Positions 1 through 64,000 of a stretch of 64,000 nt of DNA are shown here, piece by piece (positions within the stretch are counted from its first letter, which is position 1; every line of letters starts with the position of its first letter). Location of the stretch: positions 62,001 through 126,000 of the IMG/VR virus record IMGVR_UViG_3300034117_002447, one strand, 5' to 3'. Below the pieces are notes generated by a model. The model was not told where the DNA came from. It ran no database searches and saw only the letters and a program-made list of their open reading frames with translations. A program made the position numbers and the translations under genes.

Positions 1-188
1 AGGCGACCGTTAGATCGATCGCCTTAATTCAATTTACCTTGCCAATTGTAAGTAGGTTTAGTTGTGGACTTTTACTTCTTATGCGTCCATAAGAATCCTT
101 CCAGTCAGTGTTTCTTTTTCTACAGTCTTTAAACTATCGTTGCACGTTATCTGACAATTTCAACACGAAGCAAGCGTGTTAACAATCG

Positions 189-309
189 TAGTCAGGACAG
201 GATTCGAACCTGCATGGTCACATCTCTTACCTTTGTTTTCCCCGCTAAGGGAGTGGTGAACGAAGCGAGTTCCGCACCACATAGCGTCTACCAATTCCGC
301 CACCTGACT
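189..309 (-). ncRNA. tRNA-like RNA (AGTCAGG family, copy 1): Leu-type D arm and T arm with a non-canonical ~70-nt core
   Basis: Acceptor stem AGTCAGG/CCTGACT, D arm GCGGAATTGGTAGACGC, T arm GCAGG-TTCGAAT-CCTGT; no canonical anticodon arm. Confidence 0.75.
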
Positions 310-461
310 ATTTAAAACATACCACTCAAATGGGTATTTGTTACAGTGTCACAATTGTTGCCTATACTCCGGTTAATTACTCCTTCTGTACCCAACGGCT
401 TTATGTTGGCTTATAATTGGCTATTTCAAAGTAACTCACATTTTTATTTGTGATATGTGTT

Positions 462-542
462 TGGTACCCTCTGAGAGACTCGAACTCTCACCCTAAGACT
501 AGATCCTAAGTCTAGCGCGTCTACCAATTCCGCCAAGAGGGC
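462..542 (-). tRNA. tRNA-Leu(TAG)
   Basis: Cloverleaf; anticodon arm CTAGA-CTTAGGA-TCTAG; encoded CCA. Confidence 0.95.
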
Positions 543-574
543 AACTTAAAGAACGTTTGTTTTGTTATAAAGTT

Positions 575-603
575 ATTATACCCAATAACTATTAATAATT
601 TCC
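575..603 (-). promoter_or_regulatory. Phage promoter GGAAA(C/T)-N16-GTATAAT
   Basis: GGAAAT-16 nt-GTATAAT upstream of tRNA-Leu; same spacing at four other sites. Confidence 0.6.
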
Positions 604-634
604 TGAGGTCATTTTTTATTTTCAGCAATTCTCG

Positions 635-1177
635 TTAGAATGGGCTGATTAACTCTTTAAACGGGGTTCCCAATTGATCTTTATCCGAAATGATAGGATT
701 TTCAATTTCCCAATCAATCGCTAAGTCCGCATCATTCCATAATATACAGCCTTCATGTTCTTTTGAATAACCGTTTGTGCATTTATAGGAAAAAATAGTG
801 TCGTCTTCTAGGCTAACGAAGCCATGCGCAAAGCCTGGTGGAATCCAAAGTTGATTGCGATCAGTCGTATTTAATACAACTTGAAAGGATTTACCGTAGC
901 TTGGAGAGTCTCGACGAATATCTACCGCAACATCCAACACGCTTCCTGTAATTACCTGAACCAATTTTCCTTGATCAAACGGTGGAGCTTGAAAATGCAA
1001 TCCACGAAGGACTCCTTTTTTGGATCTAGATAAATTATCCTGAACAAATGAATGCTCATTAAGAAATTCAGAATATTTCAGCTGATTAAACGATTCTAGA
1101 AAAAATCCTCTTTCATCGCCAAACACGGATGGATAAACTGATATAAGCCCGTTAGGAAATTCTTGTACAACTTTCAT
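635..1177 (-). CDS. rfbC: dTDP-4-dehydrorhamnose 3,5-epimerase
   Basis: DERGFFLESF, QDNLSRSKKGVLRGLHFQ and PPGFAHGF motifs. Confidence 0.95.
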   Translation of the reverse strand: MKVVQEFPNGLISVYPSVFGDERGFFLESFNQLKYSEFLNEHSFVQDNLSRSKKGVLRGLHFQAPPFDQGKLVQVITGSVLDVAVDIRRDSPSYGKSFQVVLNTTDRNQLWIPPGFAHGFVSLEDDTIFSYKCTNGYSKEHEGCILWNDADLAIDWEIENPIISDKDQLGTPFKELISPF

Positions 1178-1198
1178 TAGTTAATCTATTTTTAATAA

Positions 1199-1672
1199 TT
1201 ACATTACCGTGTGAGGTATCTGAACTCTCACGCAGTTTTGAGGTTCTCCCTCATTCATGAAGAAGTTATTAATGTAACCCATCATGTTCGCTGATCCAAT
1301 TGGATTCGCTGAGTGTACGTAGACTGCTGGAAACCGAATCGGCACATTACGCTTATCGAAACGACTCATCTCAATTCTCTTTGGATTCTCGTCGTAGAAC
1401 TGATTCACCAACCACTTAGTGCAATCCATTCCAGTTTTTTCAGTAATGTTCGTGTAGTCTAGCTTATAGTTAGGACTTACATTCGTGAAGTACTCTGACA
1501 TAGCTGAGTCACCCAAGTCGTGATCCAATGAGATCATGTGAATGTTCTTTAATCCAATTTCCATCACCTTGTCCTTGAACTCCTGGTATGATCTAACAAC
1601 TATCCAGTCCTGTTCAATTGGTGTTCGAACGTCATCTAAATAGATTCTGATCGGTAATTTTTCTTCTTCCAT
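1199..1672 (-). CDS. Cyclic-phosphate-processing receiver-domain protein
   Basis: YLDDVR...ISLDHDLG...TGMDC...VHSANPIG pattern; next to an RNA ligase. Confidence 0.75.
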   Translation of the reverse strand: MEEEKLPIRIYLDDVRTPIEQDWIVVRSYQEFKDKVMEIGLKNIHMISLDHDLGDSAMSEYFTNVSPNYKLDYTNITEKTGMDCTKWLVNQFYDENPKRIEMSRFDKRNVPIRFPAVYVHSANPIGSANMMGYINNFFMNEGEPQNCVRVQIPHTVM

Positions 1673-1686
1673 TTGTATTTGTTTTA

Positions 1687-2889
1687 TTAATGTGAGTCTC
1701 CAATATCGTGCTTTTCTCCGTAAATCAAATAGTCTGGATTAATTACCTTTGCTACTCGATTACGCTCACCGCTTATGTGCTTAATAACAATGCCTTCATG
1801 CGGCACCTTAGTTCCTTTGATCATATTACCAAAGACGAACTGGTCTTGTGTCTCTTGTGACCACGGTCCTGTGTATAGGACTCCAACGTGAGGTAACTCT
1901 AGCGCTTCTTTGAAAAGGAATTCAGTGTAAATAGTGGACTCGTATTTGCCGTTTACTGTGGCATCGAATCCAACGAATTCAATATCAGTCAGACCGTACT
2001 CGTAATTCTTTTGAATACCTGCACCGTAAATTTCTCCGTAAATTACAATACCAGCTCCAAGTTCACCAATCCTATTTTTAGTTTTTGCTAAGGTAAGCAA
2101 CCTGTTCTTGATATCGTACTTCTCGGCAATTGTTCTCCAGACATCAGTTGAATAGAACCCTTGAGAATCAGAACCCTTCTCGACATTATGAGATCCATAA
2201 ACGTACTCGTACTCAAAGAGCTCTCCGGCGAATCCAAAGAATTTTTTAATCCTATCCATGAAGGACAAGCGATTCTTCTTAACTATACCGTATCGTGCAT
2301 TCGTACCGTGGATCTTACGCGTGATTTGCACAATATCCTCTTCAGTAAACATTCCACTAACATTTTTCAAGTTAGGAAACTTGTAGTAGACATGAAAGTT
2401 TGGATTGTCTTGATAACGAACCTTTTTACCTGAAGCAAGTTGGACCTGTCTAACTGGCGGTTCGTACTTGAAAATTCCAAGCATCTCACTAACGTCAACT
2501 CCTTCTTCAATAACGAGTGCATCGTCATAAGGGCCCAACTGTAATTGATCGCCCCAAGGCTGTTTACTAACTCCGATCTTCATTTCTTCTGAACCTTCAA
2601 GCACATTAAGCGGAATGATTAGACACTCACTGTAAACTCCTCTCAACTTAACTGTTCTAACTCGATTGCCCTTACGCAGGTAACCGGTTACTCCCAATTT
2701 TTCGGATAACTCTTCCGGAATAACTGCATCAGTTGTTGCAATGATAACAAATTCGTCCGCCTTGTGTAGTCCTTTTTTAGTAATACAATTCCATCCACCG
2801 ATGATCGCTAACTCAATATTGTCAGCTCCTTCGATTGCCTTGATTTCTGTTACTTTTCCAATGTAACATACGCTGTTTTGATTTTCCAT
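1687..2889 (-). CDS. RNA ligase, DRB0094 family (N-terminal OB fold + ATP-dependent ligase)
   Basis: IEGADNIELA N-terminus, VKLRGVYSE, motif I KIHGTN, YGEIYG, EGIVIK. Confidence 0.9.
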   Translation of the reverse strand: MENQNSVCYIGKVTEIKAIEGADNIELAIIGGWNCITKKGLHKADEFVIIATTDAVIPEELSEKLGVTGYLRKGNRVRTVKLRGVYSECLIIPLNVLEGSEEMKIGVSKQPWGDQLQLGPYDDALVIEEGVDVSEMLGIFKYEPPVRQVQLASGKKVRYQDNPNFHVYYKFPNLKNVSGMFTEEDIVQITRKIHGTNARYGIVKKNRLSFMDRIKKFFGFAGELFEYEYVYGSHNVEKGSDSQGFYSTDVWRTIAEKYDIKNRLLTLAKTKNRIGELGAGIVIYGEIYGAGIQKNYEYGLTDIEFVGFDATVNGKYESTIYTEFLFKEALELPHVGVLYTGPWSQETQDQFVFGNMIKGTKVPHEGIVIKHISGERNRVAKVINPDYLIYGEKHDIGDSH

Positions 2890-2908
2890 TATATTAATTT
2901 TTTTATTT

Positions 2909-3463
2909 TCAGTCTTCGAATAATTTACTTAAGTATACAAACATATTGGCATACTCATGAAGATATTTTTCTTCAGCCGTCCAGCCTAATTGCTGCATGA
3001 ATTCGGGATTTTCTTTTCTGTACATCTCGAACATTCTGCTGCCAGACATTTTTGAGTACTGCACGTTTGCAATTCGGTCGCATAACTTAACGAATATCGC
3101 ATACGGCGTTGTTCTGATTCCATCGTAGTATCGGTAGTTAGCCCGATCATTACGACTCTTGCCTTTCTCGTTTGAGCACGCATAGACAATATCTGCTGCC
3201 ATTTCTCCAAGCGCCTGCTTAACATCATTGTATGAAACTCTGGTGTCTTCAATAAGATCATGGCCCCATGCTCCAAGTAGTACATGCTCAAAATCTTTCT
3301 CATACGTAATTAAAGATTGAAATTTCTTTGCAACTTCAACGACCATACGTAAATGAAATTCATAAGGCAAGTACTTATCGTACATGTGATTCGTGTCTCT
3401 ATGTTGGTCTAGAACCCAGTTTATTTTTGCTTCCATTATTCTTCCATTTATTGTTGCTTCCAT
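2909..3463 (-). CDS. HD-domain hydrolase, RelA/SpoT (Mesh1/SAH-like) type
   Basis: PYEFHL, HDLIEDT and VKLCDRIAN motifs. Confidence 0.8.
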   Translation of the reverse strand: MEATINGRIMEAKINWVLDQHRDTNHMYDKYLPYEFHLRMVVEVAKKFQSLITYEKDFEHVLLGAWGHDLIEDTRVSYNDVKQALGEMAADIVYACSNEKGKSRNDRANYRYYDGIRTTPYAIFVKLCDRIANVQYSKMSGSRMFEMYRKENPEFMQQLGWTAEEKYLHEYANMFVYLSKLFED

Positions 3464-4200
3464 TATTCTTCCATTGTTGGTTTTAACCAGATTTGTGTTC
3501 TAAAAATGTATTCCATAAGGAAAGGGTACTCTGATAACTTAAGTATCGTTGCATGAGTGTCATGTTTGAAACACTTAAAGAGCTCTTCCCTGATTCTCTC
3601 AGCTGATACTACACACATCTTAACTTCGTAATCGTAGTGCTTTATTACTTGAGACATTTCCTCAGGGATAGTAAATCCTTTAGTGATTGAAAATCTAATA
3701 GCTCTCAAGATTCTCAAAGGATCATCGTGAAACGTTTCCTCGCAAGGTAATGGCGTTACTAATAGCCCAAGCTTCAAGTGAGTCAGCCCATCAAAGTAGT
3801 CAATGATCGAGCCGTCCGCTTCTCTTGCCAGGGCATTAAGAGTAAAGTCTCTTCTCTGTAAATCGTCGAATAGGGTTCCAGGCTTAATGATCGGAGTTCT
3901 GGTAAACGGCACGTATCCAGTCTCTTTTCTAGACATTACAAAATCAGCAACTCCTTGGTACTTATGTCCGTCTGGAAATTTTGCTCTGATTGTGTAACAT
4001 TCTTTGGTGATCAGGAATATCTGGAATTTTTCACGAGTTAAGTAGTCAACTAGCAAGTCAAACATATCAGCCGCCTCAGGAAATTCCTCAAGCAGAGTTG
4101 CTTTCGGCACGGCTACGTAATCAACGTCTTTGGACTGAAGTCCCAAGATCTCGTCTCTTACCTTTCCGCCTACTTCGTAAAATTCAAATGGTGCTGTCAT
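3463..4200 (-). CDS. cca: tRNA nucleotidyltransferase (CCA-adding/poly(A) polymerase family)
   Basis: VGGKVRD, DVDYV, DLQRRDFTLNAL, DDPLRILRAIRF, SAERIREE. Confidence 0.9.
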   Translation of the reverse strand: MTAPFEFYEVGGKVRDEILGLQSKDVDYVAVPKATLLEEFPEAADMFDLLVDYLTREKFQIFLITKECYTIRAKFPDGHKYQGVADFVMSRKETGYVPFTRTPIIKPGTLFDDLQRRDFTLNALAREADGSIIDYFDGLTHLKLGLLVTPLPCEETFHDDPLRILRAIRFSITKGFTIPEEMSQVIKHYDYEVKMCVVSAERIREELFKCFKHDTHATILKLSEYPFLMEYIFRTQIWLKPTMEE

Positions 4201-4230
4201 GTTATTTCTTTTTACTATTATACCAAAATA

Positions 4231-4262
4231 AAAAAGTCTCTAGACAAATCTAGAGACTTTTT
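4231..4262. terminator. Intrinsic terminator (bidirectional-looking)
   Basis: AAAAAGTCTCTAGA-CAAA-TCTAGAGACTTTTT. Confidence 0.8.
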
Positions 4263-4281
4263 GTCTTAAATTTATTAAAAA

Positions 4282-5715
4282 TTATTCTGCGCCTGGTGTA
4301 AGCTTGTTAAGCATAGCCAGTAAGCCTTTACCTTCAGGTGTCTGTTTCAATGATTCAAGAAGCCCGTTAATCTGTGAACCTCCTTTAGCTGTGAATAGGT
4401 CGCTTAACTTGCCAATTCCTGAGTGTACGTCTCCACTATTTACCAATAGTTTCAAGTCAGCTCCAGCCATTGCTTTTGCCATCGATTCGTATTGTGCAAC
4501 TCCGACTACTTGAGTTACTTCAACTTCTCTAATTTTGATCAAGTATTCTTGGTAAGATTTGTTTTCGCCAATCTCTTTTGCTAGGGTTGTTTGGGCAGTT
4601 ACTCCAGCAAGCTCCATTGCTTTCTTGGATTCAGCCTGCGATATACCCTTTGCTTTAATAATATCTGCTTCTGCTTGGCCCAGAGTTTTAACACCTTCTG
4701 CATTTTTGATCTGTGCTTCAAGTGTAGCAGAAGCCTCAGTCTCAATTCTAAATTTATTAGCCTCTGCGTCAATTTCAGTTTTGCGTTTTTGTTGCTCAGC
4801 TGCAATAATTGCCTTTTCCTTATCAATTTCAGCCTGCTTAATCTCATTAACTTTAACGACCTCCATTTGCTGTTCAGCAGTAGCTCGTTCAGCTTGAGCG
4901 ATATCTGATATTGACTCTTGTTCTGCAATACCTGCCTTTTTTGTAGCCTCTGCTTTGGCAATACCGATTGCCTGTATTGATTGAGCTTGCGCCTCTCCTG
5001 CAATTTTCTGAGTTTCTGCTTTAGTTACATCAATTTCTTGTTGAGCAGTTAGTTCCGCCTGCTCTGCCAATTTAGTGTTTTTAGCAACTTCAGTTCTGGA
5101 TTCCATATCAATCGCAGACATTCGCTTAGCCATAATCTGGTGAATAACGCTCGAACCGTCAGTATCTCTAACATCCATTAACTCGATATTTTTAATAGGC
5201 TCAACTCCCCAATTAGATAAATCAACTTTAACACTTTCAGTAAATTTTTCGCCAAAGATAGATCGTTCTTCCATAATTTCCTCCAATTTAGACTTTGCTA
5301 AAATAGAACGAACTGCTCCTTGAACTACATTTTCCAGCTGCTTTTTCAACTCGTCAAATGATTCTACTTTCTCGGCAGCTTTATTTGTATCAGCAATGTG
5401 GAAGAATGCCTTAACGTCAACTACGAAAGGGACACGGTCCTTATCATACGCTGAATATTTAGCTAAGTCAATATCAAAGTTAGATACTGGCAATGATCTG
5501 ACCATAACTCCGATTTTAGGTAACCACTTCGGCCACTCATAATAAACGTTAGAGCCTTTACCTACGCCATAGGAAACAGTTTTGTCTCCTCGTTGAACGA
5601 TGTGGACTACGTTAGTTGGCACGATTCGACGTAGAGATAGTGCATAAAAAAATACGATTACCCCTATTAAGGCCGGTAGTCCGTACATAAGTGATGATGT
5701 GATGATTTCTGTCAT
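4282..5715 (-). CDS. SPFH/flotillin (band 7) membrane protein
   Basis: N-terminal TM helix, SPFH region, long AE-rich coiled coil. Confidence 0.85.
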   Translation of the reverse strand: MTEIITSSLMYGLPALIGVIVFFYALSLRRIVPTNVVHIVQRGDKTVSYGVGKGSNVYYEWPKWLPKIGVMVRSLPVSNFDIDLAKYSAYDKDRVPFVVDVKAFFHIADTNKAAEKVESFDELKKQLENVVQGAVRSILAKSKLEEIMEERSIFGEKFTESVKVDLSNWGVEPIKNIELMDVRDTDGSSVIHQIMAKRMSAIDMESRTEVAKNTKLAEQAELTAQQEIDVTKAETQKIAGEAQAQSIQAIGIAKAEATKKAGIAEQESISDIAQAERATAEQQMEVVKVNEIKQAEIDKEKAIIAAEQQKRKTEIDAEANKFRIETEASATLEAQIKNAEGVKTLGQAEADIIKAKGISQAESKKAMELAGVTAQTTLAKEIGENKSYQEYLIKIREVEVTQVVGVAQYESMAKAMAGADLKLLVNSGDVHSGIGKLSDLFTAKGGSQINGLLESLKQTPEGKGLLAMLNKLTPGAE

Positions 5716-5789
5716 TTTTTTTTGTTTTTATTAATTATTAAAATATAGAGATTACATTAGCCCGATTAGCTAACTACTTTGTTATTATA

Positions 5790-6176
5790 CTAAATTTCCA
5801 TACCAATTGATTTCCAATATTCAGGCCCTCCGTAATACGAGCACAATTCGTCTCCTGGATTAATATCGACTAGTGCAAAGAACGTAAAACAATTCTTTTC
5901 AGTATCATGTCTCCAATTTATATTTGGAGTTTCACTGTGATTGTAGATTCCTCCGAATCCAAGAAGAACGCCATACTCTACGCAGCCTAATTTCTCAGAA
6001 CGGCCGACTATGAATCGATAATCATTAAAAATAGGATCATCTGATGTCGCATCGAATGTTATGAAATGACATTCTTCAATAATCTCGCCTGGGCTAATAG
6101 ATTGCGTTGCGAATACTCCAAGTCCGTGTATTGGACTGGATGCGACTACTAGTTTAGAGGGTCCCGTTAATTCCAT
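5790..6176 (-). CDS. SET-domain protein (putative methyltransferase)
   Basis: SPIHGLGVFA, NHSETPN, DINPGDELCSYY. Confidence 0.9.
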   Translation of the reverse strand: MELTGPSKLVVASSPIHGLGVFATQSISPGEIIEECHFITFDATSDDPIFNDYRFIVGRSEKLGCVEYGVLLGFGGIYNHSETPNINWRHDTEKNCFTFFALVDINPGDELCSYYGGPEYWKSIGMEI

Positions 6177-6613
6177 TATTGGCTCCTCTTTGTGTACCAG
6201 TCAACAAAAGAAACGCAACAGTCCCATGCAGCAATTCGCTTAACATCTCCAGAATAATCATCTAAGAAGTCTTCATCGATAATTAGGTCAGTCGCTTCAA
6301 ATCTTCGATCCTTGTCGTACTTAATAATTTGAATTCCTCTACGGTGAATGCTGACGCAGAAACCAAGACTCTCGATCTTTTCGATTACTGGAAAAATCCA
6401 GCTCCATGAGGTTTCATATCTAAATATTCCAAGTGCAGCCAATTCCTGATCGTGACTGGGAATTCCAGAGAGTCCACCCCATTTTTCAAAGACGCCTTTG
6501 CCGTTTGAGCCGTGTGGCATTTCGTAGGTTTCACTAGAGACAATTGTGCCTCCCATGAATTGCGCAAGGAGTCGATTACCCTCGCCGATTTTATTGTGTG
6601 TATTCTGTATCAT
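6176..6613 (-). CDS. Hypothetical phage protein
   Basis: Translationally coupled ORF; SWSWIFPVIEKIE motif. Confidence 0.6.
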   Translation of the reverse strand: MIQNTHNKIGEGNRLLAQFMGGTIVSSETYEMPHGSNGKGVFEKWGGLSGIPSHDQELAALGIFRYETSWSWIFPVIEKIESLGFCVSIHRRGIQIIKYDKDRRFEATDLIIDEDFLDDYSGDVKRIAAWDCCVSFVDWYTKRSQ

Positions 6614-7278
6614 CTTCCTTCGTTTGTTTCATGGTGATCGTTCGGTAAAACCAAACACTTAACTGGACGGTCTCTCATAATCTTTGCGATTTCTTGAAGA
6701 GAATATGGGTCCATGAAGTTGCCGTCCATGCCAACGTCCATTGCTTTACCTGCATGTAATTTATTGTGTGGGCCTAAGTGAACGTGACCATGTAATTGAA
6801 TTACTCCACGGTTCATATCGTGCCAACTTGCGATTGGGTAATGACATAGCACAAACGTTTTCTTAATAGTCTTCGCTGGATTTATTTCGTTCGGCACGTT
6901 TGGAACAGTAAGTTCCAGTCTAACGTAATGATTCACTGATGCAAATAGAGCCTTGACTCCTCCCTTGTCATTCTCGATGTGCTGGTCGTGATTACCTAGA
7001 ACCAAATGAATGTTCTTACAGAGCAACCTGTCTCTGAACTCCTGGATGTTATCAAATCCTCCGAACGACCAGTCTCCTAAGTGGAAAAGAATATCGTCTT
7101 CGCTGACTAGGTGATTGATATTGTTAACAATCGTATCATTCATTTTATCCAGGGTATCGAAATCTCTGGTCTTACTCTCGGCCGGCCAATTAGACGTTCC
7201 TCTACAAATATTTGAGTGTTTGTAGTGAGTATCTGACGTGAACCATATTCGCTGATGAGGCTGTAATGTAATTTTCAT
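6610..7278 (-). CDS. Calcineurin-like metallophosphoesterase
   Basis: SDTH, HLGD, GNHD, HGHVH. Confidence 0.9.
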   Translation of the reverse strand: MKITLQPHQRIWFTSDTHYKHSNICRGTSNWPAESKTRDFDTLDKMNDTIVNNINHLVSEDDILFHLGDWSFGGFDNIQEFRDRLLCKNIHLVLGNHDQHIENDKGGVKALFASVNHYVRLELTVPNVPNEINPAKTIKKTFVLCHYPIASWHDMNRGVIQLHGHVHLGPHNKLHAGKAMDVGMDGNFMDPYSLQEIAKIMRDRPVKCLVLPNDHHETNEGR

Positions 7279-7293
7279 AAATCTAATTTACCA

Positions 7294-7320
7294 AAAAAGG
7301 AACCTAGTCGGTTCCTTTTT
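7294..7320. terminator. Intrinsic terminator
   Basis: AAAAAGGAACC-TAGTC-GGTTCCTTTTT. Confidence 0.7.
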
Positions 7321-7358
7321 ATTTTTAATAGTTGACTAGTTTTAAACTGGGCACCGTA

Positions 7359-7625
7359 CTAATCGTTGTCATCTGTGCTCGATGGGGACTGAGTCGTAGT
7401 TAGTACTTCGCGATAAAGATTCTCGCTTGGCTTTTTAGTAGACTCACAAAATAGAGGTTCGCCGTTGGCTTCCGCCTCTTTGTTTGCTCTTTTAAATTCG
7501 TCAAGCGATTTCATATAGTGCTCTGCTGCAATTCTATCGCGTCTGTTGCCTAGTGCCAAGCCTAGCACAACAAATAGAACAAAGGCTGCCACTGTTGTAA
7601 TAAGGAGGGTAGTTATACCTATCAT
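7359..7625 (-). CDS. Hypothetical membrane protein
   Basis: N-terminal hydrophobic helix. Confidence 0.6.
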   Translation of the reverse strand: MIGITTLLITTVAAFVLFVVLGLALGNRRDRIAAEHYMKSLDEFKRANKEAEANGEPLFCESTKKPSENLYREVLTTTQSPSSTDDND

Positions 7626-7647
7626 AATTTATGGGTTTTTTATGTTA

Positions 7648-8577
7648 CTAAAATAAGTTAAATTGTTTTACGAAATCTGCGCTAACTGTGTAGTCAGAGT
7701 ACTCGTCAGCTTTAATATCCTGTACTGAATTTGTACAGTAAACTTTTTCGAAGTATGCAGAAAGATCAAATAATCCTGAACTGAAAATTCCATGGGTCGC
7801 TATCAAGTATATTTTCGAATCTTGAGTTCTCTCCTTGATTGCTTTTGCTAATTCAATTGAAGTTCCAGCACTATCGCAAATATCGTCCACGATAACGAAT
7901 TTCTTGCCGTACTCATGCACTAATGGTTTTAAGGAAATATCGGTGTGAGTGATTTTACTGGTTTTTGGATCTCTGTGCTTTACCGCAGTCACCACCTCAT
8001 TTAAGTCAAACCAGTCAGCGACTTTGTAAATTTTCCTTAGAGCACCTGCGTCTGGAGAAACAAGAACAATATTCTCTCTTGCCTGATTCGTGTTATCAAT
8101 ATCAGTAAGCGCGTACTTAACGAGTAAGTAATTAGATACTTTTTGGAAATTATTGAGACAGGCTTCCAATACATCAGAGTGAGGATCCAGAACCTGCACA
8201 GATTCAAATTTCTGAGAATTAATGATTGGGCAAATAACGGTCTTTAGGTAATTTGAAGAACCTTCTGAGAATTTACGGTCACTACGTGCTCCCAAGAAAT
8301 AGGGAACATACAGGGAAACTGTCGCGACTCCACATTCGCGAAGAGCCTGATTTGCACAGATAATTAACTCAAGATCCTTGAAGTTATTTAGTCTAGATTT
8401 TATTACGACATCAGCTTCGTGTAGGTAACTTAAGTTTCCACGCATATCGCCAGTTAGAGTTAATGACTGTTGACCGTCAGCAAACTTTGAAACTTTGAAA
8501 TCAACGAATGCACTTCTTTCAAAGTGGTCTCGTCCTTCGTTTTCCGGATTTGCTAGATTAAGAGTTAGTAGTCTCAT
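7648..8577 (-). CDS. Ribose-phosphate pyrophosphokinase-like protein (phage Prs/Adps-like)
   Basis: PYFLGARSDR, DPHS, VSPDAGA, IVDDICDSAGT, THGIFS. Confidence 0.85.
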   Translation of the reverse strand: MRLLTLNLANPENEGRDHFERSAFVDFKVSKFADGQQSLTLTGDMRGNLSYLHEADVVIKSRLNNFKDLELIICANQALRECGVATVSLYVPYFLGARSDRKFSEGSSNYLKTVICPIINSQKFESVQVLDPHSDVLEACLNNFQKVSNYLLVKYALTDIDNTNQARENIVLVSPDAGALRKIYKVADWFDLNEVVTAVKHRDPKTSKITHTDISLKPLVHEYGKKFVIVDDICDSAGTSIELAKAIKERTQDSKIYLIATHGIFSSGLFDLSAYFEKVYCTNSVQDIKADEYSDYTVSADFVKQFNLF

Positions 8578-9106
8578 GTGTATGTTTTGCTATTTTAGTT
8601 AAGGTGTCAAACGTTTGGGCAATACCATCGTATTCAGTATTGTATTTTAAGATTGCTTTATGAAGCTTACGTTCAGTAGAGATAATCTTCTTAACGTCCC
8701 ACCAATTACATGCCAATAGATCTGAACTAATTGACTCAATTTCATGAGCTCTCTTCTGATACAATTCAACAAGTGTCATCATCTTTTCCTGGATGGTCAT
8801 TGCTCTCTGTAATTTAAAATCTCTATCGGAAATCTCAATTAGAGCTGACTGTAGTAATTGCTGAACTTGGTAATGATCTATTGCAACTGGCAAATCTGAT
8901 CCTATTAAGTGATCAATATTACTTATCGTAACTGGTGTAGCGAGGTCAGACTCGCCGGCCAATCGCTTTGCGGAGTCCATTGTATTTGCAACAATAGCAA
9001 AGGGTCGATCGTAGTGATTAGTTCCTTGCCTCATTAGCTCAGTATGGCCAATTCCTCTTTTTGAAATTGCTGAAATTAGGCTCTTAATTTTATCTACAGT
9101 TGTCAT
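8558..9106 (-). CDS. Hypothetical protein
   Basis: ORF in operon-like run. Confidence 0.6.
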   Translation of the reverse strand: MTTVDKIKSLISAISKRGIGHTELMRQGTNHYDRPFAIVANTMDSAKRLAGESDLATPVTISNIDHLIGSDLPVAIDHYQVQQLLQSALIEISDRDFKLQRAMTIQEKMMTLVELYQKRAHEIESISSDLLACNWWDVKKIISTERKLHKAILKYNTEYDGIAQTFDTLTKIAKHTHETTNS

Positions 9107-9108
9107 AG

Positions 9109-9495
9109 TTATTCTCCTTTTTTTATTTTACTCAAGATTTCCTCAGGGATTTGGCGAATGCAATATTCTACAATATGTTTTAAGTCGTCGGTCGGTAGTA
9201 CCATTACCTGAAACGTGTATAAGGTCTCGCCTCCAATGATTGGATGAGGTTCTGTTGTTATCTGATCTTCAAACTCGTCAATCATGTGCTTTGCGACTTT
9301 CTGCATCAGCTGAGCACTTACCATCTTATCAATATCTAACTGCGGATTGGCTGACTTAAGTTCTTCACTAACAACATGTTTAGTCGTAAGTAAAGATCTT
9401 TCAAGCAGAGCAGCCTGTTTAAAATTACGTAACTGCACCAGAGCTTTTGAGATGTACTCATTTGGTGTAATGCCGTCCATGTTTACGTCTCTCAT
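9109..9495 (-). CDS. Hypothetical protein
   Basis: ORF in operon-like run. Confidence 0.6.
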   Translation of the reverse strand: MRDVNMDGITPNEYISKALVQLRNFKQAALLERSLLTTKHVVSEELKSANPQLDIDKMVSAQLMQKVAKHMIDEFEDQITTEPHPIIGGETLYTFQVMVLPTDDLKHIVEYCIRQIPEEILSKIKKGE

Positions 9496-9497
9496 TT

Positions 9498-9752
9498 TTA
9501 TTGATTGTTAAAAAGTTCAAGGTACTTATTTCGGATTTCGATCGCTTTTCGTCTTTTAGAAAACGAGGCGCCGTCCGGTAAAACGATTGCGTTTAATTCG
9601 GACTCTTCTGCATTTTCGCAAATGAAATCAAACTCATCGTCAGTTATGTTAAAGCTGGAGATCATCATGTCATCCATTAGGTCAGTTATTCCATGCTTGC
9701 CAGGTAGGACTGATTTTAGGCAAGCTTGTACTTCAGGTCTTAATACTTTCAT
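9498..9752 (-). CDS. Hypothetical protein
   Basis: Coupled ORF. Confidence 0.6.
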   Translation of the reverse strand: MKVLRPEVQACLKSVLPGKHGITDLMDDMMISSFNITDDEFDFICENAEESELNAIVLPDGASFSKRRKAIEIRNKYLELFNNQ

Positions 9753-10006
9753 TATATTCCGTTTTGTATACAGTACCTAATATAGAGAGCTTGTTGTCGA
9801 ATCCCAAACTCTCTTGTTAATAAATTAGCAGGAGCTCCTTCGTAGATTACTGGGCCGATGCATATAGACATTCTCTTTGCATCAAAGCTTTTAAGTCTGC
9901 CTTGGATTCTGCCAGTTTCAGGATCTGCTAATTTTATTAGCGTATCAGCTAACTCCTTAGGAGTTTCGCAAGAATTTACTATTTGAAATTTTTCTAACTC
10001 AGTCAT
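9752..10006 (-). CDS. Hypothetical protein
   Basis: Coupled ORF; LTREFGIRQQALY motif. Confidence 0.6.
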   Translation of the reverse strand: MTELEKFQIVNSCETPKELADTLIKLADPETGRIQGRLKSFDAKRMSICIGPVIYEGAPANLLTREFGIRQQALYIRYCIQNGI

Positions 10007-10080
10007 TTTATATTTTTAGTTATTATACTATCGAAAAAATAAACGGCCTCCAATCGGAGGCCGTCGGTCCGCCGATACTA

Positions 10081-10353
10081 TCAACGGAGGGGTTCACGGT
10101 TAAGGGAAGAGTCTTTACGTAAGTACTCTTCAAGAGTTTCAAATACAAATTCGTCACTGTCGTCAAGCGGATCGTATCCAATTTTAACTGTGCCGTCTTC
10201 TTCTTTGACGATCATTCTCATTACGCAACCTTCGCATAGAACTGGCATGTAATATCCCGGTTCAAGGCCAGTTGCAATTGATTCAACTTGAATATCCGGT
10301 GAAGCATCTTCGCCGAACATTTCGTCTGCGCATTTATTACAAAAGTCTGCCAT
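10081..10353 (-). CDS. Hypothetical protein with two CxxC pairs
   Basis: FCNKC...LCEGC. Confidence 0.6.
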   Translation of the reverse strand: MADFCNKCADEMFGEDASPDIQVESIATGLEPGYYMPVLCEGCVMRMIVKEEDGTVKIGYDPLDDSDEFVFETLEEYLRKDSSLNREPLR

Positions 10354-10355
10354 TA

Positions 10356-10871
10356 TTAATTTATCTTTGTGTTTATGATTGCGATTGCGTATGAGTTTAC
10401 CAAAGGTCTTCCAGTGTTATAACAGCCAAGAGCAATATCCCATCTGCCAAATCTCTTCTTTAATTTAGAAAGAACTCGCATTGATGTTTCGACATTGAAT
10501 TCAAGATCAGTCAACAGCATGTGTTTAGTTACCTTGACGTCTTTCCATGCAGATTGGCCAGTTGGAACCTGTATCTGCATTGCACCATACGCTGCGGCTG
10601 ATGAAGTTAATTGTGGATTGTATTTCCAATCAAATGGACCATCATAACCTGTTTCTTTGTGAGCCACTCCATACGCGATATTGAAAGGAACTCCATATTG
10701 TTCAGAGTATTTCTTTAAGTAGTCGTATAATTGAATTGACGGAGGGGCATCTTGAATATTCATTACCCCATCCGGCAATTCATTCGATTTCCTTTCACGC
10801 ATTTCGTAAGCCCATGTTGCGCCAAATACTACTAAGCATATTAGAACAACTAGAGATTTTACGGAGAACAT
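10356..10871 (-). CDS. Lytic transglycosylase (SLT domain) with N-terminal anchor
   Basis: Catalytic ET, AYGAMQI, ALGCYNTG; start moved to MFSVK. Confidence 0.8.
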   Translation of the reverse strand: MFSVKSLVVLICLVVFGATWAYEMRERKSNELPDGVMNIQDAPPSIQLYDYLKKYSEQYGVPFNIAYGVAHKETGYDGPFDWKYNPQLTSSAAAYGAMQIQVPTGQSAWKDVKVTKHMLLTDLEFNVETSMRVLSKLKKRFGRWDIALGCYNTGRPLVNSYAIAIINTKIN

Positions 10872-10875
10872 GATT

Positions 10876-11211
10876 TTATTGTTGAGCAGCTGGTGCCACT
10901 TGTTTGTAGATGCGATTGGCATACAGGTTAAAAATAACGATACCGATTGAATCCTGATAAATTGAATAGATTCCAGATTTTCGGTCGATTACAAGCAATT
11001 CATTTCGCTCATTGATTGCAACCGATGTTTCTGATAGGGGTTTAATATTTTCCCATTCAGTTTTTGCGGTTTTATTTGTTACCATCCAGTAGTAATAACC
11101 AATAAAGAAGCCTGCAACTAGAGCTAATGCTAAAATCATTAAGTTGCCCAATTTTTTGCTCAACTTTCCTAATTTATCTAGGATCGTTTGCATTACTTGT
11201 TTTTTGTCCAT
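10876..11211 (-). CDS. Hypothetical membrane protein
   Basis: TM helix; start moved to MDKKQ downstream of a TATAAT box. Confidence 0.6.
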   Translation of the reverse strand: MDKKQVMQTILDKLGKLSKKLGNLMILALALVAGFFIGYYYWMVTNKTAKTEWENIKPLSETSVAINERNELLVIDRKSGIYSIYQDSIGIVIFNLYANRIYKQVAPAAQQ

Positions 11212-11239
11212 AACTTTTATATGTTTAAGGTTTATATTA

Positions 11240-11443
11240 TTATACCAAAATTGGCACGCTATTGTTAATAAGTTTCCAATTGAGTCCGTCAAATCCTTCC
11301 AGCTTAAACTCACTTGGTATTTTAAAAATATTAATTACCTCATTAAGTTTCTCATACCACTTACAGAAGCACACACCAGTCATGCCAGTCAACGGACATG
11401 AGTAAGTAATCCTATACTCCAGAAAGGACTCGGTTTTTATCAT
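11240..11443 (-). CDS. Hypothetical protein
   Basis: Coupled ORF. Confidence 0.45.
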   Translation of the reverse strand: MIKTESFLEYRITYSCPLTGMTGVCFCKWYEKLNEVINIFKIPSEFKLEGFDGLNWKLINNSVPILV

Positions 11444-11856
11444 AATTTAATTTGGAAACGATCCCTCATTGCTTGTACCTTATCTGCTGGTACTCCATGC
11501 ACGTTCTCTCCACCATGACGGTTCTCAACGATTAGAGAAACTACTCGGTAATCGTATTGTTTTGCAAGATCGAAGTATGCCTGCATCTCCCACTCTTGGG
11601 TGAATGTGTTTGAGACAACAATCTCTGGGTAAAATTGTGGATTCACCAGACTGTCTTTCATTCTGGTCTCGACCTGGGATCTACACCATTCATGTGCATC
11701 CTTCAGTTTAGTAACATCAAATTCGTATGCACCAGTTTCCTTGTTGTGAAAATACTTGTCAGCTTCGCAAACGGCATACTCATTCCATATTGAATTGGCA
11801 ACAGTTGATTTACCTGCACCAGGAACTCCACGTAGGAGAATTAAGACTCTATTCAT
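11440..11856 (-). CDS. P-loop kinase, AAA_33/polynucleotide-kinase-like
   Basis: LLRGVPGAGKST, VVSNTF, ENRHGGENVHGVP. Confidence 0.8.
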   Translation of the reverse strand: MNRVLILLRGVPGAGKSTVANSIWNEYAVCEADKYFHNKETGAYEFDVTKLKDAHEWCRSQVETRMKDSLVNPQFYPEIVVSNTFTQEWEMQAYFDLAKQYDYRVVSLIVENRHGGENVHGVPADKVQAMRDRFQIKL

Positions 11857-11857
11857 A

Positions 11858-12523
11858 TTAAGGTTTCTTTGTGATTACTTGATCTATAATTCCGTACTTA
11901 ACTGCCTCTTCAGCATTTAACCAGAAATCTCTGGTTGCATCCTTCTTTACTTGGTCAGCTTTCTTACCACAGTATTTACCAAGTAGAACGAAAAGTTCAT
12001 GATTGACTTTTTGCCATTCAGCCCAGTCAACTTCAGCATCCTGAATATTGCCGCTAAAACCGCCAGACGATTGGTGCAGCATTGTGGTTGAGTGTCTTAG
12101 GGAACTACGTTTGCCTTTTGTTCCTGCGCCCAATAGCACTGATCCCATCGATGCGGCCATGCCAGTATTTACGGTTCGGATATCGGCTTTGATATAGTCC
12201 ATTACGTCGACCATTGATAGACCAGACTTAACCGATCCTCCTGGAGAGTCAACGTGCATTGTGATATCTGAATTATCAACAGAATCTAGGAACATTAACT
12301 GAGCCTGTACAATAGTTGACATGTAGTCGTTTACTGGTCCAGCGACCCATAGAATACGATCCCTCATTAATCTGGAGAAAATATCCATTTGAGTAACTCG
12401 CATTTCACGTTCCTCTAAAATATAAGGAGTCATCGATGACTCAACTTGTTTACCGTAATAATCTAATTTCAATGAGGACACCCCGTGCTCGCTCATTGCG
12501 TACTTTTGAAATTCATTCATCAT
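11858..12523 (-). CDS. clpP: ATP-dependent Clp protease proteolytic subunit
   Basis: DIFSRLMRDRI, DSPGGSV, GMAASMGS, MLHQ, RDFWL. Confidence 0.95.
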   Translation of the reverse strand: MMNEFQKYAMSEHGVSSLKLDYYGKQVESSMTPYILEEREMRVTQMDIFSRLMRDRILWVAGPVNDYMSTIVQAQLMFLDSVDNSDITMHVDSPGGSVKSGLSMVDVMDYIKADIRTVNTGMAASMGSVLLGAGTKGKRSSLRHSTTMLHQSSGGFSGNIQDAEVDWAEWQKVNHELFVLLGKYCGKKADQVKKDATRDFWLNAEEAVKYGIIDQVITKKP

Positions 12524-12552
12524 GGTATTAATATACCAATATGAATAGACAA

Positions 12553-13422
12553 TTAGAAGTTATTAGTAGATGAATTATAGAAAACTAATCCGGTTACATT
12601 AGTCGTTTTAGTGATAGTCGGAGTTGAGTAGTTAAATGTTAGTACATCACCTCCACCGCGTTCGCCAAATTGAATTCGGACCGGATAATACGCGCCGGCC
12701 GTTAATGATGCTGTACCTGATGCTTCTACCGGCCCATGTAATCCACCATTATTAACCGTTGCATTTGTTGTAGTGAAACCGGTCTGAGCATTTGCACCTA
12801 TCCACATATACGATGCATCATCACTTGATGTGTAAAATGTATAAGTTTCAGTAGTAGCTGGTTTGAAATAACCTAACCATTGGCAACTAAAATCTGATCC
12901 ATCGTCTGTTCCCGGTTCAGTAATTACAGTAGTTTGTACTGAAGTAGCTGGATTTGCTCCGAATGTTTGAGGCGTTGCGGTTGCAAAGAAACTGACATTA
13001 TCTGCAAAATACCCAGAGTATGTAGTTTTATATAAACCTGCAACGTAAGGCTGAACCCATGAAGTCCAAAATCCATTTGAATTTAACCAAGTAAGAGCAG
13101 CCGATGCGCTAGCTAAATTAGGAGATCCTCCCAAGTCCCTCTTTAAATAATTCGCCAGGTCTAGAAAAGATTGATCGGTTTTAGCTGCACTTCTGGCAAA
13201 TCGAACTGTTCCGATTGCGCCTAATTGAGTTGGCTGATTACCTGCAGGTACAGGTCTACAAATTAAGTAACCGGTTGTATCTTCAGGTCCCATCCACCAA
13301 GTAACTCCGCCTGGCTGAGCTGAATAGTCTTGAGCAGACTCGCCTATTGCAAGATTTACTAAATTAGTAGCTCCTGAGATTGTAGCTTGCGATGGGTTGT
13401 ATGCAAATGGAGTAGTCGCCAT
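12553..13422 (-). CDS. PA14/GLEYA-domain protein (likely virion carbohydrate-binding)
   Basis: FSCQWLGYFKP, TYTFYTSSDDAS, NNGGLHG, YYPVRIQFGE; ATAAATAA motif upstream. Confidence 0.75.
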   Translation of the reverse strand: MATTPFAYNPSQATISGATNLVNLAIGESAQDYSAQPGGVTWWMGPEDTTGYLICRPVPAGNQPTQLGAIGTVRFARSAAKTDQSFLDLANYLKRDLGGSPNLASASAALTWLNSNGFWTSWVQPYVAGLYKTTYSGYFADNVSFFATATPQTFGANPATSVQTTVITEPGTDDGSDFSCQWLGYFKPATTETYTFYTSSDDASYMWIGANAQTGFTTTNATVNNGGLHGPVEASGTASLTAGAYYPVRIQFGERGGGDVLTFNYSTPTITKTTNVTGLVFYNSSTNNF

Positions 13423-13459
13423 CCAATTAATTATTTTGTGTTATTATTTATCTCACATA

Positions 13460-13483
13460 AAAAAACCGGCTGACGCCGGTTTT
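13460..13483 (-). terminator. Intrinsic terminator
   Basis: AAAACCGGC-GTCA-GCCGGTTTTTT on minus strand. Confidence 0.75.
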
Positions 13484-13509
13484 AATTATTAATGAATGGT
13501 GGTTTAAAA

Positions 13510-13960
13510 TCAAAAGAGTGCTGTGTCATCGCTGCTCTGTTCAGCTACACTCTTTTTATCTCCTCTTCCGGCAATTAAGTACCTTTCAATTCGATGTTTA
13601 TATAGTCAGAGTCTATAGTATCCCTTTGCCATATCCGCAAGACACGTTGCAGCGTAGTAACCATCCCGGCAAGGTTTATTGTACTGGGTAAAACATTTCC
13701 AATCAAGTAGTCATGGCTGCCTTTACTGTTCCTCACGCCTTTGTCCCAAACTCTACCCGCATAGTTACATGCTTTGGTCTTGCTGGTTGGGGTCAGCAAC
13801 CACTACTTCATAAAGACGCTAAATGAAATAGCTTGTATCGTTATTGGATGATTTGCCTCTGCAGGTAGTGTCACCCTTTACAACATAAACGTTACAAATG
13901 TTGGCCTTTTTGGAGTTTCGCGAAAAGTACTCATCGAAACTTTATTAACTAAAGTGCTAA
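13510..13960 (-). ncRNA. Candidate large (~450 nt) structured ncRNA
   Basis: No credible ORF; series of hairpins; followed by a terminator. Confidence 0.5.
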
Positions 13961-13972
13961 AAGTTAATGTCT

Positions 13973-14362
13973 TTAAACTGTCTCGTTTTCTCCTGCAAAA
14001 AAGTTCAGGATTGAACGGCTATTGCGTTGCTCATTTGATAAGCACTCAACTTGAATTTTCTTCTCTTGAATTTCTCTCTGTAAAGCGTCATGCTCTGATC
14101 GAAGGCCTGCTAATTCAGAATTGAACTTTGTACGCTCAATGAATTCAGCATCTCTTGCCTCTGCATTAGAGAAAGTTTTCTTTCCGTTTGCATCAACTTC
14201 AGAGTTAATTTCAACCTTGATTTTTGACTGGATATTGGAGATTAATTCGGTACTCTTGTTAGACTCAGTGTTTAGGTCTAAAATTTCCATTTGCAATTCT
14301 TGGATTGCTTGAGGCAATTCCATTAATCGTTCTACTGTGTTAGTTAAATTTGTATTTGTCAT
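13973..14362 (-). CDS. Coiled-coil hypothetical protein
   Basis: Heptad-rich; start moved to MTNTN. Confidence 0.65.
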   Translation of the reverse strand: MTNTNLTNTVERLMELPQAIQELQMEILDLNTESNKSTELISNIQSKIKVEINSEVDANGKKTFSNAEARDAEFIERTKFNSELAGLRSEHDALQREIQEKKIQVECLSNEQRNSRSILNFFAGENETV

Positions 14363-14446
14363 TTGTTTTAAATTAAGATACACTATTACTATACTATTAA
14401 AAATCGATTTAGGTTTAATCGGATGATAAAAAATCTAAAAAATTTG

Positions 14447-14520
14447 TGGACCATTCAGGGCTCGAACCTGAGACCTTCGCATTATGAGTGCGCTGCTCTA
14501 ACCAACTGAGCTAAAGGTCC
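14447..14520 (-). tRNA. tRNA-Ile2(CAT, lysidine type); Met not excluded
   Basis: GGACCTTTAGCTCAGTTGGTTAGAGC start typical of Ile2; loop CTCATAA. Confidence 0.8.
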
Positions 14521-14571
14521 TGGTGGAGGGATTATTTTTTTAGAGTAGAATTCGCCCACCTCAAAACTACT

Positions 14572-14658
14572 TGGTGCCGCAGGTAGGATTCGAACCTACT
14601 CAGCCTTACGACAACAGATTTACAGTCTGTCCTGACTCTCCAACTTCAGCGCTACGGC
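14572..14658 (-). tRNA. tRNA-Tyr(GTA)
   Basis: ACAGA-CTGTAAA-TCTGT; long variable arm; CCA. Confidence 0.9.
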
Positions 14659-14796
14659 AGGTAAGGAAATGAGAAGATGGTTCAGTGGACATCTCATTTT
14701 ACGATTAGCATTACTCTGGTGAATGCCTGCAAACTCCGATTATGTCAGTCAGCATTCACTCTCGAACTATTGACACAATCATTCCCTAATCAACCT

Positions 14797-14871
14797 TGGC
14801 TGGGTGTCCAGGATTCGAACCTGGGACCACTCGATTAACAGTCGAGAGCTCTACCGCTGAGCTAACACCCA
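14797..14871 (-). tRNA. tRNA-Asn(GTT)
   Basis: CTCGA-CTGTTAA-TCGAG; CCA. Confidence 0.95.
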
Positions 14872-14878
14872 ATAAAAT

Positions 14879-14978
14879 AAAAGAACCTCGACCACCATTT
14901 CAGCGCAAGCGCGTGCTTTCAGCTAGGCTTGAACGTTACGTCCTAGCTGGTGGAGTCAGCCTCTACTAAGGTTCTTTT
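14879..14978 (-). ncRNA. Structured inter-tRNA RNA closed by a 10-bp stem
   Basis: AAAAGAACCT/AGGTTCTTTT ends; inner CAGCTAGG/CCTAGCTG. Confidence 0.5.
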
Positions 14979-14979
14979 G

Positions 14980-15056
14980 TCGAGATGGCAGGATTCGAAC
15001 CTGCGAGTTCTCCTGCTCCCAAAGCAGGCGGGGTAACCGGACTCCCCAACATCTCG
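14980..15056 (-). tRNA. tRNA-Pro(TGG)
   Basis: CCTGC-TTTGGGA-GCAGG. Confidence 0.95.
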
Positions 15057-15345
15057 ATAATTTGCTCCATACTGAGACTTGTACGAAGACTGGATTTTAA
15101 CGGGTTTCTCTGACTGTTTCGAGAACCATATCCCTTATTGACGTCTTAGACTATACGGTCCTCCCCCAATAAGTCTTTTTCATTAGTGTCTTACCACATA
15201 AAAACCTGTCAACTCTCTACGTCGGCGCGGCAGAGTCTTGCTCACGTTTACCCGAATCGATCCCCCATTAAGGTCGAGGACTTTTTCACTACCATCGCTT
15301 TTTTAAAGAATGCGACCAATCTTACTGAGTATCTCTTGCTCATAG

Positions 15346-15418
15346 TAGTCCCTGTAGGATTCGAACCTACGACCCTCTGCATGTAAAACAGATGCTCTAC
15401 CAACTGAGCTAAAGGACT
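15346..15418 (-). tRNA. tRNA-Val(TAC)
   Basis: TCTGT-TTTACAT-GCAGA. Confidence 0.95.
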
Positions 15419-15499
15419 GTTTGATACGCTTTCGCCCCCTGTATGACGTATCACCGATGTTTGAGGTCGGCCTCGAACCATTAAGGGAGCCACCGGTCG

Positions 15500-15572
15500 A
15501 GCGGATGGCGAGAATCGAACTCGCATCTCCAGCTTGGAAGGCTGGAGTAATAAGCCATTATACGACATCCGC
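15500..15572 (-). tRNA. tRNA-Gly(TCC)
   Basis: CCAGC-CTTCCAA-GCTGG; U73. Confidence 0.95.
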
Positions 15573-15575
15573 TTA

Positions 15576-15651
15576 TGGAGCGGGAGGCCGGGTTCGAACC
15601 GGCGACCTCAACCTTGGCAAGGTTGCGCTCTACCAACTGAGCTACTCCCGC
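15576..15651 (-). tRNA. tRNA-Gly(GCC)
   Basis: CAACC-TTGCCAA-GGTTG; CCA. Confidence 0.97.
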
Positions 15652-15830
15652 AAGTGGGTGGGATCAGACGCGTTCTGCCCACCGGGACCTCGTCGTTAGA
15701 AAGTCTTGCGACTAACCAGAGCGTACCGAGACACTATCTAACTTCGACTTGAGGTAGTCACGGCCGCCTCTGATCCTCTCAAGTCTATTTCGTATCGTGG
15801 CAAAATGCGGCACGACCCTAATACGATGTG

Positions 15831-15904
15831 AGCCTCCTGACGGATTCGAACCGCCGACATCCTCATTACAAGTGAGGCGCTCTGGCCAACTGAGCTAAGG
15901 AGGC
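15831..15904 (-). tRNA. tRNA-Thr(TGT)
   Basis: CCTCA-CTTGTAA-TGAGG. Confidence 0.95.
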
Positions 15905-15909
15905 AATGT

Positions 15910-15986
15910 TGGTGGACCGTGAGAGACTCGAACTCTCGACCCCCGCAGTGCAAGTGCGGTGCTCTAGCCAACTGAGCTAACAGCCC
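15910..15986 (-). tRNA. tRNA-Ala(TGC)
   Basis: CCGCA-CTTGCAC-TGCGG; G3:U70; CCA. Confidence 0.97.
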
Positions 15987-15990
15987 ATTT

Positions 15991-16130
15991 AAGAACAACG
16001 TTGGAGTACCCGTCTCGCTCCAATCTTAACAGCTTCATCAGAGTTTTCTCTGGGCCCAGGCTGAGGGTGGTGAACTCTTGATCCGACCGTGATTGTCGAC
16101 ATCACATTGGCCGGAGAGACCGTTGTTCTT
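15991..16130 (-). ncRNA. Structured inter-tRNA RNA with possible pseudoknot
   Basis: Perfect 10-bp closing stem AAGAACAACG/CGTTGTTCTT and three inner hairpins. Confidence 0.55.
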
Positions 16131-16132
16131 AG

Positions 16133-16204
16133 TAGCCCGTACGAGAATCGAACTCGTCTCTCACCCGTGAAAGGGGCGTGTCCTAACCGATAGACTAACG
16201 GGCC
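16133..16204 (-). tRNA. tRNA-Glu(TTC)
   Basis: CGCCC-CTTTCAC-GGGTG. Confidence 0.95.
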
Positions 16205-16209
16205 AAATA

Positions 16210-16391
16210 AAAGTATACCGTGCTCCGGTTTTTACTTATGGTTTGTTCCCCATAACCTGATACTGTGCACAGTAGAGCAGGGACCTGAACAGAGTACCTT
16301 GGGTCATTTATATCTCTCCGGTTGGGTAGCTAATCCCATGGAGCCAAGGTTCCTTTCATCCGTGCAAGTCGGACTTCTGTTGATATACTTT
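16210..16391 (-). ncRNA. Multibranch structured inter-tRNA RNA
   Basis: Closing stem AAAGTATA/TATACTTT with at least six nested helices. Confidence 0.55.
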
Positions 16392-16393
16392 CG

Positions 16394-16465
16394 CGGTCCC
16401 ACCGGGAATCGAACCCGGCATACCGCCGTGACAGGGCGGCGTTATAGCCGATTAACTACAGGACC
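16394..16465 (-). tRNA. tRNA-Asp(GTC)
   Basis: CCGCC-CTGTCAC-GGCGG; G73. Confidence 0.95.
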
Positions 16466-16574
16466 ATTTCTCTCCAGTTCACTCCTACCCTGTGGGTATA
16501 CCGTGACGGGTTGTTTATCCATGCAAATCTACCTGAAGAGCGATTGGTTTGCGCTCGACGTGCATGGATCCGGG

Positions 16575-16680
16575 TGATTAGAGCCGGACTCGAACCGGAT
16601 ACCGTGCAAGACGGAGTAGACAACCTTACCTCTTTCGAGTTCGGGACTTGGGTACCATCCCGCATTACGCCCATCTAATC
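16575..16680 (-). ncRNA. tRNA-like RNA (GATTAGA acceptor) with non-canonical core
   Basis: 7-bp acceptor GATTAGA/TCTAATC, T arm CCGG-TTCGAGT-CCGG; core has other hairpins and no standard D or anticodon arm. Confidence 0.65.
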
Positions 16681-16685
16681 ATTAG

Positions 16686-16757
<72 letters not shown>

Positions 16758-16762
16758 ATATG

Positions 16763-16833
16763 TTGTCCCGCAAGGATTCGAACCTCGATCTTCTGGACCA
16801 AAACCAGACGTGCTGCCATTACACCACAGGACA
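16763..16833 (-). tRNA. tRNA-Gln(TTG)
   Basis: TCTGG-TTTTGGT-CCAGA; U1:A72. Confidence 0.95.
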
Positions 16834-16930
16834 ATTTTCAATCTCCAATAAGTCAAAGAACTCTTGTTAAACTTATATGATTACTATACCACATTAGGTT
16901 TAATTTAGTCACTTTCTTTCGAAAGATTTG

Positions 16931-17001
16931 CACGGTCGGAGAGATTCGAACTCCCATCTAGGGTTTTGGAGACCCGCATGCTACCATTGCACCACATCCG
17001 T
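16931..17001 (-). tRNA. tRNA-Trp(CCA)
   Basis: Loop CTCCAAA; G73; one acceptor mismatch. Confidence 0.9.
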
Positions 17002-17010
17002 GTATTCTTT

Positions 17011-17088
17011 TGGTTGCGGGACCCGGACTCGAACCGGGAACTTCAGCTTATGAGACTGACGAGATAACCGCTTTCTACGCATCCCGCA
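17011..17088 (-). tRNA. tRNA-Met(CAT)
   Basis: TCAGT-CTCATAA-GCTGA; CCA; irregular D arm. Confidence 0.85.
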
Positions 17089-17093
17089 ATGTT

Positions 17094-17170
17094 TGGTTGG
17101 AATAATAGGAATCGAACCTATAACCTTTCGCGTATCAGGCGAATGCTCTAACCAATTGAGCTATATTCCA
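17094..17170 (-). tRNA. tRNA-Ile(GAT)
   Basis: TTCGC-CTGATAC-GCGAA; CCA. Confidence 0.95.
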
Positions 17171-17176
17171 GTTTAG

Positions 17177-17250
17177 TGTCCCCGACAGGACTCGAACCTG
17201 TGACTCCCTCATTAAAAGTGAGGTGCTCTAACCAACTGAGCTACGAAGAC
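17177..17250 (-). tRNA. tRNA-Lys(TTT)
   Basis: CCTCA-CTTTTAA-TGAGG. Confidence 0.95.
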
Positions 17251-17290
17251 CTGTGTATTTAGACCTGTAACTCTGGGAGTCACTGGGCCT

Positions 17291-17320
17291 TTAGCGTTTA
17301 CGTTTCATATTCTTATTCAT
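17291..17320 (-). CDS. Candidate micro-ORF MNKNMKRKR inside the tRNA array
   Basis: A-rich upstream tract, ATG...TAA, immediately followed by a hairpin. Confidence 0.35.
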   Translation of the reverse strand: MNKNMKRKR

Positions 17321-17328
17321 TTTTTTGT

Positions 17329-17404
17329 TGGTGGTGAGGGGCGGGATCGAACCGCCGACACCAGGATTTTCAGTCCTGTGCTCTACCATCTGAGCTACCT
17401 CACC
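17329..17404 (-). tRNA. tRNA-Phe(GAA), first gene of the array
   Basis: CAGGA-CTGAAAA-TCCTG; CCA. Confidence 0.97.
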
Positions 17405-17409
17405 ATGCT

Positions 17410-17445
17410 AAAACAAAAAACCTCGAATTTTTTAGGTTCGAGGTT
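17410..17445 (-). terminator. Attenuator terminator upstream of the tRNA array
   Basis: AACCTCGAA-CCTAAAAAA-TTCGAGGTT followed by TTTTGTTTT, 5 nt before tRNA-Phe. Confidence 0.85.
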
Positions 17446-17493
17446 CGTTGTTGTTAGTTATGTAATTTCTTAACTTATACCACTAGAACCTCG
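17439..17493 (-). promoter_or_regulatory. Antiterminator (mutually exclusive with the terminator)
   Basis: CGAGGTTC (17493-17486, in the leader ORF) is the perfect complement of GAACCTCG (17446-17439, terminator 5' arm); inner AGTTA/TAACT helix. Confidence 0.75.
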
Positions 17494-17601
17494 CAATACC
17501 CCAAAATCTTTAATCGTCTCCATTGCAATCACATTAACTGTGCCTGCCGGATACTGATTCCAGTTTTGAGTATTTTTTGATATGTTCGTAGTTATTTGCA
17601 C
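17470..17601 (-). CDS. Leader peptide (43 aa) MQITTNISKNTQNWNQYPAGTVNVIAMETIKDFGVLRGSSGIS
   Basis: GTG start after ACAAAAAAATTAAACTC; lies between promoter motifs and the terminator; below the ORF-track cut-off. Confidence 0.75.
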   Translation of the reverse strand: MQITTNISKNTQNWNQYPAGTVNVIAMETIKDFGVLRGSSGIS

Positions 17602-17621
17602 GAGTTTAATTTTTTTGTCTA

Positions 17622-17665
17622 GTTATTTATCTAGTTATTATACCAACTTTTTAAAAAAGGTTTCC
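17622..17665 (-). promoter_or_regulatory. Tandem promoters of the leader/tRNA operon
   Basis: GGAAAC-N16-GTATAAT (17665-17637) plus GATAAATAAC (17631-17622). Confidence 0.65.
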
Positions 17666-17677
17666 CTTTACTAAAAA

Positions 17678-18241
17678 TTACTTTATCATTGCTGCAAGTT
17701 TTTCGTTTGCTTGATCGATCTTAGAGAATTTAGACTCAAAGAAAGACTTTAACTTGGCAACGATTGCTGTGATTTTACCAGACAACCTAGCAACGATCGC
17801 TTTAGCTTTATCAGTTAATTTAGATTCATCTAGTTTTTCAATATCGTATGAGTGTTTTACGTTTGATATTGCTGTGTTTTGTCTAACACATTCGTTGATA
17901 ATTGCTTGAGCAGCAGCATCGACTAACCCTAGTGCCTGCTCTACAGCTTTAGCATAAGATGGGTTTTCAGAAGATCCGCCGTATCTTGAAATCTTGATAA
18001 CGTATTTTTCAGTTGTTGCAAGCTTATCATTTAGGACTTTCATTGCATCAAAGATCGGCTTCATTGTTGCATCAAATGCACCAAGCTCAGTATTGATAGC
18101 TTTTGTTTCAGCTGTCAATTCTTTTAATCGAGTTTTGATTTCGTGAATTCTATCAAGCTTAGCAACGATAGTTTTATCTTTGATTTGAGCTTCGTTAATC
18201 TTTGCTTCGTTAACAAATTGTGTGAATCTTTTAAGTTTCAT
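17678..18241 (-). CDS. Coiled-coil protein with capsid-targeting-like N-terminus
   Basis: MKLKRFTQFVNE; ATAAATAA upstream. Confidence 0.7.
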   Translation of the reverse strand: MKLKRFTQFVNEAKINEAQIKDKTIVAKLDRIHEIKTRLKELTAETKAINTELGAFDATMKPIFDAMKVLNDKLATTEKYVIKISRYGGSSENPSYAKAVEQALGLVDAAAQAIINECVRQNTAISNVKHSYDIEKLDESKLTDKAKAIVARLSGKITAIVAKLKSFFESKFSKIDQANEKLAAMIK

Positions 18242-18267
18242 TTTAAAAAGTAATTTTTGTTTATTTA

Positions 18268-18819
18268 TTAATAACGATCATCGTCGTAATCATCGTAGTC
18301 AGGCTCATCAGGTTCAAAATCCTCAACCGCTCTATCGAGAGCAGAGTCAGTTCTTTTTTTGAAAGTACCAGTTAAATCGACTAGAGTATTTGAATCGTAA
18401 AGAGCTTTGAATTTATTAATGAAGTCCTTGAGCTCTTCTCCTGTAATTTCTTCTTGCTCTGCATCGTATATTAAATCGCCAATTGCTGCATATTCATCAG
18501 CTCCTTCAAATCCCATGCTTTTTAACTCTTCAGCTTCAGGGGAATCTAGCATGGCTTTAACCTGCGAAATTACTGAAGGATCAGTTACTTTATACACTCC
18601 GTCTACTCCATCAAAGTCAACATCATCAACTGAATAGCCGCCAACGAATCCGACACTGCTATCGTCAGGCTCATAATCGAAAGATACGTCTAGTGTAACA
18701 AGCCAAATTATGTAGATTATTTCGTCTATTAAGAATATATTTTCTTCAACTTCAATAACTGACGAAGATTCTGTTATCAAGCTCTCTTTTACAAATTGTG
18801 AAAATCTCTTAAGTTTCAT
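18268..18819 (-). CDS. Acidic protein with capsid-targeting-like N-terminus
   Basis: MKLKRFSQFVKE; ATAAATAA upstream. Confidence 0.7.
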   Translation of the reverse strand: MKLKRFSQFVKESLITESSSVIEVEENIFLIDEIIYIIWLVTLDVSFDYEPDDSSVGFVGGYSVDDVDFDGVDGVYKVTDPSVISQVKAMLDSPEAEELKSMGFEGADEYAAIGDLIYDAEQEEITGEELKDFINKFKALYDSNTLVDLTGTFKKRTDSALDRAVEDFEPDEPDYDDYDDDRY

Positions 18820-18840
18820 TAGGGATCTTATTTTTATTAT

Positions 18841-19098
18841 TTATCCCTTAGTTCTGCCCAAAACTTCTACTGATACAGATACTCCATCTGGATTCTTTCT
18901 AACTCTGATAGTCGCTTCATCGAATCCCCTAATCCACAGTAGATCTTCAAGTACTTCCTGAACATCGTCCGGATAGACTTCCGGATGAACTAGCCCCGGT
19001 TGGTACGGGTCATGTTCTAATTTCTCAGTAAACTCAAGAACGAGACGTTTCATGTCCGCCTCGTTCTTTAGTGCATTTAATATAGAGCCTTTTGCCAT
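18841..19098 (-). CDS. Hypothetical protein
   Basis: Coupled ORF. Confidence 0.6.
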   Translation of the reverse strand: MAKGSILNALKNEADMKRLVLEFTEKLEHDPYQPGLVHPEVYPDDVQEVLEDLLWIRGFDEATIRVRKNPDGVSVSVEVLGRTKG

Positions 19099-19796
19099 TA
19101 CGATACGTATTTTGCAAAGTTAACTGCTGCCTTGTAAGCATCTTCATACGAATGAATTGTCTTAGCACCACGTAGTCTAAAAGGAATATGATCTACTGCC
19201 CAACCAGCAAGGGTCATTTCTTCTTCTGACGCTTTATGGTCAGAGGTACTCTTTGCCCATTCTTCGCACTCTTTATAATACGAGTCCAGGTGCTTGCCGT
19301 AGAACTTTTCGTATTGAGGAAGGTCTTGTTCAGCAGGTTTCCATTTAGCATCAAATAGTTTATCGCCTTTTCCGAATGCACAAGAAGCACGGTGAGAATA
19401 ACCAATCCACTGCTTTGCCTTCTTACTCCATGCAGTATGAGGATGAGATCCCTTTGTTGCTCTGAGGCCATTGTTGTAGTACCACCAACCTTCTTCAATT
19501 GATCCAACGTAAACTCCGTCTGGATTCATGCATGAATTGGGTAATGAGTACTCATCGTCTGGTCCGAACTTATGAACTCCTACCTTTAGCCCAGTAGTTG
19601 CTTCAATTTGTTTAATACATTCAGGATTTACAGCCCAACCTTCCAAATCTCTTTCAGGTCGGATTCGGCTTACTAACTTAGTAAATCCCAGATCCAAGTG
19701 GATCTTATTTAATTTAGTTTTGCCAGTGTAGTGAGGAAATCTCTCGAACTTCAACTGAATTTTGCCAAGGTATGGCGTTTGATTTTTAATTAACAT
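19098..19796 (-). CDS. Hypothetical phage protein
   Basis: WIGYSHRA...FGKGDKLFD motif. Confidence 0.65.
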   Translation of the reverse strand: MLIKNQTPYLGKIQLKFERFPHYTGKTKLNKIHLDLGFTKLVSRIRPERDLEGWAVNPECIKQIEATTGLKVGVHKFGPDDEYSLPNSCMNPDGVYVGSIEEGWWYYNNGLRATKGSHPHTAWSKKAKQWIGYSHRASCAFGKGDKLFDAKWKPAEQDLPQYEKFYGKHLDSYYKECEEWAKSTSDHKASEEEMTLAGWAVDHIPFRLRGAKTIHSYEDAYKAAVNFAKYVS

Positions 19797-19810
19797 ATAC
19801 TGTTATTTTT

Positions 19811-19999
19811 TTAATAAGGATCAACTACCTCATCGACTGCGTCAGATAAGTCTTCGCCGACCGAGTTTATTAAATCCTTTGTTGCGGTAGCTTCGCCACC
19901 GGTTGCCACGTCAACTGCATCCTTTACGACTGCGATTGGTGACAATGCTGTTTTTACTGTTGCGCTTGCTATATTAGCGATTGCTCCGAATAGTCCCAT
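19811..19999 (-). CDS. Hypothetical protein
   Basis: Short amphipathic ORF with A-rich start. Confidence 0.6.
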   Translation of the reverse strand: MGLFGAIANIASATVKTALSPIAVVKDAVDVATGGEATATKDLINSVGEDLSDAVDEVVDPY

Positions 20000-20015
20000 T
20001 GTTTATTGATTTTTT

Positions 20016-20103
20016 TGGCGGAGGATGTAGGATTCGAACCTACGGTACCTTGCGGTACAACAGTTTTCAAGACTGCCGCGATCGACCACTCTGCCAATCC
20101 TCC
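20016..20103 (-). tRNA. tRNA-Ser(TGA)
   Basis: GCAGT-CTTGAAA-ACTGT; long variable arm; G73; CCA. Confidence 0.97.
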
Positions 20104-20109
20104 TTTGAG

Positions 20110-20373
20110 TTACTTAGACTCGATTATATTATACGTACCTTCCATTACGCCATAACTCGATTCTTCATGGAACTGATAGGTTTGAGCAACATCACTTGAA
20201 TCCATCGGCCGAGTCAAATACCAGATTTGAGTCTCTTTCCACGTTACAGTTACCAATTTTCTGCCCTTTGGTAAATTGATAGTGCCTTCACCGCCGAAGT
20301 TTTTAACTCGCGAGTTTTCAGTACATGAAGCGAATGAGAATAGGATCGCTGTTAAAATTACTAATTTTTTCAT
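20110..20373 (-). CDS. Putative lipoprotein
   Basis: Signal peptide ending FASC. Confidence 0.7.
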   Translation of the reverse strand: MKKLVILTAILFSFASCTENSRVKNFGGEGTINLPKGRKLVTVTWKETQIWYLTRPMDSSDVAQTYQFHEESSYGVMEGTYNIIESK

Positions 20374-20381
20374 ATTGATTT

Positions 20382-20600
20382 TTATTTTAGAAAAAAGGAA
20401 AACGTTTCCTTAATGATTGTGATATTTACTTCATGCATGATTAACCATTTAATCCAAGCGAATGGCATGAAAAAGAAGTCCATGATCGCCCAAAAAATGC
20501 TATTGTGAATCTGATAACCGATCATCGCAGTTAGCAGTGCAAAGATTGAATAAATTCCAGGATTCCAAACAACTCGTGGTTTATTAGTTTCTATTTCCAT
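20382..20600 (-). CDS. Small membrane protein
   Basis: Two hydrophobic segments. Confidence 0.6.
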   Translation of the reverse strand: MEIETNKPRVVWNPGIYSIFALLTAMIGYQIHNSIFWAIMDFFFMPFAWIKWLIMHEVNITIIKETFSFFLK

Positions 20601-20607
20601 AGAGTTA

Positions 20608-21291
20608 TTATACTAAATTTTCTGATCTTGGTTCAACGTTAATAACTGGCGGGCGATTATGCCATAGTCGATATCGTTCATCGACCACTGACGCATTAAT
20701 AAATGTAGTACCGCCTATTTCTACTTGGCCCATCTCTTCGTGTATGTGGCCGAATACATGAACTTGGGGTTTAATTTGATCAACCTTAGCCTTTAGACTT
20801 TTACAACCAACGCTCCAACCTTCTCTGATAGTTTTATCCAAGATTCCATGAGGAGGCCCGTGCGTTATCAGAACATCAATTCCTTCCGGAATAAGATCCC
20901 AATGTGGACCTATTTCATTTTCATATCGATTAAATGCCCAATTATGAAAGAATGGAGTTACTGGACTTCCCCAGAATTTAATACCCTCAATCGTTACGCC
21001 ACTATCATTTAAGTAGGTAATTCCAGGATACTCAGCAAGCAGAGCCTGAACCTCCTCTGGTTTTGCTACCTCAAAAAAGAAGTCGTGGTTTCCAGCAATT
21101 AGGATCTTATGCATATAGGGTTGTGAACTAAACCATTTAAGGAATACTCTAATTTCACGCTCAGTTCCACGCCCAGATACATCACCTGCGTGGACCAAGA
21201 TAGGACCTCCAGGCAGAAGATCATTTAGGTCTTCTGTATTAACTGGATCAGATACAATCCAATGTGTATCACTTATAAATGTAATTTCCAT
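20608..21291 (-). CDS. Metallophosphoesterase (MPPED/239FB-like)
   Basis: ISDTH, HAGD, AGNHD, THGPP, FGHIHE. Confidence 0.9.
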   Translation of the reverse strand: MEITFISDTHWIVSDPVNTEDLNDLLPGGPILVHAGDVSGRGTEREIRVFLKWFSSQPYMHKILIAGNHDFFFEVAKPEEVQALLAEYPGITYLNDSGVTIEGIKFWGSPVTPFFHNWAFNRYENEIGPHWDLIPEGIDVLITHGPPHGILDKTIREGWSVGCKSLKAKVDQIKPQVHVFGHIHEEMGQVEIGGTTFINASVVDERYRLWHNRPPVINVEPRSENLV

Positions 21292-21569
21292 TATGAATTT
21301 TGTATTGTTTCGATTTCTTCAAGTATCTGATTCTTTGTTCTAAGACCACTAAGTCTCTTTACTTCTTGATCGTCTTTAACAAAAATAAGAGTAGGGATTC
21401 CCCTGATTCCAAATTTACTGGCAAGTTCAGGATTTTCGTCAACGTTTACCTTTCTAATCTCAATTTGAGAATCAGGTACATTAAATCGTTCCGATAATTC
21501 TGAAATAGCTGGCATCATTACTTTACAAGGACCGCACCATGGAGCCCAATAGTCTGTTATAATTAACAT
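21291..21569 (-). CDS. trxA: Thioredoxin
   Basis: WAPWCGPCK, GIPTL. Confidence 0.92.
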   Translation of the reverse strand: MLIITDYWAPWCGPCKVMMPAISELSERFNVPDSQIEIRKVNVDENPELASKFGIRGIPTLIFVKDDQEVKRLSGLRTKNQILEEIETIQNS

Positions 21570-21572
21570 AAG

Positions 21573-21818
21573 TTAAGAGATAATTTTAGGTTTGTCAGTT
21601 GATTGAGGTTTAGCGTCCTTTACTTGAAACTGTTCATTTACGTGAGAGCACTTTGAGCAGGTAAAAGTAGGAACTGGGACAATCATATCCTCAGCTGATC
21701 CTGTTAATAATTTAGAAACTCTACGTAAGTAGCTCGCTTCTTTAAACGTATCGTTCCCGCAAGATTCGCAAACGATTGGGCTTGAATTTTCAAGACCGAC
21801 TCTGACATTTTGATCCAT
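21573..21818 (-). CDS. Zn-ribbon hypothetical protein
   Basis: CESCG...CSKCS. Confidence 0.65.
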   Translation of the reverse strand: MDQNVRVGLENSSPIVCESCGNDTFKEASYLRRVSKLLTGSAEDMIVPVPTFTCSKCSHVNEQFQVKDAKPQSTDKPKIIS

Positions 21819-21920
21819 ATTTCAGTTTAATTTATTCTACTATAAAAGTCGAAAGGGTTTAACAAGTTAAACAAAAAATGCCTAGAAATCTAGGCACTTA
21901 GAGTCGAGAGGTTTCTCTGA

Positions 21921-22094
21921 TTACTTTACAGTAACTGTGTCAACTAGAGTTGAGTCAGTGGTTACTGAAGTTGAGTCAACTAGAGTTGAGTCAGCAACAG
22001 TAACAGTAGAGTCAGCTGGAGCAGAGTTAGAACAGCTAGTGATAGCGATCATTGCAACTAGTGCAAAAGCGAAAAGCAAAATTGATTTCTTCAT
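21921..22094 (-). CDS. Small lipoprotein (57 aa) with DST repeats, not in ORF track
   Basis: MKKSILLFAFALVAMIAITSC-SNSAPADSTVTVADSTLVDSTSVTTDSTLVDTVTVK; own promoter (22130-22158) and downstream hairpin. Confidence 0.75.
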   Translation of the reverse strand: MKKSILLFAFALVAMIAITSCSNSAPADSTVTVADSTLVDSTSVTTDSTLVDTVTVK

Positions 22095-22135
22095 GTTTCT
22101 GGTTATTTTTGTTTTTAATTTAGAGAATTATTATA

Positions 22136-22537
22136 CTAAGAATTTGTGCAGAGTTTCCGAATAAGCCATCTTCTGGCCTCAAGTTGATCGCGATATCCTC
22201 TCTTATTACACGTTATCTCGTATGGATGTTTTTCGTAACTTGTTCGGTATTCTCCGTATTTTTCCATGTCCTGTTTGAAATGGGTGTATTCATGGATTAC
22301 TGTGCTGCACCAAGAAAGTAACGACCTGTGTCTTTTTGGATTTAAAATGATTGTGTTTTGACAAGGTTCATACATTCCGAAATGTATATGGTTCGGATCA
22401 ATCTGAATCTTCAACGTTTTGAGATTGTTGTACTTACTTGGGCCATACTTTTCAATACACCATCCCAAAAGAAGATTCGCACTCTTCTTATTAATGTATT
22501 CTCTCACGGTAAGGTTATTTATCATAGTTTTAAGCAT
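22136..22537 (-). CDS. HEXXH zinc-metallopeptidase-like protein
   Basis: VIHEYTHFKQ...PYE. Confidence 0.65.
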   Translation of the reverse strand: MLKTMINNLTVREYINKKSANLLLGWCIEKYGPSKYNNLKTLKIQIDPNHIHFGMYEPCQNTIILNPKRHRSLLSWCSTVIHEYTHFKQDMEKYGEYRTSYEKHPYEITCNKRGYRDQLEARRWLIRKLCTNS

Positions 22538-22578
22538 AGCCTGTTAGTTAAATAATAAAAAGTACAAAGGAAAATATT

Positions 22579-23181
22579 ATGAATTACACAAAAGAAATGA
22601 TCGAGGCTGCAGTTAAGGCAAAGGGTTATGCTTGGTTCGAAGGGGCCAAAGACTATGACCTAAATCTAGTTGGGGTTAGAAATAACTCAGCGGCAATCGC
22701 AGATAAAGTTACTAATCTATTTGACGATTGGATGACTGCTTCTTATAAAGTTAACGGCGTATGGCAATTTAACTGCTGGCCAATAACTACTGATCCGGGT
22801 AAGAAAGCTATGCTTGAATATCACAATCCAAATGGAGTTGCTCGAGTAGTTCCAGGACAATATCGTGGAATGTGGGCGATTGGATTACACCAGGGCAAAT
22901 ACGAAGCACTAAGACAGGTTAAGCCAGTTAAAGTTTATCGTGATAAAAACAAAGACATGAAGTATGACGAAACAACAATTCAAGAAGGAATCTTTGGAAT
23001 TAACGGTCACCGCTCTAACCCAAAAACTCAATCTGAATACGTTGAAAACTGGTCCGAAGGTTGTCAAGTATTTAAAAAGGTTGCAGACTTTAATGCCTTA
23101 ATGAAACTTGCAAATCTAGCTAAAGCAATCCACGGAAATTCATTCACTTACACTCTATTGGAATCAACTGATATTGTTTAA
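22579..23181 (+). CDS. Putative cell-wall enzyme, YkuD/L,D-transpeptidase-like
   Basis: GINGHRS...WSEGCQV (H-x-S-x-GC pattern); beside the endolysin. Confidence 0.55.
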   Translation: MNYTKEMIEAAVKAKGYAWFEGAKDYDLNLVGVRNNSAAIADKVTNLFDDWMTASYKVNGVWQFNCWPITTDPGKKAMLEYHNPNGVARVVPGQYRGMWAIGLHQGKYEALRQVKPVKVYRDKNKDMKYDETTIQEGIFGINGHRSNPKTQSEYVENWSEGCQVFKKVADFNALMKLANLAKAIHGNSFTYTLLESTDIV

Positions 23182-23201
23182 GAATTTACGAGTTTACTAG
23201 T

Positions 23202-23229
23202 AACCCCCAGCTTAAACTGGGGGTTTTTT
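23202..23229 (+). terminator. Intrinsic terminator
   Basis: AACCCCCAG-CTTAAA-CTGGGGGTT-TTTT. Confidence 0.85.
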
Positions 23230-23281
23230 AATGACTCTTTTTTAGGTCAGTAATTGATAAATAACAAAAAACCCTTTTCAA

Positions 23282-24106
23282 ATGCTATTAAAGAATGGAT
23301 CTAATGGCCCAGAGGTTGCCAAAATGCAAGCACTCCTAGGAGTAGGCGCAGATGGAAGCTTCGGACCTGGAACAGAAACCGCTGTCAAAGCATGGCAGCA
23401 AGCAAACGGGCTTACTCCTGACGGTATCGTCGGAGATGCTACTTGGGCTAAGATGTTTGGTGCAGCTCCAGTTGCAGCTCCAGCAGCTACGCCAATCCCA
23501 CCATCAAGTTTTAAACTTGAAAAACTAGCTGGACATGTACCAGCAGCAGTAATCGCTCAAATTCCTGACACAGCTGCAAAATTCGGAATCACTAATCCTT
23601 TAAGATTAGCTCACTTCCTTGCGCAATGTGGACACGAAAGTGGAGGATTCAAAGCAGTTAACGAGAATCTAAACTATTCAGCTGACGGTCTTAAAAAGAT
23701 CTTCGGAAAGTATTTTCCTGGTAACTTAAACGAGTCTTATGCTCGTCAACCTGAAAAAATCGCTGCTAGAGTGTATGCTTCTAGAATGGGTAATGGAGAT
23801 GAAGCTTCGAAAGAAGGTTTTAAATTCAGAGGTCGCGGTTACATTCAATTGACTGGTAAATCGAATTACACAAACTTTGCAAAATTTATCGGCGAGGATA
23901 CTGTTGCTAATCCGGATCTAGTCGCTACAAAATACCCACTCGCATCGGCTGCTTTCTTTTTTCAGTCTAATGGCTTATGGGCGATTTGTGATAAAGGAGC
24001 AGACACTGCTGCTGTAACTGCGGTAACTAAGAGAGTTAATGGTGGAACGATTGGTTTGGCTGACCGTATTAAACACTTTAACGAGTATTACGCTTTATTA
24101 AAATAA
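23282..24106 (+). CDS. Endolysin: peptidoglycan-binding domain + GH19 catalytic domain
   Basis: DGSFGPGTETAVKAWQ...DGIVG; HFLAQCGHESGGF, ENLNYS, FRGRGYIQLTGK, TKRVNGG. Confidence 0.92.
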   Translation: MLLKNGSNGPEVAKMQALLGVGADGSFGPGTETAVKAWQQANGLTPDGIVGDATWAKMFGAAPVAAPAATPIPPSSFKLEKLAGHVPAAVIAQIPDTAAKFGITNPLRLAHFLAQCGHESGGFKAVNENLNYSADGLKKIFGKYFPGNLNESYARQPEKIAARVYASRMGNGDEASKEGFKFRGRGYIQLTGKSNYTNFAKFIGEDTVANPDLVATKYPLASAAFFFQSNGLWAICDKGADTAAVTAVTKRVNGGTIGLADRIKHFNEYYALLK

Positions 24107-24124
24107 AAAAACAAATGTTCTTCG

Positions 24125-26047
24125 ATGAAAAAAATAATCTTTATTCTATTCGCACTAGTCACGTGCGCACTCTCTACTGGAGTTTATGCTCAAAGTGGAC
24201 CTCCTGCCCCAGGCGCAGGAATTTGGACAATCATTGATACGACATATCAAGTTGGTACAAGTACGCTAGGTCAGTCCAAAGCCAGAATCACGCTAAAGAA
24301 TGCAACTATCTCAAAATACACAGGTATTCAAACTCGAATATTTTACGATAAGGATGCATTTGCTAGTGCATCAGTTGCGCTAGTTGGATCGCCTACTAAC
24401 TTATATTTACAGTCAGTAGATAGTAATGCTACCGGTTACGTAACCCTTTCATTAGTGTATACTGGAAACAGCAGTACTTATACTCTAGCGGACGGTGAAA
24501 CCTTTGAAATAACCTTTACTCACGTTGCAGCTGCATCGTTTTATGCGTTACCCTCAATCAGTGCTCTTACGTTTAGTGGCGCAGCTTCTTTTACTACACT
24601 CGCTGCATCTCAGACAGGTTTAGATACTACTCTAAGCAAGCATAGCTACGGCGGTGTATGGGAACAGCCTACTTTAGACTTCCATGGTAAATTTACAAAC
24701 GTTACTGGAACTGGAGCAAAGAACTTAACTTTAGCTCTTGAGAAAAAGGTAAAAGCTGGAGGTACTTGGGGAACTCATGATACGTACGTAACTGACCTAA
24801 GTGGAAATTTTGCATTTAGCGAAATTATTGATACTACTTATTATGATGTACGCCTTGCAATTAAAGGTGATACGATGACGGTAGGAAACGTTATATCAAC
24901 AGCAGATGCTCAATTAATTAATCAATGGGTGTTAGGGTCAGCGACTCCTTCCGGATTCGACTTCTATACAGCAGATGTTAACGGTTCAACTAACGTAACA
25001 ATAACTGATGCATACGGAGTATTTGGTAGAATTGCTGGAAGATTCACTGAATGGCCTAATGCCGTTGAGGATGTTAAGTTCTTTACTGCTGCCCAATACA
25101 CAACAATCACAGGATCTCCATCGACTAACTATACTTCAACTTATGCTGGAGTAACAAACTTCTACTACGACATTTTACCAGGACAACCTGATTCAGTTCA
25201 ATATTACGTACTTGTTCCAGGAGATGCAAACGGTACGGGTTACAACATGGCTCGTTTAACGCCAATTGAAGTAATGATCAATCCACCGGCTGGAACCCCA
25301 GCTCAAACTGAAAACGTAATTGATATGACAGTTGAATACGATTTTCCAACGAGCTCAATTGAAGTTAATCTTCCTAATCTTTCTGTAAATTCAGGAAATC
25401 TAGTAGAAATACCGGTTACTGTTAAAACTGGAGGAAAGGATATTTCGTCTCTTCAATTAGCAATGTTATACGATCAGACCTTATTGGAATTTAAAGACAT
25501 TACTAACTCTGCTAAATCAATGCAGTGGATGTCTTCATTCAATCCAACTGGCGGAATTATCGAATGGGCCGGTTACGATCCATCAGCTAACAAAAGCTAC
25601 ATGATTCCAGATAATTATGAAGTTTTTAAATTGAGATTTATCGCACTTAAACCTCAAATTGATTGGGAGGCATCGCCTTTGTATACTTCTAGAAAATTCT
25701 CAGGAGACAATCAATCTAGGGATTTATCAATCACCGCAGCAAACGGCATCTTAATCGTTGCTAAAATGGCTGGACCTTCTGGTCAATTGGATAACTTTGA
25801 AATTACCGCATTTCCCAATCCAACTACTGGAGAGATAAGCTTTGACTTCTCAGTTAAGAATAGCGGAATGGTTAAGTTAGTAATCGTTGACCTAAACGGA
25901 TCAGAACAATTTGTTATACTTGATCAAGACATGCCAGCTGGAAAATACGTATACTCTTCCAATATTAATCAGTTAACTAGCGGATTATACGTTGCTTCTT
26001 TACAGGCAGTTGATCAAATTAACTCTACTAAAATCATAAAAAAATAA
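24125..26047 (+). CDS. Secreted protein with dockerin-like repeat, cohesin-like domain and T9SS type A C-terminal sorting domain
   Basis: Signal peptide; ADVNGSTNVTITDA; LVEIPVTV...SLQLAMLYD; FPNPTTG...SGLYV...KIIKK. Confidence 0.75.
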   Translation: MKKIIFILFALVTCALSTGVYAQSGPPAPGAGIWTIIDTTYQVGTSTLGQSKARITLKNATISKYTGIQTRIFYDKDAFASASVALVGSPTNLYLQSVDSNATGYVTLSLVYTGNSSTYTLADGETFEITFTHVAAASFYALPSISALTFSGAASFTTLAASQTGLDTTLSKHSYGGVWEQPTLDFHGKFTNVTGTGAKNLTLALEKKVKAGGTWGTHDTYVTDLSGNFAFSEIIDTTYYDVRLAIKGDTMTVGNVISTADAQLINQWVLGSATPSGFDFYTADVNGSTNVTITDAYGVFGRIAGRFTEWPNAVEDVKFFTAAQYTTITGSPSTNYTSTYAGVTNFYYDILPGQPDSVQYYVLVPGDANGTGYNMARLTPIEVMINPPAGTPAQTENVIDMTVEYDFPTSSIEVNLPNLSVNSGNLVEIPVTVKTGGKDISSLQLAMLYDQTLLEFKDITNSAKSMQWMSSFNPTGGIIEWAGYDPSANKSYMIPDNYEVFKLRFIALKPQIDWEASPLYTSRKFSGDNQSRDLSITAANGILIVAKMAGPSGQLDNFEITAFPNPTTGEISFDFSVKNSGMVKLVIVDLNGSEQFVILDQDMPAGKYVYSSNINQLTSGLYVASLQAVDQINSTKIIKK

Positions 26048-26054
26048 ACAAACA

Positions 26055-26396
26055 ATGTCTGAGGAAACAAACGCAGCAGAAACAAATGATGGAACATGGT
26101 CAGGTCTTAAGAAGACCCTGATCGGTACGATCTCTACGGCAGTTTTAGCTGGAGGTACATGGCTTACAACTACTCTATTTAACGGAGGTGACCATGAAAA
26201 AGAAGAAACGAAAACTGAACAGGTTGCACCAGCAGCTCAACCAGTTATCAACGTTAATCTTGAAAACAATAATACAAATCAACAAAAACAATCAGGCGGA
26301 ACTAACACAGTAATCCGTGAGAGAGTTGTTGAGAAAGCTCCAGCTGAAAAACCAGCGGAAAAGAAGAAGAGCGAGTCTGAAGACGCTCCTTGGTAA
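26055..26396 (+). CDS. Hypothetical membrane-anchored protein
   Basis: One TM helix, charged tail. Confidence 0.65.
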   Translation: MSEETNAAETNDGTWSGLKKTLIGTISTAVLAGGTWLTTTLFNGGDHEKEETKTEQVAPAAQPVINVNLENNNTNQQKQSGGTNTVIRERVVEKAPAEKPAEKKKSESEDAPW

Positions 26397-26457
26397 TCAG
26401 AAGGCGGATTAACGTCCGCCTTTTTATTTTCAGAACTAAAAATAAACTACTACTACA

Positions 26458-26820
26458 ATGTCTAATTTGAAAAAATTATTAATCGGTGAATCTGCATACG
26501 TAAAGGTTGAAGACAAGAATCGCTTCTACTACATGCTACAACAAATGCAGTCAAACCGTTGGAAAATTACAGGAATCGTTCTATTTCTTTTCTTCTTTAT
26601 TATTGCTGGAATTAATTCAGCTGTATTTTTTGGAGTAACAATCGCAGAAGATTGGAAAGAATTACTACTTCTTTTATTGGGAGCCTTTGTTGGTAACCTA
26701 AATAAAGTAGTTGACTACTGGTTCAATTCAGAAGATCGTGATAAAATGTTAATTCAAAAGGTTGACGAAGAAGATGGAGTATCTCTTTCTAATACTACTT
26801 CAAATAACGTAACCGAATAA
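26458..26820 (+). CDS. Two-TM membrane protein (holin-like)
   Basis: Two TM helices ending VVDYWF. Confidence 0.55.
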   Translation: MSNLKKLLIGESAYVKVEDKNRFYYMLQQMQSNRWKITGIVLFLFFFIIAGINSAVFFGVTIAEDWKELLLLLLGAFVGNLNKVVDYWFNSEDRDKMLIQKVDEEDGVSLSNTTSNNVTE

Positions 26821-26822
26821 TC

Positions 26823-27542
26823 ATGAAGAGATTAGCACTTATCTTAATAATGCTTTTCTCAGTAAGCTTATGTATTGCTCAGCCTGGTTCAATCAAGACT
26901 GAGCAGTACCGAGCTTCTTTTGAAAAGAAGATGTCAATTGACTCTGTTCCGGAATATACTGACACAATTAAAATTCCTATTCAATTATTAAAGATTGGAA
27001 TTAATGAGGAGCTTTACGAAATGTATCCTGAGTTAAAGGATAAACGGGTTGGTCTTGGTGTAACAAATATTGTATTGGAATATTTGGAATACACAAACCG
27101 TTTTGTATTTACTGAAGACAAACTTGAAATTAAAGAGAGAATGATTAGTCAATTTAAAGCGTCTGATAAAGGATTCACTGAGAATAAACTAGACGGCCGT
27201 GGTAAAATCAAGTTAGCAAAATACTTTGTCTATATTGAAGTTTACGATTTCTCTGTATCAGAAGATGAAGTCGTTAGAATAAACGGCGAGTCTAAAACAA
27301 CTCAAACAACTCGACTGGGTTTACAGGTAAAATTCGTTGATGCTGAGACTGGAGAAGTTCTAGTTGGTTCAGGATTAGGCGAAGCTTCCACTATTAAAAC
27401 CGTTTCTATTTTAGATGGAGTGGACGATAGTGAAATTAAATTTAACCAATCTACCATTGGTATTACAACTAAAAAGGCGTTAGAGACAGCATCGTCTAGG
27501 ATAGTGGTGAGAATGATTAAGAAGAATATCTTCAAAAATTAA
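26823..27542 (+). CDS. CsgG/HfaB-like exported protein
   Basis: Signal peptide; TNRFVFTE, AKYFVYIEVYDF, LQVKFVDAETGEV. Confidence 0.65.
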   Translation: MKRLALILIMLFSVSLCIAQPGSIKTEQYRASFEKKMSIDSVPEYTDTIKIPIQLLKIGINEELYEMYPELKDKRVGLGVTNIVLEYLEYTNRFVFTEDKLEIKERMISQFKASDKGFTENKLDGRGKIKLAKYFVYIEVYDFSVSEDEVVRINGESKTTQTTRLGLQVKFVDAETGEVLVGSGLGEASTIKTVSILDGVDDSEIKFNQSTIGITTKKALETASSRIVVRMIKKNIFKN

Positions 27543-27556
27543 AATATGAAACGCAA

Positions 27557-29227
27557 ATGTATGTTAAAAAAATTATACTGCTTATTGCGTGGATCTTAGT
27601 ATCGTCATTGGGAATGGCTCAAACCTTTTCCTACAATTACACTGATCCATGTACTGGAATAAACAAAACAATACAAGTTCCATCAAACGGAATAACAGTA
27701 ACCTATTACGGTCAAGTAAATACATTTCAACCAACGGATTTTTACAATGGAGGTTTTGAGACATGGGCTCAAGGCGTTTATTCTTCCTTTGGTAATAACA
27801 ACCCATGTGCAAGTTTAGTAGGAATGCCTACTTCAGTTAATATAGCACAAAATACAGCAATTAGTTTTCTAGGAATAGTAAACTCATTATCGGCTCTATC
27901 TGATATGGCTGGCGGATCAAGTAATATGATTGGCGGAACTGTCTCTAGTGTACAAAATTCCTCCAAGTCAAAGGGTAACTCCAAAAATAAAGGCGGGGCG
28001 GATAAACCTGCAGAAAATAGTACTTCAACAAATGCACAATCTAATGGAAGTACTGGTGGTAGCTCTAACTCTGGGACCACTAGTAACAATGGGAGCTCTA
28101 CTAGCAGTAGTGGATCTTCTACGACACAGGGCTCACAGACTCAAGGTTCGAACGAAACTGGCTCGACAAGCAGCGGAGGATCTGGAGAACCAGGATCAAC
28201 TGCCGGTAACGGAACAGCTGGGTCTCAAGCTGGCAATGGAACCTCTGGGTCTCAAGCAGGTGGATCAACCACTGGAAGCGGTTCAACGACCGGCTCAACT
28301 ACCGGAAGCGGTTCAACGACCGGCTCAACTACCGGAAGCGGATCAACAACCGGCAACGGAACTACCGGATCTCAAGCTAGCGGATCAACTTCAAATAGCG
28401 GCAATGTTAATGGAGGCGGGTCTGGAACGACCGCTGGCTCTGGAACAAGCGGCTCAAATAATCAGTCAACGCCAACTTCTGAAACAGAAGCAGGTGGAAA
28501 AACTAACTTAATTGGCGGATCAGTTGGTTCAGTACAGGAATCAACTTCCGCAGGTGGAGGAGCAGCCGGTGCCTCTAATAAAAATGGGAATCGACCTAGT
28601 ATTTTAGCAAGCAGCGATTTCGTTGGATTCAATTTTAAAAATTCAGATGTTACAGTTGGAGGAAAGGTCACTGGAGGTTACTCATCAATGAGATGGGACG
28701 GAAAGAGATCTCACGGAATTAGTGCAGACTATACGACTGCTATAAAGGGTCCAAATATTACAGGCTTTTATGCATTCATGAATAAGCGAAGAATAGATTT
28801 AATCTCTACATCGCTTACTATTGGTTTTGAAAGACAAATGACTGTCTATGGAACATTAGCAGTAGGTCAAATGTGGACTCTAAATAAGCCGAAAAACCTA
28901 AAAGCTCTTTATATGCTAACCGGTTCAGTCGGCCAAGTATCAGGGACTGCTTTTATAGGAACTGCTGCTATTGCTGGAGGAATGTATGACTGGAAAATCT
29001 CTAAGAGAATTTCAGTAAAAATGTTATGTTTGTACGTGTATGCCCCATACGTTAGTTACTATAATGATGTTCTATTAAAATCACCACATGTGGTTTTACC
29101 TATTATGGGAACTAATATCGGGATAACTAAACGATTTAAGCTTAACATAAACGCCGGTGGAGCTTGGGCGATTAATGAATCCACATTAAACTATACCATC
29201 ATGCTGGGAACTCGCATGCTATTATGA
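27557..29227 (+). CDS. Exported protein with Gly/Ser/Thr-rich linker and C-terminal beta-barrel-like region
   Basis: Signal peptide; GSTTGSG repeats; alternating beta strands at C-terminus. Confidence 0.65.
   Translation: MYVKKIILLIAWILVSSLGMAQTFSYNYTDPCTGINKTIQVPSNGITVTYYGQVNTFQPTDFYNGGFETWAQGVYSSFGNNNPCASLVGMPTSVNIAQNTAISFLGIVNSLSALSDMAGGSSNMIGGTVSSVQNSSKSKGNSKNKGGADKPAENSTSTNAQSNGSTGGSSNSGTTSNNGSSTSSSGSSTTQGSQTQGSNETGSTSSGGSGEPGSTAGNGTAGSQAGNGTSGSQAGGSTTGSGSTTGSTTGSGSTTGSTTGSGSTTGNGTTGSQASGSTSNSGNVNGGGSGTTAGSGTSGSNNQSTPTSETEAGGKTNLIGGSVGSVQESTSAGGGAAGASNKNGNRPSILASSDFVGFNFKNSDVTVGGKVTGGYSSMRWDGKRSHGISADYTTAIKGPNITGFYAFMNKRRIDLISTSLTIGFERQMTVYGTLAVGQMWTLNKPKNLKALYMLTGSVGQVSGTAFIGTAAIAGGMYDWKISKRISVKMLCLYVYAPYVSYYNDVLLKSPHVVLPIMGTNIGITKRFKLNINAGGAWAINESTLNYTIMLGTRMLL
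28261..28352 (+). repeat. Coding 30-nt tandem repeat (GSTTGSGSTT)
   Basis: GGCTCAACTACCGGAAGCGGTTCAACGACC-type units, about three copies. Confidence 0.8.
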
Positions 29228-30402
29228 GAAAGTTTATCATCACACTAATTGCTACATTGATTATAGGGTCGGTGTATGCTCAACCATTTACTTATTCAGG
29301 ATATGTTTATGGAGCTAATGGTCAAGGCTTACAAAATATACCAGTCTTGCTATACGGCAAAAGGATTGTTCAATATGAAGTAACTTTTCCTACTTATCCG
29401 ACTTCTCCTAGTTATACAACCGGTACCGTAATTCCATCATCGGACGATGCTACACATGGACCATTTAATATAGGATTTAGTTTTACCTACTTTGGAAATA
29501 CGTATACTCAATTTTACGTTGGATCAAATGGATGGATCGGGTTTAGCTCGGGCCAAACAACTGGATATACTGCAGCCTTTATTCCAAATGCAGGGTCTCC
29601 ATTAAACGCAATTTTAGCGGATTGGGAGGACTTATTTCCTGGATCAGCTAACATCAGATACGTAACATCAGGAACATCGCCCAATAGATCGTTGACTGTC
29701 TCTTTTAATGCAGTTCCGCATTATGGGTGTAGAACAAATCTACACACATTTCAGTTCATTCTATATGAAACGTCGAATTTAATAGATATAAATTATGCCT
29801 CAAAACCTTTATGTGGTAGTAATAACGCGACCGCCGGTCTAATATCAACTTCTTCGTCAACGGTTGTTCCAGTCGGTGGAAAGAATGCATCTCAATGGAG
29901 CGCAACTAATTATTCAGTTAGATTTACACCAGCTTCACCGGAAACTACATTCAGCATAAAGGGAACATATTACACTAATTCGTTGGGTCTATATTCAATG
30001 GTACCTAATTTAGATGACGCGTCCCATGATTTCCAAATTAGATTAGAAAATCTGACTATTAGTAATCCAATATCAACTGCTGCTCAATACCCTATTCAAA
30101 TGTTATTATACTCGGTGATGCCAAGCTCTAAATTGTATTATACAATGGACGTTAATCAAGATACTCGGTTTAATGTAACGGATTCCTATTGCATATTCGG
30201 TAAAATTTCAGGTAGATTTCCAAATTGGATAAATGCATATCCGTCGTATCGGATATTTACGCCAGCTCAATGGACAACTATTAATTCCGGGACAAGTGAT
30301 CTACGCTCCAGTATACCAGGAGTTCAATCAATGATTATTTCAACACCAACTAATGGAGGAACTACTAGCTTTTATCTGTTACGGACTGGCTATACACAAT
30401 AA
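29224..30402 (+). CDS. Exported protein with dockerin-like repeat (partial paralog of 24125..26047)
   Basis: DVNQDTRFNVTDSYCIFGKISGRF vs DVNGSTNVTITDAYGVFGRIAGRF. Confidence 0.65.
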   Translation: MRKFIITLIATLIIGSVYAQPFTYSGYVYGANGQGLQNIPVLLYGKRIVQYEVTFPTYPTSPSYTTGTVIPSSDDATHGPFNIGFSFTYFGNTYTQFYVGSNGWIGFSSGQTTGYTAAFIPNAGSPLNAILADWEDLFPGSANIRYVTSGTSPNRSLTVSFNAVPHYGCRTNLHTFQFILYETSNLIDINYASKPLCGSNNATAGLISTSSSTVVPVGGKNASQWSATNYSVRFTPASPETTFSIKGTYYTNSLGLYSMVPNLDDASHDFQIRLENLTISNPISTAAQYPIQMLLYSVMPSSKLYYTMDVNQDTRFNVTDSYCIFGKISGRFPNWINAYPSYRIFTPAQWTTINSGTSDLRSSIPGVQSMIISTPTNGGTTSFYLLRTGYTQ

Positions 30403-30422
30403 ATAAAAAAAACAAATTAAAT

Positions 30423-30704
30423 ATGGCAGAAGAAACAAACCCTACTTCAGGATTTACGGATACCTTCTTTTCTAAACTAAAAGAACAATCATTTACCATC
30501 GTACTTATGATAGCGGTTATTTGGTATCAAGGCGTGATGATGGAAGAGCGTGTAGCGTATTGGCAAAAACTATATGAAGCACAAAAAGCCTATACTGAGC
30601 AAACAGTAAAGGATGATAAACAAATTATGCTCGATCGAATACAATACTTACAAGACCAACGTGATAAATACGTTGAGGATGCAATAATTGAACTAAAAAA
30701 ATAA
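30423..30704 (+). CDS. TM + coiled-coil hypothetical protein
   Basis: Hydrophobic segment then heptads. Confidence 0.6.
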   Translation: MAEETNPTSGFTDTFFSKLKEQSFTIVLMIAVIWYQGVMMEERVAYWQKLYEAQKAYTEQTVKDDKQIMLDRIQYLQDQRDKYVEDAIIELKK

Positions 30705-30717
30705 TAAATTTTATAAG

Positions 30718-31191
30718 ATGAAGAAGTTTATTTTATTGCTTGCAGTTTTACTATTGGTACAGCTGCTGGCTTTTTCGCAAACTAGCCCAATTCACATGTG
30801 TATTAAAATAGACACAGTATATTCTACCGCAAAGGTTAGGGAATTAGGAAACCGTGATATTCGGTTTGGTGTAAAGCAAATAGCAGAAGACCTACTTTCT
30901 TCTAAATACTGTCTATCTGATGCAGGATCCCCAATTAAGATTGAGATCTATTATTTCGGTATTCCTAAAAGTACCATACGTATTGCTGGAATAGAAAAGA
31001 CTGAGCAGGTTACACAAGTCGCTGTTCGAATTTATTATAACGGGCAAAAGTACGAAGGGACTGGCGAGTCTGAGACTGAGGTGAGAGCCGTAATGATTGA
31101 ATTGGAAGAGGGTGCTATGCCGTTTTCTAAAATGACAGTATCTAATTCTATCAAAAAAGCACTTGAACAATGTATTTTAAAAATGCCTTAA
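30718..31191 (+). CDS. Exported hypothetical protein (possibly CsgG-related)
   Basis: Signal peptide; GTGESETE...IKKALE resembles the C-terminal half of 26823..27542. Confidence 0.55.
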   Translation: MKKFILLLAVLLLVQLLAFSQTSPIHMCIKIDTVYSTAKVRELGNRDIRFGVKQIAEDLLSSKYCLSDAGSPIKIEIYYFGIPKSTIRIAGIEKTEQVTQVAVRIYYNGQKYEGTGESETEVRAVMIELEEGAMPFSKMTVSNSIKKALEQCILKMP

Positions 31192-31637
31192 TTGTATTAA
31201 TATTAACGATTCCAGTATTTGGATTTTCTCAAATAGTAATAGACGATGTCGGAGACGGCTGGAAGGCTAGAGTCGAGAGGGCTATTTTACTTGTAAAAGA
31301 TACTGACTCAGTTAGTTACCAAACTCTGATTACGAATTGTAAACGAATTGAGTTTATAATGGGCGATAGATCTACTAACCTTCCACCCAATACTATTGTG
31401 ATTAATACAAAGGACGTAACTAGTCCGTCTATTAATAATTTAGCGGCCGTATTGGTGCATGAGTCGTATCACCTGTACTTATGGAATAACTTGATTAAGT
31501 TTACAGCAAGAGAAGAGGAGCTCATGTGTTACATGCATGAATATAATTTTTTATGTAAGTTAACTGATGTCGAGGACTGGTTATTCCTAAATGCAGTTAA
31601 CCAAATAATACAGTTAAAAAATACACGTAACAAATAA
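31170..31637 (+). CDS. Exported HEXXH metallopeptidase-like protein
   Basis: LVHESYH...EE. Confidence 0.6.
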   Translation: MYFKNALIVLILTIPVFGFSQIVIDDVGDGWKARVERAILLVKDTDSVSYQTLITNCKRIEFIMGDRSTNLPPNTIVINTKDVTSPSINNLAAVLVHESYHLYLWNNLIKFTAREEELMCYMHEYNFLCKLTDVEDWLFLNAVNQIIQLKNTRNK

Positions 31638-32380
31638 TGAAGTTTATATTAACGATACTATTACTGACAGTCTCATTACCTGTATTTAGTCAAATTAAAA
31701 AATCAATATCGGTTGGAGGAGATGGAACTAGGGGAAACTTTAGTGCAATTGGTATTACAACGAAAGCTGAATTAAAAAGAGATACTGGATCGTATCAATG
31801 GAATCTAAATACTACTTACCGTTGGAGCAAGCAATCCGCGTATGGAAAATCTGAAATGACTCAGTACGAAAATGAAGTCTACTTGACTGGAAATATTTCA
31901 AAACAGATAGGTAAGTTTAAAGTTATTGGATTTACTGAAGATGAGAGATCATACATGAGAAAAATAGATCTTCGAAGCTCAGCTGGTTTGGGATTAGGCG
32001 TATCAATTATCAAGAATAAGAAGTTCGATATTGTTTTCTCTGAAGTAATTTTGCCAGAGTATTTTTGGTCCAGCATTAAGGTTTCAAATAATAACTTTAC
32101 AGTAAGAGCATCATCTAGACTTAGAGCAAATTACGAAAGCGGATTGATTAAGATCTCGTCAGTTACTCTATTTCAGCCAGCAATTTATTCAAGCAGAGAA
32201 GTTTCTTTTCTAGATAATTTAAACATGCGAAGTACAAACACAATCGCACTTAAGATTAAAAAGAATTTAGAAATAGGATTAGTTTATACGTATAGCTATC
32301 AAGGTTACCCTCATTACATAACAGACTCAGTTAATCCTTCTCAGGAAACTGCGTCAGTTCTTTTAAAGTATATCTTTTAA
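31637..32380 (+). CDS. Outer-membrane beta-barrel (DUF481-like)
   Basis: Signal peptide, beta-strand periodicity, AGLGLG, terminal YIF. Confidence 0.65.
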   Translation: MKFILTILLLTVSLPVFSQIKKSISVGGDGTRGNFSAIGITTKAELKRDTGSYQWNLNTTYRWSKQSAYGKSEMTQYENEVYLTGNISKQIGKFKVIGFTEDERSYMRKIDLRSSAGLGLGVSIIKNKKFDIVFSEVILPEYFWSSIKVSNNNFTVRASSRLRANYESGLIKISSVTLFQPAIYSSREVSFLDNLNMRSTNTIALKIKKNLEIGLVYTYSYQGYPHYITDSVNPSQETASVLLKYIF

Positions 32381-32557
32381 TTACTCGAAAGTAATTTCAT
32401 TTACTTTAACGTATTCAATAAGAGCAGCTTCAGCTGCTTCTTTGGTTTTAAATGGGCCTGCCACTAGGACCTGATCAAATTCAGTAGGGTCAGTTACGTT
32501 CCACTCTCCGGAAAGCGTTTCATAAACGAATGAGTCTAAGATTTCTTGAGTTATCAT
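32381..32557 (-). CDS. Hypothetical protein
   Basis: Start moved to MITQE. Confidence 0.55.
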   Translation of the reverse strand: MITQEILDSFVYETLSGEWNVTDPTEFDQVLVAGPFKTKEAAEAALIEYVKVNEITFE

Positions 32558-32558
32558 G

Positions 32559-33014
32559 TTATTTGTTTTTATTTTTACGAGTTGACATTTCGTCTGGATC
32601 AAGTAGAGCTCTGCCGAATTCCTTAACTCGATCAGTGTATCTAACTTTGACTCCTTCGCTAATTGCTAGGGAATTACCCTCATCGTCAATCCGAACGAAT
32701 TTTATATTTGTGTGAGTAACTACTGTTTGAACTCCAGTGTAAACATTATGCTTACGAACTTCAATGTATAGAGTAACTGAAGTTGTTCCAAACGCCTTTA
32801 CTGATCCGTATATTTTTATAATATTACCGACCTTTACTGGCTTTGAAAAAACCAGCTCGTCAATTTTTAGGGTTACTACTCGTTGGGTGTCGCATATTTG
32901 AGATGCATAACTTGCAGCAGCATCGTCAATAATAGAAAGGATAATTCCACCAAACATATTATTGTGGACACCAATATCTCCTTGCTTGCAAATGTATGTA
33001 CTAATTAATTCCAT
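32559..33014 (-). CDS. Acyl-CoA thioesterase (hotdog fold, YciA-like)
   Basis: NMFGG...IDDAA, FSKPVKVG, FVRID. Confidence 0.85.
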   Translation of the reverse strand: MELISTYICKQGDIGVHNNMFGGIILSIIDDAAASYASQICDTQRVVTLKIDELVFSKPVKVGNIIKIYGSVKAFGTTSVTLYIEVRKHNVYTGVQTVVTHTNIKFVRIDDEGNSLAISEGVKVRYTDRVKEFGRALLDPDEMSTRKNKNK

Positions 33015-33556
33015 TCTTCTTCGATTCGACTGTCGTCAGGTTTTGAATAAACTATTTTATGAGCAGCGACTTCATGCCGATTACCATTAAATAAGTCAAC
33101 GTATTTCTTGCCGGTTCCAGGCTTTAGGTACCCGATTGTTGCATGTGGATGGTAGTCTGGGAAATCAGTAGTGTGAGGTAACTTACTAAGTTCTGCATTA
33201 ATCTCAGCCAACACTGGATTTTCTACATCAAACTTAAGTACATCGTATTTAGCATTCTCAAATAGAGATGCATTATGTAGAGTCAGTTGACCGATTGGTT
33301 TAGATTTACATATCTCTAATACCTTAGCGTCATTAATATCTGCCGAATGAAGTCCATATAAAAGAGTTGTATGAGGTTCATCCTCAAGACCGTATGAACG
33401 ATCGCCCTCTTCTGTGTAGATATCTGCTTCATCTATTTTTGAATGCAGTTCAGGCATTGTTGGAAAATTGAAATAGACCATTGCACATCCATAACTATGA
33501 GCGTCTCCTTTCTTTTCAAATAATCCAGTTACGAATTGGCTAAATGATTTTAACAT
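33005..33556 (-). CDS. 2H phosphoesterase, T4 gp57B/Acb1-like
   Basis: Two HxT motifs PHTTLLYG and PHATIGY; capsid-targeting-like N-terminus. Confidence 0.75.
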   Translation of the reverse strand: MLKSFSQFVTGLFEKKGDAHSYGCAMVYFNFPTMPELHSKIDEADIYTEEGDRSYGLEDEPHTTLLYGLHSADINDAKVLEICKSKPIGQLTLHNASLFENAKYDVLKFDVENPVLAEINAELSKLPHTTDFPDYHPHATIGYLKPGTGKKYVDLFNGNRHEVAAHKIVYSKPDDSRIEEEWN

Positions 33557-33578
33557 GGTTGATTACTTTATTTTTATT

Positions 33579-34940
33579 TTACTTTGAAGAATACTTTAGG
33601 TTTTTCTTTAGCTCAAATAAATCTTCTCGATACATCTCAGTTGGATCCTTCTTTTTAATATCGACTAATAGCGATTTAATATCAGCAACTTCTTTCAATA
33701 ATTGCTCGTAAGTTTCTTTAGTCAGAGAGTGGATTGGCATGTTGAGTAAGTAGTTATACGATCCATTAACTTCGTCGAAGTCTGCCGTTTGCAGGTAGAG
33801 AATGATCTCTTTACGTGGAACGTTATTTACTTTAAGTTTACCATCAATAATAAGCTTAATGAATTTAGCTCGGTTCGATAAGTAAATTAATTCTTCACCG
33901 TACTTCTTGATTAAGAATGCTTTGCGTTTATCATAGAAACTTAATCTAAAGTTTACAAAGTAATCTACCACTTGAGTAATGTCCTCAAAGATTGCAAGCT
34001 TGCCCTTTTCATTTAAGCAGGTTAAGTTCTCAGTTTCAGTCTCAATCATCTTAAGGGTTTGGTCGAGCCGGCCTTTTCCAATTAGGTCAGCTAGTGTAGC
34101 TCTTGCAAATTTAAGAGTGTAGTTGATTCCATTTGAAGAATTGTCATCGTACGAAACAATAATTCCTCTATCTTGTAGAGTATTCAAATGAACTTCGTAT
34201 TTCTGAAAAGTCATTGATGGCGGAAGCTCTGTAATCTTGACAGTAGTAGTATTCAGAACTTCGTATACTCCACGCATAATGTACTGGTTAGTTCCAACGA
34301 CTGACTCGACTGGGCCAATGTAGTCTCTCCACCATGGAAGCAGTTTGCCTATTTTCTTGCCATCTAATACTTTAAGACATGAGTCTACTAAGTCTAATGG
34401 ATTACGATTTAATATGTTAGTGGCAAATCCTACTGCAATACCTGAGCTTCCGTTTAGTAGAACGGTTGGGATAATTGGCAAGAAGAATTTAGGTTCAATC
34501 GTATTTCCTTCTTCGACTTGATTCTCAAGCAATTCAAAATCCTTGTAAAGAAGTCTAAAATTTCCAGTAAGTTTAGTTGAAATATAACGAGCCGCACCAG
34601 CTTCAGGAGATCTTAGAGATCCGAACTGGCCTATCTCGTCAAGAAGAGGTAATGAATTCTTAAATGACTGAGCCATCCCAATGATTGCACCATTTAGAGA
34701 CCCGTCACCGTGATGGTAGTGGGCATCTGCTGCGATCTTACCACCTAACTGGAATATCTTTAATGGCTTTTCATTGCCTGATTTCCAGACTTTATCTGAG
34801 ATATAAATGATTTTACGCTGAGTAGGTTTGAAACCATCTATTACAGAAGGAATTGCCCGGTTTTCTAACGTGTACATTCCGTACATCGCATAGTCCTGAT
34901 CTAAGTATTCAGTTACTGTTTTATTCTTTACGTGTGTCAT
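33579..34940 (-). CDS. DNA topoisomerase II medium subunit (T4 gp52/GyrA-like)
   Basis: RAIPSVIDGFKPTQRK, YHHGDGS, catalytic AARY, NGSSGIAVGFAT. Confidence 0.95.
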   Translation of the reverse strand: MTHVKNKTVTEYLDQDYAMYGMYTLENRAIPSVIDGFKPTQRKIIYISDKVWKSGNEKPLKIFQLGGKIAADAHYHHGDGSLNGAIIGMAQSFKNSLPLLDEIGQFGSLRSPEAGAARYISTKLTGNFRLLYKDFELLENQVEEGNTIEPKFFLPIIPTVLLNGSSGIAVGFATNILNRNPLDLVDSCLKVLDGKKIGKLLPWWRDYIGPVESVVGTNQYIMRGVYEVLNTTTVKITELPPSMTFQKYEVHLNTLQDRGIIVSYDDNSSNGINYTLKFARATLADLIGKGRLDQTLKMIETETENLTCLNEKGKLAIFEDITQVVDYFVNFRLSFYDKRKAFLIKKYGEELIYLSNRAKFIKLIIDGKLKVNNVPRKEIILYLQTADFDEVNGSYNYLLNMPIHSLTKETYEQLLKEVADIKSLLVDIKKKDPTEMYREDLFELKKNLKYSSK

Positions 34941-36063
34941 GCTTTAATATTAATTTACTAAAATAGAATACAATTGACCCGATGATTACACCGATTGCTA
35001 AGTTATGAGTAGCTAACGAAATAATAACTGTCAATATAATACTCAATAAGTTAAGTTTATTTCCTGATTTTATGCTTTGCCAATCCCCAGTTTGATATAC
35101 AACTACCAACATTACTCCAATTAATCCAACTAGCGGTAGTTGTTCAATCCATTTCCCAAACAATAGAATAATTAGAGAGAGCCCAATCCCTGCAACTATT
35201 CCAGAGAGTCGATGCTTTGCTCCAGCATTTACGTTTAAATTAGTCTGTCCGACTAGGACGCAGCCTCCCATTGTTCCAAAGAATCCGCTAACTATATTAC
35301 CAAGCCCTTGAGCAAATGTCTCTTTTGCTTTATCGCCGTGTTCATTTAATTTATGAGACACAGTATCGACAGTCAACAGAGATTCAGTTAAGCCAGACAC
35401 AGCCATCCCGAATGAATACGGTAAGACTGTCAATAGCAGACTCCAACTAAAGGTTGGGATAGCTAGCGTTGGCAAGCTTGCGGTTACTGGCGATAGATCG
35501 CCGACTGTCGCTAAGCCTAATGGAATTCCCATTAAGCAACCAACTGTAATCGACACTAACGCTGGAGGAAAACTAAATTTCCGTGAGGACCATATCATTG
35601 CAGCTGCGCATAATAATATAGTTGATATAGTTAATATTAGGCCAGTAGAAGATGGATTACCGATAGTTAAGTATTTAAACTGGCTTACTAAAATCATAAT
35701 CGCTAGTGCAATTAAGAAACCTGAAATAGCAGAAGGCGGAATCTTTTTAAATATTTTCCATGCACCTGAAGCCCAAATTATCAATTGAATAATTCCAGCA
35801 ACTACTACTCCAAGGAAAAGCGATTCAATTCCAGCAATTGATACGAGGCCGGCCATAATTACGGCAGTTGCCCCAGTCGCTCCACTAATTAAACCAGGTC
35901 TTCCGCCGAATATTGCAGTAGACAGAGCCATGAAGACTGCTGCCCATAATCCAATTTGAGGAGAAGCTCCGACTAATAAAGCAAATGAAATTGCTTCAGG
36001 TACAAGAGCAATTGCAATAGTTAAACCTGAAAGAATTTCTGTTTTTATTTGGTTTACATTCAT
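34921..36063 (-). CDS. SulP-family anion transporter (no STAS domain)
   Basis: ALVPEAISFA, GGRPGLISGATGA, ESLLT, MGGCVLVGQT. Confidence 0.9.
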   Translation of the reverse strand: MNVNQIKTEILSGLTIAIALVPEAISFALLVGASPQIGLWAAVFMALSTAIFGGRPGLISGATGATAVIMAGLVSIAGIESLFLGVVVAGIIQLIIWASGAWKIFKKIPPSAISGFLIALAIMILVSQFKYLTIGNPSSTGLILTISTILLCAAAMIWSSRKFSFPPALVSITVGCLMGIPLGLATVGDLSPVTASLPTLAIPTFSWSLLLTVLPYSFGMAVSGLTESLLTVDTVSHKLNEHGDKAKETFAQGLGNIVSGFFGTMGGCVLVGQTNLNVNAGAKHRLSGIVAGIGLSLIILLFGKWIEQLPLVGLIGVMLVVVYQTGDWQSIKSGNKLNLLSIILTVIISLATHNLAIGVIIGSIVFYFSKLILKHDTRKE

Positions 36064-36085
36064 TTAGTTATTGTACTTTAATTGA

Positions 36086-36790
36086 TCACCAATAGTTTAT
36101 GTTTTTTCTAAAGTGGTCTAGGTTTTTACGATTAATGTAATTATTGAATATAAATTTAAACATTCCAAAGTAACCCATTTTTTTAAAACGCCTATCGTCT
36201 TGAGTAACTCCGTCTGGTAATATTAAAAACTTATCTTTTTTGATATTCCTAGATAATAAGTAGTCTTCTGAATGCTGCACGCTCTCGTCAAATTTACCAA
36301 ATTGCAGGTATGTTGATTTTCTAATTAAGAAGAATACTCCTGGGCAAAATGATTCCGGTAAAATAGCTTGGGTCACTCTAAATAACTTATGTGCAATCCA
36401 TACTTTAGCATTAGGTTCAGCCGGTTTAACCGTGCACGTTATTATATCGTAAGTTCCAAAGATGGTATGGTAGACGCAATTAAATAAGGTTTCATGATTT
36501 AGTAATTGAGTATCCGCATCTATGAAAAGTAGCCAATCAGTAGTTACTAAATCTGCTCCAGTGTTTCGGCCTACTGCAACTGGACCTCCATCAATTATTT
36601 CAACACATAGTTTACTATCAGTTGCAAAGTCTTCGATTAAACTCCGAGTAGAGTCAGTTGAGTTTGCATCAGCTATTATAACTCGTAAGCCCTCTGAATA
36701 TTTCTGTCTTTCAATTGATTCTAGTGTTTTAATTATGTAAGTCTCTTCGTTCTTACAGGGAATTATAATGGTTAAAATGTCCTTTATCAT
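36086..36790 (-). CDS. Glycosyltransferase family 2
   Basis: IIIPCKNEE, DANSTD, GRNTGA, FIDAD. Confidence 0.9.
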   Translation of the reverse strand: MIKDILTIIIPCKNEETYIIKTLESIERQKYSEGLRVIIADANSTDSTRSLIEDFATDSKLCVEIIDGGPVAVGRNTGADLVTTDWLLFIDADTQLLNHETLFNCVYHTIFGTYDIITCTVKPAEPNAKVWIAHKLFRVTQAILPESFCPGVFFLIRKSTYLQFGKFDESVQHSEDYLLSRNIKKDKFLILPDGVTQDDRRFKKMGYFGMFKFIFNNYINRKNLDHFRKNINYW

Positions 36791-37445
36791 AAATGATGTA
36801 ACTGTTATTTTCTATCCAATCTCCACAGTTAAGATAGTGGATTGAATCAATCGTTCGGTTTTCAGGTTTATGTATGTGTCCGCATATAACTCCTTTGCAA
36901 CCTCGGCGTTTTGCTTGATAAACTAATTGATCTTCAAATGAAGTAATGAATTTAACTGCACCTTTCACTGAATCCTTTGCCCATTTCGACAGAGATTTTT
37001 TGTATCCTAATCGTTTCATGAATCGGTCAAGGGTAATTGCTAATTCATAACCGGCTGATCCTAAATGAGCTAGCCATTTTAAGCTAACGACTCCATCGTA
37101 TAGGTCTCCATGAGTTATGTAATATCCCTTCCAAATAACTTCATCCACGATTTCGATATTACTACCGAAAGTCTGTGGAGAATAGTGTCTTAGAAACTCA
37201 TCGTGATTTCCAGTAATGTAGGTTACAATCGTTCCCTTCTTTGAGTAGGACAAGATTTTTCTAATTACGTTAGTGTAGTCTTGAGTCCAATAGTGTCTCT
37301 TCTTCAAGAGCCAGCCGTCAATGAAGTCTCCCACAATGAATAACCTTTTAGGTTCGTACTTCTTTAGCGTTTCCAATAACGCAGCCGCGTTTGAGCCCTT
37401 ACTTCCAAGGTGAACGTCTGATATGAATAGTGCTTCTATTTTCAT
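36753..37445 (-). CDS. Metallophosphoesterase, UDP-2,3-diacylglucosamine hydrolase-like
   Basis: ISDVHLG, GDFIDGW, GNHDE, HGDLYD, CGHIH, NCGDW. Confidence 0.85.
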   Translation of the reverse strand: MKIEALFISDVHLGSKGSNAAALLETLKKYEPKRLFIVGDFIDGWLLKKRHYWTQDYTNVIRKILSYSKKGTIVTYITGNHDEFLRHYSPQTFGSNIEIVDEVIWKGYYITHGDLYDGVVSLKWLAHLGSAGYELAITLDRFMKRLGYKKSLSKWAKDSVKGAVKFITSFEDQLVYQAKRRGCKGVICGHIHKPENRTIDSIHYLNCGDWIENNSYIIYDKGHFNHYNSL

Positions 37446-37825
37446 GAGTTTAATTCTAGACAAACTTTCGTTAGGAACCTGTGATCTTCGGGTAATTGCA
37501 CAAGCTCAGCAATATGGTTTTGATTAAAGGCTTCAGCCTCTTCCGGATTTCTATTTCCCCAAACCGTTGCCTGATCGAAATGGTTTAGCTTAGCTAATCT
37601 AACTAACTCAGCATAATCTTTATCTCGTAAATGGCCTTTAAGTGGCATAAGACCTCCAACGCAAGTATTCCATTTGAGTTTTCGGCCATCGTATGTTATC
37701 CAGTAATAGTCCATCTCGTCTTCTCCGACTGCTACTAATCTTTCGATATCCCAGCTTGCATTGATTACAAATTGTCCTTTAAGTTTTTCAAACTCTGCAA
37801 GGATTAACGTTTTGTTGTCTGTCAT
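37442..37825 (-). CDS. Hypothetical protein
   Basis: Coupled ORF. Confidence 0.6.
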   Translation of the reverse strand: MTDNKTLILAEFEKLKGQFVINASWDIERLVAVGEDEMDYYWITYDGRKLKWNTCVGGLMPLKGHLRDKDYAELVRLAKLNHFDQATVWGNRNPEEAEAFNQNHIAELVQLPEDHRFLTKVCLELNS

Positions 37826-39660
37826 TATATTGAAAGTTTAAGTAGTTTCTCTTTACGTGGTTCTGAATCTGACCCGAACCAGTTTGATAAACTGTCCTTG
37901 TACAGCTTGTCATTCTGTATATTAACTAGAACTGGGCTGTGAATAATGTCTCTGTACTCTACATCCTCTAGTGCAGCAAGACCCTTTTTGTATTCAACAT
38001 CCCAGCCCCTTGCGCCGGTTTTCTTTTCCCATGCAGAGTACTCGTCATTTGAATAGAATGGCTTTACCTCTTTTCCTTTCTTAGCTACAACTAATGGGGT
38101 CATTACCTTAAAGATTCTGCCCTGATTAAATAGTTCCGGCCAGTACTTATTAAAGAAGTTGATTAGTAGACTTGCAATAGAGTCTCCGTCTGGATCTGCA
38201 TCAGTATAGATGTATACTTTTCCATATCTCAGATCACCCGGTTCCTCTCCTAATTTGATTCCTAATGATGCCATAAGCTGGACGACCTCATCATTCTGGA
38301 TGACTCCAGAGTTTGTCATCTCACTGACGTTTAAGAACTTACCTTTTAATGGAAAGGCCCCAAAATTTTGAGGATCTCTGAATTTACGAACGGCAGATAG
38401 TGCTGACATACCTTCAAATATTCCCAAGACACATTTGCTACGATCCTTACCTTTTGCATCAATTAATTTTAAAACTTTTGTATTCGCCAAGGACTTGTTT
38501 AGTTTACGAAGCTCTGCTCGTTCCTCGGCATTTTTCTTTTGTTCAATCCAATCAAGTAGAGACTGGATTACTTCTGATGTAAAGACTGCTTTTGCGAACT
38601 TTTCAGTTACGTCATGCTTGGTTCCAAATTCTTTTGCTTCAGTAATAAGCTTCTCTTTAGTTTGCGAAGAGAATGCTGGATTAATTACTGTACAATTTAT
38701 AAAAAGGAATATGTGATTCTTGATTTCAGAAGGTTTAACATCAACTTTATGCTTCTTCTTTATCATAACTCTGAGATGCTCAATAACCTGATTCAAGATA
38801 TAGTTCTCATGAGTTCCACCGTCTTTTGTTTGAATTGAGTTAACGAACGATATTGATTGGTATCCATCCTTTGAAACTCCCATTGCAAACTCCCAGTCCT
38901 TTGACTTTTCCCAAATGGAATCCTTTACGTAAAGATCAACGTACTCCTTAAATGTTTTAAACTTGTATTTCTCTCCACAGAATTCTAATTTAAGTCCAGG
39001 ATTTGCAGCAGCAATATCGATTACTCGCTTACGCATCATTTTCCAATGAGCCGAGTCAATCTCTTCCATTTCAAAACGAGCAAGATCAGGTACGTAAGTT
39101 ATTTCAGTAAAGCCTTGAGCCGTTTTTGAAATCTTAGCAGAGGTTCTCTTTGACATGTTATCTGTAAAGATTTGTAAAAGTCTATTCTTGCCGTCTGCTG
39201 TATCAATAATAAACTTCTTTGAAAAGATATTTACTAGCGATGCACCAACTCCATTTGTTCCAGCGACAGTACGACCTTCATCGTCATTGAAATTAGAACC
39301 GGCTCTAAGATTAGAGAAGATTAATTCAGGAATCCAAACTTTATGGTCAGGGTGTTGTACTACTGGAATTCCGCCGTTATCCCATACCGTAATTGTATCG
39401 AGAGTAACGTTTACTTTAATTGTATTGATTTTACCAGTTCTCTTGTGTTCGTCCACTGAGTTTGAAATGATTTCATCGAATAACTTCAAAAATCCTGGAT
39501 TGTAGCTTAGCTCGTATTTTTCGTAAACATCATCTTCAAGGATCCATTCGTTTCCTGTGTGAGGTTTAGTCGAGCCAATGTACATACCCGGTCTTTTCAG
39601 AACGTGTTCGATCTCGTCAAGTAACTGGTACTTTTTACTGATTTCTTTGTTTGATGCCAT
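37825..39660 (-). CDS. DNA topoisomerase II large subunit (T4 gp39+60/GyrB-like, unsplit)
   Basis: HVLKRPGMYIGS, EIISNSVDE, DNGGIP, GTNGVGA, EGMSA, PLKGKFLN, TDADPDG. Confidence 0.95.
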   Translation of the reverse strand: MASNKEISKKYQLLDEIEHVLKRPGMYIGSTKPHTGNEWILEDDVYEKYELSYNPGFLKLFDEIISNSVDEHKRTGKINTIKVNVTLDTITVWDNGGIPVVQHPDHKVWIPELIFSNLRAGSNFNDDEGRTVAGTNGVGASLVNIFSKKFIIDTADGKNRLLQIFTDNMSKRTSAKISKTAQGFTEITYVPDLARFEMEEIDSAHWKMMRKRVIDIAAANPGLKLEFCGEKYKFKTFKEYVDLYVKDSIWEKSKDWEFAMGVSKDGYQSISFVNSIQTKDGGTHENYILNQVIEHLRVMIKKKHKVDVKPSEIKNHIFLFINCTVINPAFSSQTKEKLITEAKEFGTKHDVTEKFAKAVFTSEVIQSLLDWIEQKKNAEERAELRKLNKSLANTKVLKLIDAKGKDRSKCVLGIFEGMSALSAVRKFRDPQNFGAFPLKGKFLNVSEMTNSGVIQNDEVVQLMASLGIKLGEEPGDLRYGKVYIYTDADPDGDSIASLLINFFNKYWPELFNQGRIFKVMTPLVVAKKGKEVKPFYSNDEYSAWEKKTGARGWDVEYKKGLAALEDVEYRDIIHSPVLVNIQNDKLYKDSLSNWFGSDSEPRKEKLLKLSI

Positions 39661-39768
39661 ATTGTCTATTGTATTTGTAAAAGTCCTAAAAGTTTTAAGA
39701 CATAGATATTTCTGTCAAGCCCAATAGTATTTACGCTTGTTGTTATTATACTACAGTAAGTGATAAGA

Positions 39769-40914
39769 TTAGTCGAAAGAAACTCCGGGAATTGACATTA
39801 ATGTACGACCCATGTCGTTTAGTAGAGTTTGATGATTCGTGTACTTAACGGTTTGGTGCCAGTATGGGGTCTTGGTTTTTGAATTTAAGACTACTGTATT
39901 GCTGGAAAGACCTGCGAACTTCTTTAGATTAGCAGCATTCATGTTAACCTGCTTTGCAACAAGTCTACCGTCTTGATTAACAACCAGACTTGGAGCGCCA
40001 AGTCCAACCATTTTTACTTGCCAACCGTTTCGTTCAACTTCATTAATGTATTCTGCATGAAACGCGAATAGTCTCTTTTGACCCTGAACTTCAGGACCAA
40101 GTACTAGAACGCAACTGCCTTTTCCCATTGAGATATTTTCGTTTACATCAGATGGCTTATCGTCTAGTGAATCGTTTGGTTCAGAATAGATATGGGAATA
40201 TGCATCAGCGCCTAAGTCAATCAATCTCTCAAGGTAACCTTGATTACGCAACTGTTTAAATACTAGATTCTCGATAGAGAACTCACCGTTTGCAGCAAGA
40301 CCCTCTTTACGAGCCTTCATGATTTTCTGTTTAAGAGCAGAGATTCTGTCCTGTACTTCTCTAGCCTGATCTGAATCTGACTTAACTACTTCCTTTTCAA
40401 GTTCCTCAATTTCAGTAATGAATGCCTCTACTTTACGGTAAACATCCTTTTCGTCAATCTGTGGATTACTTGGTTCAGGAACCGTGATCCATTCGTCTTT
40501 CATTAGGGAATATAAACCTGATGCAACGTGTGGTTCGTCCTTGTCTTGTGCATACAATTCAACATCAAAACCTTGGATCTTTACTGGGTGTCTAAGATTC
40601 CAGATAAAACGTAATCCATCAACTGCTTTCTTTACAAGCTCAACGTCATCTCCGATAATAGTAAAGTCTAGAATAACATGGACGTCCAAGTCAGAGTGTT
40701 CTGTCCAGTTAAAGTTAGCTAGAGATCCAGTCAAATGAATGTCTATGATTGGTGCTTCAACTTTTAGGTCAGTATAGAAATCAGTTGCAATCTGCAAAAG
40801 TTTCGTACGAACCTCTGGGTTAAACTTCTGGTCCTGCCAGAATATAGAGTTCAATTCTCCTTTGTAGAATTCTCCCTCATTAAGGAACTGGTTGTATGGT
40901 TTTAAGTGTTTCAT
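39769..40914 (-). CDS. Pol-beta-superfamily nucleotidyltransferase with capsid-targeting-like N-terminus
   Basis: LTGSLANFNW...SDLDVH, DVELY; MKHLKPYNQFLNE. Confidence 0.7.
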   Translation of the reverse strand: MKHLKPYNQFLNEGEFYKGELNSIFWQDQKFNPEVRTKLLQIATDFYTDLKVEAPIIDIHLTGSLANFNWTEHSDLDVHVILDFTIIGDDVELVKKAVDGLRFIWNLRHPVKIQGFDVELYAQDKDEPHVASGLYSLMKDEWITVPEPSNPQIDEKDVYRKVEAFITEIEELEKEVVKSDSDQAREVQDRISALKQKIMKARKEGLAANGEFSIENLVFKQLRNQGYLERLIDLGADAYSHIYSEPNDSLDDKPSDVNENISMGKGSCVLVLGPEVQGQKRLFAFHAEYINEVERNGWQVKMVGLGAPSLVVNQDGRLVAKQVNMNAANLKKFAGLSSNTVVLNSKTKTPYWHQTVKYTNHQTLLNDMGRTLMSIPGVSFD

Positions 40915-40938
40915 CTAAGTTATTTATTAGACAAATTC

Positions 40939-41745
40939 TTAACCGATATACGTTTTTGCGTACCTGCCCCAAAGATCTTGACTGAACTTATCTTGATTTG
41001 CTCGTAAGAAATCAAAGTACTTTTGATAGAACTTAGTAATCTCTAGAGAGCCGCAGCGATCTAGTGGCTTATCTGAAATATCTCTTGAACTTAACTTATG
41101 GTTCTCAAAGTTATTTGGATTGTTGATATCGCCGCTCTGTTTATGGCCAGCCAATTCAGCTGGATCTGACCAGTTAAAGCAGTAAGAAGGAATATATCGT
41201 GGGTTGTGCTCGTCCAATTGACCCTCATCTCTAAGCTTGGTGTACCAGCTTAAACCTTCATACCCGGTTGCATCAGTTCGGAAACCAATCTCTCTGATTC
41301 TGTGCATCTTTACAATAACGGATGCCTCCATTGTATTACGAACAAGCTCTAGCTTATTAGGAGCCGCAAACATACTCATCTCAGGTTTCCATGAATCGTG
41401 CCCGATTTCAATTATACCTTCAACTGCTTGTCTAAAATGCCAAGGCAAGTAAACATCATCGTCATCAGCTAACATGAAGTAGTCGCCAGTTGCATGGGAG
41501 ACTGCATCTCTACAAATGGCTCCACGATTAGTATACGGTAATCCAGTAACGTAATCAATTGAATTATTAATTACTGTAATATTTGCATACAGCAATCCAT
41601 CAGATAACCGAAATGGATTGTCAGTATCAGTATTTAAGATAATTAGCTCAGCATTTCGATAGTCTTGTTGTAAGTACTGTTCGATTATTCGTTCAACGCA
41701 ACGGTACCTACGATAGGACGTGCAAACGAAACTTAATTTATGCAT
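40939..41745 (-). CDS. Glycosyltransferase family 2-like
   Basis: QQDY...ELIIL, ATGDYFMLADDDD. Confidence 0.75.
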   Translation of the reverse strand: MHKLSFVCTSYRRYRCVERIIEQYLQQDYRNAELIILNTDTDNPFRLSDGLLYANITVINNSIDYVTGLPYTNRGAICRDAVSHATGDYFMLADDDDVYLPWHFRQAVEGIIEIGHDSWKPEMSMFAAPNKLELVRNTMEASVIVKMHRIREIGFRTDATGYEGLSWYTKLRDEGQLDEHNPRYIPSYCFNWSDPAELAGHKQSGDINNPNNFENHKLSSRDISDKPLDRCGSLEITKFYQKYFDFLRANQDKFSQDLWGRYAKTYIG

Positions 41746-41761
41746 AGTGCTTTCTAGTTAT

Positions 41762-41971
41762 TTATCGAGACCAATAAAGTTCTCCGTCAACTAGGGCTTG
41801 AGAAACATCTTGTGCTTTCGATATTGATCCAATGTAGGCTTTGGGATTCTTTACGTTATTATAAACTCGCTTGTCGCCGTTTGAATATACTACGGTAACT
41901 GTGTACCCACCTGGGTTTAGGCTTAGTTCGTTTGTTCTGAACTGTTCTTTTACTACTACGGTTTTTGCCAT
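41762..41971 (-). CDS. Hypothetical protein
   Basis: Start moved to MAKTVV. Confidence 0.6.
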   Translation of the reverse strand: MAKTVVVKEQFRTNELSLNPGGYTVTVVYSNGDKRVYNNVKNPKAYIGSISKAQDVSQALVDGELYWSR

Positions 41972-41973
41972 TG

Positions 41974-42171
41974 TTAATTGTTTAATGATTTTCGAATTAG
42001 GGTTAGGATCCCAATGAATGCGGCTAGCGGCCACGTTACGATAATTACTATTCTAGCAATTACAGTTAACTGTTTCTCAGGTTGTTTGGAGTCGATGTAC
42101 TCAACGAGTATCATCCAACAAATACCGAATAAGAAATAAAGACATACGTCTTGAATGATTTGATTTTGCAT
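41974..42171 (-). CDS. Small membrane protein
   Basis: Two TM helices, WP motif. Confidence 0.55.
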   Translation of the reverse strand: MQNQIIQDVCLYFLFGICWMILVEYIDSKQPEKQLTVIARIVIIVTWPLAAFIGILTLIRKSLNN

Positions 42172-42173
42172 AA

Positions 42174-42788
42174 TTAATCTAAACTATTTGGATAATATAA
42201 TAAAGTAGGGTTCTTCTTTTGAATATCTGGAACATCTCCTTGAAGTTTCATGTATTTTGTAAACTCCAATACATCAAAACGCTTGGTGATCAGGTGATAA
42301 CCGTTCTTGGTTGGAATACATGTAATAATCTTTGAGCCCTCAGGCTTTATATTTGAATCGATTATATGAACGATCCTATGAACTGTGATCTCATCTTTAG
42401 TATCGATATCAACAATCCATCTCTTTTCTTGAGTTTTGATTTGACCGACGACTGAGTCGAACAGACCCTTTTGATTGGTGTTGCCGTCTTGAATTCTTTG
42501 AGCAAGAGCAACCATCATGTTTAAGCTAACGTCAAAATGATTCTGTTTTTGTACATGAATGTATGCACGAGCCTTAAACATCTCACATAACTGCAAGATC
42601 TCTTCCCATCTTCTATCTAAATGGTCAAGGCTTTCAATACAATAGGTTTTGATTGTTCTAACTGACTGGTGATTGTCTCTCTCTCCCTCCGGCTGATCCT
42701 TCTTACGTTTAAACACGTACAGCATATAGAAGTCTCCCTTCTCTGAAAAGTTTAAAAGGGGTTTAATAAGTTGTAAATTGTCTATCAT
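42174..42788 (-). CDS. Hypothetical phage protein
   Basis: ARAYIH, WIVDID, IPTKNGYHLIT (primase-polymerase-like motifs). Confidence 0.65.
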   Translation of the reverse strand: MIDNLQLIKPLLNFSEKGDFYMLYVFKRKKDQPEGERDNHQSVRTIKTYCIESLDHLDRRWEEILQLCEMFKARAYIHVQKQNHFDVSLNMMVALAQRIQDGNTNQKGLFDSVVGQIKTQEKRWIVDIDTKDEITVHRIVHIIDSNIKPEGSKIITCIPTKNGYHLITKRFDVLEFTKYMKLQGDVPDIQKKNPTLLYYPNSLD

Positions 42789-42812
42789 TAAGACTATTAT
42801 ACTAAATAAGTC

Positions 42813-44249
42813 TTAGACAGTTCTTGCTAAATTCAGAATTTGATCTTTCGCGGCAAGCACGGCAGTAATCTTTGCCTTAATCTTTGGATCAGGCCAGTTG
42901 TTTACATTTCTGGTTAAGAGTTCAAAGCCTCTTTCTGTCTTAGCAAAGATTGCATCAACATCTTCTTGAGAGATTTTACCTACTAGAAGTTTATGGTATA
43001 GCTTAGCAGCGAACATTGAAAGTATTCCATGTTTCTTGAATCCTTCCAACATTGCTTCAGTTGAGAAATTCTCTGATTCAAATTCGTTATCAATAATAAT
43101 TAGCAAATCTCTTTCAACCTGTTCTCTAGCGACTGGATCAGTTAGGGTTTCTAGATCATGACCTGCAACCGCAAGTGATTGGATCTTTGCATCAACTCCT
43201 GCTTTAGACATAATATTTGCAAGAACAGTCTTCACCACTATCTCAGACGGAAGTAGTGCAATTACTTGATTAACAAGATCTTCCGGATAGCCGTTCATTT
43301 GTAAATGAGTAGCTGGATCAGAATCTTTCTTTATATTGCGGTCGTTTGCATCGTGTGACGCTTTAACACTTGAGTCTGAGGCAAGGACTGTTGTTCCAGT
43401 TACAAACATTGGATCACTATTCGGAACATTAAAGTTAAGGATATTTAATTGAACTCCACGACTTACATAAGAGTCCCAACTTCCAGTGTTTAGACACCAG
43501 TTAGCCATACGGAATATTGCTTTCTGTGCAGCTTCAGTCCTAACTGAAAAGACCACGTAATTATTATCATCGTACATTACCTGAATTTCAGGAGAAAGAC
43601 TTTCAGCTTGAGCTACTAATTTTTGAGAACCTTCATCTGAGCTTGAAATATCTAATGCATACTTCATGAAATCTTGAATAGTTCGGTAGCGAGCAACTTT
43701 GGACATTACTCTCTTTTGAATAGCTTCGCCCTGATCAGCGATTGTCCAACCAATACGAATAAGTTCCTTTTGTTTTTCCGGATCAAGAGCACGAGCCTGA
43801 TCTCTAAGTTCTCTAGGAAGAGCATCAATTATCCATTTACCTTTGGAATTAAATTCAAATGTTCTGAACTGGTCCATTAGCGCTTCAAAACCTGAAACTG
43901 TAGATCCAGGTTCAGGATTTCCGTTTGAATAGGCATCTAGTGTATATGGAAGAGTGCTAACTAGTTGACGGTACTTAATCATTTGGTCCAATAGTTGTTT
44001 CAATTGGTCTACTGAAATTCTCTGTTCGAAATGGAATTTAACGAAAGTTCCTAAGTAACCATTGTATTTTTGACCAAGTAATTCAAGTACTTCTAGGTAT
44101 TGACGATTGTTTAGAGCACGAGTCTGTTCCTCAGGAGTAAGTTCACTTACTTCTTTTCCTAGAGACTGTGCTGCTCTCTTAAGCATGTATGCTTTTGCTG
44201 CTTGGACATTCTCAAATATCCAGCTTTCGTATAGCTGTATGTGTTTCAT
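42813..44249 (-). CDS. Protein with capsid-targeting-like N-terminus
   Basis: MKHIQLYESWIFE; internal NWCL. Confidence 0.7.
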   Translation of the reverse strand: MKHIQLYESWIFENVQAAKAYMLKRAAQSLGKEVSELTPEEQTRALNNRQYLEVLELLGQKYNGYLGTFVKFHFEQRISVDQLKQLLDQMIKYRQLVSTLPYTLDAYSNGNPEPGSTVSGFEALMDQFRTFEFNSKGKWIIDALPRELRDQARALDPEKQKELIRIGWTIADQGEAIQKRVMSKVARYRTIQDFMKYALDISSSDEGSQKLVAQAESLSPEIQVMYDDNNYVVFSVRTEAAQKAIFRMANWCLNTGSWDSYVSRGVQLNILNFNVPNSDPMFVTGTTVLASDSSVKASHDANDRNIKKDSDPATHLQMNGYPEDLVNQVIALLPSEIVVKTVLANIMSKAGVDAKIQSLAVAGHDLETLTDPVAREQVERDLLIIIDNEFESENFSTEAMLEGFKKHGILSMFAAKLYHKLLVGKISQEDVDAIFAKTERGFELLTRNVNNWPDPKIKAKITAVLAAKDQILNLARTV

Positions 44250-45385
44250 CGACGTTGGTCTCTGATATTTTTGATTTCATTAACTTGAATAGTTGGGTAC
44301 ATGTCCAAGTCAATCTCTTCAGTTGGACACTCAAGCTTCTGTATGAATTGCAGTCCAGCTTGAGATAATTTAGTTAATAACTGATTCGTAACCTGAGTAC
44401 TAGCAGCCGATACGTAATCAAGAATAGTCGTAGACTCAAGCTTGATATTTAATCTGCTAATATCGGTTGGGATATTGTTGTCGTAAGGGTAGCCTAACCC
44501 AAATCGGAGCTGGCCGTTTGCTGAAACGGTCCATACTAAATTAGGATTAGACATTGCATCTATTTCTGACTGAGTGTATTTACTCCACTCGTTTAACGGC
44601 AGCTCAAGAGGTTTTGACTGATCGGTTTGCTTTTGTAGCAGCTTTATTAATTTTGCCATCTCAACTGACCCGTGATACAGACCTCGAATTGGAAGAGCTT
44701 TAATTTGTGTTCTATCTAAATTAACGCCGCGCTCTGCAAATTTAGTCTCAAGAGTTGAATACATTAATTCGACTTGATTCTCTTTCTTTACATCACTTGC
44801 ATAAGCTCTTTTACTTGGAAGGTAGTCTACTTCTAGAACTAAATTCTCCTGAACCCATAGACTTGCCTGCTTCATGAACTCTACTGGAGAAAGACCTCCA
44901 TCTAGTTCTTTAAGCTTTTGATCCATGTAAGTCATCTTAGGATTAGGCTTCTGCACGATTCGACGTACTACATTAATTGAAGAAAAGAATCCAATTGCTG
45001 TATCAGTTAATGGAGAATAGTTAGGATTTTTAGATAGCATTAAGGTACGGTTTCCCAGTTGAATATTACTTGAACATGGATAAAATCCTTTTGCCAATAG
45101 TGACTGTAATTCAGGCGAAGCTAGCGAATCAGTTAACCAAGTAAGAGAAGGGTACTCAGAAATTTCAGCTAACCACTCAGCTGACCATCGAGGATGAGTC
45201 GCATCAGCGTCTTTAAGAAGTTTACGATTAATTCCAGCGATCTTGCTCAGAAGAGCCTTTCCTTGTTGAGCGTAATCGTCTGCTGATATAATTGCGAAAT
45301 CGCGCAGAGCATCGAGCTCAGCCAATTGAGATTGGCTTGTAGATAATTCGTCTTTCCAGTTTTCAAACAGTTGTAAGTGCTTCAT
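44246..45385 (-). CDS. Protein with capsid-targeting-like N-terminus
   Basis: MKHLQLFENWKDE. Confidence 0.7.
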   Translation of the reverse strand: MKHLQLFENWKDELSTSQSQLAELDALRDFAIISADDYAQQGKALLSKIAGINRKLLKDADATHPRWSAEWLAEISEYPSLTWLTDSLASPELQSLLAKGFYPCSSNIQLGNRTLMLSKNPNYSPLTDTAIGFFSSINVVRRIVQKPNPKMTYMDQKLKELDGGLSPVEFMKQASLWVQENLVLEVDYLPSKRAYASDVKKENQVELMYSTLETKFAERGVNLDRTQIKALPIRGLYHGSVEMAKLIKLLQKQTDQSKPLELPLNEWSKYTQSEIDAMSNPNLVWTVSANGQLRFGLGYPYDNNIPTDISRLNIKLESTTILDYVSAASTQVTNQLLTKLSQAGLQFIQKLECPTEEIDLDMYPTIQVNEIKNIRDQRR

Positions 45386-45395
45386 TAACAATTAA

Positions 45396-46229
45396 TTAGA
45401 TTTTACCTGCGGTACCAGCCGTACCTGATGTACCGGTAGAACCAGCATTCATTAACTGACTTTTAATTACTTCAGTTCTAGCTGCAACCTTTTTTCTTAT
45501 TTCAAGATATTTTGCATCGATCTTTCCATCCTTCGTTTTTCCAGTAGTAAAGTCAACAACGTTTGTTAACTTAGCTTGCTCTTCAACCTCTTTCATTAAC
45601 TTTAAAAATTCAGCATCCGAATTAAGTCTCTTGTTTAGTTCCTTGTTTTGAAGAGATGCTTGATACGCTGGAATACTGGTTGCTGCTTGATATGCAACTC
45701 CAGTAACATCGGCGACATGCGATCTAAAAGCTGTCATAATATCTTTTCCAAAGAAACCTTCTGCGTAATCTCCCTTGCTTCCAGCAGTTCCAGCTGTACC
45801 GCTTGTTCCAGTTGAACCAGTCGGTGCTGTGTTAATAGCAGCTGCAATTTTACCAAGAATTTGATCTCCTGCAACTGGATCAGTTAAATTAAATATGTAG
45901 GATGCTTGATACTTGTAGACTCCACCTCCAGCTGCAGGCGGTTCGTTAATTTCGCTAGCTTGAAGAGCCGCAGCCACTCCACCAAGATCAGTAAGTTTTT
46001 TCTCAACGTCCTTGTTCTTAGCCGTTAAAAGGACTAATACGTTTCCTGGTGCTTTTTTGGTGGATTCATTATCTTCAGTCGCAATATAGATTCGACCTAG
46101 TGTAAATTTAGCGTATGATGTTCCAGCACTGTATACTGCAGCTCCAGTTAAGACTGATTTAGTTGGATCGAACTTATATGCTTGGGCTTCGTTTTGGAAA
46201 GCTTCAAATAATTTAATGTACTTTGGCAT
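45396..46229 (-). CDS. Protein with capsid-targeting-like N-terminus and GTS/GTA repeats
   Basis: MPKYIKLFEAFQNE; GSTGTSGTAGTAG twice. Confidence 0.7.
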   Translation of the reverse strand: MPKYIKLFEAFQNEAQAYKFDPTKSVLTGAAVYSAGTSYAKFTLGRIYIATEDNESTKKAPGNVLVLLTAKNKDVEKKLTDLGGVAAALQASEINEPPAAGGGVYKYQASYIFNLTDPVAGDQILGKIAAAINTAPTGSTGTSGTAGTAGSKGDYAEGFFGKDIMTAFRSHVADVTGVAYQAATSIPAYQASLQNKELNKRLNSDAEFLKLMKEVEEQAKLTNVVDFTTGKTKDGKIDAKYLEIRKKVAARTEVIKSQLMNAGSTGTSGTAGTAGKI

Positions 46230-46258
46230 TTAATGTAATTATTTCAGGGTTATTTATT

Positions 46259-46681
46259 CTAGTATTCAGAGGTTAAAGCTCGGCTGAGATCTCGTTCTTT
46301 AATAACATGTCGCTTATCCCAATCCTTCTTTCCTTTGGCTAGAGCAATCGCAATCTTAATTAAACCTGACGAGTTAACGAAGATCTTTACTGGAACGATT
46401 GTGAGGCCCCTGTCCATCAGTTTATTTAGTTTCTTTAGTTCCTTTTTAGTTAAGAGTAGCTTCCTCTCTCGTTTACCTTGGTGACTGTATGCTGAGGTTG
46501 ATTCTTTTATGTACAGTTCTCGACAGAAGCATTCACCTGACCGAAGTTCGCACCAGGATCCAGTAAAGTCAAGGTTACCCGCCTTAATTGACTTGACCTC
46601 TGATCCAGTTAAGGAGATCCCAGCGGTCCATGTCTCTAAAAATGTGTATTCGTGTCGGGCTTTTCGGTTTTCTGCTATCAT
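46259..46681 (-). CDS. smpB: SsrA-binding protein
   Basis: NRKARHEY, AGISLTGSEVKS, RKLLL, AKGKKDWDKR. Confidence 0.92.
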   Translation of the reverse strand: MIAENRKARHEYTFLETWTAGISLTGSEVKSIKAGNLDFTGSWCELRSGECFCRELYIKESTSAYSHQGKRERKLLLTKKELKKLNKLMDRGLTIVPVKIFVNSSGLIKIAIALAKGKKDWDKRHVIKERDLSRALTSEY

Positions 46682-46702
46682 CTTAGTAATAATATACTAA
46701 AG

Positions 46703-47548
46703 TTATGCAGATTTAACAATGTTAGATAGAGTTATTGCTCGATTACCGACCTGTTTTGCCCATGAAGAATTTAACATCTCTTTGGATGCAGCCTTGAAAT
46801 TCTTTGAAGCTATGTGAAGTAGAAACGTGTTAAACTCAGATAGGCCTTTAGCTCCTAAATTAAATACCATTTCAATTAAGACTCCTTGTACTGATTGTGG
46901 CAAGCTTGGCCAAACTTTAGCTATGCTGACTTTCCCATTATCTGATACTAAAGTTTTAGCTAAAGACTTTGCGGCTTGAAGATCAGTATGCAGAAGAGCT
47001 TTAATCTGCTGATCGGTTAATGCAGACTGGCCTGACTTTATCTTTATTGGATTTGCACCAACTGACCTAAGCATTGACGTTGAGTCAGAGCGGTTTAGAT
47101 TGAATCCTACACCGACTGTTGGATTTCCTTTAGAGTCTATGTACTTCTTTGGTTTGTAGCCTTCATGTTGGATTACCCTAGGCTCAATAACCTTTAATAC
47201 TGTATCTTCAGGTGGAGGAGGAGCAACGAAAGATCCTAAGTACTTCTCAGCTCTAATATTCTTTATGTGAGTGTTGATTTGATCCAAGTAATCTTGATCA
47301 AAGGATCCAAGTTCTCCGGTAATTGCATCGCCAACACTTGCGTAATCCCAGCTCTTTGTATCGAACCCGGTTTTAAGTGCTTTGTTTACACGAACCATGG
47401 ATGCAGCATCGGGAATAGACTTGATTGCTGATACTAAATCACCCTCTGCAGTTCCTGAACCAGCAACGGCTATTTGAATTTTATCAGCGATTTGATCAGC
47501 AGTAAGGGATTCGTTGACCCAACTTTCAAATATCTTAAGATGCTTCAT
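46703..47548 (-). CDS. T4-type (GH24) lysozyme with capsid-targeting-like N-terminus
   Basis: HEG...YIDSKGNPTVGVG, EMVFNLG, EMLNSSWAKQVGNRA; MKHLKIFESWVNE. Confidence 0.85.
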   Translation of the reverse strand: MKHLKIFESWVNESLTADQIADKIQIAVAGSGTAEGDLVSAIKSIPDAASMVRVNKALKTGFDTKSWDYASVGDAITGELGSFDQDYLDQINTHIKNIRAEKYLGSFVAPPPPEDTVLKVIEPRVIQHEGYKPKKYIDSKGNPTVGVGFNLNRSDSTSMLRSVGANPIKIKSGQSALTDQQIKALLHTDLQAAKSLAKTLVSDNGKVSIAKVWPSLPQSVQGVLIEMVFNLGAKGLSEFNTFLLHIASKNFKAASKEMLNSSWAKQVGNRAITLSNIVKSA

Positions 47549-47551
47549 TAC

Positions 47552-48910
47552 TTATTTAAGTAAGTTACTTAACCTTTCAACTTCAGCGAAGTCTCTATTA
47601 TCTAGAGCTGCATCAATCATGTTCTGAATATCAACTTGATCAAGTTCTCTATCGTTGGCTGGCATAGTAAAGTCAGGCTCATCGTAGCTAGAATCAGATT
47701 GAGAGTCTTCCCAATCAGCAAGTTCCTGTTTAATTAGACGGATCAAGTTATTTACTATGGCTTTGGCTTTAGGAAAAGATTCTTTAGCAGCAGCGATTTC
47801 AGACTCTGTGTATTGAGGTTCCTGTTCGCCAACTGTTCTGTATAACGGAGCTGCTGTGAATATTAATTTCATTAGGTCCAAGAAGTCAGAATCAGATACG
47901 ACTGTTGAGTCAATCATTTTACCCCATACGTATTCTCTACCGTTTTCAATATCAAATACTTCTTCGAAAGATTGGATAAAATCTCTAAGATCAGCTGCAG
48001 TTAATTTAGCACGTTTAAGATCCTGTACTTCGTCAGCGGCAGTATCAGTATTCATGAACACTTTTCGGATAGTCTCATCGTCTAGATTAGCAAGACCTCC
48101 TTGATTAATCAGTCCCCAAATTGCTTTAATAGATTCATGGAATAACATTGCTTGGTCCATTCCTCTAATAACTAAGGTAGGAACAGTCGTTTCGTCAACT
48201 GTCTCTTCTTCAGACTCTCCGTCTTCTTGACCTTGATCATCATCGTTATCCTTTTTAGATTTAGGTTTCCATTCAATTTTTGAAATACCGGCAAGGGAAT
48301 CTCCTTGCTCAATCATTTTTGCTCCAACCTCTTCAGGTATTCTCCAGTCTCTAGCATTACAAATATCAGTAATCGTAACTAGCAGCTCTACCATTTTACG
48401 GGCATTAGCCTCTCCAAATAATTGAGTTAGACCTTCCATGTTCTCATCGCCCATTAACATCTTCTTTGAATTAATGGCTTCGCCTTGAGCGATCATGTTT
48501 AGGATCTTACGTTTATTGATTGCTGTTTTAGTATCCTCATCCTCAATCTCTTTGAAATTGGGTTTGTCCTGATCTTCTTGATCGTCGTCATCAGTCTCCT
48601 TCATCTTCGCTTTCATTTCACGAGGATCGTTTGGAATCTTAATGTCTAACTCAGTTTCTCCAAGAATTGAACCGTACTGGCTTAGGATTACTGAAGTAGT
48701 TAACTCTTCAAGCTGGCGTTCTTTACCGCGTTGTAACATCTGTACTTCACGGACAGCTCTCATTAGGCTACCCATATCTCGACCGTGTCTCTGTTCAACT
48801 TCACGAGCGCTCTGTTCTGCTCGTTTATCAAGAGATCCTAAGTATTCTGGAGTTATTGCTGGGTTCTGACGAATGTCAGCTTCATTTAAGAATGTTTTAA
48901 AGCTCTTCAT
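47552..48910 (-). CDS. Acidic protein with capsid-targeting-like N-terminus
   Basis: MKSFKTFLNE; C-terminal UVR-like IDAALDNRDFAEVERL. Confidence 0.7.
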   Translation of the reverse strand: MKSFKTFLNEADIRQNPAITPEYLGSLDKRAEQSAREVEQRHGRDMGSLMRAVREVQMLQRGKERQLEELTTSVILSQYGSILGETELDIKIPNDPREMKAKMKETDDDDQEDQDKPNFKEIEDEDTKTAINKRKILNMIAQGEAINSKKMLMGDENMEGLTQLFGEANARKMVELLVTITDICNARDWRIPEEVGAKMIEQGDSLAGISKIEWKPKSKKDNDDDQGQEDGESEEETVDETTVPTLVIRGMDQAMLFHESIKAIWGLINQGGLANLDDETIRKVFMNTDTAADEVQDLKRAKLTAADLRDFIQSFEEVFDIENGREYVWGKMIDSTVVSDSDFLDLMKLIFTAAPLYRTVGEQEPQYTESEIAAAKESFPKAKAIVNNLIRLIKQELADWEDSQSDSSYDEPDFTMPANDRELDQVDIQNMIDAALDNRDFAEVERLSNLLK

Positions 48911-49121
48911 TTGATTCTAGACTTTTTAGGCGAGCAATTACATCCTCAGCTTGAGCCTTAGCTGGCTCAGGTTGTTTAAACGGTTGTTTGCTAGGAATTG
49001 GACTAGGTTTGGGTCTAGTTGCAGGTCGAGTGCTAGGCTCTTTAACTGGCGCAGGTTTAACAATCGGCTCAGTCATTGTGAATTCTGCTATAAATTGTTC
49101 GAATAATTTAATATGTTGCAT
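48897..49121 (-). CDS. Pro-rich protein with capsid-targeting-like N-terminus
   Basis: MQHIKLFEQFIAE. Confidence 0.7.
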   Translation of the reverse strand: MQHIKLFEQFIAEFTMTEPIVKPAPVKEPSTRPATRPKPSPIPSKQPFKQPEPAKAQAEDVIARLKSLESNEEL

Positions 49122-49244
49122 TAAAGATTAATTCTTTTGGTTATTTATCCGTGGGCTATCCGAACTTGATAGCAATCCAAGCGATAAAGACGAACCATCC
49201 TGCAACAAGCAAGAATCCGAGCCAATCATTTGATTTCCAATTTT

Positions 49245-49769
49245 TCATGTATTTGGGTTTATTCGTTTTTGTAAAAAATCCTTTGCCTTAAATAGCTGTG
49301 ATCTACTTGAGGCTTCTTGTATGTTAAGTTCCTTTGCAATTTCCCTATGGGAAAATCCGTCAATTACGTACATGTTAAAAACGGTACGATATCCAATCGG
49401 AAGAGTGCTAATCAGAGACATTAACTCTTCGGCTGATGCTGTTTCATAGTAAGTTGGATCTATACTGACTGCCTCCGCTGTTACTAAGTTACACTCATTA
49501 AACTCGTGCTTGTTCTGCTTGAGTTTAGTAAGCGCAGTATTCACGATGATTCGTCTCATCCACCCTTCAAAGGAACCTTCTCCTTTGAATTTCCCAAGAT
49601 TCTTGTATATTTTATAAAATCCTTCCATCAATACGTCTTCGGCTAACATAGGGTCTTTCATGTACCTCTTTGCGATAGTCATGAATTTACCAGCAAACTT
49701 ATCGAACAGGGTCTTTTGGTATTCTCTATTGTTTTCAATACAGCCTTGAATGAGTTGTTCGTATTCCAT
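49245..49769 (-). CDS. RNA polymerase sigma factor, ECF subfamily (Bacteroidota-like)
   Basis: AEDVLMEGF, GSFEGWMRRIIVN, LPIGYRTVFNMYVIDGFSHREIA; start moved to MEYEQ. Confidence 0.92.
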   Translation of the reverse strand: MEYEQLIQGCIENNREYQKTLFDKFAGKFMTIAKRYMKDPMLAEDVLMEGFYKIYKNLGKFKGEGSFEGWMRRIIVNTALTKLKQNKHEFNECNLVTAEAVSIDPTYYETASAEELMSLISTLPIGYRTVFNMYVIDGFSHREIAKELNIQEASSRSQLFKAKDFLQKRINPNT

Positions 49770-49833
49770 TATTCTACTATACCAACAAAGGCTTCCATGT
49801 GGAAGCCTTTGCTTTAATTTTATATAGTAGTAA

Positions 49834-50148
49834 TTAATTATCAAGCATTGTTACGAATTCAAACCAGCCTACGTCATCAACTCCATTGTCGTATACCCAT
49901 GATACTCGTTGGTCAAATTCAGTTTCATCCTCATCGTCTGAAAAATCTATCCATTTTTCAAGGATTTCAGTTGATTTTCTTTTAAGAAGAGCGATTGCTG
50001 CAGTTACTTCAGGATCTTGATACCACTCTGATACAGCTTCGTCGAATCTTTCGTCAGGTGAACCGTCTGGCTTGCTACGGAAGCCCATGGATTTTAATTC
50101 TTCTTGGTCGTTATCGAATTCTTCGAATAGGTTTACGTGCTGCTTCAT
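49834..50148 (-). CDS. Acidic protein with capsid-targeting-like N-terminus
   Basis: MKQHVNLFEEF; shares EELKSMGF with 18268..18819. Confidence 0.65.
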   Translation of the reverse strand: MKQHVNLFEEFDNDQEELKSMGFRSKPDGSPDERFDEAVSEWYQDPEVTAAIALLKRKSTEILEKWIDFSDDEDETEFDQRVSWVYDNGVDDVGWFEFVTMLDN

Positions 50149-50156
50149 AGAGTTAT

Positions 50157-50738
50157 TTATTTGCTAAAAGCTGCAACGATTTGACCTGATAAGATCTCGT
50201 CCTGCTCCTTCATTCGTCGCTTGTTTGAAGCAATTGCATCCTTTATCAAGGCTGGAACACCTGCACCTATTTTAATTACAACAGACTCCCATTCTCTAGG
50301 AATGTATTCACGGCCCTCTTTGTAGAATTGTCGAGCAAGATCGCCGGCTGGATTATCAGCTAACTGAATTACTTTTTTATCAAGCATATAACTTACGGAA
50401 AGGAACGGATAGTCTCGCATATCGATTTCCCATTGAATGGATACTCCATTTGACAAGCGAACCCAACCATTTGAATTGTCTGTACCTTCTTCAGCTTCAA
50501 CAACTTCGCTTACGCCAGCTTGGGTCTTTAACCAACCGGAATATGTCTCTGGCTCAGTAGGCTCTTCTGCTTTAGGTTCTTCCTGAGTATCGGGCTTCTC
50601 CTCTTCAGGTTCAGCCGGGTCTTCTTCAGTCTCAGCAGGTTTAGTCTCTTCAGGTTCTAGCTCAGGCGCAAATCTCTTACGATCAACGTTATCTTCTACG
50701 TCCTGAAACCAGTTCTCAAAAAGTTTAATATGCTTCAT
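50157..50738 (-). CDS. Acidic protein with capsid-targeting-like N-terminus
   Basis: MKHIKLFENW. Confidence 0.7.
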   Translation of the reverse strand: MKHIKLFENWFQDVEDNVDRKRFAPELEPEETKPAETEEDPAEPEEEKPDTQEEPKAEEPTEPETYSGWLKTQAGVSEVVEAEEGTDNSNGWVRLSNGVSIQWEIDMRDYPFLSVSYMLDKKVIQLADNPAGDLARQFYKEGREYIPREWESVVIKIGAGVPALIKDAIASNKRRMKEQDEILSGQIVAAFSK

Positions 50739-50860
50739 AGGATTATTTATCCTACGTACCAATCTAATACTCTGATCAAGATTTGAGAGAAGCCTATTCC
50801 TGCAAAGAAATAGATTAGGTTATTCAACCATTTTGGGTAATTTTCCATATCTAACATAAT

Positions 50861-51292
50861 TTAAAGTTTCTGATTTTTTGCTGCGGTCGTTGCTAAGTAA
50901 TCGCAACGCTCGTTTTCAGGATGGCCGTTATGACCCTTAACCCAACTGATAGTCAAGTCGAAGTTAGGAGCAACCATCAAGTATCTTCTCCAAAGATCCT
51001 CGTTCTTTTTACCTGCGAAATCAGGCTTCCTTGCCCAATTGTCAACCCAACCCTTAGAGATTGAGTCAACCACGTATTTAGAGTCTGACTCGATCTTGAC
51101 TGGATACTTTGTCTTGGGAATTGTTTCAAGAGCCTCAACCACGGCAGTGAGTTCCATTCGATTGTTTGTCGTGGCCGGTGTAGATCCAGATAATTCCATG
51201 GTCTTGCCTCGGAATTTCATGACTACGCCCCAACCGCCTGGGCCAGGATTTCCTAACGAACTACCGTCCGTCCATATTTGAAGTGTTTCCAT
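50861..51292 (-). CDS. rnhA: Ribonuclease HI
   Basis: TDGSSLGNPGPGGWG, TTNNRMEL, DSKYV, WVKGHNGHPENERCD. Confidence 0.96.
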   Translation of the reverse strand: METLQIWTDGSSLGNPGPGGWGVVMKFRGKTMELSGSTPATTNNRMELTAVVEALETIPKTKYPVKIESDSKYVVDSISKGWVDNWARKPDFAGKKNEDLWRRYLMVAPNFDLTISWVKGHNGHPENERCDYLATTAAKNQKL

Positions 51293-51410
51293 TATTGTAC
51301 AGCAATTAAGAGCTGAGCGATTGCCCATACGGATATAGTAACGCTAGCTAAAATAATAATAAGCTTTGCTATTGCCTGTCTACGATTCATACTCTACTTT
51401 TTAATTTTAG

Positions 51411-51512
51411 AAGTCAGGACAGGATTCGAACCTGTTACCGCTTTGCCATAAAGAGTCGGCCTTACCGCTACTCAACCTTGGGGAGGTGCTTCCAACCAAT
51501 GGACTCCTGACT
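51411..51512 (-). ncRNA. tRNA-like RNA (AGTCAGG family, copy 2)
   Basis: AGTCAGG...ACAGGTTCGAATCCTGTCCTGACT; D-like TCCA-TTGGT-TGGA; unrelated core. Confidence 0.7.
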
Positions 51513-51685
51513 AAAAATGTACGTTTTTGTATTACCCCCAGAACGTACAAACTGTGCCGACACACGATTCGGTGGGCGTAGTGCGCATTGACTAAAGAGT
51601 ACCGAAGTACTCTAACCTAACGGTCAAGAGGCTATCCCCGTCTTCGATCCTTACTCAGCGCTAAGCAGAGGGCTTGCTGTTAGGA
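51513..51685 (-). ncRNA. Candidate structured ncRNA under a GGAAAC-N16-GTATAAT promoter
   Basis: C(UUCG)G hairpin AGAGTAC-TTCG-GTACTCT, CCTAAC/GTTAGG and TGTACGTT/AACGTACA stems; promoter 51688-51716. Confidence 0.55.
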
Positions 51686-51784
51686 TTATTATACTAAAAA
51701 ATGGGCTACAGTTTCCTGAGGCCCATTAGCAATACGAATGAAATCGTAAAGGTTGCTGTTGATTTAATCGATCACAAACGCTTG

Positions 51785-52180
51785 TTAGTTCTGATAGTCT
51801 TGGTAAGATTTTTCTTCAACTAATTTAGAACCGGTTAACGCATTAATCTGTTTCTTTACCTCAGCTCTGTCATCGTTTGTGTAGTACACAGACCTTGCAA
51901 GTTCAATAAAATCAGACCCGAAACTTTCATCTCGTTCGCATTCTCTGATTTGATCTTCGATGTTCCATAGTGTTTTATTAATATTTAGTAAATCTAAATA
52001 AAGAACCCTAAGCTCTTCTGTTTCAAGAGTTGCATCATATATTTCTTCGGCGGCTGCTACCAGTATTACATATTCCTGTAACACGTTATTTCGTTTAACT
52101 GGGTCTAAGATATGCTCAAGCTTAATTTCTAGGATAGAAAGTTTATCTAAGATCTCGCCAGTAGATACTTCAATTTTCAT
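51785..52180 (-). CDS. DUF6165-like protein
   Basis: VSTGEILDKLSILEIK, LWNIEDQIR, LARSVYYTNDDR, VEEKSY. Confidence 0.75.
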   Translation of the reverse strand: MKIEVSTGEILDKLSILEIKLEHILDPVKRNNVLQEYVILVAAAEEIYDATLETEELRVLYLDLLNINKTLWNIEDQIRECERDESFGSDFIELARSVYYTNDDRAEVKKQINALTGSKLVEEKSYQDYQN

Positions 52181-52200
52181 TAGTTGTTAAATTATAAGGT

Positions 52201-52503
52201 TTATATGTTTCCAAGCCCAAGTTCCCAAGTAATCGAGCGCCATTCAAAGTCAGCAATTACTTCGTCTGCTGTGATATCGTTGTCTGAACAAAGTTCCTTT
52301 ACGTACTTGTACATTTCTTCGGGGGAATATTCTCTAGCAGATATTCGGCCTGAGTCTACCGCATAATCGTATTCGTCAAGGATCTCGTCCGAAACTTGTT
52401 GAGCAAATCGTCTAAGTTTAAGGTCGTCTGTGTCAAAGCCCAATGCAGATAATTCGTCTTCGTCTTCTCGGTTAATCTCTTCAAATAGTTTAATGTGCTT
52501 CAT
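52201..52503 (-). CDS. Acidic protein with capsid-targeting-like N-terminus
   Basis: MKHIKLFEE; ELSALGF. Confidence 0.65.
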   Translation of the reverse strand: MKHIKLFEEINREDEDELSALGFDTDDLKLRRFAQQVSDEILDEYDYAVDSGRISAREYSPEEMYKYVKELCSDNDITADEVIADFEWRSITWELGLGNI

Positions 52504-52516
52504 TGCTCTAGTTATA

Positions 52517-52969
52517 TTAGCTTCTAGATGGAAATACTCCTTCTACGCAAATAATGTAGTTTATACCTAGGTAAGGTTGGCGATTATTAATTGGTGCCCA
52601 TTCTTCTGAAGCAGTTACGCTTGTTACAACACTAGGAACTCCATCTCTACCAGTTTCTTTGATATCGAAATTTTTAGTTAAGGTATTAATGTTAACATGG
52701 TGTTGAGTTAGAACATTTGCTTCAGTTCCACCCTTTTCGCCAGTATTAACTGGAGTCAGCCCGTTACCTGAACCTGCACCAACTGCAACTCGACCTCTAA
52801 GGTCAGGCAAACAGAAGGTATTGACACCGTCTCCGCCGAAATTTGTTCCGATTACTGCATACAGAGCAGTGTAGTTTCTAATTGATAACGCTCGACCATC
52901 GCAGTACATCCAGCCGATTGGCTCGTATCCGCCTGCAAATAATTTAATCATTGCTAAAAATTCATCCAT
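52517..52969 (-). CDS. Phage tail-collar domain protein
   Basis: PIGWMYCDG, LYAVIGTNFGGDG, LPDLRGRV, QPYLGINYII. Confidence 0.85.
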   Translation of the reverse strand: MDEFLAMIKLFAGGYEPIGWMYCDGRALSIRNYTALYAVIGTNFGGDGVNTFCLPDLRGRVAVGAGSGNGLTPVNTGEKGGTEANVLTQHHVNINTLTKNFDIKETGRDGVPSVVTSVTASEEWAPINNRQPYLGINYIICVEGVFPSRS

Positions 52970-53011
52970 TGTAATTTAGTATTTTTTTACAGGATTATTT
53001 ATTAGCAAGAG

Positions 53012-53515
53012 TTACTGTTTTTCGATTGTCTTTTGAAGCTTGGTCTTTAGCTGCTTAAGTTTGATTAGGGTCTCTTTGCCATCCGGTACCTGGACTTGTA
53101 TAGGTTCAGGCTCTACTGAATAGGCCATCCTTGGCTCGTTTGGGTCCTGTGCGATTTCTTCGTGCATGATTCGTCTTTCATGCACCTTTTTAGAATTGAT
53201 ATTACGCTGAGTCTCATCAATCATTTGGTTAACGATACTCATGATCTCTTGCTGCTTTTGAATCAGGTTGGCCGTACACTCGGTCTGGCCGGAAATTAGA
53301 TTTGAGTTGAGCTGCTCGACCTGTGAGGTAAGAGCAATGATTTGTTTCTCCTGACTTGCGATTCTAATATTAAGTTCATCGCACGTGTTCGTGTGGCGGT
53401 CAATAGTGGAAGGTCCAAGCGTCACGATCACAATCGTAAACACCAGGATAAGTAGGGCAGTTATACGCTGCGCTGGAGTAAAGCTCTTTAATATTTCGGC
53501 AATGTACTTAAACAT
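53012..53515 (-). CDS. TM + coiled-coil protein
   Basis: N-terminal TM; ATAAATAA upstream. Confidence 0.6.
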   Translation of the reverse strand: MFKYIAEILKSFTPAQRITALLILVFTIVIVTLGPSTIDRHTNTCDELNIRIASQEKQIIALTSQVEQLNSNLISGQTECTANLIQKQQEIMSIVNQMIDETQRNINSKKVHERRIMHEEIAQDPNEPRMAYSVEPEPIQVQVPDGKETLIKLKQLKTKLQKTIEKQ

Positions 53516-53697
53516 GGAATTATTTATACAAGAGCTGGGCCTGCTACTTTCGCTTCTTAAAAATGTTGTGTTGATAGCTCAGGTCCCAGATAAATCGGGT
53601 TCTACAGGTCCATACCCACAACTTGACTCTCCACCAACGTTTGAGCTTGACTGGCCATGGATCGTTCTCCATTTCCTTAAGCAGTCTCTCTACTACT

Positions 53698-54153
53698 TTA
53701 CTTCTCATCTGACTCAGGTTTAGTAGTTATGTCAAAGGTTGCATAGATCTTTCGTGCCGCAATCTCGTGCCAGTCAGGAATGTTGCGTTCGTGTTTCTTC
53801 TGTTCCTCCTTGATTCGTTGAGTAATTGCCTTTATGATCTGTTCTTTATCAGCAGACTCTTCCGATCCCGGCCAGTCCGTGTACTTAAGACCCCATTGTA
53901 AATTGACCCACATCATTTCCTTCTCGGCCTGAGGCTTGCGCATTTTCAGGTGCTTACGCAGGTAGGCGACGCCCCATGCCTTCCATTCCTCTGCCTGTGC
54001 AAAGGTCATGGTCCATTCCTGGTACCAGGCATCCTTGCGGTCCTTGATCTCGTCATAGGTTACTGAATGACCGGCAATGGTAAACATCTGGTTAATTAAG
54101 TCAGCCACAGCATGCTGCAGCTTCTGTTCTCGGGTTAATCTTTTCTGTGTCAT
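53698..54153 (-). CDS. Hypothetical protein
   Basis: ORF in run. Confidence 0.6.
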   Translation of the reverse strand: MTQKRLTREQKLQHAVADLINQMFTIAGHSVTYDEIKDRKDAWYQEWTMTFAQAEEWKAWGVAYLRKHLKMRKPQAEKEMMWVNLQWGLKYTDWPGSEESADKEQIIKAITQRIKEEQKKHERNIPDWHEIAARKIYATFDITTKPESDEK

Positions 54154-54344
54154 AATTTTACTTCGTGTGACCTGCTTTTTTTATTATAAAATACGTTTGC
54201 TGTGTCTATAATTTTTACTGCGCTAACTAGAATTTTACACGGTTCGTCTAGGTACCAAATGTAGTTAGGATCCGTTTCTGAAATCATACCCACTTCGCAG
54301 TATTTAGGGTTGATTCCTTTTGGTTGAAAATATATCGGTGTCAT
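54150..54344 (-). CDS. Hypothetical protein
   Basis: Coupled ORF. Confidence 0.5.
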   Translation of the reverse strand: MTPIYFQPKGINPKYCEVGMISETDPNYIWYLDEPCKILVSAVKIIDTANVFYNKKSRSHEVKL

Positions 54345-54385
54345 AATTTATTGGGTTCTTTGGGGTCCTCTTCCTCCGGGCTCTA

Positions 54386-54736
54386 TCATTTCCAAAATAA
54401 TTGTATTAATAGGATTGTCATTGCGAGAGTCAGGCAGACCCAGGTCTTTGGGGTTACTGGCTCGCTAAAGATGGCCCAACTTAACCACGTAAACACAATA
54501 GCTCCTATCGAGAAGCCTATTAGTCTGGACGGCCACAACTGCCCGTTGAATGCGATCACCATGTTCTTTACTGAGTACATGAACAGCATCGAGACCGGAA
54601 TCCCCATGAGGACCGTTAACCAGTAATGATTCTTGAACCACTCAAACTTCAGCGAGCCTTGCAACTGAAAGAAGGTTAGGGACTGGGCAAGGAATCCAAA
54701 TATGATGCCAGTAAGTAGTGCGCTAATATTTACCAT
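54386..54736 (-). CDS. Four-TM membrane protein (DMT/SMR-like)
   Basis: Four hydrophobic helices, FSEP motif. Confidence 0.6.
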   Translation of the reverse strand: MVNISALLTGIIFGFLAQSLTFFQLQGSLKFEWFKNHYWLTVLMGIPVSMLFMYSVKNMVIAFNGQLWPSRLIGFSIGAIVFTWLSWAIFSEPVTPKTWVCLTLAMTILLIQLFWK

Positions 54737-54750
54737 AGTTTATTCTTTTA

Positions 54751-54954
54751 TTAATTATAGAGCCAGTAATTTGCCTGATAGCCAAGGCACAGTAGAAATA
54801 GGATCACGTCAATCCACTGAAAGACTGGAGGTAGCTTACGCCAGTACAGGGTATCGAGCAGTCCGCCAAGAGTAGTATCAAATAGCTTGGTACGGGTCAA
54901 GAGACTCAAGACTCCAAATACAAAGGTTGCTGAGAATAGGATTTGTTCTAACAT
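54751..54954 (-). CDS. Small membrane protein
   Basis: Two TM helices. Confidence 0.5.
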   Translation of the reverse strand: MLEQILFSATFVFGVLSLLTRTKLFDTTLGGLLDTLYWRKLPPVFQWIDVILFLLCLGYQANYWLYN

Positions 54955-54964
54955 GGTTTAAAGT

Positions 54965-55225
54965 TTATTCTTTTATTAATTCAAAAGCGTGCCACACGAA
55001 ATACTCGTCAAAGTAGGTCGTGATGTAGCGCATGGTGTCTTCAACATCCCAGCCGGTACCAACAATAAGGATATGGCGATCTTCCAATTCAGCACAGGCT
55101 GGATCGACCAGAGCCCAAAGGTTTAGGGTACCCCTCTGTAATTTTAGGGTTAGGAGCTTTGCACCTTTAGGTAATCTTACGGTACAGTCCATTGAAGGTA
55201 CCTCGTATTTATAGACAGTTTTCAT
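54965..55225 (-). CDS. Hypothetical phage protein
   Basis: MKTVYKY...LWALVDP...VGTG...VWHAFE pattern. Confidence 0.65.
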   Translation of the reverse strand: MKTVYKYEVPSMDCTVRLPKGAKLLTLKLQRGTLNLWALVDPACAELEDRHILIVGTGWDVEDTMRYITTYFDEYFVWHAFELIKE

Positions 55226-55359
55226 TGTTCCTGTTTTTAAAAGTTATATTTTTATGATGCACAATTATTATACTTTTATGTTTTTCTATTATACCTAAAA
55301 AAGACTTGTAAAACCCGGCCTTTGCAGGGTAGGGAAACTCCGTCTACCTGTTTTTTGCG

Positions 55360-55485
55360 TAGTCAGGACAGGATTCGAACCTGTATGATAACTTATGAGC
55401 AGTCTTAACGGGTCTTTCGAGGTTACTCACGTTATCCTTACTATTAACCTTTATTCATGCGTCTAACCAATTCCGCCACCTGACT
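55360..55485 (-). ncRNA. tRNA-like RNA (AGTCAGG family, copy 3)
   Basis: Leu-type D arm GCGGAATTGGTTAGACGC; long GATAAC/GTTATC hairpin core; identical 3' 24-mer. Confidence 0.75.
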
Positions 55486-55559
55486 AAATGAATGAGGTGC
55501 ATTAACCTATTGTGAATCCATAATGGAGTGCATCGGTAAATTGTGAACTCATTCTTTTG

Positions 55560-55650
55560 TAGTCAGGACAGGATTCGAACCTGTAAGTTTCCGATCGCAA
55601 CGATACCATATCCTATTTTTGGAGTCGAACCAACTTTAAGCCACCTGACT
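55560..55650 (-). ncRNA. tRNA-like RNA (AGTCAGG family, copy 4) with a second T-loop hairpin
   Basis: TTGG-TTCGACT-CCAA where the D arm should be; identical 3' 24-mer. Confidence 0.7.
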
Positions 55651-55699
55651 ATAGAGTCTATTATACCCAATGGGTCCAGGCCCGGGCCATGGGTACGTT

Positions 55700-56150
55700 T
55701 GCGTCCCAAAGCTTAGAGGCGCGCCCTACTACTCTAAGAAATTATACTACTCTAAGAAGAAACTCTATAGGCAAGACTCTGTCTACTTATATACATAAAA
55801 AGAAAAATAACGGGTATACCAGACCCTATACCCAACCCTATTCAGAACCCTATCCTATAGACCCAGACCTAGACTAGCCAAGACCAAGGTACCGGACTCT
55901 TACCTAGGCCAGGACCCGGACCCCAGCCTGCCCAGCCAACCACCGGCCTACTCGGGACTAGGGAGTACAGGCAGCTGGCAGCGCCCAAAGGATACAGACT
56001 GTGCATTTATGGGGACTAGGGAGTAACCCCTGCCTCGGCTCCGCGGCCCGACCGGAAGCCCCAGAGTCTAGAGGGGCCCGAGTAGGCGGGGTCTAGCCGG
56101 AAACCGCGGGAACCCGGGCCCGTGGACTTCTCGACCAGCAGCTGGGTACC
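55700..56150. other. Non-coding, strand-skewed, partly GC-rich region (candidate origin/terminus/packaging site)
   Basis: Direct repeat ACTACTCTAAGAA x2, CCC tracts, divergent gene orientation, first ACTAGGGAGT copies. Confidence 0.45.
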
Positions 56151-56165
56151 CGGATAAATAACCCC

Positions 56166-56804
56166 ATGGAACAGGAACAAACACAAGAACTAAGACCCTT
56201 CCCTAGCGGGGAACTCATGTACAAGAAGCAGGCCGCGGAATTCCTAGGGGTTTCGTTGAAGACTCTAGAAGGTTACGTAGCCCAGGGCCGGGTGGATAAG
56301 TGGAAGAACTCTATAAACGGGCGGACCTACTACGACAAGCAGCAGCTACTCTACCTACTAGGGAGTAGACTACCTCAAACTCGAGAGGTGATAGTATACT
56401 GCCGGGCGGCTGGAATCCCGGACCAGGGCAAGGCCGGTGTCTCTAGCCAGAAGCGGCTGCAGGCTCAGCAGGACAGGGTCCTAGAGTACTGTACCCGGGC
56501 CGGGATCAGGGTAGACCAGGTTATAGGGGATATCGGTAAGGCCGGTAGCCTAGAAGGTAGGGGCGGATTCGACAAGATTATGGAGTCTGTCCTGCGCAAG
56601 CGGGTCTCGATGGTTGTTATGGAAACCCCGGACCGGATGGCTCGTTTTGCTGGTGCAGATCTATTCGAGAGATTCCTAACCTGGCACGGTGTTGAATTAC
56701 ATGTTATACAAAAAACCCTGCACAGACAAGAGTACAGGGACGAGATTAAAGACGACCTTACTAACCTTATACTTGAGGCCAGGAATCTGATGGGGGAATT
56801 GTAA
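56166..56804 (+). CDS. IS607 TnpA-like protein (MerR-type HTH + serine-recombinase domain) with disrupted active-site motif
   Basis: AAEFLGVSLKTL HTH; VYCR-[AAGIPDQGKAG]-VSSQK; DRMARF; no tnpB. Confidence 0.75.
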   Translation: MEQEQTQELRPFPSGELMYKKQAAEFLGVSLKTLEGYVAQGRVDKWKNSINGRTYYDKQQLLYLLGSRLPQTREVIVYCRAAGIPDQGKAGVSSQKRLQAQQDRVLEYCTRAGIRVDQVIGDIGKAGSLEGRGGFDKIMESVLRKRVSMVVMETPDRMARFAGADLFERFLTWHGVELHVIQKTLHRQEYRDEIKDDLTNLILEARNLMGEL

Positions 56805-57276
56805 TCCGGACCTCTTCGCCTACAGTAGAGAGACTGAAGCCTGATGGGCTAAGGTTACCATAGTACTCCAGGTAGTATTGCGTCCGTGGACTACTCATTT
56901 CATCCTGAGTCTCCACCACTGGTTCGCTATAGATTGCTTCATCCCTTCTGCCCCATTCACGTAGTAGGACTGCAGCTTTAGAATTAGCTTCATTCTCCAG
57001 GTCTGACCCATCCGAACCATCCATCTGCTGGCCCAACTCGCGCTGGCGCCAATGTACCAATTCATGGGCTAGGGTCCGGTACCAGTCAGCTGCTACCCGG
57101 AGTCCGCGTAGTACCCAGATCTGGTTATCCACTGGTGTATAGTAACCCATAGCTCGGACCTGCTTGGCCTTGTTATGGTCGTCGCCTATGCTGATATTGG
57201 GGCTGGTCTCGATCTCCAGTTCTTCTATACAGAATCTGATAAAATCAAGATCCTCTGCTGCTAATTCCTTTTTCAT
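56767..57276 (-). CDS. HEXXH metallopeptidase-like protein
   Basis: RTLAHELVHWRQ...ENEAN. Confidence 0.7.
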   Translation of the reverse strand: MKKELAAEDLDFIRFCIEELEIETSPNISIGDDHNKAKQVRAMGYYTPVDNQIWVLRGLRVAADWYRTLAHELVHWRQRELGQQMDGSDGSDLENEANSKAAVLLREWGRRDEAIYSEPVVETQDEMSSPRTQYYLEYYGNLSPSGFSLSTVGEEVRITIPPSDSWPQV

Positions 57277-57405
57277 AAGGTTATTTATTTCCGGCGGTTG
57301 AAGGTTACTGTGCGCGAAAACCCCTCGAGCTGGGGTAGGGTCCAGAACCCATGCCGGGACTGCACGGATTTTGGGATTAAATAATAAGAAAATATAATAT
57401 CACTG

Positions 57406-57549
57406 ATGGCTAAAGCAAAAGCGGGAGCTACCGGTTCTGTACACAGACCGAGCTCTAAACGTAAACGTCCGGGCGTGCATGCAAAGAGCAAGAGCTCTCG
57501 CAGCAAGGCGGCTAAGAACTACCTTAAGAGATCAGTTGGTCAGGGGTAA
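57406..57549 (+). CDS. Small basic protein (47 aa), not in ORF track
   Basis: MAKAKAGATGSVHRPSSKRKRPGVHAKSKSSRSKAAKNYLKRSVGQG; TAAATAA upstream, terminator downstream. Confidence 0.7.
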   Translation: MAKAKAGATGSVHRPSSKRKRPGVHAKSKSSRSKAAKNYLKRSVGQG

Positions 57550-57579
57550 TGGGACTAGGGAGTGATCCCTATTCACACA

Positions 57580-57609
57580 AAAAAGGGGTCCCTTCTGAGG
57601 ACCCCTTTT
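57580..57609. terminator. Bidirectional terminator
   Basis: AAAAGGGGTCC-CTTCTGA-GGACCCCTTTT between convergent genes. Confidence 0.85.
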
Positions 57610-57635
57610 AGGGTAGTCATAGTTGTATTTAGTGT

Positions 57636-58754
57636 TTAGATTTGAGCTAATCCTGCGTGCTCAAGGTCCCATGTTTTAGTGAAGAGGCTTCCACCCGCTA
57701 CCTTGAAGTTTTTATTGTTCTTCAGGTCGAAGATTGTATCGTGACTTCCAATCCATGTCAACTCGTTAACAACGTCCCAGATAGTTGCATCAGTCTTGAT
57801 GAACTTCTTTTGAGCATCGGTCAACTGCATAGAGTTAAAGCCTGCACGGAAGATTCGTTTGGTTGCCGCATCGTACTCTGGAAAGAATTGTTCCTCAGCT
57901 CCACGTACTAATTTAGCGTGCATATCGAAATTTTTATTATCGATAGCTCCAGTTACCGAGTGTAGAGCTCGCTCAACTTCGGCGTAGCTTGCTTTGGTTA
58001 CCATTGCTCGCTCCAATCTGTCTTGGAAAGTTTTAGGTACGAACCCGGTCTTGGCCCAACCATTCATTTGGTCTAGCAACTTGCGGAAAGCATCGTCGCC
58101 GTTTCCAAACTCGAACGCAGTGTTTAGGTTTCTAGCGACTGCACCGTTTGCGCATGACAGACGGTAGAAGAAATCGTCCACTCGACTTGCGGTTCCGGTA
58201 TTTACCAAGGATACTCCGAATCTGAAGACCTCGTCCTTACCGATTCTCTCGTAGCCAACTTGGCTGCCGTGGATAAGGTTTATACTTACTCCGCCTGGCC
58301 CGTTGTTGTCGATTGACTCGATATGCATGTCCGGGATTTCATTCATCATGGTCTCGGCTGTCGCGAATAGAGTCTCATTAGACAATCTATTGTACTTATC
58401 AGCTCGGACAATATTGGTTACCTGATGGCTTCCAGCGTCTCCGATAAGAAGGAACTCTTTTGCTCCGTCTCTGGTTTCTGAATAAGACTTTATAGTCTGC
58501 AACAACTTGGTCTCAATATCCTTGTCCTCGTTCTTGTTCATCTTATTGATTAGGCCGGCGTTAAGGTTAACCATTTGACCTAGTCTATTAAAGAACTTGT
58601 TGGACACAGGGACACGTGAACCCTCTATCTCGATAGAGTTGTGTTTGATTGAATTGTCGTTAAGGACAATATCAGATAATTTTACGCGTTTCACTAGTGG
58701 ATTGTTTCCTGCTAGGTCCGCTTTGGCTTGATCGAATTGCGATTGACTTATCAT
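57636..58754 (-). CDS. DUF932-like phage protein
   Basis: YNRLSN, FGVSLVN, FYRLSCANG, WDVVNELT. Confidence 0.6.
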   Translation of the reverse strand: MISQSQFDQAKADLAGNNPLVKRVKLSDIVLNDNSIKHNSIEIEGSRVPVSNKFFNRLGQMVNLNAGLINKMNKNEDKDIETKLLQTIKSYSETRDGAKEFLLIGDAGSHQVTNIVRADKYNRLSNETLFATAETMMNEIPDMHIESIDNNGPGGVSINLIHGSQVGYERIGKDEVFRFGVSLVNTGTASRVDDFFYRLSCANGAVARNLNTAFEFGNGDDAFRKLLDQMNGWAKTGFVPKTFQDRLERAMVTKASYAEVERALHSVTGAIDNKNFDMHAKLVRGAEEQFFPEYDAATKRIFRAGFNSMQLTDAQKKFIKTDATIWDVVNELTWIGSHDTIFDLKNNKNFKVAGGSLFTKTWDLEHAGLAQI

Positions 58755-58809
58755 TTTCTATTTGTTTTTTATAAGATTAATATACTAAATTTTCTTCAAC
58801 AGTTTCCGA

Positions 58810-59943
58810 CTATTCTACTTCAGTTGCGGTCGGGGTCTCGTCAGTTGCTGGGCGTTTTACGCTTAGGAAAAGATTGTTGAACTCTCCTTCCAATCGTTGA
58901 CGGCGGTCAGACTCTTGTTCCGCAAGATCTGCTACAACATTCTCCTGTCTCCATGCGTTCTCGTCCCATTTAACCTCTCCGTCTACTAGGGAGTAGTACA
59001 ATCGCTTGCCGACTAGGCTACCTCCACGGCGGTTCTTTGTAAATTCAGCGTAGCGGCGGCCGGCTTCGTCCTTGCGGATTTCCATCATGCTTGTGGTTGC
59101 GTGTTTGAGGTAGGTCGAGCCTACGTACTGTCCGCCTTTAGTCATGTGTTGGATTGCAAAGATTGCTTTTCCTTTCTTGTCCGCAGCTTCGATGATGAGG
59201 TTAGTTAACCATGTCTCGGCTTTGGTACTCTTCCAGCCTAGAACATCTTTCAGCTTTACAATAATGTCTTGGTGCGAGTCGATTAGGATTACGTCGTAGT
59301 CTCCGTTGATTGCCTTCTCCAAGGTCTTGTCGAAACGACCCATTAGATAATCCATAATCAAGAGGGTTGGGATTGTCTCGATGATCGGCATCTTTCTGTA
59401 ATAGAAGTAAAGATCGTTACGTGTCATTTCACTTGAGATGTAGAGGACCTTCGCATCCGGTTGCTTCTGTTTAATCTTAGCTAAGAGGTCTAATGTAATA
59501 GTTGACTTACCAACTCCCGACTCTCCGATAACAATATTGGCAGTACCAGCGAATACTCCTCCTTCTTCGTCATGGTCAGACATTAACTTGTCGAACACAG
59601 ATCCAGTTAAGAACTTCTTGAAGTCTGGAAAATCCATTGCTCCAATCTCGAAGATCTCTGGCTCGTCGCTGATCTCAACGTCTGCGTCTGCTTGGGCTTC
59701 GGCGGTTGGACGTGCGACAGTGCTTTGGCCTGGACCGGGGACTAGGGAGTCTCCCGTCTCGAAGCGTAGTTTCTTAATTACGCCGTTAAATAATCCGTAT
59801 GATATTCCTGTGCAGTCAGCTTCTTGCGTCATGAACTGCGTGTACAGTTGCTGTACGGTTAGGTTAGGAACTCGGCCGTTGTGGTGGCGCTCGAAGAAGT
59901 TTCTAACAGTTAACTCTTTTTTTCCGATTTTAAGTTCTTGCAT
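58810..59943 (-). CDS. RadA/Sms-like RecA-family ATPase
   Basis: GESGVGKST, VLYISSEM, ILIDS, HMTKGGQYVGSTYLKH, KNRRG. Confidence 0.8.
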   Translation of the reverse strand: MQELKIGKKELTVRNFFERHHNGRVPNLTVQQLYTQFMTQEADCTGISYGLFNGVIKKLRFETGDSLVPGPGQSTVARPTAEAQADADVEISDEPEIFEIGAMDFPDFKKFLTGSVFDKLMSDHDEEGGVFAGTANIVIGESGVGKSTITLDLLAKIKQKQPDAKVLYISSEMTRNDLYFYYRKMPIIETIPTLLIMDYLMGRFDKTLEKAINGDYDVILIDSHQDIIVKLKDVLGWKSTKAETWLTNLIIEAADKKGKAIFAIQHMTKGGQYVGSTYLKHATTSMMEIRKDEAGRRYAEFTKNRRGGSLVGKRLYYSLVDGEVKWDENAWRQENVVADLAEQESDRRQRLEGEFNNLFLSVKRPATDETPTATEVE

Positions 59944-60009
59944 AATTATTTTGGTTTGATTGTTTATACTAATGTACTACAGTTTTATCTATTTGGGCTA
60001 CAGTTTTCT

Positions 60010-60177
60010 CTAAAAATAGAGGAACTCTACAGCCTCAGCGAATTCAAACATTCCTTGATCTTCGAACATTGTGTAGGCTCCGTCTGCGTCAGACATTGCG
60101 ACTACCTCCATTACTTGGAATACGACGTCCTCGCCGAATAATTCCTTTGCTTCGTCTATTGCTTCTTGTGTTGCCAT
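60010..60177 (-). CDS. Small acidic protein (55 aa), not in ORF track
   Basis: MATQEAIDEAKELFGEDVVFQVMEVVAMSDADGAYTMFEDQGMFEFAEAVEFLYF. Confidence 0.65.
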   Translation of the reverse strand: MATQEAIDEAKELFGEDVVFQVMEVVAMSDADGAYTMFEDQGMFEFAEAVEFLYF

Positions 60178-60190
60178 GATCCTTTTGGTT

Positions 60191-60448
60191 TTAGTGGTTA
60201 ATAAAGAATTGAGTTTCTACTTTAGCGCTTCTCCAATCTCCCGCTAAGAGATCCCAGAACACGATTACAGATGGTGGCGTTTCTCGTACGCCCTGTGGGT
60301 GTTTATCCGCGGGGATGTGGTTCAAATTAGTGGTTCCCATTACTTCTCTTAGGGATCCATCTTTCTTTACGAAGAAGAACTTCGTGATTGCTACGTGGAG
60401 TCTTTGTTTTAAAACTTCCGGTGTGATTGGCTGAAATGATGTCTGCAT
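60191..60448 (-). CDS. SH3-beta-barrel (WYL-like) phage protein
   Basis: FVKKDGSLREVMGT, FWDL...WRS. Confidence 0.75.
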   Translation of the reverse strand: MQTSFQPITPEVLKQRLHVAITKFFFVKKDGSLREVMGTTNLNHIPADKHPQGVRETPPSVIVFWDLLAGDWRSAKVETQFFINH

Positions 60449-60550
60449 ATTGGTTTGTTTTTAATTGATTAATATAGTACAAATATAAGCAGAAACTTTG
60501 ACACTAAAAAATTATTTGTGAATTATTTTTAAAAAAAGTTATTAACAATT
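60449..60550 (-). promoter_or_regulatory. Repeated early-promoter cassette (Bacteroidota TAnnTTTG type), copy 1
   Basis: AATTGTTAATAACTTT...TATATTTG...TATATTAATCAATTAAAAACAAACC-ATG. Confidence 0.7.
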
Positions 60551-60698
60551 GAGTGTTCATAACTTCTGGGTACCACGTAGGTCGGAGTCTACCCTCTGCG
60601 CTTGTTAGGCGAACCGTTTAATTATAGAGTAAATATACAAAAAAAACCCCGAATCTAAAAAATCCGGGGTTAATTATTTTCGGGAAAGTTATTAACAA

Positions 60699-60911
60699 TT
60701 AGTGGGCTGGTATTTCAAGTTCGTGGTCTCCGACCTTTACTGTTTGGCCTATGAACTCTCGACTTGAACCCATCTTTACACGACCGCCGTACTCGAAGTC
60801 TAGGTCTATGTCTGCTTTGGATTTGGAAAGAATCTTTATCATTTCCTTTGGGTCTTTAACGCAGGTCTCTTGACCTTTTGTTTCGATGTATAACCTTAGA
60901 ATCTCTTTCAT
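60699..60911 (-). CDS. Hypothetical protein
   Basis: ORF with A-rich start. Confidence 0.55.
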   Translation of the reverse strand: MKEILRLYIETKGQETCVKDPKEMIKILSKSKADIDLDFEYGGRVKMGSSREFIGQTVKVGDHELEIPAH

Positions 60912-60953
60912 AAGAATTAATTATTTGATTATATTTAACCGAGAAAAGAACCC

Positions 60954-61343
60954 CTATCCGAGGTTCTCTAATTGTTGACGTTGATCTTGGGTTAAAGAAT
61001 CAATTCCGTTTTTCGAGATGAGGTCTAACAACTCGTCCATTGTATAGACTCTTTCGGTCTCGTGAGGAGTTGGAGTTGAGGTCCCCATTGCTTTGTGGAT
61101 TACTTGTATAAGTTCTTCCGGTAACTCGATATTGATATCGTTGAATCGAGCTAAGATGAAGAACGCTCCGGTCTCCTTGATGTCATCGCATACCCGATCC
61201 AAATTAGAATCTGTATTGAATACTGAAAGGATCGCGCCTGGGACAGGAACGGCAACTGCTTGACCAACGATGTGTGGTGCTAATGCTCTTGATACTACTG
61301 GACTTGGTGCTTGTCCGAATCTAACTAAAACTAATTTTTCCAT
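60954..61343 (-). CDS. Hypothetical protein
   Basis: C-terminal MDELLDLISKNGIDSLT (DUF6576-like). Confidence 0.6.
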   Translation of the reverse strand: MEKLVLVRFGQAPSPVVSRALAPHIVGQAVAVPVPGAILSVFNTDSNLDRVCDDIKETGAFFILARFNDINIELPEELIQVIHKAMGTSTPTPHETERVYTMDELLDLISKNGIDSLTQDQRQQLENLG

Positions 61344-61442
61344 GGTTTGTTTTTTAATTGATTAATATAGAGTAAATATAAAAAGAATCTTTGAGACTAA
61401 AAAACTTTTTCACAATTATTTTCAACTAAAGTTATTAACAAT
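61344..61442 (-). promoter_or_regulatory. Repeated early-promoter cassette, copy 2
   Basis: Near-identical to 60449-60550. Confidence 0.7.
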
Positions 61443-61448
61443 TTGAAG

Positions 61449-61757
61449 TTAAGCGGACGGTCCGCCAGGAGAAGAGGTCGTAGTAGGAGGAGCAGCGGTC
61501 GTAGTTGTTGTCGTAGCCGCCGTGTTGAGATCGTTGATAGACGCAATACCGGTTCCACTGTTCATAGCTGTCTCGAGCAAGGTCAGCTTGGCCAACGCGT
61601 CGGCCGGGCTGGGCGTTACGAAGTCTATTGTGTATCCGCCGACAAGAGCAATACGGATATTGTTTTCTCCAGAATTATATTCAATTACCTGAACCTGGGC
61701 TGGGGTAAACTCTAGAATTCGGGTACCCATTGTAAGTTTAATTAATGCAACTGCCAT
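61449..61757 (-). CDS. Hypothetical protein with Thr/Pro-rich tail
   Basis: TTTTTTAAPPTTT. Confidence 0.6.
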   Translation of the reverse strand: MAVALIKLTMGTRILEFTPAQVQVIEYNSGENNIRIALVGGYTIDFVTPSPADALAKLTLLETAMNSGTGIASINDLNTAATTTTTTAAPPTTTSSPGGPSA

Positions 61758-61936
61758 TTGTAATAAGTATTATCTTTTATATCTTATACTAAGAAACCAG
61801 AAAAGGGCTCCTTTCGAGAACCCTTTCTTTATCAACTGATCAAACCAATAATCAATTATTAATATTCTTCTTTCTTGAAATTGTACAGGATAGCTACTAT
61901 AACTAGGATTCCTGCTAGGATACACATTGGCATAGG

Positions 61937-62206
61937 TTAGTGGTTTACGGGTTTATAGGTTGGATCTAATTCGTCAGCTAACTTCTTCAAGTCAGCGCAT
62001 TTCTCGAACTCTTCGTTCTTCTCAAAATGTTTTATCATAGTCCATATTGCTTGAGTCTTATCTTCAACTGGACTCTTATCATGTATTACATCTTTAAATT
62101 CTCCAGTCAAGGCTTCGTACAAGCGATTCATAAAGGCCGAGTAATCCGTCTGTCTTAGATGGATGAGGTCCAATAGAATCTTTGTATAATTATTTAAGTC
62201 TGACAT
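61937..62206 (-). CDS. Hypothetical protein (UVR-like C-terminus)
   Basis: FEKNEEFEKCADLK. Confidence 0.6.
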   Translation of the reverse strand: MSDLNNYTKILLDLIHLRQTDYSAFMNRLYEALTGEFKDVIHDKSPVEDKTQAIWTMIKHFEKNEEFEKCADLKKLADELDPTYKPVNH

Positions 62207-62295
62207 AACCTTTTTATTTATTTTGGCTATATCTATTATACTAAAAAAGGGGTCAAAGATTCTCGCCTTGACCCCTTTAGTTAAAAGATGGATTA

Positions 62296-62556
62296 TTATT
62301 GTTCAGTTAAACACTCTTTGCATAGACTCGAGAACTCGTTAATACTCTGTGTAAAGTACGGTCCGTCGAATCCGTTTCGCTTGGCAATGATTGCGTTCCA
62401 AAGCGGTTCGGATTCCGTATGGTAATTGACATCTTCAAAAGAATCGTGCAATTTTTCCAAGTCTTCTAGAGAAGTATCCACTGTTACTTCCGAGCCAGCC
62501 TTTAGCATTCCGTCGTAGTCGAAGTTGTGCGACCATTTGTTTCCTAATTTATACAT
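62296..62556 (-). CDS. Hypothetical protein
   Basis: ORF with A-rich start. Confidence 0.6.
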   Translation of the reverse strand: MYKLGNKWSHNFDYDGMLKAGSEVTVDTSLEDLEKLHDSFEDVNYHTESEPLWNAIIAKRNGFDGPYFTQSINEFSSLCKECLTEQ

Positions 62557-62574
62557 GGTTTTAGATTTTAAATA

Positions 62575-62790
62575 TTAGTTACTGTTTTTCTTGGCATTTT
62601 CCAGACAGGCTTGGAACTCTTCTTCGGTTAAGAAGTCTGAATCTTCTATAACCAGCTTCTTTAAGGTTGCTGCCTGGATCTCTTTTACTAGGGAGTCCTT
62701 ATCTACCTTACCTTTAAATAGATCTCCTTCTGCAAAGAGTATATCTACCGCCATCTCGGCCATGGTACTTGCGTGTTCCATTGTTAGCAT
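62575..62790 (-). CDS. Hypothetical protein
   Basis: Coupled to the sigma gene. Confidence 0.55.
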   Translation of the reverse strand: MLTMEHASTMAEMAVDILFAEGDLFKGKVDKDSLVKEIQAATLKKLVIEDSDFLTEEEFQACLENAKKNSN

Positions 62791-63512
62791 GATACTACCT
62801 CCTTTCTCATTTGCGCTCTAGCAACTTTAAGAGAACGATTTACTTCTGATGGAGTCTTACCAATTAACTCTGCAATTTCTTTTGTTGATAATCCATCGCC
62901 AACCAATCCATAAAATAACTCTACGATTTGGCGATCGCTTGCTTTTAATTTGCCAAGTAATCGGGCAAGAATCATGTCTCTCTCTTGGTTCTCGAATGGA
63001 TCAGCGAAATCGGTCTTAAGAATCAAGTCGCCGATTGTTGTTGCACTGTCCTCGTCCCCGACTGGTTTGTCAATCGCAACGTTAGTAAGATTGATTTCTT
63101 CGCCTTTCATTTTACGTTTGTAAAGATCGTATTCCTGATTTACTGGAATTCTAACGGTTCTTCCCAAGTCGCAAAGAGCAAGGTTAAGACGCTTGCGAAT
63201 CCAGAACTGAGCGTAAGTAATAAACTTAACATCTTTGTCTGACGTAAACTTGCGAGCGGCTTCGATTAGACCAGCGTTTCCTTCTTGGATGAGGTCATCG
63301 ATTGGCAGACCCATACCAATAAACTTGTTGGCTAAGGTTACAACGAACTTAAGGTTCGCGGTGACTAGGGAGTTAAGCGCTTCGTCATCTCCTAACTGGA
63401 TTCTGTCAGCTAACGCTCCTTCTTCGCATTTACTTAACGGTCTAGCCAATCCGTCCAGGCTTTTAAAGTATTGGGGTAGTCCCGCACTTGTTTCGAATCT
63501 TGTATTTTTCAT
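62784..63512 (-). CDS. RNA polymerase sigma-70 factor, RpoD/RpoS-like
   Basis: LVTANLKFVV, DLIQEGNAGL, KFITYAQFWIR, RTVRIP; start moved to MKNTRF. Confidence 0.92.
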   Translation of the reverse strand: MKNTRFETSAGLPQYFKSLDGLARPLSKCEEGALADRIQLGDDEALNSLVTANLKFVVTLANKFIGMGLPIDDLIQEGNAGLIEAARKFTSDKDVKFITYAQFWIRKRLNLALCDLGRTVRIPVNQEYDLYKRKMKGEEINLTNVAIDKPVGDEDSATTIGDLILKTDFADPFENQERDMILARLLGKLKASDRQIVELFYGLVGDGLSTKEIAELIGKTPSEVNRSLKVARAQMRKEVVSC

Positions 63513-63600
63513 GGTTTGATTTTTTAATTGATTAATATGATACAAATATAAAAAGAATAATTGATATAAAAAAATATTTTATGACTTATTTTTAAAAAGT
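63513..63600 (-). promoter_or_regulatory. Repeated early-promoter cassette, copy 3
   Basis: TATATTTG...ATATTAATCAATTAAAAAATCAAACC-ATG. Confidence 0.7.
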
Positions 63601-63612
63601 TTTACTAGGGAG

Positions 63613-64000
63613 TTAAGCAGCTACTTCCTCTTGGCTGTTTCGGACGAACGCTTTGTCTGCCCAAGTCTTAGCGTTACACAGTCTGTAATTAGTTTGACTG
63701 TATAGATTACTATTAGACCAGTCCTGATTGATATCGCCTACCTCCATTTCAAGAAACATTGCAGTATCCATTAGGATTATCGTGTTACCTTTGCGGGCGA
63801 AGACAGTTAACCATGTATTAAAGCCTTCCGCTCTGAACTCGATGGTTTGTAAAGCTCCCTTCTTGAATCCGCGGAAAACATCCATTGCTGTCTTCCAGCT
63901 TGCGCCGCTAGACCATTTAGACTGGATTCCATGGTCGTTTACTACCGTCATGAATCCGGCCTGAACTTTAACGATTGCGCGGTATTCGCCTGCTTGACCT
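63613..64000 (-). CDS. Hypothetical protein, 5' end beyond the window
   Basis: Frame remains open upstream of the ATG at 63951 to the window edge. Confidence 0.6.
   Translation of the reverse strand, partial: GQAGEYRAIVKVQAGFMTVVNDHGIQSKWSSGASWKTAMDVFRGFKKGALQTIEFRAEGFNTWLTVFARKGNTIILMDTAMFLEMEVGDINQDWSNSNLYSQTNYRLCNAKTWADKAFVRNSQEEVAA

Follow-up and report, generated by a model that had tools for sequence, protein, structure and literature searches.

IS607-family transposases (TnpA) combine an N-terminal MerR/Xis-like HTH with a serine-recombinase catalytic domain that carries its catalytic serine in a YCRVSS motif, and their elements are mobile, often multi-copy and usually followed by tnpB. 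In IS1535, TnpA nucleates on four 9-bp direct repeats upstream of tnpA and spreads (PMC6188088). BldC binds direct repeats as multimers (PMC5859096), and BldC/Xis-type winged-helix proteins load on asymmetric direct repeats head-to-tail. Polar protein-DNA barriers (Tus-Ter, RTP-Ter, TTF-I Sal-box arrays and the Fob1 RFB) use asymmetric sites repeated in one orientation over a region, with back-up copies and a stronger cluster at one edge; Fob1 is described as derived from an integrase-like protein. The T5 injection stop signal (iss) comprises eight DnaA boxes in the untranslated end of the pre-early region, whereas Chi, KOPS and DNA uptake sequences (DUS) are short, exact, oriented words that are highly over-represented across the host chromosome. 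Here, we compare with these systems a one-stranded 10-mer that tags the early-gene segment of a family of uncultured freshwater jumbo phages.

We analyzed a stretch of 64,000 nucleotides (the window), corresponding to bases 174116-238115 of a 270,136-bp IMG/VR phage record. The original prediction described nine exact copies of ACTAGGGAGT in this window, all on the + strand and five of them within genes, and we confirmed this observation. Shuffled sequences gave 0.08 expected copies, and the window held no 1-mismatch variants. To examine whether the word is spread evenly over both strands genome-wide, which had been set beforehand as a refuting outcome, we searched the whole record and found 10 copies, all on the + strand, within 230072-238259; the tenth lies 135 bases past the window end. 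The codon usage described in the original prediction also held: in the four minus-strand cases the motif is read x-S-L-V with TCC CTA, whereas SLV in 39769..40914 is encoded by AGT CTG GTT. The non-coding stretch 55651-56165, described as skewed, is only mildly so (GC skew -0.10; A 141, T 88).

Table 1 Features of the motif region in window coordinates.
Position	Strand	Feature	Observations
55957..56024	+	Two motif copies 58 bp apart (55957-55966 and 56015-56024) in non-coding, GC-rich DNA	Proximal copy 151 bp upstream of the recombinase-like ATG; relatives carry 1-5 copies here with a 56-58 bp period and unrelated spacers
56166..56804	+	IS607-TnpA-like gene (HTH_17 plus serine-recombinase catalytic fold) without the canonical YCRVSS serine	Single copy in the genome; candidate reader of the motif
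56357..56366	+	Motif copy inside the recombinase-like gene, read L-G-S	At +191 from the ATG; in-gene site at +182..+221 in clade A (a subclade has a pair at +236/+293) and at +192/+195 in most of clade B, in a different reading frame
56767..57276	-	Zincin-like metallopeptidase gene of the conserved GC-rich core	Weak Pfam hits; orthologues in 16 loci
57406..57549	+	Conserved 47-aa, very basic ORF	Ends 4 nt before motif copy 4; orthologue cluster 13+; called as a 44-aa gene in ENA contigs; no Pfam match
57554..57563	+	Intergenic motif copy	Next to a bidirectional terminator-like hairpin
57636..58754	-	DUF932-like gene (372 aa) of the conserved core	Most abundant RNA contig of the region in lake metatranscriptomes
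58810..59943	-	Rad51/RadA-like ATPase gene: N-terminal three-helix domain, disordered linker and RecA core	Motif copies at 58985-58994 (YSLV) and 59741-59750 (DSLV, in the linker)
62687..62696	+	Motif copy inside the 71-aa early gene 62575..62790 (DSLV)	Position kept in the loci L022/L027
63364..63373	+	Motif copy inside the phage sigma-factor gene 62784..63545 (NSLV)	Position kept in the locus L017
63604..63613	+	Motif copy abutting the stop codon of the next minus-strand gene	Directly upstream of an early-promoter block; other copies of this block have ATTGTTAATAAC at the same place

Next, we examined whether the word is conserved in related phages. It was kept, one-stranded and confined to 11-22 kb, in every related phage record examined (64 forward, 0 reverse), with counts of 12:0, 8:0, 12:0, 10:0 and 12:0 in five records of the same clade (clade A). 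A deeper sister clade (clade B) uses ACTACGGAGT, which differs by one base, in the same way (64:1), with counts of 15:0, 15:0, 14:0, 13:1 and 7:0 in five records, spanning 8-27 kb (two of the spans are cut short by contig ends).

To investigate whether selection acts on the nucleotides, we compared codon columns in 8 orthologues of the Rad51/RadA-like gene. Of 91 degenerate codon columns with an invariant amino acid, only 4 had an invariant codon, and 3 of those were the motif (TCC-CTA-GTA). Moreover, in a variable linker the peptide x-SLV appeared only where the motif is present. These results, together with the flank statistics below and conservation across diverged relatives, demonstrate the DNA-level selection that the original prediction had proposed.

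The flanks of the word extend it to a 14-bp pseudo-dyad with an asymmetric centre, as expected for a double-stranded protein-binding site. A occurs 0/118 and 2/118 times at -1 and -2, and +1/+2 are mostly A/C, although clade A also has frequent G at +2. The avoidance of A at -1/-2 and of T at +1/+2 recurs in 61 clade-B sites, and nothing is conserved beyond -2/+2.

We then asked whether the word belongs to a described class of element. It is not an early-promoter element: early promoters are a separate repeated block carrying TAnnTTTG, the Bacteroidota -7 element, a second promoter class, TTTAGTATAATA, is genome-wide with 26 copies, and the 10-mer is part of neither. The motif region (genome 230.07-238.26 kb) only partly overlaps the early-promoter region (234.6-242.4 kb), with which the original prediction had it overlapping. 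A T7-like RNA-polymerase promoter did not fit either, since the conserved roughly 20-bp upstream specificity region is lacking and nearly all genes lie on the opposite strand; a search for a single-subunit RNAP gene (PF00940) gave no hit, a weak point because the control genomes gave none either. A host word of the Chi or KOPS type is contradicted by 6 hits in 20 Bacteroidota genomes (about 55 Mb) against 40 for the reversed control, the host itself being inferred, and the MAG that holds a phage contig has 2 hits outside that contig. The locus is also not a CRISPR array, which has repeats of 23 nt or more with regular spacing, as the repeat is 10 nt, spacing outside the array is irregular and no cas-like genes were found in profile searches.

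Sites were densest around the IS607-TnpA-like gene, the HTH protein gene that the original prediction had named as its first candidate. They bracket its start codon at about -130 to -150 and +190 to +220 in both clades: sites lie at -124..-151 in five of six clade-A genomes with an upstream site and six of seven clade-B genomes, and at +182..+221 in both clades, although the proteins are only 30-34% identical. Pfam and PHROG searches placed HTH_17 at residues 21-63 and Resolvase at 94-188. The IS607 TnpA model NF033518 aligned over residues 21-202 with 90.7 bits, below its curated equivalog cut-off of 110. The AlphaFold model matched the catalytic-domain fold of ISC1926, ISC1904 and IS1535 TnpA (6dgc, 3ilx, 3lhk and 6dgb; TM by target 0.61-0.78), and its N-terminal domain matched BldC (TM by target 0.73-0.75). 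The canonical nucleophile, however, is missing in most of the family. In the window protein YCR is followed by AAGIPDQGKAG before VSS, R+2 is Ala in 63 of 68 clade-A homologues, 18 of 68 have no Ser/Thr at any candidate position, and all 7 clade-B proteins have A/P/N/D/G at R+2. The next gene is the minus-strand metallopeptidase gene rather than tnpB, and the neighbourhood is the same in relatives down to 30% identity.

Taken together, our best reading, which remains tentative, is that ACTAGGGAGT is the invariant core of a 14-bp double-stranded protein-binding site with weakly symmetric flanks (not-A not-A on the left, A/C A/C on the right) and arms ACT/AGT around an asymmetric centre A[G/C]GG, which gives it a direction. 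The sites would be polar docking sites marking the distal part of the early segment, and their most likely reader is the exapted, probably non-catalytic TnpA-like protein encoded at the end of that segment. By analogy with IS1535 TnpA and BldC, which load head-to-tail on 9-bp-scale direct repeats, this protein would nucleate on each site in one orientation, with the densest loading on the sites that bracket its own start codon, which suggests autoregulation or looping, and would thereby mark the segment as a unit. Because orientation is kept without exception in clade A, the bound sites probably act on something directional; a polar roadblock or boundary for transcription or replication entering or leaving the early segment, or parallel synapsis of the sites, are the candidates. 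Our analysis establishes the motif, its polarity and confinement, the nucleotide-level selection, the dyad flanks, the association with the gene and the loss of the serine, whereas binding itself, the identity of the reader and any effect of binding, including a barrier activity, are inferred from sequence and predicted structure alone. Co-orientation with the gene could be a by-product of conserved synteny, and any other conserved protein of the core, namely the 47-aa basic ORF, the Rad51/RadA-like N-terminal domain or the DUF932-like protein, could be the reader. Furthermore, the motif differs by only one base between clades whose DNA-binding domains have diverged strongly, and one clade-A array holds both variants, so there is no clean covariation. 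The spacing of the sites (hundreds of bp to kb; 57-58 bp in arrays) is also unlike the 10-11 bp phasing on IS1535 ends. The original interpretation was thus partly supported: oriented binding sites is the best reading, but its proposed roles in replication initiation, packaging or DNA entry are not supported by any result obtained here.

A bolder reading, compatible with these data but unlikely, is that a domesticated, catalytically dead IS607 transposase has become the reader of a strand-polar address code that delimits and controls the early segment of jumbo-phage chromosomes. It would be a phage counterpart of Tus-Ter, Fob1-RFB or the T5 injection stop, a polar boundary for transcription, replication or DNA transfer, whose code has drifted by one base between sister clades.

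Among the alternatives, an RNA-level signal survives best, although we consider it unlikely. In this view the complement ACUCCCUAGU, carried by the leftward early transcripts, would be a processing, decay or termination signal between cistrons, resembling the RNase III sites of the T7 early region or the RegB sites of T4. Polarity matches the direction of all early genes, and 31 of 60 clade-A sites and 41 of 62 clade-B sites lie outside ORFs of at least 60 codons on either strand, although such minus-strand ORFs cover 75% and 69% of the region. In addition, 18 and 17 sites, respectively, overlap or follow a stop codon of a minus-strand gene within 60 nt, an enrichment that counts against our preferred reading. 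One metatranscriptome contig ends inside the 58985 copy, and no run covers 58750-58990. However, these are undirected contigs of relatives about 93% identical, and about 0.6 contig ends in motifs are expected by chance against 2 seen. Moreover, dyad-symmetric flank constraints are not expected for single-stranded RNA, copies at fixed distances around the start of the + strand recombinase-like gene would be antisense, the 2-5 copy array lies beyond the last early gene, and conserved in-frame copies inside the RecA-like and sigma genes would destroy those mRNAs.

A replication or recombination element is somewhat less likely. The sites would be loading or priming sites (iteron-like, or phage-specific recombination hotspots) for the adjacent Rad51/RadA-like ATPase, making the array an origin-like locus with unidirectional firing. 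This RecA-fold ATPase with its N-terminal helical domain lies 2.5 kb away, and the linker site, one of its two conserved sites, is kept in both clades. A tandem array next to dispersed copies recalls P4 ori/crr and P1 incC/incA. In contrast, there is no AT-rich unwinding element in the GC-rich array, the 57-58 bp period is absent in clade B, cumulative GC and AT skews follow gene strand only and give no origin or terminus signal near the array, and no initiator family was recognised.

A DNA-entry or packaging landmark, in which the array would be an injection-stop or packaging-series boundary and the polar copies would be read by a translocating machine, is also unlikely. The array is non-coding and sits at the inner end of the early segment, which is 3-10% of the genome, like the T5 first-step-transfer DNA (10.1101/866236), and strict polarity suits a translocase. 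However, no information on termini backs this reading, four near-identical assemblies are rotated relative to one another, as expected for a circular assembly, and many sites lie inside genes far from any boundary. The reader would also have to be a virion or host protein, yet the word is rare in candidate host genomes.

Least likely are active site-specific recombination sites, at which the serine-recombinase-like protein would exchange DNA at the central GG or CG so that circles integrate and excise in an integron-like manner, leaving directly repeated sites between early-gene cassettes: inverted arms around an asymmetric centre are the anatomy of a serine-recombinase crossover site, the clade-A centre is GG as at IS607 ends (PMC6188088), all sites are direct repeats, many lie at gene boundaries, early-gene order differs between relatives and one relocated gene is flanked by two sites in this genome, but, besides the missing nucleophile, 23-38% of sites lie inside ORFs at conserved positions, four near-identical genomes and five contigs sharing one recombinase allele show identical site spacing and so no sign of ongoing exchange, the relocated gene is not flanked by sites in the relatives, and the repeated 100-bp promoter blocks can explain the shuffling.

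If our reading is right, this is a clear case of a transposase exapted by a virus into a sequence-specific organiser of part of its own chromosome, with a cis code readable straight from the sequence that can orient any phage of this lineage. These lake phages are abundant and probably infect Flavobacteriia-type hosts, and the motif, the two promoter classes and the early-region map give a first handle on their infection programme. Even if the reader turns out to be another protein, a 10-bp word held invariant and one-stranded through more than 50% protein divergence is an unusually strong cis-element signal.

Compared with the IS607 family (IS1535, IS607 and ISC1926), the locus shares the domain order, the catalytic-domain fold and a short (9-10 bp) directly repeated word clustered upstream of the gene and co-oriented with it, whose binding by the protein is inferred by analogy. 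It differs in its syntenic gene and in sites spaced 57 bp to several kb apart over 8-27 kb instead of 10-11 bp apart within 60 bp of an element end, and we found no evidence of mobility. Head-to-tail loading, as by BldC, would explain why a site has a direction, but BldC sites are adjacent repeats at promoters rather than kilobase-spaced sites over a genome segment, and here the BldC-like domain is fused to a recombinase fold. The polar barriers resemble the locus only in anatomy (asymmetric sites, one orientation, an edge cluster), with no sequence or fold relation to their proteins. Like the T5 iss, the array is a cluster of short boxes in untranslated DNA at the inner end of the (pre-)early region of a large lytic phage; T5, however, uses host DnaA boxes in a terminal repeat, whereas this word is phage-lineage-specific and also dispersed through genes. 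Finally, Chi, KOPS and DNA uptake sequences are likewise short, exact and oriented, but this word is under-represented in Bacteroidota genomes and confined to one phage segment.

We first examined how the 10-mer is distributed in the window and in the rest of the genome. ACTAGGGAGT occurs nine times in the window, always on the + strand, against 0.08 copies expected from dinucleotide shuffles, and allowing one mismatch adds no further sites. In the 270,136-bp IMG/VR virus record, judged complete, of which the window forms bases 174116-238115, there are ten copies, all on the + strand, and none on the other strand. An even spread over both strands had been named beforehand as the outcome that would count against the motif, and this was not what we found. 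Apart from the tRNA T-loop word, it is the only repeated 10-mer that is not AT-rich outside one repeat-rich gene. The original prediction stated that five copies lie in genes, that those in minus-strand genes are always read x-S-L-V with TCC CTA codons, and that the SLV of another gene is encoded differently. Each of these details holds: five copies lie in genes, the four in minus-strand genes are read as TCC CTA GTx, and the other SLV uses AGT CTG GTT. Overall, the observation is real and stronger than first reported.

Features of the motif region and of the surrounding genome (window coordinates unless marked otherwise)
Feature	Position	Strand	Description
ACTAGGGAGT, nine copies in the window (start positions)	55957, 56015, 56357, 57554, 58985, 59741, 62687, 63364, 63604	+	
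ACTAGGGAGT, all ten copies in the whole record	genome 230072-238259	+	
IS607-TnpA-like gene	56166..56804	+	HTH_17 plus Resolvase
Zincin-like peptidase gene	56767..57276	-	
Conserved 47-aa basic ORF	57406..57549	+	Lysine/arginine-rich; ends 4 nt before a motif copy; no family match
DUF932-like gene	57636..58754	-	
Rad51/RadA-like ATPase gene	58810..59943	-	Matched by AAA_25
WYL_2 gene	60191-60448		Moves between relatives
Sigma-factor gene (sigma-70 family)	62784..63545	-	253 aa; early region
Second sigma-70-family gene	genome 240933-241931		332 aa; early region, beyond the window
146-aa gene	63613-64000 (gene runs to 64053)		Follows the sigma gene here
Gene with differently encoded SLV	39769..40914		AGT CTG GTT
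GC-rich island	55650-59950		45-51% GC in a 38% genome
Early-promoter block of about 100 bp	60449-60550, 61342-61443, 63512-63613; five more copies up to genome 242.4 kb	- (as read)	Eight copies, all leftward, at genome 234.6-242.4 kb
Second promoter-like word, TTTAGTATAATA	genome-wide, e.g. 58775-58790, 62230-62245	oriented with the genes	26 copies with at most 1 mismatch
Two tRNA genes with insertions	55360-55485 and 55560-55650	-	126 and 91 nt; Rfam 37.2 and 30.9 bits
Cluster of 19 tRNA genes	14446-20103	-	
tRNA-Leu	462-542		
Repeat-rich coding stretch	genome 39.6-52.5 kb		Outside the window
Mixed array in a clade-A relative	L067:222-290		One ACTAGGGAGT and one ACTACGGAGT, 58 bp apart

Around and after the first two copies, the conserved core (recombinase-like, peptidase, DUF932-like and Rad51/RadA-like genes) lies in a GC-rich island, followed by small minus-strand genes that include a sigma factor. 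The 47-aa ORF is called as a gene in independent assemblies, and its product is an alternative candidate DNA-binding partner. The Rad51/RadA-like protein has the predicted layout of Rad51 and archaeal RadA, with an N-terminal helical domain, a flexible linker, a RecA core and a long C-terminal helix, and matches bacterial RadA helicase best over the core (rmsd 3.5-4.1 Å). The two tRNA genes next to the array were missed by ARAGORN and found by Rfam, and their lengths show that they carry insertions. RNA contigs from three metatranscriptomes skip 76-78 nt here (55387/9 to 55466), which means either an excised intervening sequence or matches to insert-free tRNAs of other organisms. In the repeat-rich coding stretch outside the window, words such as GTTCCAGAAG recur about 100 times on one strand, as in a Pro/Glu/Val-rich repeat protein.

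Two promoter classes are visible in this genome. The first, the repeated block that marks the early region, carries a palindromic ATTGTTAATAAC element, TTTTTTAGTGTCAA and the Bacteroidota-type -7 element TAnnTTTG, with no Shine-Dalgarno sequence before the ATG, and it points to a Bacteroidota host and to early transcription by the host RNAP. The second, TTTAGTATAATA, lies 35-45 nt upstream of start codons and is possibly read by the phage sigma factor, whose region 2 is RpoD-like. The 10-mer belongs to neither class. The motif region overlaps only the distal half of the early-promoter region and then runs on through the GC-rich core to the array.

We next searched IMG/VR for two copies of the word 30-60 nt apart, which returned 25 loci, three of them unrelated tandem repeats (L010, L019 and L026). 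In the true relatives (clade A, which includes the window), proteins are 44-86% identical to those of the window, while the 10-mer is invariant. Whole-record counts, forward to reverse relative to the array, are 12:0, 8:0, 12:0, 10:0 and 12:0, each within 11-22 kb of records 87-253 kb long. Four near-identical 270-kb assemblies have the same ten sites at rotated coordinates, which indicates a circular assembly. The array of 1-5 copies, with a 56-58 bp period and unrelated GC-rich spacers, always lies at one extreme, next to or, in one subclade, inside the recombinase-like gene. A scan for motif pairs over genome contigs gave 26 hits against about 34 expected by chance, and 25 of these are ordinary tandem repeats that happen to contain the word; only L039, a 254-kb phage contig binned in a Bacteroidetes MAG, is a family member. 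A search of the literature for the word hit only papers that print the Widom 601 nucleosome sequence. The genome itself is present at full word share in lake DNA runs (X1-X18).

A search with an alignment of the RecA-like protein reached a sister clade (clade B), in which the RecA-like protein is 48-54% identical and the recombinase-like protein 30-34% identical, with the same gene order. That clade has no ACTAGGGAGT. Instead, it has ACTACGGAGT, again co-oriented with the recombinase-like gene, with whole-record counts of 15:0, 15:0, 14:0, 13:1 and 7:0 over spans of 8-27 kb, two of them cut short by contig ends. One clade-A array (in relative L067) holds one copy of each variant, and in clade B TCTACGGAGT also occurs 12 times on the same strand, so positions 1 and 5 tolerate change in some lineages. 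A 484-kb uncultured phage with a 33%-identical RecA-like gene has neither the recombinase-like gene nor any comparable polar word in 40 kb, which serves as a weak negative control. As a lead only, the lineage may correspond to the recently described 'moraphages', which are freshwater phages of 200-307 kb with predicted Bacteroidota hosts and a sigma factor among the core genes; that paper mentions neither a recombinase nor a transposase (PMC12619734).

To determine the level at which selection acts, we compared codons in eight RecA-like orthologues (60-86% identical). Of 91 codon columns with an invariant, 4- or 6-fold degenerate amino acid, only four keep a single codon, and three of those four are the consecutive TCC-CTA-GTA of the motif. 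The second copy in that gene lies in a disordered, indel-rich linker (pLDDT below 50), where the only conserved peptide is x-SLV, and only in genomes that have the motif. In the recombinase-like gene the in-gene site is read L-G-S in clade A and T-T-E in clade B, so that it sits at a different place in the protein but at nearly the same distance from the ATG. The constraint is therefore on nucleotides.

Over 118 unique clade-A contexts, nothing is conserved beyond two bases on each side of the word. Position -1 is never A and position -2 almost never (2 of 118), whereas +1 is A or C in 102 of 118 and +2 is mostly C or G with few T. The 61 clade-B sites show the same avoidance of A on the left and of T on the right. 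Together with the arms ACT/AGT, this gives a 14-bp pseudo-dyad whose centre, A[G/C]GG, is asymmetric. Mirror-symmetric flank constraints fit a double-stranded site read by two similar DNA-binding domains, and the invariant asymmetric centre supplies direction.

We then asked which protein might read the site. In both clades, the greatest density of sites is at the 5' end of the recombinase-like gene. A site lies at -124 to -151 in five of the six clade-A genomes that have an upstream site and in six of seven clade-B genomes, and another lies at +182 to +221 in clade A or at +192/+195 in five of seven clade-B genomes, so that the sites bracket the start codon with 325-365 bp between them. The protein has the IS607 TnpA domain order, and its predicted structure superposes on the catalytic domains of ISC1926, ISC1904, MJ0014 and IS1535 TnpA (TM by target 0.61-0.78), while its N-terminal domain superposes on BldC. 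IS1535 TnpA nucleates cooperatively on four 9-bp direct repeats upstream of tnpA and then spreads along the DNA (PMC6188088), and BldC binds direct repeats as cooperative multimers (PMC5859096). A monomeric winged helix of this type reads an asymmetric word, which would account for the polarity of each site. These points make the gene product the best candidate reader of duplexes carrying GGACTAGGGAGTAC, although binding is inferred from sequence, predicted structure and analogy alone.

The protein is probably not an active recombinase. Its gene is single-copy, is syntenic down to 30% identity and has no tnpB partner. In clade A the YCR motif of the family is followed by Ala-Ala and an 11-residue insertion; R+2 is Ala in 63 of 68 homologues, and 18 of 68 have no Ser/Thr at any of the four candidate positions. 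All seven clade-B proteins have A, P, N, D or G at R+2, and two have also lost the Asp of the DRLAR motif. Site spacing is identical among near-identical genomes and among contigs sharing one recombinase allele, with no rearrangement between sites. We therefore read the protein as an exapted DNA-binding derivative of a transposase, although residual or shifted catalysis is not excluded.

Signs of exchange at the sites were also sought in the gene order of relatives. Early genes are shuffled: in a comparison with L072 and L067, the 146-aa gene sits after the sigma gene here but between other genes in two relatives, and the WYL_2 gene and others also move. Homology with some relatives starts or ends at a site, and one relocated gene is flanked by sites in this genome. 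However, divergence is 65-75%, and the repeated promoter blocks offer a simpler cause, recombination between them being a likely origin of the shuffling. Contig ends gave no pattern that would indicate termini or recombination, as one ENA contig starts inside a motif and others break at an unrelated 17-mer repeat.

An RNA-level role, in which the word would act as ACUCCCUAGU, remains possible. Sites are 2-3-fold enriched outside ORFs and often sit just after stop codons, which may point to such a role or may merely reflect the cost of encoding the word, which contains TAG on the gene strand. Metatranscriptome contigs show that the DUF932-like and RecA-like genes are expressed, but these contigs are undirected, come from relatives about 93% identical, and are too coarse to decide this question and uninformative for the array. 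Other readings were ruled out. A host Chi, KOPS or uptake word is excluded by rarity, with 6 hits in about 55 Mb of Bacteroidota genomes against 40 for the reversed control. A T7-like promoter, suggested by the resemblance to ...ACTATAGGGAGA, is excluded because there is no conserved upstream region and the genes lie on the other strand; the lack of a PF00940 hit is only weak support, as control genomes gave no hit either. A hairpin formed by ACT/AGT plus flanks fails because the flanks are not consistently complementary, a skew-defined origin or terminus because GC and AT skews follow gene strand only, and a CRISPR-like array is likewise excluded.

The original interpretation, that these are oriented binding sites under DNA-level selection, tied to replication initiation, packaging or DNA entry and overlapping the early-promoter region, was partly supported: DNA-level selection holds and oriented binding sites are the best reading, whereas no result obtained here supports the proposed functions and the overlap with the early-promoter region is only partial. 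The analysis establishes a lineage-wide, strand-polar cis code under nucleotide-level selection, tied to a degenerate IS607-TnpA-like gene; that the product of this gene binds the sites, that it has lost catalysis, and what the marking does are inferred. The last of these is the weakest part of the analysis. The absence of exceptions to orientation (128:1 over ten whole records of distinct phages from the two clades) argues for a directional process rather than simple repression. The array is at the far (left) edge of the leftward early transcription, and beyond it lie two tRNA genes and genes with the second promoter class. The left neighbours of the array differ between relatives, whereas the right side is conserved.

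Oriented protein-binding words and TnpA direct repeats are both known, and the code described here is a variant of these with a possibly new function. A polar boundary or roadblock, with the array as the strong edge and the dispersed copies as back-ups, would fit this anatomy and has analogues in Ter sites, Sal-box arrays, replication fork barriers and the T5 iss. Parallel synapsis of the sites by TnpA-like dimers, as in the IS1535 paired-end complex, would fit equally well.
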